Below, piece by piece: positions 1 to 35,130 of a stretch of 35,130 nucleotides of DNA. The DNA is from Deltaproteobacteria bacterium (GTDB lineage Bacteria; Desulfobacterota; Binatia; Binatales; Binataceae): positions 1 to 35,130 of the forward strand of contig PMOH01000323.1 in NCBI GenBank assembly GCA_003161515.1, given 5' to 3'. The notes under the pieces are model-generated. The model was given only the letters and a program-made list of their open reading frames with translations. It had not been told where the DNA came from and made no database searches. Positions within the stretch are counted from its first letter, which is position 1. The number at the start of each line of letters is the position of its first letter. The translations under genes were made by a program, and so were the position numbers.

Positions 1-192
1 CGTAGCCGAGGGACCCCGGATCTTTCTCGACGTGTGCCGACTCACACCATCCACGGCGCGGGCGAGCTGAGCGTATCCGGAATTCCTCCCAGGGTTGCGT
101 TCCAAATCCATCAGCGATATTTCAGAGATCGATCCTCGCTCGAGGTGCTGAGGGATGTTTTCCTAACTCAAAAACCCAGAGGAGTAATCGTC

Positions 193-630
193 ATGGCGAG
201 CAAAGCGGTCAAACCAATTCCCGACGGGTACCATACCGTCACTCCGTTCATTAACGTGAAGGGCGTCGCGAAGATGATCGATTTCCTGAAGTCGGCGCTC
301 GGTGCCGAGGAGGTCATGCGGATGCCCGGACCCGACGGCACCGTGATGCACGCCGAAGTGAGCATCGGAAATTCGCGGCTGATGCTCGGTGAGCCGATGC
401 AGAGCGGCGCCTCAACCAGCGCCTTCTATGTTTACGTCAGCGACGTGGACTCGATGTACAAACGCGCGACCGGCGCGGGCGCCAAGTCGGTGAGTCCGCC
501 GACCGATCAGTTCTGGGGCGATCGCATGGCGACGGTGCAGGACTCGTTCGGCAACACTTGGTCACTCGCCACGCACAAAGAAGATCCGACTCCCGAAGAA
601 ATGGCTAAGCGGATGGCGGCGAATCACTAA
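193..630 (+). CDS. VOC (glyoxalase/bleomycin-resistance) superfamily protein, PhnB/YjdN-like, 145 aa
   Basis: Part of ORF 34..630. The internal ATG at 193 is preceded by AGAGGAG (178-184). From MASKAVKPIPDGYHTVTPFINV to GDRMATVQDSFGNTWSLATH the sequence has the look of small PhnB-like VOC proteins. The 53 upstream codons look non-coding. Confidence 0.75.
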   Translation: MASKAVKPIPDGYHTVTPFINVKGVAKMIDFLKSALGAEEVMRMPGPDGTVMHAEVSIGNSRLMLGEPMQSGASTSAFYVYVSDVDSMYKRATGAGAKSVSPPTDQFWGDRMATVQDSFGNTWSLATHKEDPTPEEMAKRMAANH

Positions 631-643
631 GAACGACACCAAC

Positions 644-679
644 GATGCGAGGGATCCTACTTCAGGGATCCCTCGCATC
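644..679 (+). terminator. Stem-loop downstream of the VOC gene (candidate intrinsic terminator)
   Basis: Perfect 14-bp inverted repeat GATGCGAGGGATCC (644-657) / GGATCCCTCGCATC (666-679) with an 8-nt loop, 14 nt after the stop codon. The T-tract after it is weak (TCGATTCTC). Confidence 0.5.
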
Positions 680-823
680 TCGATTCTCAATTGTAAATTT
701 TACCGATCGTTCAAAAATATATTCGCTGTCCGCCCTCCCGTTGCTTTGAACTGTTTGCAAAGTGCACTAAGGTTCAAATTCATCAAAGAACTGATGCAAA
801 CTTAGACTTCTTTATCAGAGCAT

Positions 824-2578
824 ATGCAGAGGTTGTCGAAAAAAAGGACCGGCCTGGCCGTATTGGCCAAAACGGTCGAGCGTCTCGAAAAAGCGCCCAC
901 CGGCATCGTCGGCCTGGACGAGATAACTCTCGGCGGACTTCCGCGCGGACGTGCGACACTCATTTGCGGCAGCGCCGGCTGCGGCAAGACCATGCTCGGC
1001 GTCGAGTTTCTGGTCAACGGCATCCGGGAATATGGGGAACCGGGCGTTTTCGTCGCCTTCGAGGAAACCAAAAACGAGCTGGTCGTAAACTCAGCCGCGC
1101 TTGATTTCGATCTGGGCAAGCTTGTGCGCGAGGGCAAGCTCGCAATCGATCACGTCCACATCGATCCAAATGAAATCGCCGAGACCGGTGAGTACGACCT
1201 CGAAGGACTGTTCATCCGGCTCAAGTACGCGATCGAATCGGTCGGCGCGAAGCGGGTGGTGCTGGACACGATCGAGACGCTCTTTTCGGGATTTTCGAAC
1301 ACGGCGCTCTTGCGCGCGGAAATCCGGCGCCTGTTTCAATACCTGAAATCTTTCGGGGTAACCGCGATCATCACCGGCGAACGCGGCGAGAACGCGCTCA
1401 CCCGTTACGGTCTCGAAGAATACGTCGCCGACTGCGTGATCCTGCTCGACCATCGCGTCCGCGATCAAATCACCACCCGCCGCATTCGGATCGTGAAGTA
1501 TCGCGGCAGCCGCCACGGCACTAACGAGTATCCGTTCATCATCGACGAGCGCGGGTTTTCGGTACTGCCGGTCACTTCGATGGCCTTAAACCACAAGGTC
1601 TCGAGCCAGGTGATTTCTACCGGTGTGCCTGACCTCGATGCGATGCTCGGGGTGGGTGGCTACTATCGCGGCAGCACGGTTCTTATGTCGGGTACTGCCG
1701 GGATGGGGAAAAGCAGCTTTGCCAGTGCCTTGGCGCGGTCGACGTGCGAGGGTGGCGAGCGCGTCCTTTACTTTGCGTTCGAGGAATCGGAGAAACAGAT
1801 CGTTCGTAACATGCGATCGATCGGCATCGACCTGCAGCCCCATCTCGACAGCGGGCGGCTGCGGATAGTCGCGCAGCGGCCGTTTCTCTATGGGCTCGAA
1901 ATGCATCTGGTTTCGATGCACAAGGAAATCAACCGATTTCGGCCCGCCGTGGTGGTGGTGGATCCGATCTCGAACCTGATCTCGGCCGGAACTGAGCGCG
2001 AAGTGTCGGCGATGCTTACGCTGCTCATCGACTTTCTGAAGACCGAGGGCGTCACCGGGTTCTTCACCGTGCTCACCGAAAATGGCGGACGGCTGGAAAC
2101 CTCCGACACCGGAGTTTCCTCGCTGATCGACACCTGGATGCTGGTGCGCGATATCGAGATTTCCGGGGAGCGCAATCGAGGGCTCTACGTACTGAAGTCG
2201 CGCGGCATGAATCACTCCAACCAGATCCGTGAGTTTCTGCTGAGCAGCAAGGGCATTAAGCTGGTCGAGGTTTATCTCGGCCCGTCCGGGATGCTCACCG
2301 GTTCCGCGCGGGTGGCGCTCGAAGAGCAGGAGCGCGACGCGTCGGTTCGGCAGGCTGACGACCAGGAGATCAAACGCGCCCAGCTCGAGCGGCGGCGCAA
2401 GGCGATGGAAGCGCAGATCGAAGCGCTGCGAGCCGAATTCGAAGCCGATGCAGTCGAGGTAGATAGAGCGCTTTCGCTCGAAAGCAAGCGCGAGAAGCGG
2501 GCGCTCGACAATCAATCAGCCATGGCGAAAAGTCGCAGAGCCAACGGTCACTTGTCTCAAAACTCCAATAGGAAATAA
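824..2578 (+). CDS. kaiC: Circadian clock protein KaiC homologue (double RecA-like ATPase) with a long C-terminal coiled-coil extension, 584 aa
   Basis: Two tandem RecA-like halves. CI has Walker A GSAGCGKT (968-991) and catalytic EE in VFVAFEETKNE. CII has Walker A GTAGMGKS and LYFAFEESEKQ. The CII segment TGVSSLIDTWMLVRDIEISGE aligns with S. elongatus ISTITDTIILLQYVEIRGE, placing SS (2117-2122) at the S431/T432 phosphosites. Two kaiB genes follow directly. Confidence 0.93.
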   Translation: MQRLSKKRTGLAVLAKTVERLEKAPTGIVGLDEITLGGLPRGRATLICGSAGCGKTMLGVEFLVNGIREYGEPGVFVAFEETKNELVVNSAALDFDLGKLVREGKLAIDHVHIDPNEIAETGEYDLEGLFIRLKYAIESVGAKRVVLDTIETLFSGFSNTALLRAEIRRLFQYLKSFGVTAIITGERGENALTRYGLEEYVADCVILLDHRVRDQITTRRIRIVKYRGSRHGTNEYPFIIDERGFSVLPVTSMALNHKVSSQVISTGVPDLDAMLGVGGYYRGSTVLMSGTAGMGKSSFASALARSTCEGGERVLYFAFEESEKQIVRNMRSIGIDLQPHLDSGRLRIVAQRPFLYGLEMHLVSMHKEINRFRPAVVVVDPISNLISAGTEREVSAMLTLLIDFLKTEGVTGFFTVLTENGGRLETSDTGVSSLIDTWMLVRDIEISGERNRGLYVLKSRGMNHSNQIREFLLSSKGIKLVEVYLGPSGMLTGSARVALEEQERDASVRQADDQEIKRAQLERRRKAMEAQIEALRAEFEADAVEVDRALSLESKREKRALDNQSAMAKSRRANGHLSQNSNRK

Positions 2579-2597
2579 TTAAAGGTAGAGTTATCAG

Positions 2598-2960
2598 GTG
2601 AAGAAAAAGACCGCTCCACGAAAAAATTCTCACAACGTGCGGTCGCAGAAATCGAACGTGCCGAAGAAACCTAAAGCGCAGGCCGACGAATCGTGGAAGA
2701 TGCGCCTGTACGTCGCCGGCCAATCGACCAAATCGGTCACCGCGATTGACAATTTGCGGCGCATCTGTGAGACGCACATGCCCGGTCGCTTCACGATCGA
2801 GGTGATAGATCTCATGCGCAATCCGGAGCTGGCCAAGGACGATCAGATTGTCGCGATTCCGACCCTGGTCAGAAAACTCCCGGCGCCGGTCAAGCGCATC
2901 ATTGGCGATCTTTCGGCAACCGATAAGGTCCTTATGAGTTTGGAACTGAGCGTAGTCTGA
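2598..2960 (+). CDS. kaiB: KaiB homologue 1 (thioredoxin-like fold) with a basic N-terminal tail, 120 aa
   Basis: The core [23 protein letters not shown]...[40 protein letters not shown] matches the KaiB signature. GTG start at 2598, 19 nt after the kaiC stop, with AAAGGTAGAG upstream. An alternative ATG at 2700 would remove the Lys/Arg-rich 34-aa tail. Confidence 0.85.
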
Positions 2961-2965
2961 GGCAT

Positions 2966-3307
2966 ATGGTGGCAAAAATTCATCGAATCACACCGCACGC
3001 GCGCGCGAAGGCGTCCAAGTCGAAGCACGGGCGCTATATGCTGCGCCTGTTTACCAGTGGCACCACTCCCCGCTCGACCACTGCACTGCGAAATTTGCGC
3101 GAAATTTGCGAAACCGATCTGGAAGGCAACTACGATCTCGAGGTCGTCGATATTTATCAGGAGCCCGGCCGCGCGACTGAATCCGACATCATCGCGGCGC
3201 CGACCCTGATAAAAGAAGAACCACTCCCTACAAAACGCATGGTCGGCGACTTGTCGGATCGGCCCAAAGTGCTGCTCGGCCTTGCCATCGCGGGTAAATC
3301 GAAATGA
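2966..3307 (+). CDS. kaiB: KaiB homologue 2, 113 aa
   Basis: The core RLFTSGTTPRSTTALRNLREICE...LEVVDIYQEPGRATESDIIAAPTLIKEEPLPTKRMVGDLS is KaiB-like. By hand alignment, 36 of 85 core positions are identical to KaiB1. It starts 5 nt after the KaiB1 stop, and its stop overlaps the kinase start (ATGA at 3304-3307). Confidence 0.85.
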   Translation: MVAKIHRITPHARAKASKSKHGRYMLRLFTSGTTPRSTTALRNLREICETDLEGNYDLEVVDIYQEPGRATESDIIAAPTLIKEEPLPTKRMVGDLSDRPKVLLGLAIAGKSK

Positions 3308-4524
3308 AGGCCAACCTAAAACCCAGTGTACGCCTGGAACTCGATGAGCTTCGCCAGCGGCTTCAGGAAGCCGAAGAAACCCTTGACGCGATTCGCAGCG
3401 GCGAGGTCGATGCGCTCGTGGTGTCGGGACCCGGCGGCGAGAAAGTCTTCACCCTCGAAGGCGCCGAACATCCCTACCGCGTTTTAGTCGAGAGCATGAA
3501 CGAAGGGGCGGTTTCACTTTCCAAAGATAGAACCATCCTGTACTGCAATTCCGCTTTCGCGCGCATGGTCGGCGTTTCACTCGATCGGATCATGGGCAAC
3601 GACGTGTGCGAATTCGTCCCCGAAGAAGATCGCGAGACGCTCAAAAAGTTGATCAAGCAGGCGTCGCGCGCATCTGTGCGCGCCGAGATGACGCTGTTGC
3701 CGAGTTCGGGCGACCCTCTTCCAACTCAATTCTCGCTCAATCCGGTGGACCTCGAAGGCAAACCGTCAGTCGGGATCATCGTGACCGACCTGAGCGAGCG
3801 CCGACGCAATGAACAAGCGGAGGCGGCAGTGCGGATGCGCGATGAGTTCCTGGCGATTGCATCGCACGAACTGCGCACCCCGCTCAGTACCCTGGTTCTC
3901 CGGCTGGGCCTGCTCGAGCGCCATGCCCAGGCCGCCGACATGGACCAGGTAAAAGCGAGCGTAAGCCGGGCCAAAGATCAGACCGACAGGATGCGCCGTT
4001 TGGTGGATCGCCTGCTCGACGTCTCGCAGCTGGCCAGTGGAAGATTGTCATTGGAATTGGCGCCCAACGACCTTGGCCGCGTGGTCAAGGAAGTCGCCGA
4101 GCGATTCTCCGAGGACGCGGCCAACGCGCGCTGTGAATTCCGTCTGAAGGTCGCGGACGGAGTCAACACATATCTGGACGGGTTCCGGCTTGATGAAGCG
4201 ATCGGCAACGTCATTTCCAATGCGATCAAATACGGCGCGGGAAAGCCGGTCGAGGTCGAGCTGAAAGTGGACGACGGCAACGCGACATTGATCGTGCAAG
4301 ATCGCGGCATTGGTATTCCGGTCGAAGATTTGTCGCGAATCTTTGGACGCTTCGAGCGGACTACAATCAGTCACAACTACGGCGGACTCGGTCTCGGACT
4401 CTACATCGCCAAGCAGGTCATCGAACAGCATGACGGCTCGATAAGAGCTGAGACGAGGTCCGGCGGTGGCGCACGGATCGTTATCGAGCTGCCCCTCGTC
4501 AAAAGTACGGACGGAAAAGGATAG
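3304..4524 (+). CDS. PAS-domain sensor histidine kinase (coiled coil + PAS + HisKA + HATPase_c), soluble, 406 aa
   Basis: N-terminal coiled coil (LDELRQRLQEAEETLDAIRSGEVDALVV) and a PAS-like region (YRVLVESMNEGAVSL..ILYCNSAFARMVG). H-box IASHELRTPL with His188 at 3865-3867, N-box NAIKYG, G1 DRGIGI, G2 GGLGLGLYIAKQ. No TM segments. The start codon overlaps the kaiB2 stop. Confidence 0.9.
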   Translation: MKANLKPSVRLELDELRQRLQEAEETLDAIRSGEVDALVVSGPGGEKVFTLEGAEHPYRVLVESMNEGAVSLSKDRTILYCNSAFARMVGVSLDRIMGNDVCEFVPEEDRETLKKLIKQASRASVRAEMTLLPSSGDPLPTQFSLNPVDLEGKPSVGIIVTDLSERRRNEQAEAAVRMRDEFLAIASHELRTPLSTLVLRLGLLERHAQAADMDQVKASVSRAKDQTDRMRRLVDRLLDVSQLASGRLSLELAPNDLGRVVKEVAERFSEDAANARCEFRLKVADGVNTYLDGFRLDEAIGNVISNAIKYGAGKPVEVELKVDDGNATLIVQDRGIGIPVEDLSRIFGRFERTTISHNYGGLGLGLYIAKQVIEQHDGSIRAETRSGGGARIVIELPLVKSTDGKG

Positions 4525-4777
4525 ACCTACTCAAAGAACTCTTCTGCCTCTCCCAACACCAACTGTCTTACGAATCTATTCTGGTTACGGGTCGCAAAAA
4601 CCCTTCACGGCGCAACGATCCGATCACACGCTGCTGGTAAAATTTGCAAAATACAATCTATGTTCCCTGGAGAACAATTCGGTATTGGGCAAAGTGGTCT
4701 TACCGAGCAATGATTATTTGAGAAGAGGTTCCCTCCGGCACATCTCTGAACGAATAGTCGTCCGACCAGGTGGGGCA

Positions 4778-5086
4778 ATGGAAACAAATCTAAATCCGTG
4801 GGAAACGCACGACTGGTTCGACCGTCCATTGGAAATCGATCCGGGCGAAAGAATCACTCAGTTCATTTGCCGCAAATGCGGTCGTGGATTCGTGAACGAT
4901 GCGGATGGCAGGCGATACGCTATTCACGCTTCAGCGTTCGCTATCTATCGTCTCGCGGACGAAGTCACCGACCGATGGCTTTCGGAACCGTGCCCCAGTG
5001 AGCTCAAGCAAGCGGATCTGGACGATAGGAGTGCTCGCCATATGAACGGATCTTCCACGCCCGAATCCGTCGCCAAGTCGAGATAG
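4778..5086 (+). CDS. Hypothetical protein, 102 aa (CxxC-containing)
   Basis: ATG at 4778 preceded by CCAGGTGGGG. Sequence METNLNPWETHDWFDRPLEIDPGERITQFICRKCGRGF... matches no family I recognise. The longer ORF from 4466 overlaps the kinase gene and crosses AT-rich, non-coding-looking DNA. Confidence 0.35.
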   Translation: METNLNPWETHDWFDRPLEIDPGERITQFICRKCGRGFVNDADGRRYAIHASAFAIYRLADEVTDRWLSEPCPSELKQADLDDRSARHMNGSSTPESVAKSR

Positions 5087-5162
5087 TGTAGTACCGAACT
5101 TTATTACGCAGCGTTCCACTTTATCTGGCCCATACTACATTGAGTTAGACACTTCGGCGAAC

Positions 5163-5660
5163 TCATAGCGCCTTGTGCCAGAACTCCATCGGGATGCGTT
5201 CCGCGCCAAACGCCGCTTGATCGAAACCGACTTTGCGATAGAGTCTGCGCGCTACGTGATTGTCCTTGCGCACTTCGAGCGTGATCCGGCAGCAATTCAG
5301 CTCGCGCGCGCGGACCTCGATTCGTTCGAGCAGCATCGCGCCGATTCCAGTTCCCCGCACTGACGAATCGACGAAGATGTCGTGGATGTTGATCAAAGGG
5401 CGCGCGTTGAAGGTCGAGAATCCCAGGAAGCAAATCGAAAAACCGACCGGCGAGCCGCCGCGATACGCGAGGAATACATAACACGCCGGATGTGCGCGCA
5501 GGCCCGGCACCAGGTCGCGCTTGATTCGCTCCGACGGACGCTCGCCACCCTCCATCGGATCGCGCATGTACGCATCGAGCATCGTAACCAGCGCCTGTTG
5601 ATGCTCGCCGCGCGACAAATCCGCGTCAACGATCGTCACGTTCTTCAGTTCAGCGGTCAC
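5163..5660 (-). CDS. GNAT-family N-acetyltransferase, 165 aa
   Basis: GNAT acetyl-CoA-binding motif IFVDSSVRGTGIGAMLLERIEVRAREL and C-terminal HVARRLYRKVGF. GTG start at 5660 overlaps the upstream gene's TGA (GTGA). The 236-aa ORF-track version runs into the MORN gene in another frame. Confidence 0.8.
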   Translation of the reverse strand: MTAELKNVTIVDADLSRGEHQQALVTMLDAYMRDPMEGGERPSERIKRDLVPGLRAHPACYVFLAYRGGSPVGFSICFLGFSTFNARPLINIHDIFVDSSVRGTGIGAMLLERIEVRARELNCCRITLEVRKDNHVARRLYRKVGFDQAAFGAERIPMEFWHKAL

Positions 5661-6109
5661 GAGACTTTGTTGTCGTCCTTGTAGGTCTCTTCCCAGTTCT
5701 TGAATCCTTCGGGGTCCCATCGCTTCCAGACGCCCTCGCGCTTGCCGTTCTTGTACATGCCGACCGCCGCGATTTTGCCGTTGGTGTACCAGCCGACGTG
5801 CTCGCCCTCCTGCACGCCGTCTTTGTAGTGGTCCACCGATTTCTTCTGGCCGTTGTCGTACCACATCGTCCACTCGCCGCTCTGTTTGCCGTCGTGATAC
5901 TCGCCGACGATCATCTTCCCACCATCGTCGCGATAGAGCACGTACGGCCCTTCTTTGACGTCGGCACCGTTAACGGTCTTCACGCAAGCAATCTCGGAGT
6001 CATTAGGCGGCCCTTGTCCCATCTGCTTAGTCCCAGCCGAACAAAGCGGCGCCGCTTTGCACCCGGTCAAAACAGCAGCGAGGAGTAATACTGCGGCTTT
6101 GGCATTCAT
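5657..6109 (-). CDS. MORN-repeat (YwqK-like) lipoprotein, 150 aa
   Basis: The ATG at 6109 gives MNAKAAVLLLAAVLTGC, a signal peptide with a lipobox Cys. Repeated G-x-x-x-G-E-W/G-x-W-x-x-Y units follow (GKQSGEWTMWYDNGQKK, GVQEGEHVGWYTNGK, GKREGVWKRWDPEG), typical of MORN-variant repeats. Confidence 0.7.
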   Translation of the reverse strand: MNAKAAVLLLAAVLTGCKAAPLCSAGTKQMGQGPPNDSEIACVKTVNGADVKEGPYVLYRDDGGKMIVGEYHDGKQSGEWTMWYDNGQKKSVDHYKDGVQEGEHVGWYTNGKIAAVGMYKNGKREGVWKRWDPEGFKNWEETYKDDNKVS

Positions 6110-6198
6110 CAAGTATCGGGAAGGGTGCAGTTTACACAACTGCTTGTGGTTTTGAGATGGGCATACCACCAACGCGAGACTCAAATGCGAACGCAAAT

Positions 6199-6651
6199 CT
6201 ATTTTTTTGGTACGAGCTGCCCGCCCATAAGCCCGAATTGCGCAAACTCCTCAGGAGAACCTACCGAAAACATGAAAGTGTCTCTGAAGATTTGATTGCC
6301 GTCTTTTAACAGACGAATCACATATCGCCCCGTACGCGGAAACTTGATCAGACCGGATATCACGAACGGCAAATTTATCCGTTCGGCTCGTTTAATGTCT
6401 ACCGGGTGAGGAGGAAGGCTAAAAATCAAAGTCCCTGACCAATCCTTCACTTCAAGCACCAAATTTCCTGCGCCTTCACCCGCCCCGCCAACGAAAAAGA
6501 ATGTAATTCCTCCGAGAGGTATCTCTAGATTTTGCACCCGAATATCAACATTAGGCGCTATTCCGTAGAAGCCCAGAATAGTACTTTTTCCGCCCAATTC
6601 GGGACGCGCGGAATCGCAAATAATGCACTGATCAATGTGCGGGAAAGGCAT
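6199..6651 (-). CDS. Hypothetical soluble protein, 150 aa
   Basis: Intact ORF directly abutting the upstream gene (stop at 6652, start at 6651). Beta-rich sequence MPFPHIDQCIICDSARPELGGKSTILGFYG...; no family recognised with confidence. G+C is lower than in the flanks. Confidence 0.55.
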   Translation of the reverse strand: MPFPHIDQCIICDSARPELGGKSTILGFYGIAPNVDIRVQNLEIPLGGITFFFVGGAGEGAGNLVLEVKDWSGTLIFSLPPHPVDIKRAERINLPFVISGLIKFPRTGRYVIRLLKDGNQIFRDTFMFSVGSPEEFAQFGLMGGQLVPKK

Positions 6652-7056
6652 TCAATTGTTCAGCGTAAAGGGAGGGATTGATATGTTTTCAGCTCCCGCC
6701 AAACTGGTTGAATCGGACGGCGCTGCCGGCGGGGCTGCCGACACAAACCCCAAATACATCGTGAACGTGAGAATGGGAACATATGCCATCGAACGCTCCC
6801 ACCACGCAACAAAACGAATGGCATCGGTCGCTGTTGTCTGAGCCACAAATACCATTGGAACTGGACGATTCAGCCTGATCCGAAACGCTTGCGCTGTCGC
6901 AAATCCCATCACACAGGCGCAAATCAACGCCTGTTGTTCATCTAAAATTCCCCGTGTACGGACCACTTCGAACAAGAGGCCCCAAATTGCGAAGACTACG
7001 CCGACCGCGAGATACGTTTTCAGGAGTCTAAACGACTCACGCAACCACAAAGACAT
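6652..7056 (-). CDS. Hypothetical integral membrane protein, 134 aa
   Basis: Hydrophobic segments YLAVGVVFAIWGLLF, ALICACVMGFATAQAF and AYVPILTFTMYLGFVSAA. Abuts the downstream gene with no gap. Lower-G+C block. Confidence 0.5.
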   Translation of the reverse strand: MSLWLRESFRLLKTYLAVGVVFAIWGLLFEVVRTRGILDEQQALICACVMGFATAQAFRIRLNRPVPMVFVAQTTATDAIRFVAWWERSMAYVPILTFTMYLGFVSAAPPAAPSDSTSLAGAENISIPPFTLNN

Positions 7057-7435
7057 GTAACCCTCGAACGAGCTTTTCTCTTTTGTTCCAGAGTATCACA
7101 GACACTTCGCGAAGCAGCCAAATTACGAACCCGATGTTAGCGATATGGTCAAGCCTAAGCAGCGTATCCTGGTAGAAAAAATCTGGACCGGTCGTATAGA
7201 CAATTGCCACTCTGATCAACGCAGAGATTAACAAACAAAACACCACGTTCCCGCCATGCTGCGAGAGCACTTTCAGCGTGTCTAAATCTAACCACTCCAA
7301 AATTTTCAACAAACGGCGATTGCCCCCCACGCGGAAGCAATGTAGCCAAATGGTCGTAGAACCGTCAATTGCGGTCGCAGTCCGCTCGGCAGACGGTGAA
7401 ATTAGGTCAAAAGCGTAGTTTTTTGGACGGCTCAA
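7037..7435 (-). CDS. Hypothetical membrane protein, up to 132 aa (start uncertain)
   Basis: The start codon at 7435 is TTG and there is no internal Met. Hydrophobic segments VVFCLLISALIRVAIVY and IANIGFVIWLL. Overlaps the next gene by 20 nt. Weakest call of the three-gene cassette. Confidence 0.35.
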   Translation of the reverse strand: MSRPKNYAFDLISPSAERTATAIDGSTTIWLHCFRVGGNRRLLKILEWLDLDTLKVLSQHGGNVVFCLLISALIRVAIVYTTGPDFFYQDTLLRLDHIANIGFVIWLLREVSVILWNKREKLVRGLHVFVVA

Positions 7436-7692
7436 TCAAAACCGCCCACTACTTATCGGTAGCTTCATTCCGTCGAGATGGGCGTTCGTTCACCGCGGTT
7501 CGCCTAACGATCTCAGTCGAGTGGAGGTAGCTTGCATGAGGGATATCCACAGCAATGATTTAGCATGTTGGGCGAGGAATGATCAGGCTAAAAAGTTCAT
7601 CCTGAACTTTTGTGGCGTAGAGCGCGGAGCTTGCACCATTGAAAATTTGCGGCGTATCAGACAATCGTGCCGCATAAGGTCCCCCACCCTGA

Positions 7693-7717
7693 CCCTCCCC
7701 CCACGAACGGGGGAGGG
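7693..7717 (-). terminator. G/C-rich stem-loop just downstream of the ThDP-enzyme gene (terminator or REP-like element)
   Basis: CCCTCCCCC (7693-7701) / GGGGGAGGG (7709-7717) with a 7-nt loop, 24 nt past the stop at 7741 on the minus strand. No U-tract follows, so function is uncertain. Confidence 0.35.
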
Positions 7718-7740
7718 AATTTCAGAGGCGGAGAGGGTTG

Positions 7741-9432
7741 CTAGTTCGATCCAGTCGAACCCAGCAAATTGCCGCCCAGCGTTGCGTTGCCGACTGAGAC
7801 GTCGCCGATCACGTTTATCAGCGCGGGCTTGCCTGACTTGAACGCGCGCTCGAGCGCCGGCTTGATCTGCTCGTTGGTCTCGACCTGCTCGCCATGACAT
7901 CCCATCTCGGCGAAAATTTTGTCGTAGCGGATGTTCGGCAGCATGTTGAACGGATCGGTGCGGCCCTTCAGCCCCGGCATCTGATCGAAGTTCGGGCCCC
8001 ACGAACTGTTGTTCCACAGCACCGTGATTACCGGCAGCTTGTAGCGCGCCGCAGTCTCCATGTCCCAGCCGCCGATTCCCAGTCCGCCGTCGCCGCTAAT
8101 CACGACGACTTGCTGGCCCGGCCGCGCGAGCTGCGCACCGATGCCCATCCCGACGCCGTGACCGACCGGCGCGAGCGGACCCGCGTCCACCACCTGGCCC
8201 ATGAAGCGGCAGGTGAACGCGCGGCTCATCCATCCCGACAGCGTGAAGCTGTCGATGACGGTGGTCGCGTTTTTGTCGAGCACGGTGATCAGATCTTCGC
8301 ACAGGCGCGCCGGATGTATCGGCTGATTCTTCGAGACCTTCGCGTTCTGCTCCTTGATCGTATTGTCGAAGCGCTGACGCGTCTCCCAGACCTGCTTGAC
8401 CCACGGCGAAGTTTTGTTCTTCGAGAAGTCGAGCTTGAGTTCCTTGATGCGCTTGATCATCTGTTGCAGCACGATCTTCGGATCGCCGACCATCGGCAGG
8501 TCCGCGTTCACCTGCCATCCGATTCGCGTCGGCGTCGGATCGATCTGGATGTACTTGGCCTTGTCGGTCCAGGTCGGCGGCTGTCCGAAATGCTCGCCGC
8601 TCCAGAAACGGAAGCCGATGGCGACTACCACATCGGCGCCGCCGGTGAACGGCTTCTTGAACGCGCCGCGAATCGCCAGCGGATGCTCTTCTGACACGAC
8701 GCCCTGGCCGGCGCGACGTGCGTAAATCGGGATGTTCGTCAGTTCGACGAACTCCCGCATCTCGGCGCCCGCCTGCGACCAGAACACGCCGTCGCCGCAT
8801 GCGATCAGCGGACGCTCAGCCGCCACCAGCATCTCGAGCGCGCGATCGATCTTCGCCGGGTCGCCCGCCGAGCGGACGTCGTCCATCGTAAATTCGCGCG
8901 CGCCCTTGCGCTGCCCCGAGTCTTCTTCGTGGTGATAGAGAATGTTCTGCGGAATCTCGAACAGCGCAACGCCCTGCGGCGGCGAGATGGCCTCGCGGAA
9001 CGCGGATCGCAGATCGAACTGGATCGTGGACCAGTCGGTCACCCGCTTGGTGAACTTCGAGAAGCTATCGACGACCTCGGAGCCGTAGGCCTCCTGGAAC
9101 GATCCGAGATGATCCTCGGTATTCGGATGCTGCCCCGAGATGCAGACCACGGCGCTGTTGGTCAGTCCCGCGACGCATAGTCCCGTCACTGCGTTGGTGA
9201 GACCGCATCCCGCGGTCACCATGCACACGCCGACTTCGCCCGAGGTGCGCGCGTACGCGTCGGCCGCGTAGGCGGTCGCCTGTTCGTGACGCATGTGGAT
9301 GAGCTTGATGTCGTGATTGCGCAACTGGCCGAGGATCGGAAACAGATGCCCGCCGTTGATCGCGAAACAATACTTCACCCGATTCTCGCGCATCACGCGC
9401 GCAATTAATTCTCCGCCGTCAGCTTTCGCCAT
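7741..9432 (-). CDS. Thiamine diphosphate-dependent enzyme, acetolactate synthase/oxalyl-CoA decarboxylase-like family, 563 aa
   Basis: The ATG at 9432 is preceded by AAGGAG. The N-terminal Pyr domain (RHEQATAYAADAYAR..GVCMVTAGCGLTNAVTG) and the C-terminal ThDP-binding motif GDGGLGIGGWDMETAARYKLPVITVLWNNSSWG are diagnostic for the family. Substrate cannot be inferred. Confidence 0.88.
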   Translation of the reverse strand: MAKADGGELIARVMRENRVKYCFAINGGHLFPILGQLRNHDIKLIHMRHEQATAYAADAYARTSGEVGVCMVTAGCGLTNAVTGLCVAGLTNSAVVCISGQHPNTEDHLGSFQEAYGSEVVDSFSKFTKRVTDWSTIQFDLRSAFREAISPPQGVALFEIPQNILYHHEEDSGQRKGAREFTMDDVRSAGDPAKIDRALEMLVAAERPLIACGDGVFWSQAGAEMREFVELTNIPIYARRAGQGVVSEEHPLAIRGAFKKPFTGGADVVVAIGFRFWSGEHFGQPPTWTDKAKYIQIDPTPTRIGWQVNADLPMVGDPKIVLQQMIKRIKELKLDFSKNKTSPWVKQVWETRQRFDNTIKEQNAKVSKNQPIHPARLCEDLITVLDKNATTVIDSFTLSGWMSRAFTCRFMGQVVDAGPLAPVGHGVGMGIGAQLARPGQQVVVISGDGGLGIGGWDMETAARYKLPVITVLWNNSSWGPNFDQMPGLKGRTDPFNMLPNIRYDKIFAEMGCHGEQVETNEQIKPALERAFKSGKPALINVIGDVSVGNATLGGNLLGSTGSN

Positions 9433-9709
9433 TACTGAGCTCCTTTTGAGGAAATCTTTCCCGCTCGCATCGAATCCTTGCACATTTACCGCGTCGCCGA
9501 AAAGCGCGCGCGCGTACATGACGATTCGTTCAGGAAATTCCTCGCAGCAAACGCGCCCGCAGGGTTGATCGCTGAGTGTAAGCCTGTCACTTTTGACCAT
9601 CGTTCGGTGCTGTGGGCTCGGAGGTATCCGAGCGCTTGGGTTGTGGGTGGCGGAGCGGCGGGAGAGTAGCCGAATGCTAAACGACAAGGCTTAATTTCAG
9701 GATCTCACC

Positions 9710-11059
9710 ATGCGGCGCATCCTCGCCTCCCTCATCTTAATCACAACTTTTGCGATTGTGGCCGCTACCGCACGCGCCGACTCATCGACCCCGGCCACGA
9801 CGTTAGCCACTTCGACGCCGCCCGCAACTGTTCCGACATCGTCGTCGTTCTCGTTGCTGGACCCCGGCACCTGGAGCATGCCGCATTACGACTGGCAATC
9901 ATTCAAAATCCAGGATCCCAACTCGTGGCCGTTCATCCCGGTGCCGGAAGTCGCGACCGACCCCAACGGCGGAGTCACTTACGGCGTGCTCCCGGTCTGG
10001 CTCTTCACCGACGACAAGAACGAGATCACCAGCATCTTTGCGCCCGATATCAACTCCAACAGCACGCTCGGACCGGGCGGCAACTTCCGGTACCTGGCCT
10101 ATCCCTCATCGGATACGAATTGGTATGCGGTCGCTGGTGCGCAGGAGACGATCGCGCGCGACGTCGATATCGATTATCAAACCGGGCGTCAGCACAAGAA
10201 GTGGTGGTCGTTCGAGGGCCGCTTCTTTTTCGAAAAAGATCCGACCGAGCGCTTCTTCGGAACCGGCAATCATTCTCACGAGGGAAACCAGAGCAACTAC
10301 ACGACCAAGCAAATCTACGGAGAGGCGATTTTCGGCATAAACTTCAGCGACCGGCTGCAGCTCTCGATGATGGAACGTCCGCGCTACGTGCGAATCGAGG
10401 ACGGCGGCTTCACTTCGGTGCCGTCAATCTTCAAGGAGTTCCCGCATGTGAAGGGCCTCAACGGGGGCAGCGAAGTTCTGTCGCAGTGGATGCTGCAATA
10501 CGACTCGCGCGACTCGGTGGATATCCCGCGCGCGGGCACGCTCGCCCGCGCCTATTACGGTGTTGCGGATCGGCGATTCGGCAGCTCGATTTCGTACAAC
10601 CGCTTTGGCGGAGAGCTGCGCCAGTACTACACCGTCGGAGAGCGCATCACGTTTGCCGGTCACGTATTTAACGAATACCAGCCGGTCAACGGCGAGATTC
10701 CATTCTGGTCGCAGGCGCGGCTGGGCGGCGACGAGAGCTTGCTGACCGATCAGGAAACCCTGCGCGGCTACGGCGCCGGCCGCTTCATCGACAACAACCT
10801 GTTCGTGATGAACGTCGAGATGCGCACGCGAGTGTGGGACAAGACCATCTTCGGCACCCACGGCATCTTCGAGCTGGCGCCGTTCGCCGAAGCCGGACGC
10901 GTCGCGCACAATTTGAGCTTCAACCCCTTCTCGGAGCTGCACCCGGTCGGCGGCATTGGCCTTCGCGCGATCGCGGAACCGTTCGTCGTCGGCTTCGTTG
11001 ACGTCGGATGGGGTGGCGAAGGCGCCGCCGTCTTCTCCGGCATCAACTATCCATTCTGA
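9710..11059 (+). CDS. Omp85/BamA-family outer-membrane beta-barrel protein without recognisable POTRA domains, 449 aa
   Basis: Signal peptide MRRILASLILITTFAIVAATARA, then a Ser/Thr/Pro-rich stretch. Barrel motifs typical of the bacterial surface antigen domain: LRGYGAGRF, NVEMR, GIGLRA. Terminal aromatic residue (..GINYPF). Confidence 0.8.
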   Translation: MRRILASLILITTFAIVAATARADSSTPATTLATSTPPATVPTSSSFSLLDPGTWSMPHYDWQSFKIQDPNSWPFIPVPEVATDPNGGVTYGVLPVWLFTDDKNEITSIFAPDINSNSTLGPGGNFRYLAYPSSDTNWYAVAGAQETIARDVDIDYQTGRQHKKWWSFEGRFFFEKDPTERFFGTGNHSHEGNQSNYTTKQIYGEAIFGINFSDRLQLSMMERPRYVRIEDGGFTSVPSIFKEFPHVKGLNGGSEVLSQWMLQYDSRDSVDIPRAGTLARAYYGVADRRFGSSISYNRFGGELRQYYTVGERITFAGHVFNEYQPVNGEIPFWSQARLGGDESLLTDQETLRGYGAGRFIDNNLFVMNVEMRTRVWDKTIFGTHGIFELAPFAEAGRVAHNLSFNPFSELHPVGGIGLRAIAEPFVVGFVDVGWGGEGAAVFSGINYPF

Positions 11060-11062
11060 TCG

Positions 11063-11102
11063 CGAACTCGACTACGAATTGCCCGAAGAGCTGATTGCGC
11101 AG
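11063..11102 (+). repeat. Orphan copy of the queA 5' coding end (left copy of a 40-bp direct repeat)
   Basis: 38 of 40 nt identical to 16709-16748 inside queA. Both mismatches (11084, 11090) are third-codon positions, so it still encodes ELDYELPEELIAQ. There is no start codon, and it begins 4 nt after the Omp85-like stop. Confidence 0.85.
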
Positions 11103-11117
11103 ATCCTGGAACGGCTC

Positions 11118-11139
11118 GGCAGGCACGGGCTTGCCTGCC
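11118..11139 (-). terminator. Stem-loop downstream of the giant secreted-protein gene
   Basis: GGCAGGCA (11118-11125) / TGCCTGCC (11132-11139) with a 6-nt loop, about 20 nt beyond the stop at 11161 on the minus strand. No clear U-tract. Confidence 0.35.
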
Positions 11140-11160
11140 CGTGATAGACGCGCGCTCCAG

Positions 11161-14100
11161 CTAAGGCCCAGTCCCCGTGAGCGCGATATTATGCGGACTC
11201 GTCGGATCGCTCCCGACGCTAACCGCAATACTGGCGCTCTCCGCCGATGGCCCCGCCGTCGGCGTGAACGTAATCGCGATCGTGCACGTCGAATTCGCCG
11301 CCATCGTACCGCCGCCGCACGTCCCGCCCGTCACCGCGAAGTCGCCCGCGTTCGGCCCCGTAGTGCTGCTCTCGCTAACCGGCAGCGCAAATGCCGACAG
11401 ATTAGTCACCGTGATGTCTTTCGTCTTCGTCGGCGTCCTTGCCGTCAGCGTGCCGAATGCCAGCGTACTCGCCGGGATCACCGTCGCCGGAATATTCTCC
11501 GCGGTGGTTAACGGAACCATATACGGCCCCAGCGTATCTGGGCTGTCCGCAACCGTCATCAGCGCCGACTCCGTCCCCAGCTGGGTCGGAGCGTAGGTGA
11601 CAATCAGTGTGCAAATCGATTTCGCCGCCAGCGTCGATGCTGGTGTCAGCGTCAGGCAAGTCCCGCCCGTGACGCTGAAATCTGATGCGTTCGGTCCGCT
11701 GAACCCCGGCGGCAGCGTCAGCGTGACCGCATTCGTCTGGAAATTGTGCACCACGAACGTCTTCAGCCTCGTGGATCCAATCTTCACGCTGCCGAATGCG
11801 TAGCCCATCGGCGCAACCGTCATGTCCGCTACGCCGGTGCCGCTTGCCGCCACGCTCTGCGGACTGCTCGACGCGTTGTCATTGACCGACAACGTCGCGC
11901 TATGCGGGCCGAGTGCGCTCGGCGTGAACCCGATCGCGATCGTGCAGGTGGCCAGATGCGCAAGTCCGCCGCCCGGGCACGTAGTCGCGCCCGTCGCCGC
12001 AAATTCAGGATCGTTCGATGTCACGTTGCCGACGAACAGCAGGTTCGCGCCGGTATTCTTCACCGTGATGTTCTTGGTTGCTTCGTCCCCGACCGGAACG
12101 TTGCCGAACGCGAGCGAAGCCGTCACCGTCAGCGTGGTCGTTGGCGTCGCGGTCGCAGTCGGTGTCGCCGTTGAGGTTGCACTCGCCGTGGCGGTCGCTG
12201 TCGCAGTATTCGTCGCCGTCGCGGTCGCCGTCGCCGTGTTAGTCGCCGTCGCGGTCGCCGTGTTCGTCGCAGTTGCGGTTGCGGTAGCTGTGTTCGTCGC
12301 GGTTGCGGTAGCTGTCGCGGTCGCAGTCGCGGTTGCGGTTGCGGTAGCTGTTGCGGTCGCTGTTGCGGTCGCGGTCGCCGTCGCCGTGGCAGTAGGAGTC
12401 GCGGTCTTGGTGGCGGTTGCGGTCGGCGTCGGGGTCGGCGCAGGCGCGCCCAAAGCGTAGAAGGCGCTGGACGCGCTTAAGAAGCCCTGCACCGCGCCGA
12501 AGTAAACGGTCCCATCGGCGCCGATCGCCGACGAAATTGACGCTATCTGTCCGCCCGAAAATACTTTCTCCCACTTCTTGGTGACGTCGCTTGGACCACC
12601 GTCGGTTAACGCGTAGTAGTCGCCGTTATCGTTGCCGACGAAAATGGTCCCGTCGCCGCCAACAACTGGCGCGGTCGCGACCTCATTGCCGGTCGCGAAT
12701 GCCCACTTCTTTGCCGCGCTGGCGCCGTTGTCAGTCAGCGCGACGACGTTGCCATTAAAGTCGCCAAAGTAAATGGTCCCGTCAGCGCCGATCGCTAATG
12801 CGGTCGACACATTGCCGCCGGCTGAGTCTGAGTAAACCCAATTCTGCGTGGGGGGAGTGCCCGAAGCGGGCATGCAGGTGGGGCAATAGGGACCGTTGTC
12901 AGTCACCGAGGCGATGTAGACAGAGTTGCTGACGTAGTAAATCGTCCCGTTGGCGCCGATCGACGGATTCCCCATCAATATCGCGTTAGGGATAGCCCAT
13001 TTCTCAACCGGGCAGGTGTAAGGGCTTCCGTTGTTTGGGCAGGTCGTGACTGTATTGGCCTCGATCGCGTAGTTCTCGATGTATATCGTGCTGCCGTCGG
13101 CGCTCAGCGCCGCATTTCCTGAAACCCCACGGAACTCCCACTTCTCTGCGGCAGTGCCAGCTCCGGTGCATGCGGCGACCGGGCTCCCGACACCGGTGCA
13201 CTCGACGACCGCCTGGAGTTCATTGTCAGCTCCTATGTAAATGGTCCCGTCGGGCCCGACCAGCGGTGATCCGCCGCCCGCCCCTAGATTTTCGCCTTCG
13301 AACGCCCACTTCAGGGTGCCGTCGGCAATGTTTAGCGCGTAGAGGTGGGCACCGGCGACGAAGTAGATCGTGTTGCCGTCGTTGCTGATCGCCGGCGAGC
13401 CTATCGGCGTATCGGAGGTGGCTAATGTGTACTCCCACTTCTGCGTGCCGTTGGGATTTAGAGCGAAGAACTGGAGGTTACCAACCGCGTGATTACCGAA
13501 GTAAATGATCCCGTTCGCGTCGATTACCGGCGCGACCAGCAAAAATCCACTCGGGGTTGAGACCGACCACTTAACCGCGCCCGTGTTGGTGCTGGTGTCG
13601 AACGGGCTTCGGCCCCTGCGCGCGTTATTGTATTGAAACGTCGGCCATACAGCCTGACTGACATCCACGTTCACGGGTTGCGATGGAATGCCGTTTGCGA
13701 TGACCTTCATCGTGACCGAACCCAGCAGCGATGTGACCGCCGGTACATCGAATTTAGTCGAGACCGGTGCGCTGCCCGTCGCGACTCCCATAGTGCTGTG
13801 GTCGTGAGTACGGAAATAAGAGACTTGTCCCGCGTTGTTGGTCACCTGCACCAATGGATAGTTAGTAGCACCCTGGTAGTCGTCTCCGTAGCCAACTGCC
13901 TGCGACAGGCCGTTGAACTGCGTGCCGGTCAGTTGGTAGGTCTTGCCGGGAGTCACCTGGACCGGGAAGTTGGTGATGGTCGGCTCCCATGCCGGATTGT
14001 AAGTACCCGCGGGCGTGTAGATCTCGACATCGCTGGTACCATCGGTCCACAGAACCTGGCCGCTGGGGAGCGGCAGCAGGCGCCCATTGAACGCTGGCTC

Positions 14101-15339
14101 ATTGGCCGCATTGGGAGGCGCGGCCACCGGCGTCAGGCTGGCCCCATCGAACTCGAAAAATTCGGCTACCCGTGACGTACAGCTGCCGTCCACCGGCGAA
14201 ACCGCCATCAGCACGTTGCCATCGGTAAGCAGCGCCGCCGGTGCATCCTCCGCAGCTAATTGCTCCGTCGTGTTGGTACAACTTCCGACAGTGATCGTGA
14301 TAGTCGGGAAACCGGGACCGGGGCTCCACAGACCGGTGATCGTGTCGTAAATGTCGTTGAAGCCGGTCGCTCCTTCATCGAAGAGGGTGCCGTCGGGACG
14401 CAATATGGCCGGTCCGATTTCGTCAGCCGAGATGTCGACCAAGGGATCCGGCGCGGTCCCGGTAACCTCCCAGTCCTGCTCGACCGGGTTATAAACCAGG
14501 GCCGGAGTTTCGGTAGTGTCAAGCGAGTTGTGATTCTGCATGGTCAGGACTTCGCCGTTAGGCAGCAGCGTCCACCCTTCCTCGTCATTGCCATGGTCTT
14601 CAGCGGACTTCCCCGGAGGGGTGAAAGGCGGGTTAAAAGTGGGCGGGTTCGTGTTGACGTCTAATGTGGCGACGTCAAAACCGAAGTCATCCGCGACCAT
14701 AAAGGTTCCGTCGTCCAGAACCACCGACGCGGCATCGCCTATCTTGGTCCATCCTGTGGGAGCCGTGATGCATGTCCAATTGTTGTGGACCGGATCGTAA
14801 ATAGCGCCTTGGTCGGTCCAGACCGTACCGCCAGTATTGCCTCCCATTGAATCGTAGTTGTAGTTGTATTCGCCGCCGACCATTACGAACCGGCCATCGG
14901 GCAAGACCGCCGACGCGTAGAACAGCGGGGAGTAAACCGTGTCCGCGGAAAAGTTGCCATTGGGGCAATTTGATGGCGCCGCCACCTGGCTCCATTGTCC
15001 ATTTATATAGCTGCCGGAATTGTCGGGGGTCAGCGTCCACCAGGCGACGTTAAGCAGGTTTCTATCTTCGGCCAGAATTCTGCCGTCGGTGAGCACGAAT
15101 ACGCTCTGGGGACCAAATGACGGCTGATTATTCAGCGGTGTCCAGGTGCCCGAGATTGCGCCGGGCGCGCCGAACCCACCAGAAACCTGCTCCGAAGGAT
15201 GCGGATGCGGCACCGGCTGCGCCAATTGTGCCTGCACCAGCCGCGGATTGTTCAACACCACAATCGCCAGTATCGCCAACCCAGCCGAGCCCAGGATCGC
15301 GATCGCGCCGACCCGCACTCTCCCCCACGATGCCTTCAT
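11161..15339 (-). CDS. Giant secreted/cell-surface protein, ~1392 aa
   Basis: The ATG at 15339 lies 6 nt downstream of GAGGAGG; a GTG at 15345 is also in frame. Domain order: (1) hydrophobic N-terminus VGAIAILGSAGLAILAIVVL. (2) A kelch/galactose-oxidase-like propeller ending in an E-set-type segment (PAWEPTITNFPVQVTPGKTYQLTG...NGIPSQPVNV). (3) About 8 repeats of the D-G-T-I-Y-F/I-G + KW type, as in PQQ/BamB-like propellers. (4) A ~105-aa (TA)n linker. (5) Three ~95-aa Ig-like repeats (LAFGNVPVGDEATKNITVKNTG...C..I..FTP...SGTG). Confidence 0.85.
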   Translation of the reverse strand: MKASWGRVRVGAIAILGSAGLAILAIVVLNNPRLVQAQLAQPVPHPHPSEQVSGGFGAPGAISGTWTPLNNQPSFGPQSVFVLTDGRILAEDRNLLNVAWWTLTPDNSGSYINGQWSQVAAPSNCPNGNFSADTVYSPLFYASAVLPDGRFVMVGGEYNYNYDSMGGNTGGTVWTDQGAIYDPVHNNWTCITAPTGWTKIGDAASVVLDDGTFMVADDFGFDVATLDVNTNPPTFNPPFTPPGKSAEDHGNDEEGWTLLPNGEVLTMQNHNSLDTTETPALVYNPVEQDWEVTGTAPDPLVDISADEIGPAILRPDGTLFDEGATGFNDIYDTITGLWSPGPGFPTITITVGSCTNTTEQLAAEDAPAALLTDGNVLMAVSPVDGSCTSRVAEFFEFDGASLTPVAAPPNAANEPAFNGRLLPLPSGQVLWTDGTSDVEIYTPAGTYNPAWEPTITNFPVQVTPGKTYQLTGTQFNGLSQAVGYGDDYQGATNYPLVQVTNNAGQVSYFRTHDHSTMGVATGSAPVSTKFDVPAVTSLLGSVTMKVIANGIPSQPVNVDVSQAVWPTFQYNNARRGRSPFDTSTNTGAVKWSVSTPSGFLLVAPVIDANGIIYFGNHAVGNLQFFALNPNGTQKWEYTLATSDTPIGSPAISNDGNTIYFVAGAHLYALNIADGTLKWAFEGENLGAGGGSPLVGPDGTIYIGADNELQAVVECTGVGSPVAACTGAGTAAEKWEFRGVSGNAALSADGSTIYIENYAIEANTVTTCPNNGSPYTCPVEKWAIPNAILMGNPSIGANGTIYYVSNSVYIASVTDNGPYCPTCMPASGTPPTQNWVYSDSAGGNVSTALAIGADGTIYFGDFNGNVVALTDNGASAAKKWAFATGNEVATAPVVGGDGTIFVGNDNGDYYALTDGGPSDVTKKWEKVFSGGQIASISSAIGADGTVYFGAVQGFLSASSAFYALGAPAPTPTPTATATKTATPTATATATATATATATATATATATATATATATATNTATATATATNTATATATNTATATATATNTATATATASATSTATPTATATPTTTLTVTASLAFGNVPVGDEATKNITVKNTGANLLFVGNVTSNDPEFAATGATTCPGGGLAHLATCTIAIGFTPSALGPHSATLSVNDNASSSPQSVAASGTGVADMTVAPMGYAFGSVKIGSTRLKTFVVHNFQTNAVTLTLPPGFSGPNASDFSVTGGTCLTLTPASTLAAKSICTLIVTYAPTQLGTESALMTVADSPDTLGPYMVPLTTAENIPATVIPASTLAFGTLTARTPTKTKDITVTNLSAFALPVSESSTTGPNAGDFAVTGGTCGGGTMAANSTCTIAITFTPTAGPSAESASIAVSVGSDPTSPHNIALTGTGP
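12137..12452 (-). repeat. Coding low-complexity tandem repeat: (Thr-Ala)n with periodic Asn/Pro, 6-nt periodicity
   Basis: The plus strand reads GTCGCn/GTTGCG hexamers almost without interruption. It translates on the minus strand to PTPTPTATATKTATPTATATATATAT...TNTATATATATNTATATAT. ATNTATATAT-type higher-order units recur 4 times. Confidence 0.9.
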
Positions 15340-15469
15340 CAGCACCCTCCTCGACGAGACTCACTGATCATGGAACCCCCTGCGATGCTGGTGAAGGCGA
15401 ACTAATTGCTGTGCCAAGGCCCATCTCCACCCGTCGTGGACGATAACGACGAGTCAGATTTCGCGGCAA

Positions 15470-15485
15470 TACGTAGTTTGACGTA
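15470..15485 (+). promoter_or_regulatory. Candidate operator/-35 element TACGTAGTTTGACGTA upstream of the LuxR-type regulator gene
   Basis: Inverted half-sites TACGT/ACGTA flank a 6-nt spacer, and TTGACG (15478-15483) is -35-like with CACAAT 18 nt downstream. A near-identical 16-mer sits in the same orientation upstream of the paralogous regulator (30400-30415). Confidence 0.3.
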
Positions 15486-15539
15486 TATGCGACTTAAGGC
15501 GCACAATCCGCGTGGCTGATCCGGGACCCGGGGGGATTC

Positions 15540-16613
15540 ATGTACCGCTACACGCGCAATGACTTCGATCGCGTGCTTGAGTTCGTCAGAGGCCTCTATG
15601 AGCCTCGAAGCCTTGGCGCGTTCAGCGACCATTTGCTCTCCTCACTCCGCACGCTCGTCCCCTCCGTGTTCAATGGCGTAGTATCGGTTGAAGTCAGGAA
15701 TGCTCAGCAGGCCTGGACCACGCGCACCAACCCCCCTGAGTTTGTCTCCCCGGAACTTGACGAAATTGCCACGCGCCATGTGCCTGAGAGCGCGATCTTC
15801 AGCCACTTCGAGCGCACTGGTTGTCAGCAATTCACGCGATGGTCCGACATACAGCCATTGTCACAATTTCTGCGCACTGCGCTTTACAACGATGTGTATC
15901 ACCAGTTGGGGGTCAAAGATTGTTGCTCATTGATCTCGCACTCCAGTCCCACTCGGCTCGAAATCGTAGGAGTCACTCTGCACAAGCAGATTCCCGATGC
16001 GCACCGGGACGTCCTCGTCTCGATTTCGCCGCACTTGCGCCAGGCCTTTCGCCTCGCGCATACCAGCTCGGCGCTAATCGAAATGGCGGCCATGAAAAGC
16101 GGTCCGAATGGCTCCGAACGCGGCATCGTGGCGATCGACCCGGACGGTACCATCACGATGGAAACCCCGGGCGCGACCAGATCGCTAGAGAAGTTTTTCC
16201 CGAAACGAACCGCACGAGGCTTGCCCGAGCCGTTGGCCCAGTGGATATCGCAATCGGACGACACGCTTCGAAAGTCCACCGACGTTCCGAAGGTTCGGCG
16301 TCCGTTTGTGATCGAGCAGCCTGGCAACCGCCTGACCGTCCATCTGCTCTCCAGGCCCGCGCAGAATTTCCTGCTGTTCGAAGAACGTCCGTGGGCGATC
16401 GATCCCGCCGCTCTCGCAAGTCTTCCGTTGACCCATCGTGAGTCAGAAATCCTGGCCTACGTCGCAGCCGGCAAAACCAATTTCGAGATTGGGATTATCC
16501 TCGGCATCAGTTCGCGCACCGTCGAGAAACACATCGAGCACATCCTGGATAGCCTCGGCGTCGAAACCCGCACCGCCGCCGCCGCATCCGCCCTCGAAGC
16601 CGCCAACCTATGA
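15540..16613 (+). CDS. LuxR/FixJ-type HTH transcriptional regulator with a long uncharacterised N-terminal sensor-like domain, 357 aa
   Basis: C-terminal LuxR HTH LTHRESEILAYVAAGKTNFEIGIILGISSRTVEKHIEHILDSLGVETRTAAAA. No receiver or autoinducer-binding motif recognised in the N-terminal ~290 aa. Divergent from the giant gene. Paralogue of 29281..30366. Confidence 0.85.
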   Translation: MYRYTRNDFDRVLEFVRGLYEPRSLGAFSDHLLSSLRTLVPSVFNGVVSVEVRNAQQAWTTRTNPPEFVSPELDEIATRHVPESAIFSHFERTGCQQFTRWSDIQPLSQFLRTALYNDVYHQLGVKDCCSLISHSSPTRLEIVGVTLHKQIPDAHRDVLVSISPHLRQAFRLAHTSSALIEMAAMKSGPNGSERGIVAIDPDGTITMETPGATRSLEKFFPKRTARGLPEPLAQWISQSDDTLRKSTDVPKVRRPFVIEQPGNRLTVHLLSRPAQNFLLFEERPWAIDPAALASLPLTHRESEILAYVAAGKTNFEIGIILGISSRTVEKHIEHILDSLGVETRTAAAASALEAANL

Positions 16614-16688
16614 GTTCTGCCGACAAGAACAGTTTCCGGCTGCACATAGCGCGCGCGCTCCCGGGCTGGTATCTGAGAGGAGTCTGCT

Positions 16689-17726
16689 TTGCCTCAGATG
16701 CGGCTTTCCGAACTCGACTACGAATTGCCTGAAGAACTGATTGCGCAGGAGCCGCTCGCTCGTCGCGACGAGGCGCGCCTGCTCGTGCTCGATCGCAAAT
16801 CCAAGTCAGTCGAGCATTCCCGCTTCTACAAACTCGTCCGCCATCTGCGCGAAGGCGACCTGATCGTGCTCAACGACACTCGAGTGCTGCCGGCGCGCCT
16901 GTTCGCGCAGAAGGAATCGGGCGGCCGCGTCGAGTTGCTGATGGTGCGGCCGGCCAGCGCGGCTGAAGGTCCAAGTGGCGCATGGCTCGCGCTGATTCGC
17001 ACGCATCGTGTGCTCAAAGACAATGCGCGGCTCATCCTGGGTGACGGTCACGTCCTGAGAATCACCGGCTATGCGCGACCGGGACGCCCGGTCGTCGTGG
17101 CAGAGGGAGAGGTGTCGATCGAGCAGATCCTCCAACTCGATGGCATGCTCGCGCTACCTCATTATATACATCGCACCGTCGGGCCCGCCGATCTCGACGA
17201 CTACCAGACCGTGTATGCGTCGCGGCCCGGCGCGATTGCGGCGCCAACCGCGGGCCTGCATTTTACCGACGACGTTTTCAAGGCGCTGGCTGACGCGGGT
17301 ATCCGCACTGCGACGGTGACGCTGCACATCGGTCCCGGCACTTTCGCGCCGGTGCGCGCCCTCGACATCGAGAGTCACACGATGGAATCCGAGTGGTACA
17401 CGATTCCGCCGGCGACGCAGTCGGCGGTCGAGCATGCGCGGCGAATCGGCGGGCGTATCATCACGGTCGGCACCAGTTCGACCCGCGCGCTCGAGTCGTG
17501 GGCGATTACCGGCGACATCGAGGGTTTCACTGGCCTCTTTATTCATCCGGGCTTTCGCTTCAAGCTGGCAGACGCGATGCTGACGAACTTCCACATGCCG
17601 CGCACCACCGTGCTCGCGCTCGTGATGGCGTTTGCGGGACGCGATCAGATTCTCAGTGCGTACCGTGAAGCGATTCGCCATCGCTACCGCTTCCTCAGCT
17701 ACGGCGACGCGATGTTGATCCTGTGA
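16689..17726 (+). CDS. queA: S-adenosylmethionine:tRNA ribosyltransferase-isomerase
   Basis: MRLSELDYELPEELIAQEP, LPHYI, YQTVYA, AAPTAGLHFT, GTSSTRALES and TNFHMPRTTVL are classic QueA motifs. TTG at 16689 lies 7 nt after GAGAGGAG; the ATG at 16698 is an alternative start. Followed by tgt. Confidence 0.93.
   Translation: MPQMRLSELDYELPEELIAQEPLARRDEARLLVLDRKSKSVEHSRFYKLVRHLREGDLIVLNDTRVLPARLFAQKESGGRVELLMVRPASAAEGPSGAWLALIRTHRVLKDNARLILGDGHVLRITGYARPGRPVVVAEGEVSIEQILQLDGMLALPHYIHRTVGPADLDDYQTVYASRPGAIAAPTAGLHFTDDVFKALADAGIRTATVTLHIGPGTFAPVRALDIESHTMESEWYTIPPATQSAVEHARRIGGRIITVGTSSTRALESWAITGDIEGFTGLFIHPGFRFKLADAMLTNFHMPRTTVLALVMAFAGRDQILSAYREAIRHRYRFLSYGDAMLIL
16709..16748 (+). repeat. Right copy of the 40-bp direct repeat (within the intact queA 5' end)
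   Basis: CGAACTCGACTACGAATTGCCTGAAGAACTGATTGCGCAG matches 11063-11102 at 38 of 40 positions. Confidence 0.85.
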
Positions 17727-18856
17727 ACGGCCCGATTGAATTCAGTGTGACTGCGGTCGAAGGCGACGCGCGCACCGGGCGGATAGTAACTCCGCATGGC
17801 GGAGTCGCGACGCCGGCCTTCATGCCGGTTGGCACCCGCGCCGCGGTCAAGGCGATGGCGCCCGACGAGTTGTGGTCGATGGGCTACACGATGGTGCTGG
17901 CCAACGCGTACCATCTCGCGCTTCGTCCGGGCGCCGACCTGGTCCACGAGATGGGCGGCGTCGCGCGCTTCATGGGATTTCCCGGCGCGGTGCTGACTGA
18001 CTCGGGCGGCTTCCAGGCGATGAGCCTGGCGAAGATCAATTCGATCAATGAAGAAGGGATTCACTTTCGATCGCATCTCGACGGCACGCCGCTGATGCTC
18101 ACGCCCGAATCCGCGATCGACATCCAGCAGCAGCTCGGCGCAGATATAATGATGGCACTCGACGAATGCACGCCTTACCCAGCCGAGCATCGCCGCGCGC
18201 TCAAGTCGCTCGAGCTCACCGCGCGATGGGCCGAGCGCAGTCTCGCGGCGCGGGTGAGCACCACCCAAGCGCTGTTCGGAATTATCCAGGGCAGCATCTT
18301 CGAGGATCTCCGCAAGCTGAGCGCGTCGCAGATAACCTCGATTCCGTTCGACGGCTACGCGGCGGGCGGACTTTCAGTCGGTGAGCCGAAGGCTGCGATG
18401 CTCGAAATGGCGGCGCTGTCAGCGTCGATGATGCCGCGCGACCGCCCGCGCTACCTGATGGGCGTCGGCACGCCGTCGGACTTGCTCGCCGCGATTGCGA
18501 TGGGCTTCGACATGTTCGACTGTGTGCTGCCGACGCGAAATGCGCGCAACGGGATGGCCTTCACCAGTGTCGGGCCCGTCTCGATCAAGCAGGCCGCGCA
18601 CGCGCGCGACTCGACCCCGCTCGATCCTGCCTGCGAATGCCGCCCATGCCGGACCCATTCACGCGCCTACCTGCGTCATCTATATTTGTCGGGCGAGATA
18701 CTCGCGGCGCGCGCCTTGACGGAGCATAATCTTCACTTCTTCGCGAGCTTGATGCGCCAGAGCCGGGACGCTATCTCATCCGGTAATTTCGCCGCGTTTG
18801 CGAAAGTTCTTTCAGGAGAAATGAACCCCGGTGATCAAGTTTTTGATCGATCGTAA
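17723..18856 (+). CDS. tgt: tRNA-guanine(34) transglycosylase, 377 aa
   Basis: Motifs TPAFMPVGT, LTDSGGFQ, MALDEC, GIIQGS, RYLMGVGTP and FDCVLPTRNARNG, plus zinc site CECRPC..H. The GTG start overlaps the queA stop (GTGA at 17723-17726). Confidence 0.95.
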   Translation: MNGPIEFSVTAVEGDARTGRIVTPHGGVATPAFMPVGTRAAVKAMAPDELWSMGYTMVLANAYHLALRPGADLVHEMGGVARFMGFPGAVLTDSGGFQAMSLAKINSINEEGIHFRSHLDGTPLMLTPESAIDIQQQLGADIMMALDECTPYPAEHRRALKSLELTARWAERSLAARVSTTQALFGIIQGSIFEDLRKLSASQITSIPFDGYAAGGLSVGEPKAAMLEMAALSASMMPRDRPRYLMGVGTPSDLLAAIAMGFDMFDCVLPTRNARNGMAFTSVGPVSIKQAAHARDSTPLDPACECRPCRTHSRAYLRHLYLSGEILAARALTEHNLHFFASLMRQSRDAISSGNFAAFAKVLSGEMNPGDQVFDRS

Positions 18857-18868
18857 GGACGTGATCTG

Positions 18869-19228
18869 ATGTTGTTCGAAGGTACCGCATGGGCGCAGGC
18901 CGCCGCCGGCACGCCGGCCGACCAACCGTCGTTTGTGCAGCAGTTGATGACGGGGCCGGGGCCGATCATGGCGCTGGTCGTCGCCGTCATGTACTTCCTG
19001 GTCTTCCGGCCGCAGAACAAGAAGGCGCAGGAGCAGGCGAAGATGCTGAGCACGCTCAAGCGCAACGACGAAGTCGTGACCACAGGTGGGATCATCGGGC
19101 GCATTCAGGACGCCGGCGACAAAGTGATCACGCTCGAAGTTGCGCCCAACGTCAGGCTGCGGGTCGAGCGATCGCAAATCGCGGGGCTCTCGACTTACAA
19201 GGCATCCGCGAAGAAAGACGACAAGTAG
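18869..19228 (+). CDS. yajC: Preprotein translocase subunit YajC, 119 aa
   Basis: One TM segment (IMALVVAVMYFLVF) followed by RPQNKKAQEQAKMLSTLKRNDEVVTTGGIIGRI, the YajC signature. Canonical position between tgt and secD. Confidence 0.88.
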   Translation: MLFEGTAWAQAAAGTPADQPSFVQQLMTGPGPIMALVVAVMYFLVFRPQNKKAQEQAKMLSTLKRNDEVVTTGGIIGRIQDAGDKVITLEVAPNVRLRVERSQIAGLSTYKASAKKDDK

Positions 19229-19241
19229 AGGCTTCATCAAA

Positions 19242-20906
19242 GTGGACCAGACTCAAAGTTTCGGACCGATCCTGATTCTGCTCGTCCTGATCGTGTCCTT
19301 TCTCTACATGCATTTCACCAACGGCAGCGGCCTCACGCGCATCTACATCGCGGGCGCGATCGTGCTGGCGGCGATTCTCATCCTGCTGCCGAGCCTCAAC
19401 GTCGATCTGCCCGATTGGTTCAAAGCCGGTTTCGGCGCGACCAAAATTCAGCTCGGCCTCGACTTGCAGGGCGGGACCCATCTGCTGATGGCGGTGAAGC
19501 TCGACGAGGCGGTGAAAACGCAACTGCGCCGCCGCGCCGACGACCTCAAGAAAGAGCTCAAGGACAACAAGATAGATTTCCAGGACATCGCGGTTGACGA
19601 TTCCGGCAATCTGATCGTCAAGCTGAAATCGAGCGCCGATCGCACCCCGTTCCTCGACCTCGCGCAGAAGTCCTACCCGGATTTGACCGTGTCGAGCAAC
19701 ACCGATTCGTCTGGTCCCGGGCCGGCCTATTCGCTCGCCTACAAGCCGCAGGAGTTGCAGACGATTCGCTCGAATGCGATGGACCAGGCGCTCGAAACGA
19801 TTCGCAATCGAATCGACCAGCTAGGCGTGAAAGAAACTACCGTCGCGAAAGAGGGCGACAGCGAGATTTTAGTGCAGCTCCCCGGTATCCAGGATCCCGA
19901 GCGCGCCAAGGAACTGATCGGCAAAACCGCGGTGCTAGAATTCAAGCTGGTTGACGATACCAACAATGTGCAGGACGCGATCAAGAACGGTCCTCCGCCC
20001 GGCGACGAGATCCTCTACGGCACTTCCGAGCGCGGCGGCCGCGAGCCGTACCTGGTCGAGTCGCCCGTGCTGATGACCGGTGACACCGTTACCGACGCGC
20101 GCGTGCGTCCGGGTGCGCGGCTCGAAGGCCCGTACGTTGCGGTCGAGCTCGACAATCGCGGCGCGGGAATCTTCGACGCGATGACCTCGGAAAACGTCGG
20201 GCGTCGCCTCGCGATCGTGCTGGACAAAACCGTTTACTCCGCACCCGTCATCAAGGAGCGAATCCCCGGCGGTCACGTGCAGATAACCGGACGCTTCTCG
20301 ATGGACGATGCGCACGATCTCGCGATCGTGTTGCGCTCGGGCGCGCTGCCGGCCCCGGTCGAAATCGAAGAGGAGCGCACCGTCGGTCCGTCGCTCGGCC
20401 GCGATTCGATTCGCCAGGGCGAGATGTCATTCGTGATTGGCGCGGGCGCCGTGCTGATCTTCATGGCGGTGTACTACAGTGGCGCCGGCTTGCTCGCGGA
20501 TTTTGGATTGTCGCTGAACATCCTGTTGCTGATCTGTGTGATGGCAGCGCTCGGCGCGACGCTCACCTTGCCCGGTATCGCGGGAATCGTGCTGACGCTC
20601 GGCATGTCGGTGGACGCCAACGTGCTGGTGAACGAGCGCATGCGCGAGGAGTTGCGCAACGGCAAGTCGCCGCGCGAGGCGGTCAAGCTCGGCTACGAGC
20701 GCGCGTGGTCGGCGATTCGCGACTCGAATATTTCGACCTTCGCGGCGGGTCTGATCCTGTTCCAGTTTGGAACCGGCCCCGTCAAAGGTTTCGCTGTCAC
20801 ATTGTGTGTTGGAGTGCTGACCGGCCTGTTTTCCTGTATTGTAGTTACACGGGCATGGTACGATTACAAAATTCAGACGCGCAAGTTGACCCAAATTAGC
20901 GTTTAG
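19242..20906 (+). CDS. secD: Protein translocase subunit SecD, 554 aa
   Basis: N-terminal TM segment, periplasmic domain with LGLDLQGGTHLL, TVGPSLG, and 5 C-terminal TM segments. A GTG at 19242 lies just after the yajC stop; the ORF-track start at 19140 overlaps yajC. No secF follows. Confidence 0.9.
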   Translation: MDQTQSFGPILILLVLIVSFLYMHFTNGSGLTRIYIAGAIVLAAILILLPSLNVDLPDWFKAGFGATKIQLGLDLQGGTHLLMAVKLDEAVKTQLRRRADDLKKELKDNKIDFQDIAVDDSGNLIVKLKSSADRTPFLDLAQKSYPDLTVSSNTDSSGPGPAYSLAYKPQELQTIRSNAMDQALETIRNRIDQLGVKETTVAKEGDSEILVQLPGIQDPERAKELIGKTAVLEFKLVDDTNNVQDAIKNGPPPGDEILYGTSERGGREPYLVESPVLMTGDTVTDARVRPGARLEGPYVAVELDNRGAGIFDAMTSENVGRRLAIVLDKTVYSAPVIKERIPGGHVQITGRFSMDDAHDLAIVLRSGALPAPVEIEEERTVGPSLGRDSIRQGEMSFVIGAGAVLIFMAVYYSGAGLLADFGLSLNILLLICVMAALGATLTLPGIAGIVLTLGMSVDANVLVNERMREELRNGKSPREAVKLGYERAWSAIRDSNISTFAAGLILFQFGTGPVKGFAVTLCVGVLTGLFSCIVVTRAWYDYKIQTRKLTQISV

Positions 20907-21066
20907 TCACCGTTAATTGCGTTATAAGATGTAAAATTGAACGACTTCGACGGCTTGTTTGTAAACTTTCGGGTGATCGGCGACTTTTACCTTGACTTCG
21001 GCCGTGGGCGCATATTACAAAATCGCGTCCCGACAAAATCCCTGAAAGGCGTCTTGTTGGACTCGC

Positions 21067-21261
21067 ATGGCCGATAAAGACGACATACTGCTGAACTCCC
21101 GCGAAGTCGCGTTCCTGCTCGACCTGAGCCCGGACACCGTGAATGAGTTTGCACGGCGCAACATTATTCCGGCGTTTAAAAAAGGGCGCCAGTGGCGATT
21201 TCGCAAACGAGATATAACTTCTGTCAAACGTCAGTTGCGGGGAATCAACGCCGCCGCCTGA
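21067..21261 (+). CDS. Excisionase-family (MerR-like) helix-turn-helix DNA-binding protein, 64 aa
   Basis: LLNSREVAFLLDLSPDTVNEFARRNIIPAFKKGRQWRFRKRDI matches the small excisionase-family HTH pattern (..t..eaA..Lgvs..tv..l...G.lp..k.Gr.wrf....l). Sits in an AT-richer gap directly after secD. Confidence 0.7.
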   Translation: MADKDDILLNSREVAFLLDLSPDTVNEFARRNIIPAFKKGRQWRFRKRDITSVKRQLRGINAAA

Positions 21262-21329
21262 CGCGACGCGCGAAGATTTCTGTCACCCACTGATCGTTTG
21301 GGCTGTCTCCAACCCCAGGGAGTCTCCCA

Positions 21330-21947
21330 ATGTCCCAGCCGCACGAAAGCCGCGTTTACTCCCACCTCGCACGCTTCTACGATTTTTTCTTCGGCCGCGT
21401 TTTCGTCGATCGCGAGCATGAGGTTATCGAGAGCCTGAATCTCAGGCCCGGCAACCGCGTGCTCGAAGTCGGCGTGGGCACCGGAATCGCGCTCGATGGA
21501 TACCCGCCGTATGCGCACGTCATCGGGATCGACCCGTCGGCCGACATGCTCGCGCGCGCACAGAAGCGTGTCACTGCGAACAATTGGAAGCATATCGAGC
21601 TCAGCCTTGGTGACGCGCTGAATCTCGACTACCCTGACAACAATTTCGACTACGTCACTTCGTTCCACGTGTTGACGGTGGTGCCCGATCCGTACCGCAT
21701 GATGGCCGAGATGGTGCGCGTGTGTAAGCCCGGCGGGCGCATCGCGATGACAACCCACTTCCAGAGCTCGAACAAGGCGATCGCGGCGCTCAACACGGTT
21801 GTGAATCCAGTCGCGCGGCAACTGGGATGGACCACCAAGCTGCGCAAGCAGGACGTGCTCAAGGGCCATCCGATCACGCTCGAGCGCAACGAAAAAATCA
21901 GTCCGATGTCGGTGCATACGGTGATCGTCGCGCGCAAGAACGCCTGA
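21330..21947 (+). CDS. Class I SAM-dependent methyltransferase, Rhodobacter-type PmtA-like (possible phospholipid N-methyltransferase), 205 aa
   Basis: SAM motif I VLEVGVGTGIAL, post-I GIDPSADML, and PDNNFDYVTSFHVLTVVPDP...CKPGGRI. The overall layout (YDFFFG near the N-terminus, ~200 aa) resembles PmtA-family enzymes. Substrate not proven. Confidence 0.8.
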   Translation: MSQPHESRVYSHLARFYDFFFGRVFVDREHEVIESLNLRPGNRVLEVGVGTGIALDGYPPYAHVIGIDPSADMLARAQKRVTANNWKHIELSLGDALNLDYPDNNFDYVTSFHVLTVVPDPYRMMAEMVRVCKPGGRIAMTTHFQSSNKAIAALNTVVNPVARQLGWTTKLRKQDVLKGHPITLERNEKISPMSVHTVIVARKNA

Positions 21948-21950
21948 GGC

Positions 21951-22925
21951 GTGCGCGCTGACGACGAGATAGCGCTCGGCCGCTGGCATCGCCTTGCCGC
22001 TGAACTGATCACGCTCATCTATATTGCGGTGATTGCCGAGATCGCGTCGGCAACCGGCGCCTTCTACGTGATGTTCCCGGAGCTCGGCGCGCTGTCGCAC
22101 GACGTCCTCACGCGGCCCCGTGGTACCTGGGCGCGTTCGCCGCTGATGCTTGCGATCACGCCCTTCCTCACGGCGGTGATCGGAATCGTCTTCACGCGGA
22201 TACTTCCGTATGGCTTCGTCTCGGTCCTGCTCACGGTGGGAAGCGCAGTCGCGCTGATAATGCTGCTAAGGTCGCCGATCGCGCCGGCGATTTCTGCCGG
22301 CCTTTTGCCGCTCGTGCTGGGAGTCAAAAGCTGGTGGTATCCACCGGGCGTTCTGCTTGGAACGGTGCTTTTGTGTGCGCTTTCAATCCTGTGGGAAAGG
22401 ATTAGCGTCGCACAAAACTGGCTTGAGCCACTCACCGCGGCAGACGTGGTCGATGAAACGCTGGAACAGAATCCCGCCACATCTTATTGGCTGGTCGCAC
22501 TGATGCTGTTCGTGGCGATGGCGGTGCTCGTCGTCAAGCTGACCGGTCTGCGCTTCGTGCTTTTTCCCCCGCTGGTCGTTATCGGATTCGAAATGTTCGG
22601 CCACACCGCCATCTGTCCGTGGGCCAAGCGACCACTGTTTTTGCCGGCCGCTTGTTTTCTGACCGCCGCCGGTGGATTGCTCTTCTGGAATCTGCTCGGA
22701 GTCGGACCGGTCGCCGCCGGATGCAGTATCGCATGTGGAATGGCGGTGCTGCGCTTGTTCGATTTGCACGTACCGCCTGCGCTCGCGGTCGGCCTGATTC
22801 CCTTCGTGATGGATTCCCCGACTATCGCCTACCCAATCTCGGTCGGAATCGGCACGCTGCTGATGACGCTATGGTTTCTACTCTACCAATCGTTCTTTCG
22901 CAGGTACGAGCGCGAGTATCATTAG
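21951..22925 (+). CDS. Polytopic membrane protein with internal two-fold repeat (HPP-family-like), 324 aa
   Basis: About 8 hydrophobic segments. The two halves align: FPELGAL...SPIAPAISAGLLPLVLG versus FPPLVVI...LHVPPALAVGLIPFVM. GTG start 3 nt after the methyltransferase stop. Family assignment is tentative. Confidence 0.6.
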   Translation: MRADDEIALGRWHRLAAELITLIYIAVIAEIASATGAFYVMFPELGALSHDVLTRPRGTWARSPLMLAITPFLTAVIGIVFTRILPYGFVSVLLTVGSAVALIMLLRSPIAPAISAGLLPLVLGVKSWWYPPGVLLGTVLLCALSILWERISVAQNWLEPLTAADVVDETLEQNPATSYWLVALMLFVAMAVLVVKLTGLRFVLFPPLVVIGFEMFGHTAICPWAKRPLFLPAACFLTAAGGLLFWNLLGVGPVAAGCSIACGMAVLRLFDLHVPPALAVGLIPFVMDSPTIAYPISVGIGTLLMTLWFLLYQSFFRRYEREYH

Positions 22926-22940
22926 GTCAGCAAAGCAGTA

Positions 22941-23023
22941 ATCCGAATGAGCTGGTCGAGCGCAACGAAAAAATCAGCCCGATGTCGGCGGATACAACGA
23001 TCTTCGCGCGCAAGAATTCTTAG
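22941..23023 (+). pseudogene. Relic of a methyltransferase 3' end (encodes NPNELVERNEKISPMSADTTIFARKNS*)
   Basis: 22955-23023 aligns without gaps to 21879-21947 (56 of 69 identical, 13 mismatches by hand count). It keeps the frame and has its own stop, compare LERNEKISPMSVHTVIVARKNA*. There is no upstream methyltransferase body, since the membrane gene ends 15 nt before it. Confidence 0.65.
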
Positions 23024-23129
23024 CTCGACGTCTTACCGGCAGCCATCGCTCGCTGGACGGTTCTTTGGGGCACGCGCGCAACACTAAGGCGCGACTCGCG
23101 GTTGTCCCTGCTCGGATTAAGTCGGACCA

Positions 23130-23833
23130 TTGATCAAATCCCGTCTCCAGATTGAGCAGCGCCCAAAATGCCAGATCCAGAAGACAAAAGTGCCATTCGC
23201 AATTAAACTGCGAACTCTGGCGCTCCGACGCCTGCTCGAACCATCGGTGCGAAAATTCCTCGTGACCCGGATGTCGCGCGACGAGGCTGGCAGAACGCTT
23301 GAAGCCGTGTGGCGCGGCTATTCCGAATCAGCTTCGGCGGTTCCAAAGGGCGAAGGCTTCGGTCCTACGCAGGTTCTTCATCTCGCCGCGATTACGATCG
23401 CACTCCATCAGGCACTGACCGACTCTGGACGCAGTGACGAAGCCGCCACGCAAATCGTCGTGGATGTTGGATGGGTGGTCTATCGGAAAATGGGCGCAGT
23501 CGCTTGGATGCTCAGTCGTACCGCAGGAAAAGACCAGCTTCAAAGAATGAGAGCCGCGACACAGATGTTCCGGCGCTTCCCGTTCAGTTCGCCGGCATAT
23601 CAGTGGAAGGAGGTCGCCGCTGAAGCGAACGTGGTCGCGTTTGATTGCGTGCGCTGTCCCGCGGCACAATACTTCGCATCGAGGAACAGGTCGGCGCTCT
23701 GTGTTCAAACCTTTTGCAATCTGGATTTTCCGCTCGCCAAGGATTGGGGAGCCGAGCTTGAACGAAGCGGATCTATCGCCGGTGGCGCGGAACGCTGCGA
23801 TTTCCGATGGCGTCACGGCGCAAAGCATCCGAC

Positions 23834-23837
<4 letters not shown>
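23130..23837 (+). CDS. L-2-amino-thiazoline-4-carboxylic acid hydrolase-like family protein (start uncertain), up to 235 aa
   Basis: The C-terminal Cys pattern [10 protein letters not shown]...[17 protein letters not shown]...GAERCDFRW is what I associate with the ATC-hydrolase-like family. TTG at 23130 or ATG at 23271. The stop overlaps the ATPase start (ATGA at 23834-23837). Confidence 0.55.
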
Positions 23838-26314
<2,477 letters not shown>

Positions 26315-26356
26315 CTCTGAGCGTCGAGGTTTGGGTCACGTTGACAACTCGATCTC

Positions 26357-26779
26357 ATGTCGATAGCTGTTGAGTCGCCGACAAGAAGCGAACGCAGCGT
26401 GGCTGAATCGAACAAACCCGACTCTGAGTCTCAAGAGAACGACGAACGCGTCGAGCAGCTAGCCAAGGAGCTGGCCGACCGTCTGCGCGCGATGCCTAAT
26501 CGGCAGGAACTCACCGACTATGCGGTGAGCCTGCTGAAAGAAAGCAACGAAGACGCGGGCACGTCCGAGCAGGCGGCCGCGATGGTCGAGCGGGCGGCGC
26601 GCAACGATCCTTTCAACCCGATCGCATTCGCAATCCCACTATTCGTGATCGGCGCCGTCCTGTGCGCGACGGGAATCCTCGCCGGCGTCGGCCTGGGCGT
26701 AATCGGAATCGCAGTACTGATGGTGCTGTGGGGCCTGATCGTCGCCTTCTTCAGCCGCTTCCGCCGCGGCGCCGAATAA
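26357..26779 (+). CDS. Hypothetical protein with acidic soluble N-terminus and two C-terminal TM helices, 140 aa
   Basis: ORF 42 nt downstream of copA with good third-position G+C. TM segments IAFAIPLFVIGAVLCATGILAGV and GVIGIAVLMVLWGLIVAFF. No family recognised. Confidence 0.5.
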   Translation: MSIAVESPTRSERSVAESNKPDSESQENDERVEQLAKELADRLRAMPNRQELTDYAVSLLKESNEDAGTSEQAAAMVERAARNDPFNPIAFAIPLFVIGAVLCATGILAGVGLGVIGIAVLMVLWGLIVAFFSRFRRGAE

Positions 26780-26965
26780 GCCCTATTCGTCTCCTCGTTT
26801 GAGTTAAGCGTGGCGCAGCGATAGCTAAGTGGCTGCCATGTGCGATTAGTCCAGCCCTCGGGCGCTTCCCAACGTTGCGAAGGTGAATAGCGAGACTGGC
26901 GTTTCGAGCCCGCCGGGGGACTGATTCGCGCAGGAGTGTGCGCTCTGTCCAGGGAGGGACCAGAG

Positions 26966-27742
26966 ATGAAACGGAAGCTATCAGCAGTAGTGTTTTTTGC
27001 GGCGGCGGCGATGCTCGCGTGCGCCGCATCGGCGGGCGCGGTGGACGGCACCATCGAGATCAACCAGGCGAAGGTGCTGGCGGGGAGCGGGTTTCCCTAC
27101 TTTATCACCAGCAGCGGAAGCTACCGCCTTACCGGCAATCTCACAGTTTCGGCGGCTTTCGACGCAATCGATGTGACAGCGAACAACGTCACCATCGATT
27201 TGAACGGGTTCTCGATTGTCGGAGCCGGCGGTGGTTTCGGAATTAATGCGTCAGGAAATAACGACGTTACGGTGGAAAACGGGGCGGTCACCGGATTCAC
27301 CAATGGTGTTGACGTGGGAACCTCCGGCATCGTCAGAAACGTGCACGCCGATGGGAACACAGGTGGCATCTTTGGAGGGAACAACACCGTGATCGAAGGT
27401 TGCACGGCAAACAGCTCTACTACATTCAACGGAATAACCTGCGCCGCGGGGTGTGCGATCTCGGGCAATACGGCCAACGGCAATGCTGGCGTCGGCATTA
27501 ATTCCGGCAACGGGTCCGTGATTTCCGGCAATACTGCGTTCCACAACACCAGCAACGCGGGTATCAACTGCTTCGGGAGCGGATGTCTGATCACCGGCAA
27601 TACTGCTTTCAACAACAGCATTGGCATCGCCGCAAGTGATGGAACTACTGGCTACGCAGGGAATGTGCTGGACCAAACCACGAACGTCGGGGGGGGGACC
27701 AACCTCGGCCACAATCTCTGTAGCGGAACCATCTGTCCGTAG
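26966..27742 (+). CDS. Secreted right-handed parallel beta-helix repeat protein, 258 aa
   Basis: The ATG at 26966 is preceded by AGGGAGGGA. Signal peptide MKRKLSAVVFFAAAAMLACAASAGA. About 22-aa turns recur with I-x-G-N-T-A-x-x-N (ISGNTANGN, ISGNTAFHN, ITGNTAFNN). Confidence 0.75.
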   Translation: MKRKLSAVVFFAAAAMLACAASAGAVDGTIEINQAKVLAGSGFPYFITSSGSYRLTGNLTVSAAFDAIDVTANNVTIDLNGFSIVGAGGGFGINASGNNDVTVENGAVTGFTNGVDVGTSGIVRNVHADGNTGGIFGGNNTVIEGCTANSSTTFNGITCAAGCAISGNTANGNAGVGINSGNGSVISGNTAFHNTSNAGINCFGSGCLITGNTAFNNSIGIAASDGTTGYAGNVLDQTTNVGGGTNLGHNLCSGTICP

Positions 27743-27824
27743 CGGAACCACTTGCTGAGGCTTGCGAAGGCGCGAAGTGCTCTCCTATCGAAAAGTTCGA
27801 CACCCGGCATCGCTTGGCGGCCAT

Positions 27825-29258
27825 ATGCGGTTTGTCGCGAGCAACCTCGCGATGCTGGTGGCGGCGATCTTGATAACCGTCGCGCCCGCTGCGGCGCAGA
27901 CCGCTTTGAGCATGATCTGCGTCTCGCCCGACATCACCGTGGCTCTAACCAGCGGAACCATCACGCCCCAAATGGTGCAATGCTACTCATTTCCGTCTGG
28001 CACGGCGGCGATCAACTTTGTCGGAATCCCGGCGGGGGTTAACGTCACCGGATATTTTCCTGAGAGCGCTTCGCAGATCCTGCTGACGATCGATACCACG
28101 TACGCACTGCCGACGGACGGCAGCGGAGATACAGTGACTGTGACTCCGCGCGACGTCGCTTCGTATTCTCCGTCCACCGGCTTTTTCTCGTCGGCGCTCT
28201 TCTTCACGGGCGAGAGCTTCAGCATCCCCGACGGCGTTCGGATCGACGCGCTCGGAAAGAACTCGTTGGGACATCTGCTGCTCTCATTCGATGTGACTTT
28301 CAGTTTACCGAAGACGGGCGGGGGAATGCTGACAGTCAAACCGGCTGATATCGTGTCGTTTGACGGCGCCGGCTATTCGCTGGTTTTCGACAGCGCCGCA
28401 GCCGGCATCGCCGACGGAACGAACCTCGATGGCGCCACGATGCTGCCCAATGCCGATCTGTTGATAGCGTTCGATGAGTTCGGCTCGATCGGTGGGGTCA
28501 ACTTCGCGCCGGAAGAAGTGCTGGAGTTCAATCCTGGCGCCAGCAGTTGGGTGCTGTCCTTCGACGGAATCGTCCGCGACAATTGGCCCGACGGCAGTAT
28601 CATTCAGGGCGTCTATGCACAGGTGCCAGCGACCGCGACTTCAACTCCAACCGCGACCGCGACAGCCACTGCCTCCGCGACATCGACCGCGACCAGGACT
28701 GCAACGCCGACCGCAACTGCGACATCAACCGGCGGGACTCCTACTGCTACCTCAACAAAGACTGCTACACCGACGGCTACCAAGACGGCGACGGCTACAG
28801 CAACCGCGACATCAACCGGCGGGACTCCTACTGCGACCGCGACCGCAACTAGGACGGCGACGGCAACTGCGACGTCGACCGGCGGAACTGCGACTGCGAC
28901 GCCGACTGCCACGCCTACTCCGGTGCCGGTGACGCTCAAGATCAAACCGAAGTCGCTCAAGTTTTCGAAGACCACGGTTGGCACGACGAGCAAGCCGAAA
29001 AAGGTTAAGGTGTCGAATCCCAAAGGCAAGAAGAAGCATCCGGGGTTTCCGGTGTTGATCGAATTGATTTCCGATGCGGGTCCAGGAGTGTTCATGCAGA
29101 CGAACAACTGTCCCGCGAGTCTGTCGGCCGGCTCCTCTTGTTCAATCTCGGTGACGTTCACTCCGAGCGCAGCCACCAAGCAGACCGGAACGCTGACGAT
29201 TACCGACAACGGGAAGGGTGGTATGCAGAAGGTGCCGCTGAGCGGGACCGGGAAATAA
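27825..29258 (+). CDS. Secreted protein: orphan three-repeat N-terminal domain + Thr/Ala/Pro linker + terminal Ig-like domain, 477 aa
   Basis: The ATG at 27825 gives signal peptide MRFVASNLAMLVAAILITVAPAAAQ. The linker spans 28627-28925. The terminal domain LKFSKTTVGTTSKPKKVKVSN...CPASLSAGSSCSISVTFTPSA...LTITDN...VPLSGTGK is homologous to the C-termini of the GH30 and giant proteins. Confidence 0.75.
   Translation: MRFVASNLAMLVAAILITVAPAAAQTALSMICVSPDITVALTSGTITPQMVQCYSFPSGTAAINFVGIPAGVNVTGYFPESASQILLTIDTTYALPTDGSGDTVTVTPRDVASYSPSTGFFSSALFFTGESFSIPDGVRIDALGKNSLGHLLLSFDVTFSLPKTGGGMLTVKPADIVSFDGAGYSLVFDSAAAGIADGTNLDGATMLPNADLLIAFDEFGSIGGVNFAPEEVLEFNPGASSWVLSFDGIVRDNWPDGSIIQGVYAQVPATATSTPTATATATASATSTATRTATPTATATSTGGTPTATSTKTATPTATKTATATATATSTGGTPTATATATRTATATATSTGGTATATPTATPTPVPVTLKIKPKSLKFSKTTVGTTSKPKKVKVSNPKGKKKHPGFPVLIELISDAGPGVFMQTNNCPASLSAGSSCSISVTFTPSAATKQTGTLTITDNGKGGMQKVPLSGTGK
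28627..28925 (+). repeat. Coding Thr/Ala/Pro low-complexity linker with three STGGT(P/A)TAT units
   Basis: ATATSTPTATATATASATSTATRTATPTATATSTGGTPTATSTKTATPTATKTATATATATSTGGTPTATATATRTATATATSTGGTATATPTATPTP. ACn-GCn periodicity is visible in the DNA. Confidence 0.85.
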
Positions 29259-29280
29259 GTTTATCGCGCTTCAGCCGCTC

Positions 29281-30366
29281 TTAAGAATCGCGCATTGCGG
29301 ACCATGCGATTGCGGCCGCGGCGGTGCGGGTTTCGACGCCGAGTTTCCGGTGGATGCGCTCAACATGCTTGTCCACGGTCTTTCGCGTGATCGACAAAAT
29401 CGCCGCCGTCTCGCGGCTGGTCTTGCCCTTCGCGATCCAAAACAACACTTCGGCTTCGCGCCGTGAGAGGCCCAGTTGGCGCAGCGATTCCGGAGAATCT
29501 TGTCCCACTTCGCGGCTCAGCAATAGCAGGACCTCGTCGGGCCGCCTCGTCGTGAGCATCCGGATGTTCAGGCGCGCCCCTTCTGATTCCACCGTCAACG
29601 GGGAGCACGGCCGGACACCTGATTGTTTGCCGTCCGCTGACGTTTGCCAAAAACGAACCCATCGCAGAAGGAGATCCGGCAGCTTGTGATTCGGTTCCAG
29701 ATCGTCGCGGAAGAAGCTCGACAACCATCGGATCGCGGAACTGCTCGCGTGTTTGATCGTCAGGTTATGAACGACCACGACCGCAGAATTTACCGCTTCT
29801 TCGAGCGCTTGTTCGCGGCACTCGAGTTCGCTCCGGACCGTAGTCATTGCCTCGGCGTTCGCGTATGCCTGCTGCAGATGTGGGCGCAACTGATTGAGCA
29901 GATCGCGCTCGTCTTCGGTGAAGTCCATCGTCTCTCGGCCGAAGGCCAGCGTCACGATATCGCCGGCCGCTGACACCTCGAATCCGCCCGTCATCAGGTA
30001 TTCGACTCGCGCCGGCCAATACACCACGTCGTAGAGCTCGAGCCGATGAAACTGCCGCTGCGAAAGAAGGTCCGACATCTTCAGCGCGCGCTGATCGGTA
30101 TTGCGGTTGTGCAGGACCATCGGATGGTGATGCATCAGACGCGCGAGGGTTTCGTCCGCGTCAGGAACGCGCGCCCCAAGGGAAGGGGTCGCGAAGCTCT
30201 CGAACCGACGGCGCGAAAAGTTGGTTTCATTGAAACCGCATGAATCCGCGCTAATCAGCCGCGGGAGCAGTCCAATCACATGCCTTGGGAAGCTGTCGAG
30301 CGTTTGCGCCGAATATAACTCCGGCAGCAGACGCGCCAACTTTTCGTATTGCACCCGTTCGGTCAT
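29281..30366 (-). CDS. LuxR/FixJ-type HTH regulator, paralogue of 15540..16613, 361 aa
   Basis: C-terminal LSRREAEVLFWIAKGKTSRETAAILSITRKTVDKHVERIHRKLGVETRTAAAA. The N-terminal domain is collinear with the other regulator (ELYSAQTLDSFPRHVIGLLPRLI versus GLYEPRSLGAFSDHLLSSLRTLV; LRPHLQQAY versus ISPHLRQAF). Divergent from the GH30 gene. Confidence 0.85.
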   Translation of the reverse strand: MTERVQYEKLARLLPELYSAQTLDSFPRHVIGLLPRLISADSCGFNETNFSRRRFESFATPSLGARVPDADETLARLMHHHPMVLHNRNTDQRALKMSDLLSQRQFHRLELYDVVYWPARVEYLMTGGFEVSAAGDIVTLAFGRETMDFTEDERDLLNQLRPHLQQAYANAEAMTTVRSELECREQALEEAVNSAVVVVHNLTIKHASSSAIRWLSSFFRDDLEPNHKLPDLLLRWVRFWQTSADGKQSGVRPCSPLTVESEGARLNIRMLTTRRPDEVLLLLSREVGQDSPESLRQLGLSRREAEVLFWIAKGKTSRETAAILSITRKTVDKHVERIHRKLGVETRTAAAAIAWSAMRDS

Positions 30367-30399
30367 CGGTGGGTACGTACATTTCCGTATTGTCCAGCG

Positions 30400-30415
30400 T
30401 ACGTCAAATGCCGTA
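30400..30415 (-). promoter_or_regulatory. Candidate operator/-35 element TACGGCATTTGACGTA upstream of the LuxR paralogue
   Basis: On the minus strand it reads TACGGCATTTGACGTA, 34 nt upstream of the ATG at 30366. 13 of 16 positions match 15470-15485, including the full TTTGACGTA 9-mer. Confidence 0.3.
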
Positions 30416-30524
30416 ATAGTAGGTCAATTGTGTCAATGATAACTTTTAGTATGAAAAATAGCGTTCAAGCTAATCGGCGTTCTTCCTGAGACTCAAAACT
30501 GGGTCGAACTGCCCGTTCTGTTCG

Positions 30525-32444
30525 ATGAGGGAGCGAATGAAGAGGTATTTAGGAAAATACATGACCATGGCGATTGTGCCAACTACGGCCCCAGCGCTGG
30601 TGAATTCCGCGATGGAGCGGTCTAGCAAGAAACCGGGCTTGTTTCTGACCCTCGTAGCGGCCCTCGTCCTATCATTTTCCGGATTTGGCAGTGCGCATGC
30701 GGAAACGGCAACGATCGACTGGACGAATGTTCACCAGATTATCGACGGCTTCGGCGCATCGGATACGTTCGCCGGCCCGCTCACATCGGCGAACCAGGCT
30801 TTCTTCTTTGGGACGGGGAGCGGACAGCTTGGTCTGTCCATACTGAGAACAGGAGTTCCAGACAACAGCGAGGTTGCCGGAAGCTGCACAACGGTTAGCG
30901 TAGGGTGTGCGGGTCCGTATGTCAGTGATATGAAGGCGGCCATTGCCAATGGAGCAATAATCTATAGCTCTCCCTGGACGCCGCCACCTGCCTACAAAAC
31001 AAACGGTCTCGGCACATGCACCAGCAGTGCTGGGTTGATAACTTCGGATTACGCTGCCTATGCAACCTGGCTTGCTAACTATGTCAAAAGTTTGCAAACG
31101 GAAGAGGGCATTACTCTCTACGCGTTATCGGTCCAGAATGAGCCAAACATATGCCTTAGCTACGATTCCGCTGTCTGGACGGCGGCCGAGATCGATACGT
31201 TCGTAGCGACCAACCTGGGTCCCACCTTTGCCGGGGATGGGCTGTCTACTCTCATCTACGTGCCAGAGGGCAGCGGCTACAACGAGATGAGTCTGGGTAG
31301 TACCTGCGCCACCGACTCGTCTTGCAACAAATACATCGGCGGCGTCGTTTGGCATGACTACGATGCCAACCTTGCCGGCTCAAACACAATTGCAGCGGAT
31401 ATTTACCCTGCCGACTGGCCTGAGGGAAAGAAATATTGGCAGACAGAAGCTTCTTGTGGCTCCGGTTTTGGGCCGAATTTTTGTCAATCGGGCTTTAACA
31501 CCGATATCACAGATGCGCTTGACTGGGCCGCAGTCATCGACCAGCGAATCGCCGTCGACGATGCAAATGCGTGGCTATACTGGTGGCTGGTCGGTCTGGA
31601 TAGCACCGATGACCAAGCGTTGGTGAACAGCAGTGGCACTATCGCAAAGCGGGCCTACATGCTGGGGCAGTACAGCAAATTTGTACGGCCGGGATATTCC
31701 CGGATAGATGCGACGCACCTTCCAGCAACAGGAGTTAGCGCCTCGGCCTACCAAAACACCGCCACTGGTTCTCTGGTCATCATCGCGACCAACTACAGTG
31801 GTTCTGACGTCTCCCAGGACTTCGCTGTAACCAACGCTCCCGCATTTTCGAGCGTGACTCCGTACACTACCTCTGCGAGTTTGAGTCTCGCCAAACAAGC
31901 GAATGTAGCGGTGTCATCGAATTCGTTTACCTATAAATTGCCGGCGGACAGCATCACGACACTTACCTCTTCGGCCTCCACGGGCGCCACTCCAACTCCG
32001 ACAGCAACCGCGACGCCTACTCCGACGGCAACCTCGACCGCTGCAACTCCAACTCCCACGGCGACGGCATCGGCAACTCCGACTGCCACGCCGACTCCTG
32101 TCGGGATGGTGTCGATCAAGCCAACTTCGGTGAATTTTGGAACGAAGACGGCCGTCGGAAAAACCAGCAAGCCAAAAACGGTTATCGTCAAAAATGATGG
32201 CAACAAAAATGGGGGGCTGGCCGTCACCATCGAGATGGAGAGCGCGTCCCCGTCGGTGTTCGCGGTGAAGTCGCAATGCAAGAAGACGCTCAGCCCGGGC
32301 AAGAGCTGCAAGGTGTCAGTGACCTTCAAGCCGGTGGATGATACGACGGCTGAGACTGGCAAGCTTATGATTTTCGACAACGCGAGTGGCTCGCCACAGT
32401 CAGTGCCGCTCTCCGGAACCGGAAAGGCCGCCAAGAAAAAATAG
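30525..32444 (+). CDS. Secreted glycoside hydrolase family 30-like enzyme + Thr/Ala/Pro linker + terminal Ig-like domain, up to 639 aa
   Basis: GH30 hallmarks: IDGFGASDTF; LSVQNEPN (acid/base Glu); YWQTEAS (nucleophile Glu); beta-sandwich tail YMLGQYSKFVRPGY. The signal peptide follows the Met at 30612 (MERSSKKPGLFLTLVAALVLSFSGFGSAHA). ATGs at 30525, 30537 and 30612 are all possible starts. The C-terminal domain is VNFGTKTAVGKTSKPKTVIVKN...CKVSVTFKP...VPLSGTGKAAKKK. Confidence 0.85.
   Translation: MRERMKRYLGKYMTMAIVPTTAPALVNSAMERSSKKPGLFLTLVAALVLSFSGFGSAHAETATIDWTNVHQIIDGFGASDTFAGPLTSANQAFFFGTGSGQLGLSILRTGVPDNSEVAGSCTTVSVGCAGPYVSDMKAAIANGAIIYSSPWTPPPAYKTNGLGTCTSSAGLITSDYAAYATWLANYVKSLQTEEGITLYALSVQNEPNICLSYDSAVWTAAEIDTFVATNLGPTFAGDGLSTLIYVPEGSGYNEMSLGSTCATDSSCNKYIGGVVWHDYDANLAGSNTIAADIYPADWPEGKKYWQTEASCGSGFGPNFCQSGFNTDITDALDWAAVIDQRIAVDDANAWLYWWLVGLDSTDDQALVNSSGTIAKRAYMLGQYSKFVRPGYSRIDATHLPATGVSASAYQNTATGSLVIIATNYSGSDVSQDFAVTNAPAFSSVTPYTTSASLSLAKQANVAVSSNSFTYKLPADSITTLTSSASTGATPTPTATATPTPTATSTAATPTPTATASATPTATPTPVGMVSIKPTSVNFGTKTAVGKTSKPKTVIVKNDGNKNGGLAVTIEMESASPSVFAVKSQCKKTLSPGKSCKVSVTFKPVDDTTAETGKLMIFDNASGSPQSVPLSGTGKAAKKK
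31969..32103 (+). repeat. Coding Thr/Ala/Pro low-complexity linker
   Basis: SSASTGATPTPTATATPTPTATSTAATPTPTATASATPTATPTP. Same compositional type as the linkers in the other two secreted proteins. Confidence 0.85.
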
Positions 32445-32520
32445 AACGGCGCATAACGGCCCTCACGATGTGACCTTCACGGGACACTGGCTCATAGCCG
32501 CAACCTTCCAGATGACGAAA

Positions 32521-32560
32521 CCGCCGGAGCGAATCAATCGCTCCGGCGGTTCAATTTTCT
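32521..32560 (+). terminator. Rho-independent terminator after the GH30 gene
   Basis: Perfect 12-bp stem CCGCCGGAGCGA (32521-32532) / TCGCTCCGGCGG (32538-32549) with a 5-nt loop, followed by TTCAATTTTCT. Confidence 0.75.
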
Positions 32561-32787
32561 GCTCCCGAAGGACGCTCGCTTTTTTCTGCTGGGGCGTATA
32601 TTAGAAATCGCGATTCAATGACTCTTTTTTGTTGCAGAGGTCGGGCAAAATTAGGTAGCCTTACGCCGGATTTCGAGGCATCTCGCGAGCGCATCGTCGT
32701 AAGGATTTGATTTTTTCACGGTTTTTGCTGAGATTGCTGTGAGCGCCCTTTTTTCACGGCCGCTCCATGGAGTTTTGGTGGTAACGG

Positions 32788-33561
32788 ATGGCTAAGTTTG
32801 ACTGGAACGAAACCAAACGCCAGATAACCGATTCGCAGGCCTGGCAATCGATCTTCAGGCACGGCTACGAGGACACCCCGCGCAACCGGATCCTGATGGT
32901 CTCCGGCAACGTGTGGCTGCATCTGCATCCGTCCAAAGTGCAGAAGCATACCGTCCGCCTGCGCTTCACCTGGTGCATGGGCGGCATCACGTTTCTGCTG
33001 TTCCTCGTGACCGTGATCACCGGCGTGTACCTGATGTTCTACTATCGGCCGACAGCGGAATACGCCTACGCCGATATGAAGTACCTCGAGTTCGACATGC
33101 CGTTCGGGATGTTGATGCGCAACATGCATCGATGGGCCGCGCACGGGATGGTGATCGCCGTGTGGCTGCACATGTTCCGCGTGTTCATGACCGGCTCATA
33201 CAAACCGCCGCGCGAGTTCAACTGGGTGGTCGGCGTGATCCTGCTGGTGCTGACGCTGTTGCTGTCGTTCACCGGATACCTGCTGCCGTGGGATCAACTT
33301 TCCATCTGGGCGGTGACGGTCGGATCGAACATGGCGCGCGCGACGCCGCTGCTTGGGCATGGCGGCCCGTTCCATGAAGTGCTCGGCGTGAATCCGGTGT
33401 ACGACGCGCGCGCATTTATTTTCGGCGGCGCAGAAATCGGACCGCATACGCTGCTGCGCTTCTACATCTTGCACTGCATATTTTTTCCGTTGATCGCGAG
33501 TATCTTCATGGCGGTGCATTTCTGGCGAATCCGCCGCGACGGCATGTCGGGGCCGCTCTAG
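32788..33561 (+). CDS. Cytochrome b, N-terminal (b6-like, haem-binding) subunit of a split cytochrome bc complex, 257 aa
   Basis: His pairs in helices B and D (RNMHRWAAHGMVIAVWLHMFRVF; FYILHCIFFPLIASIFMAVHFWRIRR). PREFNWVVGVILL and SFTGYLLPWDQLSIWA are typical cytochrome b/b6 motifs. Confidence 0.9.
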   Translation: MAKFDWNETKRQITDSQAWQSIFRHGYEDTPRNRILMVSGNVWLHLHPSKVQKHTVRLRFTWCMGGITFLLFLVTVITGVYLMFYYRPTAEYAYADMKYLEFDMPFGMLMRNMHRWAAHGMVIAVWLHMFRVFMTGSYKPPREFNWVVGVILLVLTLLLSFTGYLLPWDQLSIWAVTVGSNMARATPLLGHGGPFHEVLGVNPVYDARAFIFGGAEIGPHTLLRFYILHCIFFPLIASIFMAVHFWRIRRDGMSGPL

Positions 33562-33579
33562 GCAGGGGTCGAGGCGGAG

Positions 33580-33726
33580 ATGGGAGACGTATTTTCGTGG
33601 TTTTTGCACCAGGGAATTGTGCGCGTGCTGTCGGTGCCGATCGGCATGCTGCTCTTGCTATATCTGATGTACGTGCTGGCAGCGCCGGAACCGTGGAGCG
33701 ACGACGAGGACAAGGCGCCTCACTAA
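33580..33726 (+). CDS. Unlisted mini-ORF: single-TM protein, 48 aa
   Basis: Hand translation: MGDVFSWFLHQGIVRVLSVPIGMLLLLYLMYVLAAPEPWSDDEDKAPH*. The ATG at 33580 is preceded by GAGGCGGAG. It fills the gap between the two cytochrome b genes. G/C-rich third positions. Below the 60-aa ORF-track cutoff. Confidence 0.45.
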   Translation: MGDVFSWFLHQGIVRVLSVPIGMLLLLYLMYVLAAPEPWSDDEDKAPH

Positions 33727-33736
33727 GGGATTAATC

Positions 33737-34639
33737 ATGGCAAGCCCTGAAGGTAACGAAGGCGGCATCGTGATGCGCGCAGCCGGTGCGGGCGCGGGAT
33801 CTGCGTCGCGGACTCCGCCGGCGGCCCCCGGCAAGCGTATCGAAGTCCCGATCAAAAAGGCGGGTGGCGGCGTCGAGGAGAAGCTGCACACCTGGCCGTT
33901 CCTGGTGCGCAACGAATTCCTGATGACGCTGCTGGTCATCATCGTATTGACGGTGTGGTCGCTGCTGCTCAACGCGCCGCTCGAGCAGCCGTCGAATCCG
34001 ACGCGCACGCCGAATCCGTCGAAAGCGCCGTGGTACTTCCTCGGCTTGCAGGAAATGCTCGTGTTCTTCGACCCGTGGTACGCCGGCGTCGTGCTGCCGA
34101 GCTTCATCATCGTCGGCCTGATGCTGATCCCGTATCTCGACATCAATCCGAAGGGCAACGGCTACTACACGCTGAAAGAACGATTTTTCGAGATCATGTC
34201 GTTCTTCATCGGCTTCCACATTTTGTGGGTCTCGTTCATCATCATCGGCACGTTTTTCCGCGGCCCCGGCTGGAACTGGTTCTGGCCCGGCCAGGTTTGG
34301 GATCCGCACCTGGTCGAGGCGCTGACCAACGTCGATCTGCCGTACATGTTCGGCTTCCGCGACTACCTGGCGTCGGCGCTCTTCGGATTGTTCCTGATAG
34401 GCGGCTACTTCGTGGTCGGCTACGCGGTCTTGTATTTCTGGATACGAGCGCGGCCCGCGGGCGATCCGTGGTCCGCGTTTCCCGGCGGCGGTCCCGAGAT
34501 TCTCGAGAAGTGGGGACCAGTGCGCTTCGGCATCACGGGATTTCTGCTGATCGCGATGGCCGGCGTGTTCATCAAGATGGCTTTGCGGCACGCGCTCAAC
34601 ATCAAGTACATCCTGGTTACGCCCTGGATTAACATCTGA
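33737..34639 (+). CDS. Cytochrome b C-terminal (subunit IV/PetD-like) subunit with extra TM helices, 300 aa
   Basis: PSKAPWYFLGLQEML corresponds to the PEWYFL motif of the cytochrome b C-terminal domain. Several further hydrophobic helices follow. AAGGGA RBS before the ATG. Confidence 0.85.
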   Translation: MASPEGNEGGIVMRAAGAGAGSASRTPPAAPGKRIEVPIKKAGGGVEEKLHTWPFLVRNEFLMTLLVIIVLTVWSLLLNAPLEQPSNPTRTPNPSKAPWYFLGLQEMLVFFDPWYAGVVLPSFIIVGLMLIPYLDINPKGNGYYTLKERFFEIMSFFIGFHILWVSFIIIGTFFRGPGWNWFWPGQVWDPHLVEALTNVDLPYMFGFRDYLASALFGLFLIGGYFVVGYAVLYFWIRARPAGDPWSAFPGGGPEILEKWGPVRFGITGFLLIAMAGVFIKMALRHALNIKYILVTPWINI

Positions 34640-34657
34640 CGTGGCCGCGACGACCCC

Positions 34658-34837
34658 GTGTTCATCCTCGCCAAAGTATTGCAGGCGCTCGGACTCGCCG
34701 ACGTCGGGTTCGCGCTTTACGTCGGCATCACGCAACCGCACGGGATGGGGCACGAATACGAATTCACCGGCATCGGCATCCTGGTTTTTCTGGCCGGTTA
34801 TATTATTGAGGGGCTGTGGGTTTCGCGCGGCGAATGA
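34658..34837 (+). CDS. Unlisted mini-ORF: two-TM protein, 59 aa
   Basis: Hand translation from GTG 34658: VFILAKVLQALGLADVGFALYVGITQPHGMGHEYEFTGIGILVFLAGYIIEGLWVSRGE*. Hydrophobic, with G/C-rich third positions. The overlapping ORF-track entry 34641..34844 translates to a Ser/Arg-rich off-frame-looking product. Confidence 0.35.
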   Translation: MFILAKVLQALGLADVGFALYVGITQPHGMGHEYEFTGIGILVFLAGYIIEGLWVSRGE

Positions 34838-34918
34838 CTACTGACTATTCGAGTGACTATTCGACTGAGTATCTGGAAGGTGGCCGCGCGGCGGCGAGTT
34901 GAGGAATAGGTAGAGCAG

Positions 34919-35130
34919 ATGGCTGGCAGACCGGGGCTTGATCCCACCGAAGAAGGAAAATCTTACAGCGCGTTGTTCGTGCTGATGGTAGCGGTGCTGC
35001 TGGTCAGCGCGGTCTGGTCGATTTGGGACGACAACATCTCGCGCCGCCCGTGGAAGCAATATCAAGTCCAGTGGGATCACCTGGCCTACGACAAGTACAT
35101 GAACGACGCGGCCGAGGAGCAGAAGCGCCT
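34919..35130 (+). CDS. Membrane-anchored protein, 5' partial (runs off the window); possibly a further bc-complex subunit
   Basis: The ATG at 34919 opens a frame with no stop to the window end: MAGRPGLDPTEEGKSYSALFVLMVAVLLVSAVWSIWDDNISRRPWKQYQVQWDHLAYDKYMNDAAEEQKR.. One TM anchor. Function cannot be called from 70 aa. Confidence 0.45.
   Translation, partial: MAGRPGLDPTEEGKSYSALFVLMVAVLLVSAVWSIWDDNISRRPWKQYQVQWDHLAYDKYMNDAAEEQKR

Follow-up and report, generated by a model that had tools for sequence, protein, structure and literature searches.

Long duplication of the queA 5′ end at a hypervariable Omp85-queA interval in Candidatus Binatus, a scar probably made without mobile-element machinery

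Insertions bordered by long target duplications of variable length, with no mobile-element genes, have been described by Furuta, Abe & Kobayashi (2010; PMC2853133), where Nobusato et al. 2000 is cited for the insertion with long target duplication. Two papers, PMC5361080 and PMC3240628, describe homology-facilitated illegitimate recombination (HFIR) with orphan fragments left behind; the former cites de Vries & Wackernagel 2002 as well as Prudhomme et al. 2002. Hotspots that are free of mobile elements and diversify by recombination at their flanking core genes were reported by Oliveira et al. 2017 (PMC5635113). Orphan arrays that arise from successive displacement are known from the T6SS immunity genes of V. 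cholerae (PMC5361080, in which displacement of Rhs C-terminal regions is also cited). Here, we compare these systems with a locus from a Candidatus Binatus species, an uncultured soil bacterium of the phylum Binatota, in which a fragment of queA lies beside an Omp85-family gene, upstream of the intact queA. We refer to the whole 35,130-nt stretch of DNA that was analyzed as the window. Our analyses make it probable that the Omp85-queA spacer is a hotspot at which accessory genes are exchanged by the cell's own recombination and repair, and that the orphan fragment is the scar of an insertion with long target duplication.

Direct reading of the window confirmed the repeat on which the original prediction was built (Table 1). 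The left copy (11063-11102, CGAACTCGACTACGAATTGCCCGAAGAGCTGATTGCGCAG) and the right copy (16709-16748, CGAACTCGACTACGAATTGCCTGAAGAACTGATTGCGCAG) are identical at 38 of 40 positions; the two mismatches, C/T at 11084/16730 and G/A at 11090/16736, are synonymous third codon positions in the queA frame, and both copies translate as ELDYELPEELIAQ. As predicted, the left copy has no start codon and sits just past the Omp85 stop (11057-11059), from which it is separated by three bases (TCG), and its frame differs from that of Omp85. Homology between the copies ends at the repeat borders, with no extension on either side. The intervening content is also as first described: a palindrome, a giant secreted-protein gene on the minus strand, and a LuxR-type gene on the plus strand.

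Table 1. Coordinates of features in the Omp85-queA region of the window.
Feature	Position	Strand	Evidence or remark
Omp85-family outer-membrane protein gene	9710..11059	+	Pfam PF01103 E=2e-17; NCBIfam Omp85_fam
TCGCG, remaining first nucleotides of the ancestral Omp85-queA spacer	11060..11064	+	Shared spacer starts in relatives
Orphan queA 5′ fragment (queA nt 12-51)	11063..11102	+	38/40 to 16709-16748
18-nt scrap ATCCTGGAACGGCTCGGC	11103..11120	+	Resembles LuxR 3′ region (ILERLG) of queA-upstream LuxRs in relatives
REP-like palindrome ACGGGCAGGCAAGCCCGTGCC (the hairpin of the original prediction)	11122..11142	-	Just downstream of the giant gene's stop
Giant secreted protein, 1394 aa	11161..15345	-	Domain searches
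Divergent intergenic (promoter) region, giant gene/LuxR	15346..15539	.	Colinear with L044 throughout
LuxR/GerE-type regulator, 357 aa	15540..16613	+	PF00196 E=8e-15
queA leader, "type B" upstream region	16614..16697	+	Common to L015, L017, L020, L021, L036, and L041
Intact queA, with right repeat copy 16709-16748 = nt 12-51	16698..17726	+	Pfam Queuosine_synth E=9e-116; NCBIfam QueA above cut-off

Only its shortness would speak for the repeat being a chance similarity or an assembly chimera, and this reading is refuted. None of 100 dinucleotide-preserving shuffles contained a match to the 40-mer, and the structure with an identical left copy was found in six contigs from separate metagenome assemblies of Microflora Danica samples (L001-L006) as well as in two noisy JGI contigs; thus, it is not an assembly artifact. 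These two contigs, which belong to the same species, were all that a metagenome scan for the orphan/cargo junction returned. Nor, in the sequence covered, is the 40-mer a dispersed repeat, which would have told against the original prediction: the pair are its only copies in the 35-kb window, allowing up to three mismatches, and in ~0.8 Mb of relatives' sequence it is confined to queA 5′ ends. The orphan is identical at 39 of 39 positions to the functional queA 5′ end of species L011, which supports its proposed descent from a once-functional queA allele, and by this resemblance it looks like a real queA allele. At the two variable codons, the orphan reads CCC/GAG, while the sister species L007 and the functional copy read CCT/GAA, so either copy could be resident or donor-supplied.

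The giant protein consists, in order, of a signal/anchor region, a kelch-like region, a PQQ/BamB-like beta-propeller, an Ala/Thr/Pro linker, and three choice-of-anchor-D (ASH-type Ig) domains. Searches found no full-length ortholog; the top match (P0001, 73% identity) covers the N-terminal 62% of the query, that is, only the kelch-like part, and thus did not point to a donor of the present gene. The LuxR-type regulator has its HTH at the C-terminus and an N-terminal domain without a family assignment. It shares 73% amino acid identity with a LuxR in L044 that is paired with a homolog of the giant gene, and 68-71% with LuxRs upstream of queA in L020, L021, and L041; homology to these three loci begins only at 15421-15425. 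The queA ATG is conserved as ATGCGGCTTTC in nearly all relatives, and an exact look-up of the product from a TTG start at 16689 showed that it is not on record, because gene callers use the ATG. The type B leader is unlike the spacer of species with an empty site.

Such empty sites, in which the Omp85 stop is followed by an 88-121-nt spacer and a queA with a single 5′ end, occur in 14 of 35 related species, and in one further species the spacer is 0 nt. All are other species rather than strains of the window's species, and they support the original reading of the segment as an insertion relative to an empty site. The orphan queA 5′ fragment is confined to the window's own species; we found no relative that carries it without the segment, a pattern that would have pointed to an older rearrangement. 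The remaining species either carry cargos of 0.65-6.3 kb, of which there are at least eight kinds, or no longer show synteny (two of the 35 loci), and the gaps between Omp85 and queA fall into classes of 0, 88-121, 650-916, 1800-2300, and 3400-6300 nt. Omp85, the conserved left flank, has orthologs with 69-95% amino acid identity in 35 Binatus/Binataceae genomes. The cargos are mutually unrelated and include a chalcone-isomerase-like small ORF, a methyltransferase, DUF1254/1214, a CoA-transferase III, an alpha/beta-hydrolase, and several choice-of-anchor-D secreted proteins. A LuxR gene lies directly upstream of queA in L020, L021, and L041, with a remnant in L036. The Omp85-queA interval is thus a hypervariable hotspot rather than a site used by a single element. 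The window and strain L002 diverge patchily, with 0 differences in 8750-10500 and ~5% in 17000-19000, and in per-gene nucleotide identities, rank agreement with neighboring genes is lowest for Omp85 and queA, which lends weak support to incongruence of the flanks. Together, these patterns argue for frequent homologous recombination around the hotspot.

A direct repeat at a reconstituted gene end is a geometry typical of integrative elements that target gene ends. The window shows just this, with queA reconstituted on one side, as would be expected if an island that supplies a replacement gene start had integrated at an att site in the queA 5′ end, its integrase acting in trans or since lost. 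This reading is largely refuted and, in our view, very improbable. Scans of the principal window ORFs and of the relatives' cargos tested at the site among the 35 species turned up no recombinase family, neither integrase nor transposase. An attL should keep the native leader and start codon, and the left side has neither. The borders also lack the constancy of an att core: the repeat stops at queA nt 51 here and at nt 56 in an orphan of L016, and Omp85 3′ ends are duplicated as well (L016 and L021). Moreover, the cargos do not look like versions of one island but are single genes with no relationship to each other, and a scan of a viral collection with the 40-mer in degenerate form found nothing. 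The att-like duplication suggested at first is thus unlikely, given the L016 border and the 42 to ~290 nt of other scars. A scan of the window found no tRNA or tmRNA, which excludes a tRNA-type att site, and no Rfam family reached its gathering score anywhere in the window.

Other classes of element fit no better. No terminal inverted repeats join the segment ends, and with no transposase and duplications of 40-290 nt, the locus is not of the transposon/IS class; with no integrase and no common terminal hairpin among the cargos, it is not an integron cassette array. The statement in the original prediction that integrase, transposase, and inverted terminal repeats are absent therefore holds for the parts of the window and the relatives' cargos that were scanned. 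The compositional check proposed with it revealed no anomaly: the cargo and its flanks agree in GC content, GC3, and codon usage. Composition is consequently unusable as an argument for foreign origin; exchange among members of the lineage should leave a cargo that resembles its flanks in composition and codon usage, as this one does.

Four pieces make up the composite left junction: 5 nt that remain of the ancestral spacer (TCGCG), queA nt 12-51, the 18-nt scrap with its resemblance to a LuxR 3′ region, and the REP-like palindrome, which belongs with the giant gene. In L022, L023, L025, and L038, the empty-site spacer likewise begins with TCGCG, and so does the sequence that follows the stop in L007, L016, L017, L021, and L037. 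Between TCGCG and AACTCGAC, ~100 nt comprising the spacer and queA nt 1-11 are absent, which is why the left copy has no start codon; this loss is an additional deletion or junction. The scrap matches the L041 LuxR at 17 of 18 positions (14613-14630), the L020 LuxR at 16 of 18, and the window's own LuxR at 15 of 18 (16542-16559), with strand and codon phase shared throughout. Its LuxR origin is probably real, although the scrap is short and also matches an unrelated site in tgt at 16 of 18 positions. The idea that the LuxR remnant of L036 has the same first base as the scrap was rejected, as degraded LuxR homology continues upstream in L036. Overlaps of 2-4 nt are consistent with the junctions: CG at TCGCG/TTCCG, and GCGCAG versus GAGCAC. 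Terminator and promoter scans gave nothing at the junctions, and the fold of the entire 114-nt hairpin region does not stand out from those of shuffles (z=-0.13).

A mosaic of 5-, 40-, and 18-nt pieces with overlaps of 2-4 nt could also result from a single complex event of replication-based template switching (FoSTeS/MMBIR-like). In this scenario, a fork would leave queA at ~nt 51, copy short stretches and then the module ectopically, and re-enter the original template upstream of its exit point, giving both the queA 5′ duplication and the patchwork junction. The lack of recombinase genes and the differing duplication lengths among scars are in line with this path. However, the scraps were not copied from present neighbors: the orphan differs from the local queA at 2 of 40 positions, and the LuxR scrap is closer to L041 (17/18) than to the local LuxR (15/18). 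Unrelated cargos within the same flanks across species also fit exchange of alleles between genomes better than copying within a genome. We therefore regard template switching as an unlikely origin, albeit the most credible competitor to exchange by recombination and repair.

The module itself has a homolog elsewhere. In L044, a giant gene and a LuxR gene are colinear with window positions 11165-16609 (78% nucleotide identity) in a different gene neighborhood, with a DUF5131 gene on one side and glycosyltransferase/NusG genes on the other, and the module there is flanked on both sides by elements of the REP family. The window's palindrome is homologous to this dispersed palindromic element, of which L044 has at least six copies, one of them downstream of its giant-gene homolog; the palindrome is absent from the loci of the other 35 species. 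At the window's left junction as in L044, a REP-like element stands between a LuxR 3′ end and a giant 3′ end. This order is expected of a tandem or circular form, and a REP-like element lies 20 nt from the junction, so one may ask whether REP-like palindromes and a REP-associated (RAYT/IS200-type) enzyme encoded elsewhere mobilize the LuxR-giant module, possibly in such a form. Against this, the right end of the window segment has no REP copy, no locus examined encodes a Y1 transposase, and the other scars (HPP gene, L013, L016, and L020) have no such palindrome. REP elements are also common as passengers downstream of convergent genes. We consider REP-driven mobilization very improbable. A broader version, that LuxR and secreted-protein modules of Binataceae are mobile units moved through a circular or tandem form by some trans-acting function, e.g., a REP-associated enzyme, is a speculation to which we give slightly more weight. 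A circular or tandem form would explain the gene-end order in the window and L044, and, if this were true, the long and variable target duplications would be the signature of that function rather than random repair scars.

Scars of the same kind recur. Independent orphans at this hotspot have other breakpoints: the one in L016 joins the queA leader and the first 56 nt of queA to the 3′-terminal 38 nt of Omp85; in L021, an Omp85 3′ orphan follows the small ORF; and L036 has a LuxR 3′ orphan. Similar scars at other sites have duplications of 42, 61, 175, and ~290 nt, and the duplication therefore has no fixed length. In all, the ~0.8 Mb examined contains eight candidate long direct repeats, six of which were checked as gene-end duplications around an insert. 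This suggests that such insertions happen often in this lineage.

To account for these scars by exchange through recombination and repair, we propose that accessory genes are gained, swapped, and lost at the Omp85-queA spacer with no dedicated mobile-element enzyme. The present cargo would be a regulator-plus-target module of a LuxR-type regulator, a divergent giant secreted protein, and a REP-like terminator palindrome. On the right side, incoming DNA ending in a queA leader and 5′ end would pair homologously with the resident queA; on the left, it would be joined illegitimately, through microhomologies of 2-4 nt, to the resident queA at ~nt 51. Two routes are conceivable, homology-facilitated illegitimate recombination of the one-sided type and integration of a circularized fragment by a single crossover, and either would keep queA intact and strand a duplicated 5′ stub beside Omp85. 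The LuxR-type scrap between stub and cargo suggests that the stub predates the present module and may have formed while an earlier, different LuxR allele held the site. In a later event of like kind, the REP-giant-LuxR module would have replaced that allele, and a further loss of ~100 nt would have removed the old spacer and the stub's start codon, fusing TCGCG to AACTCGAC. The 5.6 kb is thus probably not one discrete arriving element, as first supposed; the LuxRs upstream of queA in relatives and the LuxR scrap suggest serial replacement.

The repeat, the empty sites, the hypervariability, the composite junction, the module homolog in L044, the lack of recombinase genes, and the recurrence of scars of differing length are observations; by which pathway the DNA recombined, and in how many steps and what order, we infer from the scars. 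The proposed path takes three events, the LuxR scrap is just 18 nt, and an anchor of 40-51 nt is short for RecA-dependent pairing, all of which weigh against it. Neither a donor nor an intermediate was recovered, and the predicted form, in which a full spacer and queA nt 1-51 precede the cargo on the left, did not turn up. The window's scar is a known kind of event, probably made without a mobile-element enzyme, and does not reveal a new kind of genetic element. It provides a well-resolved natural case, in an uncultured soil phylum, of accessory genes slotted between housekeeping genes without mobile-element machinery, with scars clear enough for several successive events to be read. The Omp85-queA interval is also a place to seek strain-specific secreted proteins in Binatus genomes.

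Compared with the described systems, the locus resembles gene-end integrative elements that bring a replacement end in having a direct repeat of a gene end beside an intact gene; unlike them, it shows neither an integrase nor a fixed core, and its left junction lacks the native leader. As in the T6SS and Rhs orphan arrays, new modules enter beside a conserved anchor and displace truncated remnants of earlier occupants, but those arrays hold whole immunity genes or toxin tips, sometimes kept by selection, whereas the scraps here are non-coding and 18-40 nt long. With the mobile-element-free hotspots (PMC5635113), it shares gene turnover concentrated between two core genes, no mobility genes, and signs of recombination in the flanks; that model involves clean double homologous recombination in both flanks, while the orphans here record imprecise one-sided events. 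HFIR, for which housekeeping functions suffice, has a homology anchor at one end, for which queA and its leader are the candidate here, and a joint of few-nucleotide microhomology at the other, to which the 2-4-nt overlaps here may correspond. HFIR is, however, defined experimentally and its joint usually deletes recipient DNA, while the window shows a duplication whose pathway we infer from scars only. Insertions with long target duplication (PMC2853133) have direct target duplications of >30 bp whose length varies by event and which often overlap a gene end, a repeat that is single-copy in insert-free genomes, and inserts of <20 kb without integrase or transposase. Here, 40-nt repeats flank a 5.6-kb insert of two genes, neither a recombinase, and the repeat is single-copy in 14 other, insert-free species. 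The window differs in its left copy, which underwent additional trimming and precedes a second scrap, and in its cargo: the cases described in PMC2853133 carry restriction-modification systems, mostly in naturally competent bacteria, and the Binatus locus extends this type of insertion, mainly known for restriction-modification genes, to modules of a LuxR regulator and a secreted protein.

The left and right copies of the 40-nt queA sequence (coordinates in the table) are identical at 38/40 positions, and both mismatches fall at third codon positions in the queA frame. Direct reading of the sequence, together with shuffled sequences (0/100 gave a match to the 40-mer), thus confirmed the original prediction of two such stretches with synonymous differences only. 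The pair are the sole matches within the window at ≤3 mismatches. The left copy lacks a start codon, and its frame differs from that of Omp85. Six contigs of this species, taken from separate metagenome assemblies and including the slightly diverged strain L002, show an identical structure, and the repeat structure is also present in two error-rich JGI contigs. The repeat structure is real and older than strain divergence within the species.

A search with the Omp85-family protein yielded 35 orthologous loci in Candidatus Binatus and Binataceae genomes (69-95% aa identity). Fourteen of these (L009, L013, L018, L022, L023, L025-L028, L030, L033, L038-L040) have an empty site, where a conserved spacer of 88-121 nt separates the Omp85 stop from the queA start (ATGCGGCTTTC...), and the reading of the repeat as an insertion footprint is thereby borne out. 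The relatives without the segment are also without the orphan, which ties the orphan to the insert; indeed, a queA fragment adjoins the Omp85 stop in none of the 35 loci. Within ~0.8 Mb of related sequence, the 40-mer is confined to queA 5' ends plus one further orphan, in the related locus L016. Because no orphan occurs without an insert and the 40-mer is not dispersed in this related sequence, the two readings set against the prediction, a dispersed repeat and an older unrelated rearrangement, both fail.

The Omp85-queA site is a gene-turnover hotspot. The distance between Omp85 and queA in the 35 species is 0 nt in one locus (L012, where the Omp85 stop directly abuts the queA start), 88-121 nt in 14, 650-916 nt in nine, 1.8-2.3 kb in five, and 3.4-6.3 kb in four plus the window, while synteny is lost in two. 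The cargos share no relationship with one another: they include a small chalcone-isomerase-like secreted ORF (10 species), methyltransferase-like genes, DUF1254/DUF1214, CoA-transferase III, an alpha/beta-hydrolase, a beta-helix protein, a pro-kumamolisin-like fragment, and several different choice-of-anchor-D secreted proteins. A LuxR gene lies directly upstream of queA in L020, L021, and L041 as well, with homology to the window from 15421, and is reduced to a 3' remnant in L036. The predicted absence of a visible integrase or transposase holds for the window's principal ORFs and for the relatives' cargos listed here; scans of the window also gave neither a tRNA gene nor an Rfam match. The att-like origin offered with the prediction, that is, a site-specific event at queA, conflicts with the observations: the leader is missing from the left junction, no integrase occurs among these ORFs and cargos, and the repeat boundaries differ between events.

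Recombination around the site is supported by patchy divergence between the window and L002, with 0 differences in 8750-10500 (1.75 kb of TPP/Omp85) and ~5% in 17000-19000 (queA-tgt-yajC). Omp85 and queA also have the lowest rank agreement of similarity with neighbouring genes, which is weak evidence. Separately, L036 shares 94-96% nucleotide identity with the window in TPP and Omp85 and only 77% in queA; its contig has many frameshifts, and this drop reflects either recombination with a breakpoint at the hotspot or a chimeric assembly.

Coordinates of features in the window and in related loci (L012-L036, loci of related Binatus/Binataceae species; L044, contig with the giant-LuxR module at an unrelated locus)
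Sequence	Position	Feature	Detail
Window	824-4524	kaiCBB-kinase cluster	KaiC-like ATPase gene, two KaiB genes, PAS histidine kinase in a row (Pfam families, precomputed calls)
Window	9710-11059 (+)	Omp85-family gene	stop codon 11057-11059
Window	11063-11102	left copy (orphan)	3 bases past Omp85-family stop
Window	11161-15345 (-)	giant gene	1394-aa secreted protein
Window	15540-16613 (+)	LuxR gene	357 aa
Window	16614-16697	queA leader	
Window	16698	queA start	conserved ATG
Window	16709-16748	right copy	nt 12-51 of intact queA
Window	21880-21940 / 22956-23016	methyltransferase-end repeat	last 61 nt of gene; 89% identical; insert 21951-22925
Window	27762-32444	second regulator-plus-secreted-protein cluster	498-aa and 639-aa (GH30-like) proteins flanking LuxR paralog
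L012	3088-3093	Omp85/queA junction	stop TAA, then TTG replacing usual queA ATG
L013	12433-12607 / 13370-13544	queA/tgt duplication	175 nt; 94% identical; brackets 194-aa membrane ORF
L016	12027-12134	queA-Omp85 fusion	queA leader + 56 nt of queA, joined to terminal 38 nt of Omp85; lies between two different cargos
L020	5216-5257 / 5775-5816	queA/tgt duplication	42 nt; brackets ~520 nt
L021	11969-11994	orphan Omp85 3' end	after small ORF
L036	12110-12190	LuxR 3' remnant	after methyltransferase-like gene
L044	3006, 6594, 6638, 6678, 12052, 14221	REP-like palindromes	GCGAGCTGGAAGCTCGC...CACGGGCAGGGACGCCCGTGCC; include tandem array, spacing 40-44 nt
L044	6339-6628 / 11805-12086	direct repeat	~290 nt
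L044	8001-9890 and 9942-11951	giant homolog, called as two genes	629 + 669 aa

The giant protein comprises a kelch-like N-terminal domain (a large Binataceae family, with 2772 proteins at E≤1e-10), a PQQ/BamB-like propeller, an Ala/Thr/Pro linker, and three choice-of-anchor-D Ig domains. Its top match (73% identity, covering 62% of the query) is on L044, where the homolog is divergently transcribed from a GerE/LuxR gene. Window 11165-16609 (giant 3' end through LuxR stop) aligns colinearly with L044 11947-6767 (~78% nucleotide identity), and the L044 module has unrelated neighbours, with LexA and DUF5131 flanking one end and a glycosyltransferase and NusG the other. A direct repeat consisting of the giant gene 3' end and the downstream REP-like region brackets the L044 module. 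The window LuxR is 73% identical to that of L044 and 68-71% identical to the queA-upstream LuxRs of L020, L021, and L041, which are mutually 78-82% identical. The suggested comparison of the segment with its flanks gave no compositional anomaly: cargo GC content, GC3, and codon usage match the flanks.

Several further observations concern these genes. The two-gene call in L044 is either a real fusion/fission or a frameshift in a nanopore-derived assembly. Domain content of the giant protein (as called, 1448 aa in L002 vs 1392 aa in L001, another contig of the species) varies within the species, since L002 has ~165 extra nt near the gene's 3' end (window 11161-11200 vs L002 5000-5165). In the second cluster, both secreted proteins carry a C-terminal choice-of-anchor-D Ig domain, their Ala/Thr/Pro linker repeats resemble the giant gene's at 12100-12450, and the LuxR paralog is 27% identical overall, with 77% nucleotide identity in the HTH region. 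The window also includes a clock-like cluster in a Binatus genome (kaiCBB-kinase).

Alignment (A2) to an empty site, queA, and LuxR genes resolved the left junction (11057-11160) into the Omp85 stop; TCGCG, corresponding to nt 1-5 of the ancestral spacer; queA nt 12/13-51; an 18-nt LuxR-like scrap, ATCCTGGAACGGCTCGGC; one base; the minus-strand palindrome ACGGGCAGGCAAGCCCGTGCC; and the giant gene stop codon. A single discrete 5.6-kb element is not supported. The 18-mer matches the ILERLG-coding part of LuxR, with matching strand and codon phase, at 17/18 positions in L041, 16/18 in L020, and only 15/18 in the window's own LuxR. It is probably a true LuxR scrap, since the chance of a ≤1-mismatch match anywhere in the ~1.6 Mb searched is estimated at roughly 0.001-0.006; some caution is warranted because an unrelated tgt site also matches at 16/18. 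The palindrome and ~20 nt beside it align (A1) with a REP-like element dispersed in at least six copies in L044; the loci of the other 35 species lack it. REP-linked mobilisation of the module is conceivable, but there is no right-hand element and no Y1 transposase was found in any locus examined. Different REP-like families occur in L017, L022, and L029.

Similar scars occur elsewhere. In L021, the orphan Omp85 end is followed by sequence homologous to the region after the real Omp85 stop in L020. The window's methyltransferase-end repeat brackets an HPP-family membrane gene that is missing from most relatives (empty site in L010), and its downstream copy has amino-acid-changing differences. 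The queA/tgt insertions in L013 and L020 are independent. Comparison of these scars gives duplication lengths of 40 to ~290 nt, with breakpoints at one site differing from event to event.

The most likely pathway is homology-anchored illegitimate recombination (PMC3240628), the model used for orphan arrays in PMC5361080. Incoming DNA from a relative's genome, bearing a different hotspot allele, would pair with queA on the right, and its left end would be joined illegitimately. A circularised fragment integrated by a single crossover would produce an equivalent result. Integration of a fragment spanning Omp85 nt -38 to queA nt 56 would yield exactly the structure seen in L016. In the window, a route built from known types of event could begin with the joining of resident queA nt 51 to the 3' region of an L041-type LuxR, together with leader and queA. 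Everything from the LuxR scrap onward would then have been replaced by REP, giant, LuxR, leader, and queA. Finally, the old spacer and queA nt 1-11 would have dropped out, leaving TCGCG joined to AACTCGAC at a CG overlap. We infer the order and number of these steps. A single complex template-switching event could also yield a patchwork junction, but the junction scraps are not copies of sequences now nearby.

That such scars recur in Binatus genomes is what most deserves systematic attention. Insertion with long, variable target duplication and without mobile-element genes is a published category (PMC2853133), and the scars of the window and its relatives fit it. Recombinase-free turnover has likewise been described at hotspots between core genes (PMC5635113), and the Omp85-queA interval fits this description. 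The window is a new case of a recombinase-free insertion signature that was already known; it lies at a gene-turnover hotspot, its cargo is non-RM, and the phylum is uncultured.

Follow-up and report, generated by a model that had tools for sequence, protein, structure and literature searches.

Do two related LuxR-type regulators control the large exported proteins whose genes adjoin their own? The question arises from a 35,130-nt stretch of DNA (the window) from the uncultured soil bacterium Candidatus Binatus, the source of both regulators. The reading frames of Reg1 and Reg2 were found where a first-pass annotation had placed them, and its gene order was confirmed: each regulator gene diverges from a gene for a large exported protein (194 bp separate Reg1 from the 1394-aa protein gene and 158 bp separate Reg2 from the GH30-like gene), and Reg2 converges with a third such gene, which encodes a 477-aa protein and has a 268-aa beta-helix gene on its 5' side. 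The reading we favour, at a probability of roughly 0.6, is that Reg1 and Reg2 act as one-component regulators, each responding to a ligand and controlling both its own gene and the adjacent gene for an exported protein, the latter occupying a socket in which protein cores are swapped. In general terms, this is a regulator-cargo module of a known kind. The features concerned are as follows.

11161-15345, minus strand: cargo 1, 1394-aa exported protein (translation)
15470-15485: Reg1 box, operator-like palindrome TACGTAGTTTGACGTA (motif scan)
15540-16613, plus strand: Reg1, 357-aa regulator, N-terminal sensor region followed by a LuxR (GerE) HTH
26769-29281: 2.5-kb insertion relative to related genomes, with the beta-helix gene and the 477-aa CoA-D gene (blastn)
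26936-27742, plus strand: 268-aa exported right-handed beta-helix protein
27825-29258, plus strand: 477-aa exported CoA-D protein, convergent with Reg2
29281-30366, minus strand: Reg2, 361-aa LuxR-type regulator
30374-30389: Reg2 Box B, minus strand CAATACGGAAATGTACGTA
30400-30415: Reg2 Box A, minus strand TACGGCATTTGACGTA
30525-32444, plus strand: cargo 2, 639-aa exported GH30-like hydrolase, with leader (~30525-30712), catalytic core (~30712-31986) and T/P/A linker plus CoA-D (~31986-32444) (NCBIfam, Pfam)

Domain structure and relatives of the two regulators

Reg1 and Reg2 are full-length paralogs with 27% identity over 351 collinear residues (BLASTP, E = 4e-27), which bears out the initial observation that their N-terminal ~290 aa are collinear and that they have in common a LuxR HTH with LGVETRTAAAA as its final residues. 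The GerE/LuxR HTH was matched at both C-termini by Pfam PF00196 (E 7.7e-15 and 2.4e-15). The N-terminal region had been called unassignable, and the system as a whole unlike any described. By sequence this stands, as the first ~290 aa had no match in Pfam or NCBIfam, nor among PDB sequences. By fold it does not: AlphaFold2 models (pLDDT 87.6 and 87.4) searched with Foldseek predict a known architecture, a tandem GAF/PAS-like sensor; the model's first half aligns structurally with the ligand-binding domains of LuxR-type receptors. The parts of Reg2 are delineated below (AlphaFold2/Foldseek; Pfam for GerE).

Residues 1-150: GAF-like domain
Residues 151-192: long helix
Residues 194-287: PAS-like domain
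Residues 292-360: LuxR HTH

The best Foldseek matches of the N-domain were AHL-receptor ligand-binding domains, those of VqsR, CepR2, LasR, QscR, TraR and SdiA (E 1e-7 to 1e-5; TM 0.46-0.72 normalised to target), with VqsR (5xhx) at a target-normalised TM of 0.72 and an rmsd of 4.1 A. Tandem GAF/PAS sensors were also matched, namely phytochrome GAF-PHY, PDE5 GAF-A/B, DhaR(N) and PpsR. DhaR (N-terminal GAF-PAS), PpsR (N-Q-PAS1) and the PAS-LuxR protein PDB 3clo resemble the regulators in combining two alpha/beta sensor domains, a long helix and a DNA-binding output, whereas Reg1 and Reg2 differ from them in output domains or domain order and have no detectable sequence relationship to them.

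The AHL-receptor matches are what might be expected of quorum-sensing LuxR solos, in which a divergent autoinducer-binding N-domain would respond to a diffusible signal, AHL-like or other, and turn on exoenzymes and adhesins at high density. Exoenzymes are classic quorum-sensing targets, and the Reg1 palindrome over the -35 resembles a lux box. AHL-type receptors and solos (TraR, LasR, RhlR, QscR, SdiA, CepR2, VqsR) likewise join a GAF/PAS-class N-domain to a GerE HTH, and their palindromic operators near or over the -35, with frequent autoregulation, can be likened to the Reg1 and Reg2 boxes. However, identity to the AHL-receptor domains is 12-17%, and a Pfam scan of 54 regulator family members at E <= 1 matched Autoind_bind and GAF in 0/54 and PAS_4 in 2/54. 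Canonical AHL receptors contact their ligand through conserved Trp and Asp residues, whereas the regulator alignment contains no conserved tryptophan within residues 1-150, the first domain. AHL-type receptors are about 240 aa long; Reg1 and Reg2, at about 360 aa, are about 120 aa longer and contain in addition a helix of ~40 residues and a second domain of PAS-like type. Furthermore, no autoinducer synthase gene (a luxI partner) is present among the annotated window genes. We regard quorum sensing as a very unlikely explanation.

As judged from sequence searches, Reg1 and Reg2 belong to a large un-named LuxR-family clade. Homologs of Reg2 number 980, with the best match in Candidatus Binatus, and Reg1 orthologs with 68-79% identity occur in Binatus contigs. 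A search with the N-domain by itself returned at least 2,445 clusters (50% identity) at E <= 1e-3 and 1,196 representatives at E <= 1e-10, nearly all representatives being 350-375 aa long. The best or second-best NCBIfam match of the regulators was EpsA (TIGR03020), the XrtB/PEP-CTERM-associated LuxR-HTH regulator that is tied genomically to exported proteins with a common C-terminal domain. In contrast to a true EpsA, the HTH alone is matched (60.8 and 50.6 bits against a cut-off of 170) and the N-domains differ; moreover, the window cargo has no PEP-CTERM signal or exosortase and ends directly after CoA-D.

Palindromic boxes beside the regulator genes

Three copies of the palindrome TACG-N8-CGTA are present in the 35-kb window, exclusively within the two regulator-cargo intergenic regions (0.18 sites expected; 0/100 shuffles reach three). 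The Reg1 box precedes the Reg1 ATG by 54 nt, is separated from the start of cargo 1 by about 125 nt, and overlaps a sigma70-like -35 on the plus strand (TTGACG at 15478, an 18-nt spacer and CACAAT ending at 15507; promoter scan). It is kept in four Reg1-ortholog promoters (alignment A3) and also in the Reg1 promoter at locus L100, there as the perfect palindrome TACGTCAATTGACGTA. A gap of 7 nt separates Box B from the Reg2 start codon downstream. In position, as in its CAATACG prefix, this box is the homolog of the Reg1 box, and it is nearly invariant across eight Reg2-type promoters (alignment A2). Box A precedes the Reg2 ATG by 33 nt; the possible cargo starts are about 110-200 nt away from it, and half-site-like GTCAAT repeats related to it lie at 30424-30438. 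For Reg2, the promoter scan gave no sigma70-type promoter that could be placed convincingly against the boxes.

Both conservation and specificity of the motif extend beyond the window. The palindrome is present in all Binatus orthologous promoters, where the boxes are almost invariant while the remaining intergenic sequence diverges, and it recurs close to remote members of the family from other phyla. The 11-mer N[AG]TTTGACNTA was found at 15 sites when 177 kb of Binatus loci were scanned, and each of them lies directly upstream of a regulator gene or a truncated regulator copy. Across 1.51 Mb of loci picked by Reg1/Reg2 HTH type, using a pattern for the KLGVETRTAA-type recognition region, ATACG-N8-CGTAT was found at 47 sites against 0.55 expected; for distant full-length members, the region within 700 bp of the regulator showed a 21-fold higher site density. 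In three Acidobacteria loci (L010, L012 and L016), the neighbouring gene, for a 1,600-2,800-aa He_PIG protein, has a box 0-190 bp in front of it.

Loci retrieved by the HTH pattern also include pairs of a hybrid kinase and a receiver-LuxR protein, with ATACG-N8-CGTAT before the kinase genes. The HTH of Reg1 and Reg2 is closely related to that of the CrbR/ErdR-type LuxR response regulators, whose ACTU motif is an experimentally required imperfect inverted repeat with half-site TACGAC just upstream of the -35 (PMC5715377). The LuxR-family regulator CrbR depends on such a repeat, which resembles the boxes described here, at -52 to -36 of the acs promoter, for example TACGACTAAAGTCTAAA (PMC5715377). 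The CrbR/ErdR type is controlled by phosphorylation through a receiver domain and a hybrid kinase partner and regulates acetate or pyruvate use, whereas Reg1 and Reg2 have neither receiver domain nor kinase partner.

In the reading that we favour, the tandem GAF-like/PAS-like module would sense a putative small molecule or cofactor state, and the GerE-type HTH would bind as a dimer to the 16-18 bp palindrome (CA)ATACG-N8-CGTAT, in Binatus as TACGNCATTTGACGTA, within the regulator's own promoter and the intergenic region in common with the divergent gene. Each regulator would autoregulate and switch the neighbouring exported-protein gene; we infer motif binding, control of the cargo gene and its direction, and the existence of a ligand. 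Since the boxes and recognition helices are near-identical, each regulator probably recognises the sites of the other as well, the two making up a single small regulon. Nevertheless, the boxes are far nearer the regulator start (7-54 nt from the ATG) than the cargo start (110-200 nt), and the cargo-proximal intergenic part is not conserved among loci, which could reflect autoregulation alone.

Exported neighbours and exchange of their cores

Each of the three large exported proteins has an N-terminus resembling a signal peptide, plus a Thr/Ala/Pro linker and one or more choice-of-anchor D (CoA-D) Ig-like domains, in agreement with the common linker and terminal domain noted at first: NCBIfam NF012200 exceeds its 45-bit cut-off in all of them (114.7 bits for the 1394-aa protein, in three copies, and 56.1 and 47.2 bits for the other two). 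Cargo 1, whose true start is likely Met3 at 15339, comprises an N-terminal signal or anchor, Kelch/PQQ-like propeller regions, a (TA)n/TP linker and three CoA-D domains, and is matched by Pfam ASH/Cep192_D4/HYDIN Ig. Cargo 2 (NF012200, 47.2 bits) has Pfam GH30 domains in its core and an XynC-like NCBIfam match of 201.9 bits, under the 650 cut-off; it is uncertain whether it starts at 30525, 30561 or 30612. In the 477-aa protein, a T/A/P linker joins an unassigned N-domain to a single CoA-D at the C-terminus, which shares 51% identity with the CoA-D of cargo 2.

A detectable CoA-D was found in the divergent neighbour at 10/15 Binatus loci, compared with about 3 of the 168 other genes in about 200 kb of these loci (Fisher P about 1e-10, or 3e-9 once loci of like context and cargo type are collapsed), P values that overstate independence because the loci are phylogenetically related. 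The five loci lacking it have a COesterase (L099), small exported proteins (L086, L087), a 485-aa exported protein (L100) or no such neighbour (L003). The proposed arrangement of regulator and exported cargo thus recurs beyond chance, and the enrichment of CoA-D beside the regulators is strong but not absolute. In other phyla, 10 of 20 loci have an ORF of at least 800 aa within 1.5 kb (0.16 expected per locus, a crude background from raw ORFs; P = 4.5e-4), and nine of these ten neighbours carry extracellular-type domains, including He_PIG and Big Ig repeats, FG-GAP, DUF11 and dockerin.

Mere adjacency of common genes would make two pairs in 20 kb meaningless if CoA-D proteins were very common in Binatia, as LuxR proteins are common. 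Three CoA-D genes do lie in the 35-kb window, and that of the 477-aa protein adjoins Reg2 solely through a strain-specific insertion and has no box. Such coincidence is nonetheless extremely improbable given the rarity of CoA-D away from the regulators, the palindrome common to both intergenic regions, the conserved pairs and the cross-phylum pattern.

Comparison of loci revealed cassette replacement at the Reg2 slot, which in relatives holds a GH30, Pel9A-like, GloVer-repeat or SBBP-propeller protein, each with CoA-D; six differing CoA-D cargo architectures were found across loci. At L001, a Pel9A-like beta-helix replaces the GH30 core while leader and tail are kept (47% and 79% protein identity to the window; cores without similarity), and the flanking DNA is 79-90% identical. 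Synteny of particular pairs survives changes of chromosomal context: an 82%-identical GH30 ortholog adjoins a 70%-identical Reg2-type regulator at L098, and a cargo-1 ortholog adjoins a Reg1 ortholog at L088. The position next to the regulator may serve as an expression socket, fixed on one side by regulator, operator and sometimes a signal-peptide leader and usually constant on the other through the T/A/P linker and CoA-D, with the GH30 hydrolase, Pel9A-like lyase, GloVer-repeat or SBBP-propeller core between them exchanged by recombination.

Autoregulation alone, with the true targets elsewhere and exported-protein genes piling up at a recombination hot spot through linker/CoA-D homology, would also accommodate the neighbours without CoA-D, the tandem-repeat linkers, and the recombination remnants, namely a CoA-D fragment downstream of Reg1 at L088 and a truncated Reg1 copy at L087. 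Yet GH30-Reg2 and giant-Reg1 remain paired across chromosomal contexts, the Acidobacteria box sits directly before the giant neighbour gene, and large extracellular-type neighbours recur in several phyla without CoA-D or these linkers. We consider it rather unlikely and retain control of the adjacent gene as the preferred reading.

The combination of unrelated cores, low-complexity linkers and one C-terminal beta-sandwich recalls dockerin-bearing cellulosomal enzymes and T9SS CTD cargo. In contrast to these, CoA-D cores are exchanged at a fixed locus beside a dedicated regulator, and there are no cognate secretion or scaffold genes near the cargo. We know of no demonstrated sorting or docking function for CoA-D, an ASH/HYDIN/VesB-like Ig domain.

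Insertions between conserved flanks

The module had been reported to occur twice within 20 kb, once inside an apparent insertion, and this was upheld: the giant/Reg1 pair sits between Omp85 and queA, and L001 and L100 have neither gene there. The suggestion of a mobile regulon was not borne out, as a search for transposase, integrase, tRNA and flanking repeats found none; the differences among loci suggest that cassettes were replaced or inserted between conserved flanks, and do not resemble a mobile element. The 2.5-kb segment at 26769-29281, which has no flanking direct or inverted repeats, is missing from L001, L083, L084, L085 and L089, where the flanks are kept and window position 26768 is joined almost directly to 29282 (blastn). 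Among these relatives it is present solely in L092, a locus 97.5% identical to the window. Because the motif scan found no operator site upstream of the 477-aa protein gene and the insertion is strain-specific, the proposed membership of this protein in the regulon is not supported. Its companion, the beta-helix protein, scores 23.0 bits with Pfam Beta_helix, under the 25.9 cut-off. Upstream of the Reg2-like gene at L003 is another Beta_helix protein, whose sequence shows no detected similarity to this one, and a 60%-identical homolog occupies the variable slot upstream of Reg1 at L087.

Two regulators with a predicted GAF/PAS-like sensor region

Two LuxR-type regulators, Reg1 and Reg2, are each transcribed divergently from a gene for an exported protein (the cargo). 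ORF listing and translation confirmed the coordinates that the first-pass annotation had assigned to the regulator and exported-protein genes:

15540-16613, + strand: Reg1, 357 aa
29281-30366, - strand: Reg2, 361 aa
11161-15345, - strand: giant cargo beside Reg1, 1394 aa
27825-29258, + strand: CoA-D protein near Reg2, 477 aa (CoA-D, choice-of-anchor D Ig-like domain)
30525-32444, + strand: GH30-like cargo beside Reg2, 639 aa

The proposal that the two regulators are paralogues with collinear N-terminal domains was borne out by a whole-length alignment (351 aa, 27% identity, E = 4e-27). Both carry a C-terminal GerE/LuxR HTH (PF00196, 54.7 and 56.3 bits against a cut-off of 23.5, E ~1e-15), and their matches to PDB sequences are confined to residues ~255-358, mostly starting at ~278; residues 1 to ~290 of both proteins returned no match in Pfam, NCBIfam or PDB sequences. 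Among 54 family members scanned individually with Pfam (E <= 1), PAS_4 was found in two and GAF and Autoind_bind in none; Response_reg was absent from Pfam results for these members and for Reg1 and Reg2, and the NCBIfam response-regulator models aligned to the HTH alone.

Sequence-level assignment of the N-terminal domain failed everywhere, and structure prediction alone was informative. Two AlphaFold2 models built from family alignments (full-length, pLDDT 87.6; residues 1-290, pLDDT 87.4) agreed on an alpha/beta domain at residues 1-150, a helix of ~40 residues (151-192), a PAS-like alpha/beta domain (194-287) and a four-helix HTH, with helices at 292-360. The top class of Foldseek matches in the PDB comprised ligand-binding domains of LuxR-type receptors at 12-17% identity: VqsR (5xhx; TM 0.72 normalised to the target, rmsd 4.1 A, 171 columns), CepR2 (TM 0.61-0.65) and LasR (TM 0.56-0.58), all with Foldseek E 1e-6 to 1e-5, with further matches to QscR, TraR and SdiA. 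The second class comprised long-helix two-domain GAF/PAS proteins, namely bacteriophytochrome GAF-PHY, PDE5 GAF-A/B, DhaR(N) and PpsR N-Q-PAS1. Given these matches to receptor ligand-binding domains and tandem GAF/PAS proteins, the modelled region appears to adopt a familiar small-molecule sensor fold, resembling AHL receptors at the fold level only, and we are highly confident of this domain assignment. The N-terminal domain, initially described as unassignable, is so by sequence (Pfam, NCBIfam and PDB) and not by fold, which the models and Foldseek place with GAF/PAS-like sensors.

Neither Pfam nor NCBIfam has a model for the sensor-region sequence family. When the N-terminal domain was searched with phmmer against 1.84 billion representatives of 50%-identity clusters, at least 2,445 proteins passed E <= 1e-3 and 1,196 passed E <= 1e-10; almost all are 350-375 aa long, and the family is large and uniform in architecture. 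The best homologues of the regulators came from Candidatus Binatus MAGs.

By fold, the closest known systems are the AHL-type LuxR receptors, which are two-domain proteins of ~240 aa with a conserved ligand-contact Trp/Tyr/Asp cluster. Reg1 and Reg2 depart from them in sequence and architecture: at 357-361 aa, they carry an extra helix and a PAS-like domain. No Trp is conserved in residues 1-150 of a 43-sequence family alignment (residues mapped by sequence) and Autoind_bind was never detected; we therefore do not file them as AHL receptors. No LuxI-type synthase occurs among the Pfam-annotated genes of the window, and LuxR solos need none nearby. A true quorum-sensing receptor is improbable. 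The CrbR/ErdR-type LuxR regulators are closest by DNA-binding domain and operator, but Reg1 and Reg2 have no receiver domain; with none matched in either protein, a NarL/FixJ-type response regulator was rejected. EpsA (TIGR03020), with its PEP-CTERM proteins, offers a conceptual parallel, but both proteins score below the model cut-off of 170 (60.8 and 50.6 bits, over the HTH portion only), and identity with EpsA was rejected. The system of the window would work like a LuxR solo or one-component activator beside its target, and its cargo resembles dockerin- or CTD-tagged modular exoenzymes.

A palindromic box at the regulator genes

Upstream alignments of Reg2-type genes (eight Binatus loci) and of Reg1-type genes (four) each revealed one near-invariant block amid divergent intergenic DNA. 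The Reg1-type block reads GGCAATACGTCATTTGACGTAT and in one locus, L100, forms the perfect palindrome TACGTCAATTGACGTA; the Reg2-type blocks consist of box A, TACGGCATTTGACGTA, followed by box B, CAATACGGAAATGTACGTA, with an extra copy farther upstream in some loci. The motif TACG-N8-CGTA occurs at only three sites in the window, all within the two regulator-cargo intergenic regions (0.18 sites expected; none of 100 shuffles reached three):

15470-15485: TACG-N8-CGTA box
30374-30389: TACG-N8-CGTA box
30400-30415: TACG-N8-CGTA box

In the Binatus loci, 177 kb in total, the 11-mer N[AG]TTTGACNTA was found at 15 sites, each directly upstream of a regulator gene, one of them preceding a truncated Reg1 copy in locus L087. 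This copy is a 5' duplicate of Reg1 (6121-6744, including a box at 6247-6261) situated 1.7 kb upstream of the intact Reg1 orthologue. The Reg1 box of the window overlaps a sigma70-like -35 element (TTGACG, 18-nt spacer, CACAAT); no convincing sigma70-type promoter could be placed for Reg2 or for either cargo gene, and the Reg2 mRNA may be leaderless.

The fetched loci, 1.51 Mb in all, contained the extended motif ATACG-N8-CGTAT 47 times where 0.55 would be expected, and around distant full-length family members the sites were 21 times denser inside 700 bp of the regulator. Activation by CrbR, a regulator of the receiver-LuxR type, has been shown by experiment to need an imperfect inverted repeat whose half-site is similar (e.g. 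TACGACTAAAGTCTAAA, -52 to -36; PMC5715377). We infer that the palindrome is probably the cognate operator of this HTH type and that Reg1 and Reg2 recognise essentially one common site.

In the reading that we favour, Reg1 and Reg2 belong to the LuxR family and would act as one-component regulators that respond to a ligand; their dimers would bind the palindrome in their own promoters and so exert autoregulation, of either sign, and from the common intergenic region they would also control the divergent exported-protein gene. The neighbouring gene position would then be an expression socket that takes up one core in place of another. That the regulators control the adjoining cargo carries, in our estimate, a probability of roughly 0.55-0.6.

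Cargo linkage and core exchange in Binatus loci

The 1394-, 477- and 639-aa proteins each have a signal-peptide-like start and finish with a Thr/Ala/Pro-rich (T/A/P) linker and CoA-D. The shared linker and terminal domain noted in the first reading held up, as NF012200 scored above its cut-off of 45 in all three (giant, 114.7 bits in three copies; the others, 56.1 and 47.2); Pfam labels the region ASH, Cep192_D4 or HYDIN/VesB Ig. The family name "choice-of-anchor" implies a C-terminal sorting signal after the domain. None (PEP-CTERM, LPXTG or T9SS CTD) follows CoA-D in the three proteins, which terminate 0-6 residues past it (...SGTGK, ...TGTGP and ...SGTGKAAKKK, each before the stop). By its profile matches, the 639-aa cargo is clearly GH30-like (E 1.8e-59 and 201.9 bits with NCBIfam XynC, short of its equivalog cut-off of 650; Pfam Glyco_hydr_30_2, 24.9 against 27, and Glyco_hydro_30C, 22.2 against 22). 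The T/A/P linker DNA at 12146-12437 and 28629-28881 contains imperfect tandem repeats with periods of 6, 18, 24, 30 and 87. As a protein-database query, the GH30 CoA-D tail recovered almost only ~100-aa fragments, ORFs on short contigs, probably because repetitive linkers break assemblies and gene calls.

Reg2 orthologues (69-87% identical) lie in a conserved frame consisting of a cytochrome b cluster, the slot beside the regulator, Reg2, a small gene of 130-140 aa and then mostly a Cu-ATPase gene, replaced by a beta-lactamase gene in L084 and L100. At every locus with enough sequence the slot holds a divergent CoA-D protein, the identity of which varies. A sister group with regulators ~70% identical occupies another conserved frame, from ribonucleotide reductase to PhaC, and Reg1 orthologues occur in at least four chromosomal contexts. 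The giant stands beside Reg1 in the window and in L088; at the other loci the exported neighbour is smaller (176-485 aa).

Table. Neighbours of regulator orthologues in the window and related Binatus loci (L handles)
Reg2 slot, window: GH30
Reg2 slot, L001/L002: Pel9A-like beta-helix
Reg2 slot, L084, L085, L100: GloVer-like repeats with 2-5 CoA-D domains
Reg2 slot, L090: DUF7948 and SBBP propeller
Sister group, L098: orthologue of the window GH30 cargo, 82% identical
Sister group, L097: fragmented GloVer/CoA-D gene
Sister group, L099: COesterase without CoA-D
Reg1 context, window, L087, L084: adjoins queA
Reg1 context, L088: NusG paralogue and GT4 glycosyltransferase
Reg1 context, L086: NusG paralogue and methyltransferase
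Reg1 context, L100: directly beside the Reg2 module

CoA-D was found in the divergent neighbour at 10 of 15 Binatus loci, compared with ~3 of 168 other genes (Fisher P ~1e-10, or 3e-9 when collapsed by context and cargo type, both optimistic because the loci are related). The stronger argument for linkage is that two regulator-cargo pairs are kept together across chromosomal contexts. Chance adjacency alone is very unlikely.

The exchange of cores is most apparent in a blastn comparison with L001, where 79-90% identity extends on either side of the cargo core, over the leader region (30525-30712) and the linker and CoA-D region (31986-32444), while the ~1.3-kb cores, GH30 in the window and Pel9A-like in L001, have zero similarity. 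In protein sequence, identity is 47% between the leaders and 79% between the tails, and 79% is also the value when the GH30 cargo tail is compared with that of the propeller protein in L090. Separately, 26769-29281 is an insertion with the beta-helix and 477-aa CoA-D genes that is missing in L001, L083, L084, L085 and L089; it has neither flanking repeats nor a box. The module had been thought possibly mobile, a suggestion that finds no support in the mobile-element sense: Pfam annotation of the window contains no transposase or integrase, and the window has no tRNA or Rfam element. In their absence, the variation looks like homologous or illegitimate recombination, its handles being the conserved regulator on one side and the repetitive linker/CoA-D DNA on the other.

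Such a recombination hot spot is also central to the main rival explanation, in which the regulators would regulate only themselves and cargo would simply accumulate at the locus. The retention of both pairs across contexts sits better with control of the cargo; we regard autoregulation alone as unlikely, albeit the most serious alternative. Control of the adjoining cargo remains our preferred reading.

Several further observations concern these loci. An 84%-identical piece of the 3' end of the giant gene, covering the last CoA-D, lies downstream of the Reg1 orthologue in L088 (9350-9521), which suggests a recombination scar and a role for CoA-D DNA as a recombination handle. The GH30-CoA-D cargoes of the window (30525-32444) and L098 (2882-4783) share 82% identity, above the 70% of the adjoining regulators. 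The window beta-helix protein (26936-27742) has a 60%-identical homologue in the variable slot upstream of Reg1 in L087 (4604-5401); a Pfam Beta_helix protein upstream of the regulator in L003 (685-1605) had no BLASTP similarity to it. A 140-aa protein without a Pfam match is encoded at 26357-26779, and this or a similarly placed small Pfam-less gene (100-137 aa) lies directly 3' of Reg2 orthologues in L001, L002, L083, L084, L085 and L100; the 2.5-kb insertion separates this gene from Reg2 where present, and it could be part of the module. NusG-paralogue genes near Reg1 orthologues (L086 9236-9754; L088 1044-1565), one in a context adjoining a GT4/WbaP-like glycosyltransferase, hint at a link between Reg1 orthologues and surface-polysaccharide loci. 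L100 has a BglII-like restriction endonuclease and N6/N4 methyltransferase between yajC and tgt (16112-17637), absent from the window.

The remaining window is ordinary chromosome (KaiC/KaiB and a PAS histidine kinase, TPP enzyme, Omp85, queA-tgt-yajC-secDF, Cu-ATPase, cytochrome b). Its 824-4524 segment encodes KaiC (584 aa), one or two KaiB proteins (2966-3307 being the copy checked) and then the PAS histidine kinase, by sequence a putative circadian-clock-like output module in a non-cyanobacterial genome.

Family members outside Binatia

Distant members were collected by a genome-contig profile search with the family alignment, among the listed matches of which were almost no Binatus loci; a metagenome-contig search with a single-sequence query gave eight loci. 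A custom CoA-D HMM detected no CoA-D near family members in distant phyla, and the CoA-D link accordingly appears Binatus-specific: the association of these regulators with the shared terminal domain, anticipated across genomes, stands in Binatus and does not extend beyond Binatia. For 10 of the 20 full-length distant members, an ORF of 800 aa or more was found no farther than 1.5 kb away, the expectation being 0.16 per locus (P = 4.5e-4, against a crude background of large-ORF density in the far flanks). Extracellular-type domains (He_PIG, Big_2/Big_9, FG-GAP, DUF11, dockerin or S8 peptidase) were present in nine of these ten large neighbours, and additional distant loci had NHL-propeller, CARDB or PEP-CTERM neighbours.

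Four Acidobacteria loci share the consensus TAATACGCCGAAAGGCGTATTGC, positioned after the regulator gene, and in L010, L012 and L016 a second box lies 0-190 bp upstream of the adjoining He_PIG gene (1,600-2,800 aa). A small HTH-only LuxR-type ORF (~125-134 aa) stands between the full-length GAF/PAS-LuxR and giant He_PIG genes (L010 11081-11627; L011 11108-12040; L012 11093-11650; L016 10911-11601), with TAATACGCCGAAAGGCGTATTGC boxes in front of it.

A broader and distinctly speculative reading is that the GAF/PAS-LuxR clade comprises phylum-spanning dedicated switches for giant or modular extracellular-protein genes, with ATACG-N8-CGTAT as the one operator and, in Binatia, sockets whose cores are swapped by recombination. 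Such a socket would have the regulator, operator and leader on one side and the linker and CoA-D tail on the other. Were this so, the tail would have two roles, as a functional tag in secretion or surface retention and as a recombination handle that allows a population to diversify its regulated exoproteome.

Soils harbour Binatia and Acidobacteriota in abundance, mostly as uncultured lineages, and to our knowledge next to nothing has been described of how these control their secreted enzymes and adhesins. Literature on choice-of-anchor domains, Binatia LuxR proteins and GAF/PAS LuxR adhesin regulators did not yield this system. The analysis brings out a widespread regulator family that has no name (2,445 or more clusters at 50% identity), with a defined architecture and a sensor without a model, a predicted conserved operator and an undescribed recurrent association with swappable exported-protein genes. 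The predicted operator is concrete enough for computing regulons from MAGs, and the regulator-linked locus offers a clear natural case in which the catalytic core has been replaced while the leader before it and the C-terminal Ig-like tail after it stayed conserved. No new principle is involved, as target-adjacent ligand-sensing LuxR regulators and modular exoenzymes with common tails are well known; the system is a good lead that can be tested directly, in phyla that have received little study. If confirmed, it would make it possible to predict when these organisms make use of their surface proteins and of enzymes that degrade polysaccharides, and would hint at a function for the uncharacterised CoA-D domain.

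Loci L024-L082, retrieved through a shared KLGVETRTAA-type HTH peptide, mostly encode a hybrid histidine kinase of ~1,120-1,180 aa and a receiver-LuxR response regulator, and are candidate CrbS/CrbR- or RpuS/R-like operons as read from their N-termini. Since these HTH-only loci are two-component operons with a large (~1,100-aa) kinase, they were rejected as a control for large neighbours. Many have an ATACG-N8-CGTAT box directly upstream of the kinase gene (e.g. L031 6197-6214; L045 6066-6083), which suggests that these operons may be autoregulated through the box.

What the first reader, a model, noticed from the sequence alone, without database searches (positions are those of the whole stretch)
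28927..29258. Shared Thr/Ala/Pro linker plus terminal ~95-aa Ig-like domain on three unrelated exported proteins: candidate sorting or anchoring tag
The same pattern ends three proteins: [LV]xF..t.vG.tSk.k.v.V.N.G...(~25 aa)...C...L..G.sC.i.VtF.P....(~10)..L.i.DN....pq.v.LSGTG. It ends the 477-aa protein (28927-29258) and the GH30 enzyme (32107-32444), and it occurs three times at the end of the giant protein (11164-12125). In every case a T/A/P low-complexity spacer precedes it. The N-terminal cargo domains are unrelated: an orphan repeat domain, a GH30 domain, and kelch plus PQQ-like propellers. The fold pattern resembles ASH / 'choice-of-anchor D'-type Ig domains. Here, however, it is the extreme C-terminus and no PEP-CTERM, LPXTG or other known anchor follows. 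A conserved terminal beta-sandwich behind a flexible spacer is also how type IX secretion CTDs are organised. It could therefore be a secretion or cell-surface-attachment signal rather than a passive spacer.
Basis: partly seen in the sequence, partly recalled or inferred. Interest (0 to 1): 0.75.

Follow-up and report, generated by a model that had tools for sequence, protein, structure and literature searches.

The report
Lysine-rich C-terminal Ig tag in Binatia
Two of the three proteins end in a lysine-rich version of a known immunoglobulin-like domain, held on a floppy Thr/Ala/Pro stalk, which soil bacteria of the Binatia lineage attach to the very end of many unrelated exported proteins, so it is probably a shared address or attachment tag rather than a passive spacer.

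Summary
All three proteins end in choice-of-anchor-D / ASH (PapD-like Ig) domains behind T/A/P linkers. NF012200 scores 56, 47 and 115 bits against a cut-off of 45.

The three cases are not equivalent:
- The 477-aa protein and the GH30 enzyme carry a special subtype: net charge +8 to +14, pI about 10, 15-17 Lys.
- The giant protein's three copies are ordinary acidic tandem repeats (pI 4.8, 26-32% identity to the tag).

The superfamily as a whole is mostly an internal tandem repeat. There are 76,435 representative proteins, and the top 150 carry 8-62 copies each.

The basic subtype behaves like a tag. In 33 loci plus the window, 36 of 36 basic copies are at the extreme C-terminus, and nearly all sit behind a T/A/P stalk. 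In 32 of 36 the last residue is Lys. They sit on at least 8 unrelated cargo families.

Tags are 76-80% identical whatever the cargo or genome (dN/dS about 0.26), and tag and cargo histories are decoupled. Distant homologues of the 477-aa protein's cargo end in IPTL-CTERM or PEP-CTERM-like signals instead.

There is no T9SS-CTD homology. Whether the tag anchors or sorts remains unresolved. I favour non-covalent docking.

The parts
27825..27896 (+). Signal-peptide-like N-terminus of the 477-aa protein (MRFVASNLAMLVAAILITVAPAAA|Q)
   Evidence: Read directly from the translation. A basic-plus-hydrophobic N-terminus heuristic is positive.
27897..28625 (+). Cargo of the 477-aa protein: a small all-beta repeat domain with beta-propeller-like blades; not an orphan
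   Evidence: There are 30 homologues. The AF2 model has pLDDT 95.4 and pTM 0.90. The best Foldseek PDB matches are kelch and designed propellers, but only locally (E 2e-6, TM 0.3-0.4, rmsd about 10 A).
28626..28928 (+). T/A/P-rich low-complexity stalk of the 477-aa protein (about 100 aa)
   Evidence: Composition scan. Tandem DNA repeat at 28680-28838, period 87.
28929..29258 (+). A-type basic terminal choice-of-anchor-D / ASH Ig-like domain (109 aa, 17 Lys, net charge +14, pI 10.3), ending ...LSGTGK followed directly by the stop codon
   Evidence: NF012200 scores 56.2 bits in the whole protein and 63.9 bits for the domain alone, against a cut-off of 45. ASH scores 36.5 and 42 bits against 27. 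Charge. AF2 model: pLDDT 88.5, seven strands. Foldseek finds ASH/PapD-like Ig folds.
30525..31955 (+). Signal peptide plus GH30-type glycosidase cargo (XynC-like; below the equivalog cut-off)
   Evidence: NF052681 E = 1.8e-59 over aa 57-481. PF14587 is a weak hit below its cut-off and PF17189 only just reaches its own.
31956..32099 (+). T/A/P stalk of the GH30 protein (about 50 aa)
   Evidence: Composition scan.
32100..32444 (+). B-type basic terminal choice-of-anchor-D / ASH / VesB-like Ig domain (net charge +8, pI 9.7, 15 Lys) with an AAKKK tail and the stop codon
   Evidence: NF012200 scores 47.2 and 52.2 bits. PF22544 scores 29.8 and 34.2 bits against a cut-off of 25.5. Charge. Close relatives L030-L033 are all terminal and basic.
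11164..12141 (-). Three tandem acidic choice-of-anchor-D copies ending the 1394-aa giant protein. These are generic repeats, not the basic tag
   Evidence: NF012200 scores 114.7 bits over 3 stretches. pI 4.8-4.9, charge -2 to -3. 26-32% identity to tag A.
12142..12450 (-). T/A-rich stalk of the giant protein
   Evidence: Composition scan. Tandem DNA repeat at 12146-12437, period 6, 48.7 copies.
29281..30366 (-). LuxR/GerE-family regulator, divergent from the GH30-tag gene. Context only; a regulatory link is inferred
   Evidence: GerE domain. A 79% homologue in L030 is likewise divergent from a B-tagged gene that carries different cargo.
15540..16613 (+). Second LuxR/GerE-family regulator (27% identical to the first), divergent from the giant protein gene. 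Context only
   Evidence: GerE domain. A 55% homologue in L021 is divergent from an A-tagged beta-helix gene.

Best explanation
The segment 28929-29258, and its counterpart at 32100-32444, encode a lysine-rich, strictly C-terminal subtype of the choice-of-anchor-D / ASH (PapD-like Ig) domain. Together with the repetitive T/A/P stalk in front of it, it forms a portable 3' module.

Bacteria of the Binatia lineage put this module on many unrelated exported proteins. These proteins have signal-peptide-like N-termini, and some have twin-arginine-like motifs. The cargo includes beta-propellers, beta-helices and a GH30 glycosidase.

The module sits where PEP-CTERM-like or IPTL-CTERM signals sit in homologous cargo from other lineages. 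It therefore most likely gives all these proteins a common fate after export.

The mechanism I favour is non-covalent docking. The folded basic Ig domain, including its conserved loop SNPKGKKKHPG, would bind a conserved anionic envelope or matrix component, or a specific surface receptor. The 30- to about 590-residue stalk would hold the cargo out on a tether.

Shown: the domain's identity and fold, its terminal position, its charge, its conservation, the diversity of cargo, module shuffling, and anchor substitution in homologues. Inferred: export beyond the inner membrane, the binding partner, and retention of the tag in the mature protein.

The giant protein's three copies are ordinary acidic structural repeats and are not part of this tag system.
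For: Identity and fold:
- NF012200 and ASH score above their curated cut-offs.
- The AF2 model has pLDDT 88.5. Its best Foldseek matches are HYDIN, CEP192 and CFAP ASH domains, and VesC.

Position and charge:
- 36 of 36 copies with charge >= +6 are terminal. Non-basic copies in the same DNA are 5 terminal and 20 internal (Fisher p = 8.5e-12, not corrected for relatedness).
- Of the 36, 33 have a T/A/P-rich stretch (at least 0.72 T/A/P) in the 40 residues upstream; the other three score 0.33-0.57.
- 32 of 36 end in Lys and 2 in Arg.
- In 2,718 copies from 150 giant proteins the mean charge is -2.6 (sd 3.2), and only 0.2% reach +6.

Cargo:
- Families seen are choice-of-anchor-Q beta-helix, NHL, DUF7948+SBBP, PQQ-like, GH30, a small propeller-like repeat domain, a Cys-rich protein, and an unknown.
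- Each genome has at least 5-7 tagged genes, often in tandem arrays.

Conservation:
- A-type tags are 76-80% identical regardless of genome or cargo.
- Median dN/dS is 0.26. Cargo pairs are often only 31-65% identical.

Shuffling:
- Cargo dS is 0.13-0.14 with tag dS 0.51-0.69 for L003/L014 and L012/L017.
- The reverse holds for L004/L007.
- L007 and L008 have identical cargo but stalks of 45 and 107 aa.

Anchor substitution:
- Distant homologues of the window's cargo end in IPTL-CTERM (P0294: TIGR04174 24.8 bits against a cut-off of 20.5), or in VPEP + hydrophobic stretch + basic residues (P0295, P0298, by eye only).

Features pointing to a tether and a specific partner:
- Stalks are long and of variable length, as expected of a tether rather than a cleaved signal.
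- Two conserved tag classes (A and B, about 50% identical) coexist in one genome, which suggests specific partners.
Against: - No binding partner, receptor or machinery gene was found in about 20 kb around each of 27 loci. The recurrent neighbours are a histidine kinase, a sigma-54 activator and an ABC ATPase.
- Whole genomes could not be scanned.
- There is no experimental localisation, and Binatia are uncultured.
- A purely electrostatic binder would not need 76-80% identity across the whole domain. A transient recognition step by a secretion machine would fit the conservation equally well.
- The position statistics are inflated by ascertainment: most loci were found by similarity to a terminal tag. 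They are also inflated by shared ancestry. Only 8 tagged genes were found unselected in the flanks, though all 8 are terminal.
- Signal peptides were judged by a crude heuristic, which was positive for 25 of 36.
Confidence: 0.45

Rival explanations
1. Outer-membrane secretion signal. The folded terminal Ig domain would be the feature that a secretion machine recognises in the periplasm. The machine would be a type II system via GspC, as for VesB, or an undescribed translocon. The tag may or may not be removed afterwards.
For: - The VesB Ig-fold belongs to PF22544. The B-type tag passes that model (29.8 and 34.2 bits against 25.5).
- VesC is a Foldseek match (E 3.7e-4), and VesB is a weak sequence match (E 0.036).
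- Strict C-terminal position, high conservation and two tag classes parallel the T9SS type A and type B CTDs (the parallel rests on my own knowledge).
- Fibrobacter has a basic terminal domain on many CAZymes (PMC3079729).
Against: - No T9SS-CTD homology.
- Known T2SS substrates share no common tag.
- Stalks of 100 to about 590 residues are unnecessary for a recognition signal.
- No gsp or other machinery genes lie in the flanks.
- The A-type tag does not pass PF22544 (15.6 bits).
Confidence: 0.25
2. Substrate- or matrix-binding module, CBM-like. The basic Ig domain would target enzymes and lectin-like propellers to anionic external polymers (uronic-acid polysaccharides, humic material, eDNA) or to mineral surfaces, in the way cellulases use a PT linker plus a CBM.
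For: - The layout of catalytic domain, Pro/Thr linker and terminal beta-sandwich is the classic CAZyme arrangement (my own knowledge). One cargo is GH30.
- Extreme positive charge, and a KGKKKH loop resembling polyanion-binding motifs.
Against: - No CBM family hit in Pfam or NCBIfam at E <= 10. The Foldseek top hits are ASH domains, not CBMs.
- Position is strict, unlike CBMs.
- Most cargo is non-enzymatic propellers or beta-helices, which in other lineages carry cell-surface sorting signals.
- Few aromatic residues are available for a sugar-binding platform (read from the sequence).
Confidence: 0.15
3. Covalent tethering through the C-terminal lysine. As with Braun's lipoprotein, an L,D-transpeptidase would link the epsilon-amino group of the last Lys to peptidoglycan, or another enzyme would link it to a different acceptor, fixing the cargo on its stalk.
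For: - 32 of 36 tags end in Lys even when the tail is extended (..GPK..AAK..KSK..KKK).
- Lys follows the final G.G in only 1% of 2,102 internal copies.
- The Lpp precedent rests on my own knowledge.
Against: - The terminal Lys may simply be part of the overall Lys richness. Two tags end in Arg and two in Asn.
- No L,D-transpeptidase was seen nearby.
- A glycosidase and long stalks are hard to reconcile with a periplasmic, peptidoglycan-bound location.
Confidence: 0.06
4. No address function. The terminal domain would be a passive structural or stabilising Ig module, inherited together with a recombination-prone linker. Its terminal position would only reflect how the 3' cassette spreads.
For: - The superfamily is overwhelmingly a structural tandem repeat.
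- Linker DNA is repetitive and recombinogenic, and modules are clearly shuffled.
Against: - Purifying selection (dN/dS 0.26) and 76-80% identity across unrelated cargo exceed cargo conservation.
- Charge is an extreme, subtype-specific outlier.
- Known sorting signals replace the tag in homologues.
Confidence: 0.05

Closest known systems
Choice-of-anchor D domain (NCBIfam NF012200) / ASH domain (Pfam PF15780), PapD-like Ig fold
   Same: All five copies in the window pass the curated cut-offs as part of their proteins. They share the two conserved Cys, the VTF.P motif and the seven-strand beta-sandwich. The best structural matches are HYDIN, CEP192 and CFAP ASH domains.
   Different: Typical members are acidic, internal and tandem (8-62 copies). 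By the family's naming logic they lie upstream of a separate anchor (my own knowledge of the NCBIfam description). Here a single strongly basic copy is itself the last element of the protein, behind a long stalk, with nothing after it.
VesB/VesC C-terminal Ig-fold of Vibrio cholerae type II secretion substrates (PF22544; PDB 4LK4, 6BQM)
   Same: Same Pfam family for the B-type tag. Structurally similar (VesC E 3.7e-4). It lies C-terminal to an unrelated catalytic cargo. It has been shown experimentally to carry transferable secretion information.
   Different: The VesB Ig-fold is followed by a GlyGly-CTERM rhombosortase signal. It is packed against the protease rather than held on a long stalk, and it is not Lys-rich or shared by many cargo families. 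Sequence similarity is marginal (E 0.036).
Type IX secretion C-terminal domains (type A TIGR04183, type B TIGR04131)
   Same: A folded beta-sandwich of about 100 aa at the extreme C-terminus of many unrelated exported proteins, with two coexisting classes.
   Different: No sequence or specific structural match. The lineage is Binatota, not Bacteroidota/FCB. These tags are far more conserved (76-80% identity) than T9SS CTDs usually are (my own knowledge). Long T/A/P stalks precede them.
Dockerin modules of cellulosomal enzymes
   Same: The logic is the same: a well-conserved terminal module behind a Pro/Thr linker on dozens of different cargo proteins in one organism, which docks them to a common partner. 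More than one specificity class can coexist.
   Different: The fold is unrelated: a calcium-binding helical duplicated segment versus an all-beta Ig domain. No cohesin-like partner has been identified here. This is a comparison of how it works only, from my own knowledge.
PEP-CTERM / IPTL-CTERM tripartite sorting signals
   Same: They occupy the same position on homologous cargo. P0294 (IPTL-CTERM, HMM-confirmed) and P0295 and P0298 (VPEP + hydrophobic + basic, by eye) are 35-41% identical to the window's cargo.
   Different: Those are short motif + transmembrane helix + basic cluster signals, processed by dedicated sortase-like enzymes. The window's tag is a folded soluble domain with no hydrophobic helix.
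Basic terminal domain (BTD / FPm-1) of Fibrobacter succinogenes CAZymes
   Same: A basic, lineage-specific C-terminal module on many secreted enzymes (PMC3079729).
   Different: No sequence relationship was tested or shown. The BTD is not known to be an ASH/Ig domain.

Membership tests
Choice-of-anchor D (NF012200) / ASH (PF15780) | Profile score above the curated cut-off | tested here: met
   NF012200: 56.2, 47.2 and 114.7 bits against a cut-off of 45. ASH: 36.5, 31.1 and 47.8 bits against 27. Domains alone score 63.9 and 52.2 bits.
Choice-of-anchor D (NF012200) / ASH (PF15780) | PapD-like / MSP-type seven-strand Ig beta-sandwich | tested here: met
   The AF2 model has pLDDT 88.5, pTM 0.80 and 7 strands. 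Foldseek matches the HYDIN PapD-like domains 2ys4 and 2e6j, and CEP192 6fvi and 7ptb, with TM 0.66-0.78.
Choice-of-anchor D (NF012200) / ASH (PF15780) | Usual context: a separate C-terminal anchor (PEP-CTERM, LPXTG, T9SS tail, etc.) follows the domain. This is the naming logic of the family, from my own knowledge. | tested here: not met
   The stop codon comes 0-7 residues after the domain in 36 of 36 basic copies. No anchor model matches at E <= 10.
T9SS C-terminal domain (type A / type B) | Match to TIGR04183 / PF18962 or TIGR04131 | tested here: not met
   No such hit at E <= 10 in NCBIfam or Pfam for either tag. HMMER's filters may hide very weak matches.
T9SS C-terminal domain (type A / type B) | Extreme C-terminal beta-sandwich on many unrelated exported proteins | tested here: met
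   36 of 36 are terminal, on at least 8 cargo families.
T9SS C-terminal domain (type A / type B) | T9SS machinery (PorK/L/M/N, Sov, PorU/V) in the genome; cleavage by PorU | not testable with these tools
   Only about 20 kb per locus was available, and no machinery genes were seen in the flanks. The lineage is Binatota.
PEP-CTERM / IPTL-CTERM / GlyGly-CTERM / LPXTG tripartite signals | Short motif, then a hydrophobic transmembrane helix, then a basic cluster at the C-terminus | tested here: not met
   The tags end ...LSGTGK or ...GKAAKKK with no hydrophobic segment. No model hit.
VesB-like Ig-fold carrying a T2SS signal (PF22544) | Profile score above the PF22544 cut-off | tested here: inconclusive
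   The B-type tag scores 29.8 and 34.2 bits against 25.5 (met). The A-type tag scores 15.6 bits (not met). Foldseek VesC E 3.7e-4. VesB by sequence E 0.036.
VesB-like Ig-fold carrying a T2SS signal (PF22544) | Dependence on a T2SS (GspC PDZ domain) for export | not testable with these tools
   This needs whole genomes and experiments. The precedent comes only from PMC12369372.
Carbohydrate-binding module | Homology to a CBM family | tested here: not met
   No CBM model at E <= 10. No CBM among the best Foldseek matches. The sialidase entries at ranks 30-45 are multi-domain chains matched with TMq 0.54-0.58, and the aligned region was not identified.
Carbohydrate-binding module | No strict positional constraint within the protein | tested here: not met
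   The basic subtype is terminal in 36 of 36 cases.
Dockerin | Duplicated calcium-binding helical segment | tested here: not met
   The model is all-beta. There is no dockerin hit.

The most novel reading that the evidence does not exclude
Binatia would have a previously undescribed folded-domain address system with two tag classes (A and B). Each class would be read by a dedicated partner.

One possibility is an outer-membrane translocon or attachment complex, analogous to T9SS type A and type B CTD handling. The other is a cohesin/dockerin-like display system, in which the basic terminal Ig tag docks onto the acidic tandem choice-of-anchor-D repeats of giant scaffold proteins such as the 1394-aa protein in this window.

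My evidence does not exclude either. Tag conservation, the two coexisting classes, module shuffling and anchor substitution all fit. No partner has been identified.
Probability: 0.15. Interest if true: 0.8.

Novelty: new variant of a known kind. Interest (0 to 1): 0.58.

Why it matters
C-terminal sorting and anchoring signals define the surface proteome of bacteria. Examples are LPXTG, PEP-CTERM and the T9SS CTD. Each was first recognised in the way seen here: a conserved terminal element shared by unrelated exported proteins.

Binatia are abundant, uncultured soil and peat bacteria whose cell surface is unknown. A recognisable tag gives three things:
- a one-step way to list their displayed or secreted proteins from genomes;
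- a handle for finding the cognate partner by phylogenetic profiling;
- a case where a domain normally used as a structural repeat was re-purposed as the terminal address itself.

The tag also corrects annotation. Gene callers often split these genes at the repetitive linker, leaving about 110-aa 'hypothetical proteins'.

Tried and rejected
- **T9SS CTD, PEP-CTERM, LPXTG, GlyGly-CTERM, dockerin and CBM membership.** Profile scans at E <= 10 and Foldseek gave nothing beyond the ASH / choice-of-anchor-D clan.
- **Using search for homologous proteins with the domain to measure positional bias.** Every hit was under 200 aa. They were fragments starting in or after the linker, or cut by contig ends, so the result could not be used for position. 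I used the representative search and fetched loci instead.
- **Exact look-up of the GH30 protein.** It is not on record, so the source contig was not identified. The best relative is MAG MFD10064.bin.1.24 (L002), which is 88-94% identical in DNA over syntenic stretches.
- **Concerted evolution as the cause of tag conservation.** Rejected. Tags within one genome are barely more alike (79.6%) than tags between genomes (76.3%). Median dS is 0.53, which is not near zero.
- **Conserved neighbouring machinery.** The recurrent neighbour families are a HAMP histidine kinase, a sigma-54 activator, an ABC ATPase and a NUDIX/NrtR regulator. No secretion or sortase-like genes appeared. Several 'families' were antisense ORFs of the linkers.
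- **The Omp85-like gene next to the giant protein as a dedicated translocon.** It is convergent with the giant protein gene. Its adjacency is explained by synteny around a variable slot. Not pursued further.
- **Literature.** No paper treats choice-of-anchor D as a terminal tag, and none was found on Binatia secretion.
Full report
**What is in the window**

Three ORFs match the finding:
- Protein A, 27762-29258 (+). The likely start is Met22, giving 477 aa.
- Protein B, 30525-32444 (+), 639 aa, GH30-like.
- Protein C, 11161-15345 (-), 1394 aa.

Each has a hydrophobic, signal-like N-terminus and a long T/A/P-rich stretch, followed by one (A, B) or three (C) copies of a beta-rich domain of about 105 aa. 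The linker DNA is itself a tandem repeat.

**Is the similarity real, and what is the domain?**

- A versus B: 50% identity, BLASTP E = 2e-25.
- A versus the three C copies: E = 2e-8, 1e-4 and 0.002.
- All three proteins pass the curated cut-offs of NCBIfam NF012200 (choice-of-anchor D; 56, 47 and 115 bits against 45) and Pfam ASH PF15780. B and C also pass PF22544 (HYDIN/CFA65/VesB-like Ig).
- An AlphaFold model of tag A has pLDDT 88.5 and pTM 0.80 and is a seven-strand sandwich.
- Its best PDB matches are the PapD-like ASH domains of HYDIN, CEP192 and the CFAP proteins, and the Ig-fold of the Vibrio protease VesC. No T9SS CTD appears in the top 50.
- A profile search of PDB sequences agrees, with VesB at E 0.036.
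- No PEP-CTERM, LPXTG, GlyGly-CTERM, T9SS-tail, CBM or dockerin model matches either tag, even at E <= 10.

**The superfamily is not a terminal tag**

A profile of the five copies finds 76,435 representative proteins at E <= 1e-3. The best 150 are proteins of 1,043-7,259 aa with 8-62 matched stretches each. In these I delineated 2,822 copies, mostly internal. Their mean net charge is -2.6 (sd 3.2), and only 0.2% reach +6.

**A and B belong to a distinct subtype that does behave like a tag**

- Tags A and B have net charge +14 and +8, pI 10.3 and 9.7, and 17 and 15 lysines.
- The giant protein's three copies have charge -2 to -3 and pI 4.8-4.9. They are generic tandem repeats, and two of them are internal.

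Searching species-representative genomes with tag A returned 28 loci.
- The 21 loci at 67-90% identity all come from soil MAGs labelled 'uncultured delta proteobacterium' or Candidatus Binatus, with several loci per genome.
- P0087, annotated Candidatus Binatus, closely resembles the end of protein C. The lineage is Binatota.
- In 19 of those 21 loci, plus L023 at 47% identity, an intact ORF has the stop codon 0-6 residues after the domain and a T/A/P stretch of 30 to about 590 residues before it.
- L011 is broken at the linker but still ends 3 residues after the domain, and L016 is frameshifted.
- The more distant matches (35-50% identity; one more MAG labelled delta proteobacterium, Acidobacteriota, Proteobacteria) are mostly internal.

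Searching metagenomes with tag B gave the same picture.
- The four close relatives (63-79% identity) are terminal, basic (+8 to +12) and behind a T/A/P stalk.
- Forty-four distant matches are mostly internal, acidic or neutral, and have no such stalk.

A six-frame census with a subtype HMM over 33 loci plus the window gave this split:

| Copy type | Terminal | Internal |
|---|---|---|
| Basic (charge >= +6) | 36 | 0 |
| Non-basic | 5 | 20 |

- Fisher p = 8.5e-12, not corrected for relatedness or for how the loci were found.
- Thirty-three of the 36 basic copies have at least 0.72 T/A/P in the 40 residues upstream; the other three score 0.33-0.57.
- Eight of the 36 were unselected extra genes in the flanks. 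Tagged genes often lie in tandem arrays, for example three in a row in L015.
- The last residue is Lys in 32 of 36 and Arg in 2. Twenty-four end exactly G.G-K-stop. Lys follows the final G.G in only 1% of 2,102 internal copies.
- Even among the giant proteins, the seven copies with charge >= +5 all lie within the last 260 residues or so.

**Cargo**

The tagged proteins fall into unrelated families:
- a right-handed beta-helix family carrying a choice-of-anchor-Q domain (NF041518; 51-52 bits against 25);
- NHL propellers;
- DUF7948 + SBBP propellers;
- PQQ/BamB-like propellers;
- a Cys-rich protein;
- an unknown protein;
- GH30 (protein B);
- the cargo of protein A.

Protein A's cargo is not an orphan. 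It has 30 homologues. It folds with pLDDT 95.4 into an all-beta repeat structure. Its best PDB matches are kelch and designed beta-propellers, but the superposition is poor (TM 0.3-0.4, rmsd about 10 A), so 'propeller-like' is only a lead.

**Conservation and shuffling**

- A-type tags are 76-80% identical whether they come from the same or different genomes (79.6% against 76.3%) and from the same or different cargo families (78.9% against 75.9%).
- Median dN is 0.14, median dS 0.53 and dN/dS 0.26.
- Cargo of the same family is often only 31-65% identical.
- Tag and cargo histories are decoupled:

| Pair | Cargo dS | Tag dS |
|---|---|---|
| L003/L014 | 0.13 | 0.51 |
| L012/L017 | 0.14 | 0.69 |
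| L004/L007 | 1.03 | 0.32 |

- L007 and L008 have identical cargo but stalks of 45 and 107 residues.
- Concerted evolution within genomes therefore does not explain the conservation. Purifying selection on a shared function, combined with recombination in the repetitive linker, does.

**Anchor substitution**

The close homologues of protein A's cargo whose C-termini are recorded carry the stalk and the A-tag, for example P0277. The distant ones (35-41% identity, about 300 aa) end differently:
- P0294 has an IPTL-CTERM signal (TIGR04174 24.8 bits against 20.5).
- P0296 ends FPALS + hydrophobic helix + basic tail.
- P0295 and P0298 end VPEP + hydrophobic helix + basic tail. These are PEP-CTERM by eye only, with no HMM hit.

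The beta-helix cargo carries a domain (choice-of-anchor Q) whose family is defined by the same behaviour. The tag thus occupies the slot that known cell-surface sorting signals occupy elsewhere.

**Mechanism**

What is shown:
- It is a folded, disulfide-capable domain, with two invariant Cys.
- It is strongly basic and strictly terminal.
- It is under selection independently of its cargo.
- It is spread by module shuffling.
- It comes in two coexisting classes, A and B: both in the window, and both in L004.

What is inferred is its partner.

I favour non-covalent docking to a conserved envelope or matrix component, with the stalk as a tether. The reasons are these:
- The stalks are long and variable in length.
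- The charge is extreme and carried by Lys in a 59% GC genome.
- A Lys-rich loop (SNPKGKKKHPG) is inserted relative to generic copies and is almost invariant.
- The cargo is of the kind displayed on surfaces.

The main rival is recognition by an outer-membrane secretion machine. A 2025 study shows that the homologous VesB Ig-fold carries EpsC-PDZ-dependent type II secretion information that can be transferred to beta-lactamase (PMC12369372). High whole-domain conservation and two tag classes would also suit a machine-recognition step.

A CBM-like role, covalent linkage through the terminal Lys, and a passive spacer are less likely. The reasons are given under the rivals.

No machinery was found in the flanks. 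Whole genomes could not be scanned.

**Context in the window**

- Each tagged or repeat-terminated gene has a divergent LuxR/GerE regulator beside it (15540-16613 and 29281-30366).
- A 79% homologue of the second regulator sits divergently beside a B-tagged gene with different cargo in L030. A 55% homologue of the first sits beside an A-tagged beta-helix gene in L021.
- The slot between the Omp85-like gene (9710-11059) and queA is variable among close relatives. It holds protein C plus a LuxR gene here, an SBBP A-tagged gene in L002 (88-94% DNA identity in the flanks), and a PQQ A-like-tagged gene in L023.

**Verdict**

The domain is a known family. Its use as a lysine-rich, stalk-borne, strictly terminal module on many cargo proteins in Binatia is, as far as the libraries and literature searched show, undescribed.

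I file it as a new variant of a known kind.

Noticed in passing
window 27897-28625; P0290-P0299: The 'orphan' cargo of the 477-aa protein belongs to a family of about 300-aa all-beta repeat proteins with kelch-like local matches. In other lineages these end in IPTL-CTERM, PEP-CTERM-like signals, or an extra domain of about 90 aa. An IPTL-CTERM homologue (P0294) gives a weak sub-threshold hit to the 'choice-of-anchor Z' repeat (NF058597, 17.9 bits against 30).
   Followed up: partly
window 9710-16613 versus L002 6391-10349 and L023 4649-10709: The slot between the Omp85-like gene and queA is a variable island among close relatives. It holds the giant protein plus a LuxR gene here, a DUF7948/SBBP A-tagged gene in L002, and a PQQ-propeller A-like-tagged gene in L023. 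The flanks are 80-94% identical in DNA.
   Followed up: partly
window 15540-16613 (+) and 29281-30366 (-): Two paralogous LuxR/GerE regulators (27% identical, each with an uncharacterised N-terminal part of about 290 aa) lie divergent from the giant protein gene and the GH30-tag gene. Homologues in L021 (55%) and L030 (79%) are also divergent from tagged genes with different cargo.
   Followed up: partly
L003, L013, L014, L015, L017 (N-termini of beta-helix cargo): Many beta-helix family members have RRFAL, RRFAF or RRFAV directly before the hydrophobic region. This looks like a twin-arginine (Tat) motif, so this cargo may be exported already folded.
   Followed up: no
window 9710-11059 (+): An Omp85-superfamily protein of 449 aa with a short T/P/S-rich stretch near its N-terminus and no POTRA hit. 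It is convergent with the giant protein gene and is conserved at 95% in L002 and 79% in L023.
   Followed up: partly
window 26936-27742 (+): A small secreted beta-helix protein with a clear signal peptide, ending ...SGTICP with no stalk and no tag, lies 20 bp upstream of the 477-aa protein's ORF. Not every exported protein here is tagged, and the two genes may form an operon.
   Followed up: no
L001 5970-10324; P0027-P0120 fragments: Gene callers and assemblies often break these genes at the repetitive linker. In L001 a frameshift splits a DUF7948/SBBP protein from its stalk and tag. This leaves many 'hypothetical proteins' of about 107-114 aa that are just the tag.
   Followed up: yes
L006, L011, L013, L014, L015, L018 flanks: Arrays of tagged beta-helix genes recur next to a HAMP histidine kinase, a sigma-54-dependent response regulator and an ABC ATPase. 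This hints at regulation by a two-component system and sigma-54.
   Followed up: partly
P0184, P0199, P0254, P0171, P0234 (giant repeat proteins from the representative search): Among 2,718 generic copies, the seven with charge >= +5 all lie within the last 260 residues or so of their proteins. A basic last copy may be a wider trend beyond Binatia.
   Followed up: partly
window 824-2578 and 3304-4524: A KaiC-like double-domain ATPase and a PAS histidine kinase lie at the left end of the window. They appear unrelated to the finding.
   Followed up: no
window 32519-32551 (+): A strong terminator-like hairpin (14-bp stem followed by a T-run) lies 75 bp after the stop codon of the GH30-tag gene.
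   Followed up: no
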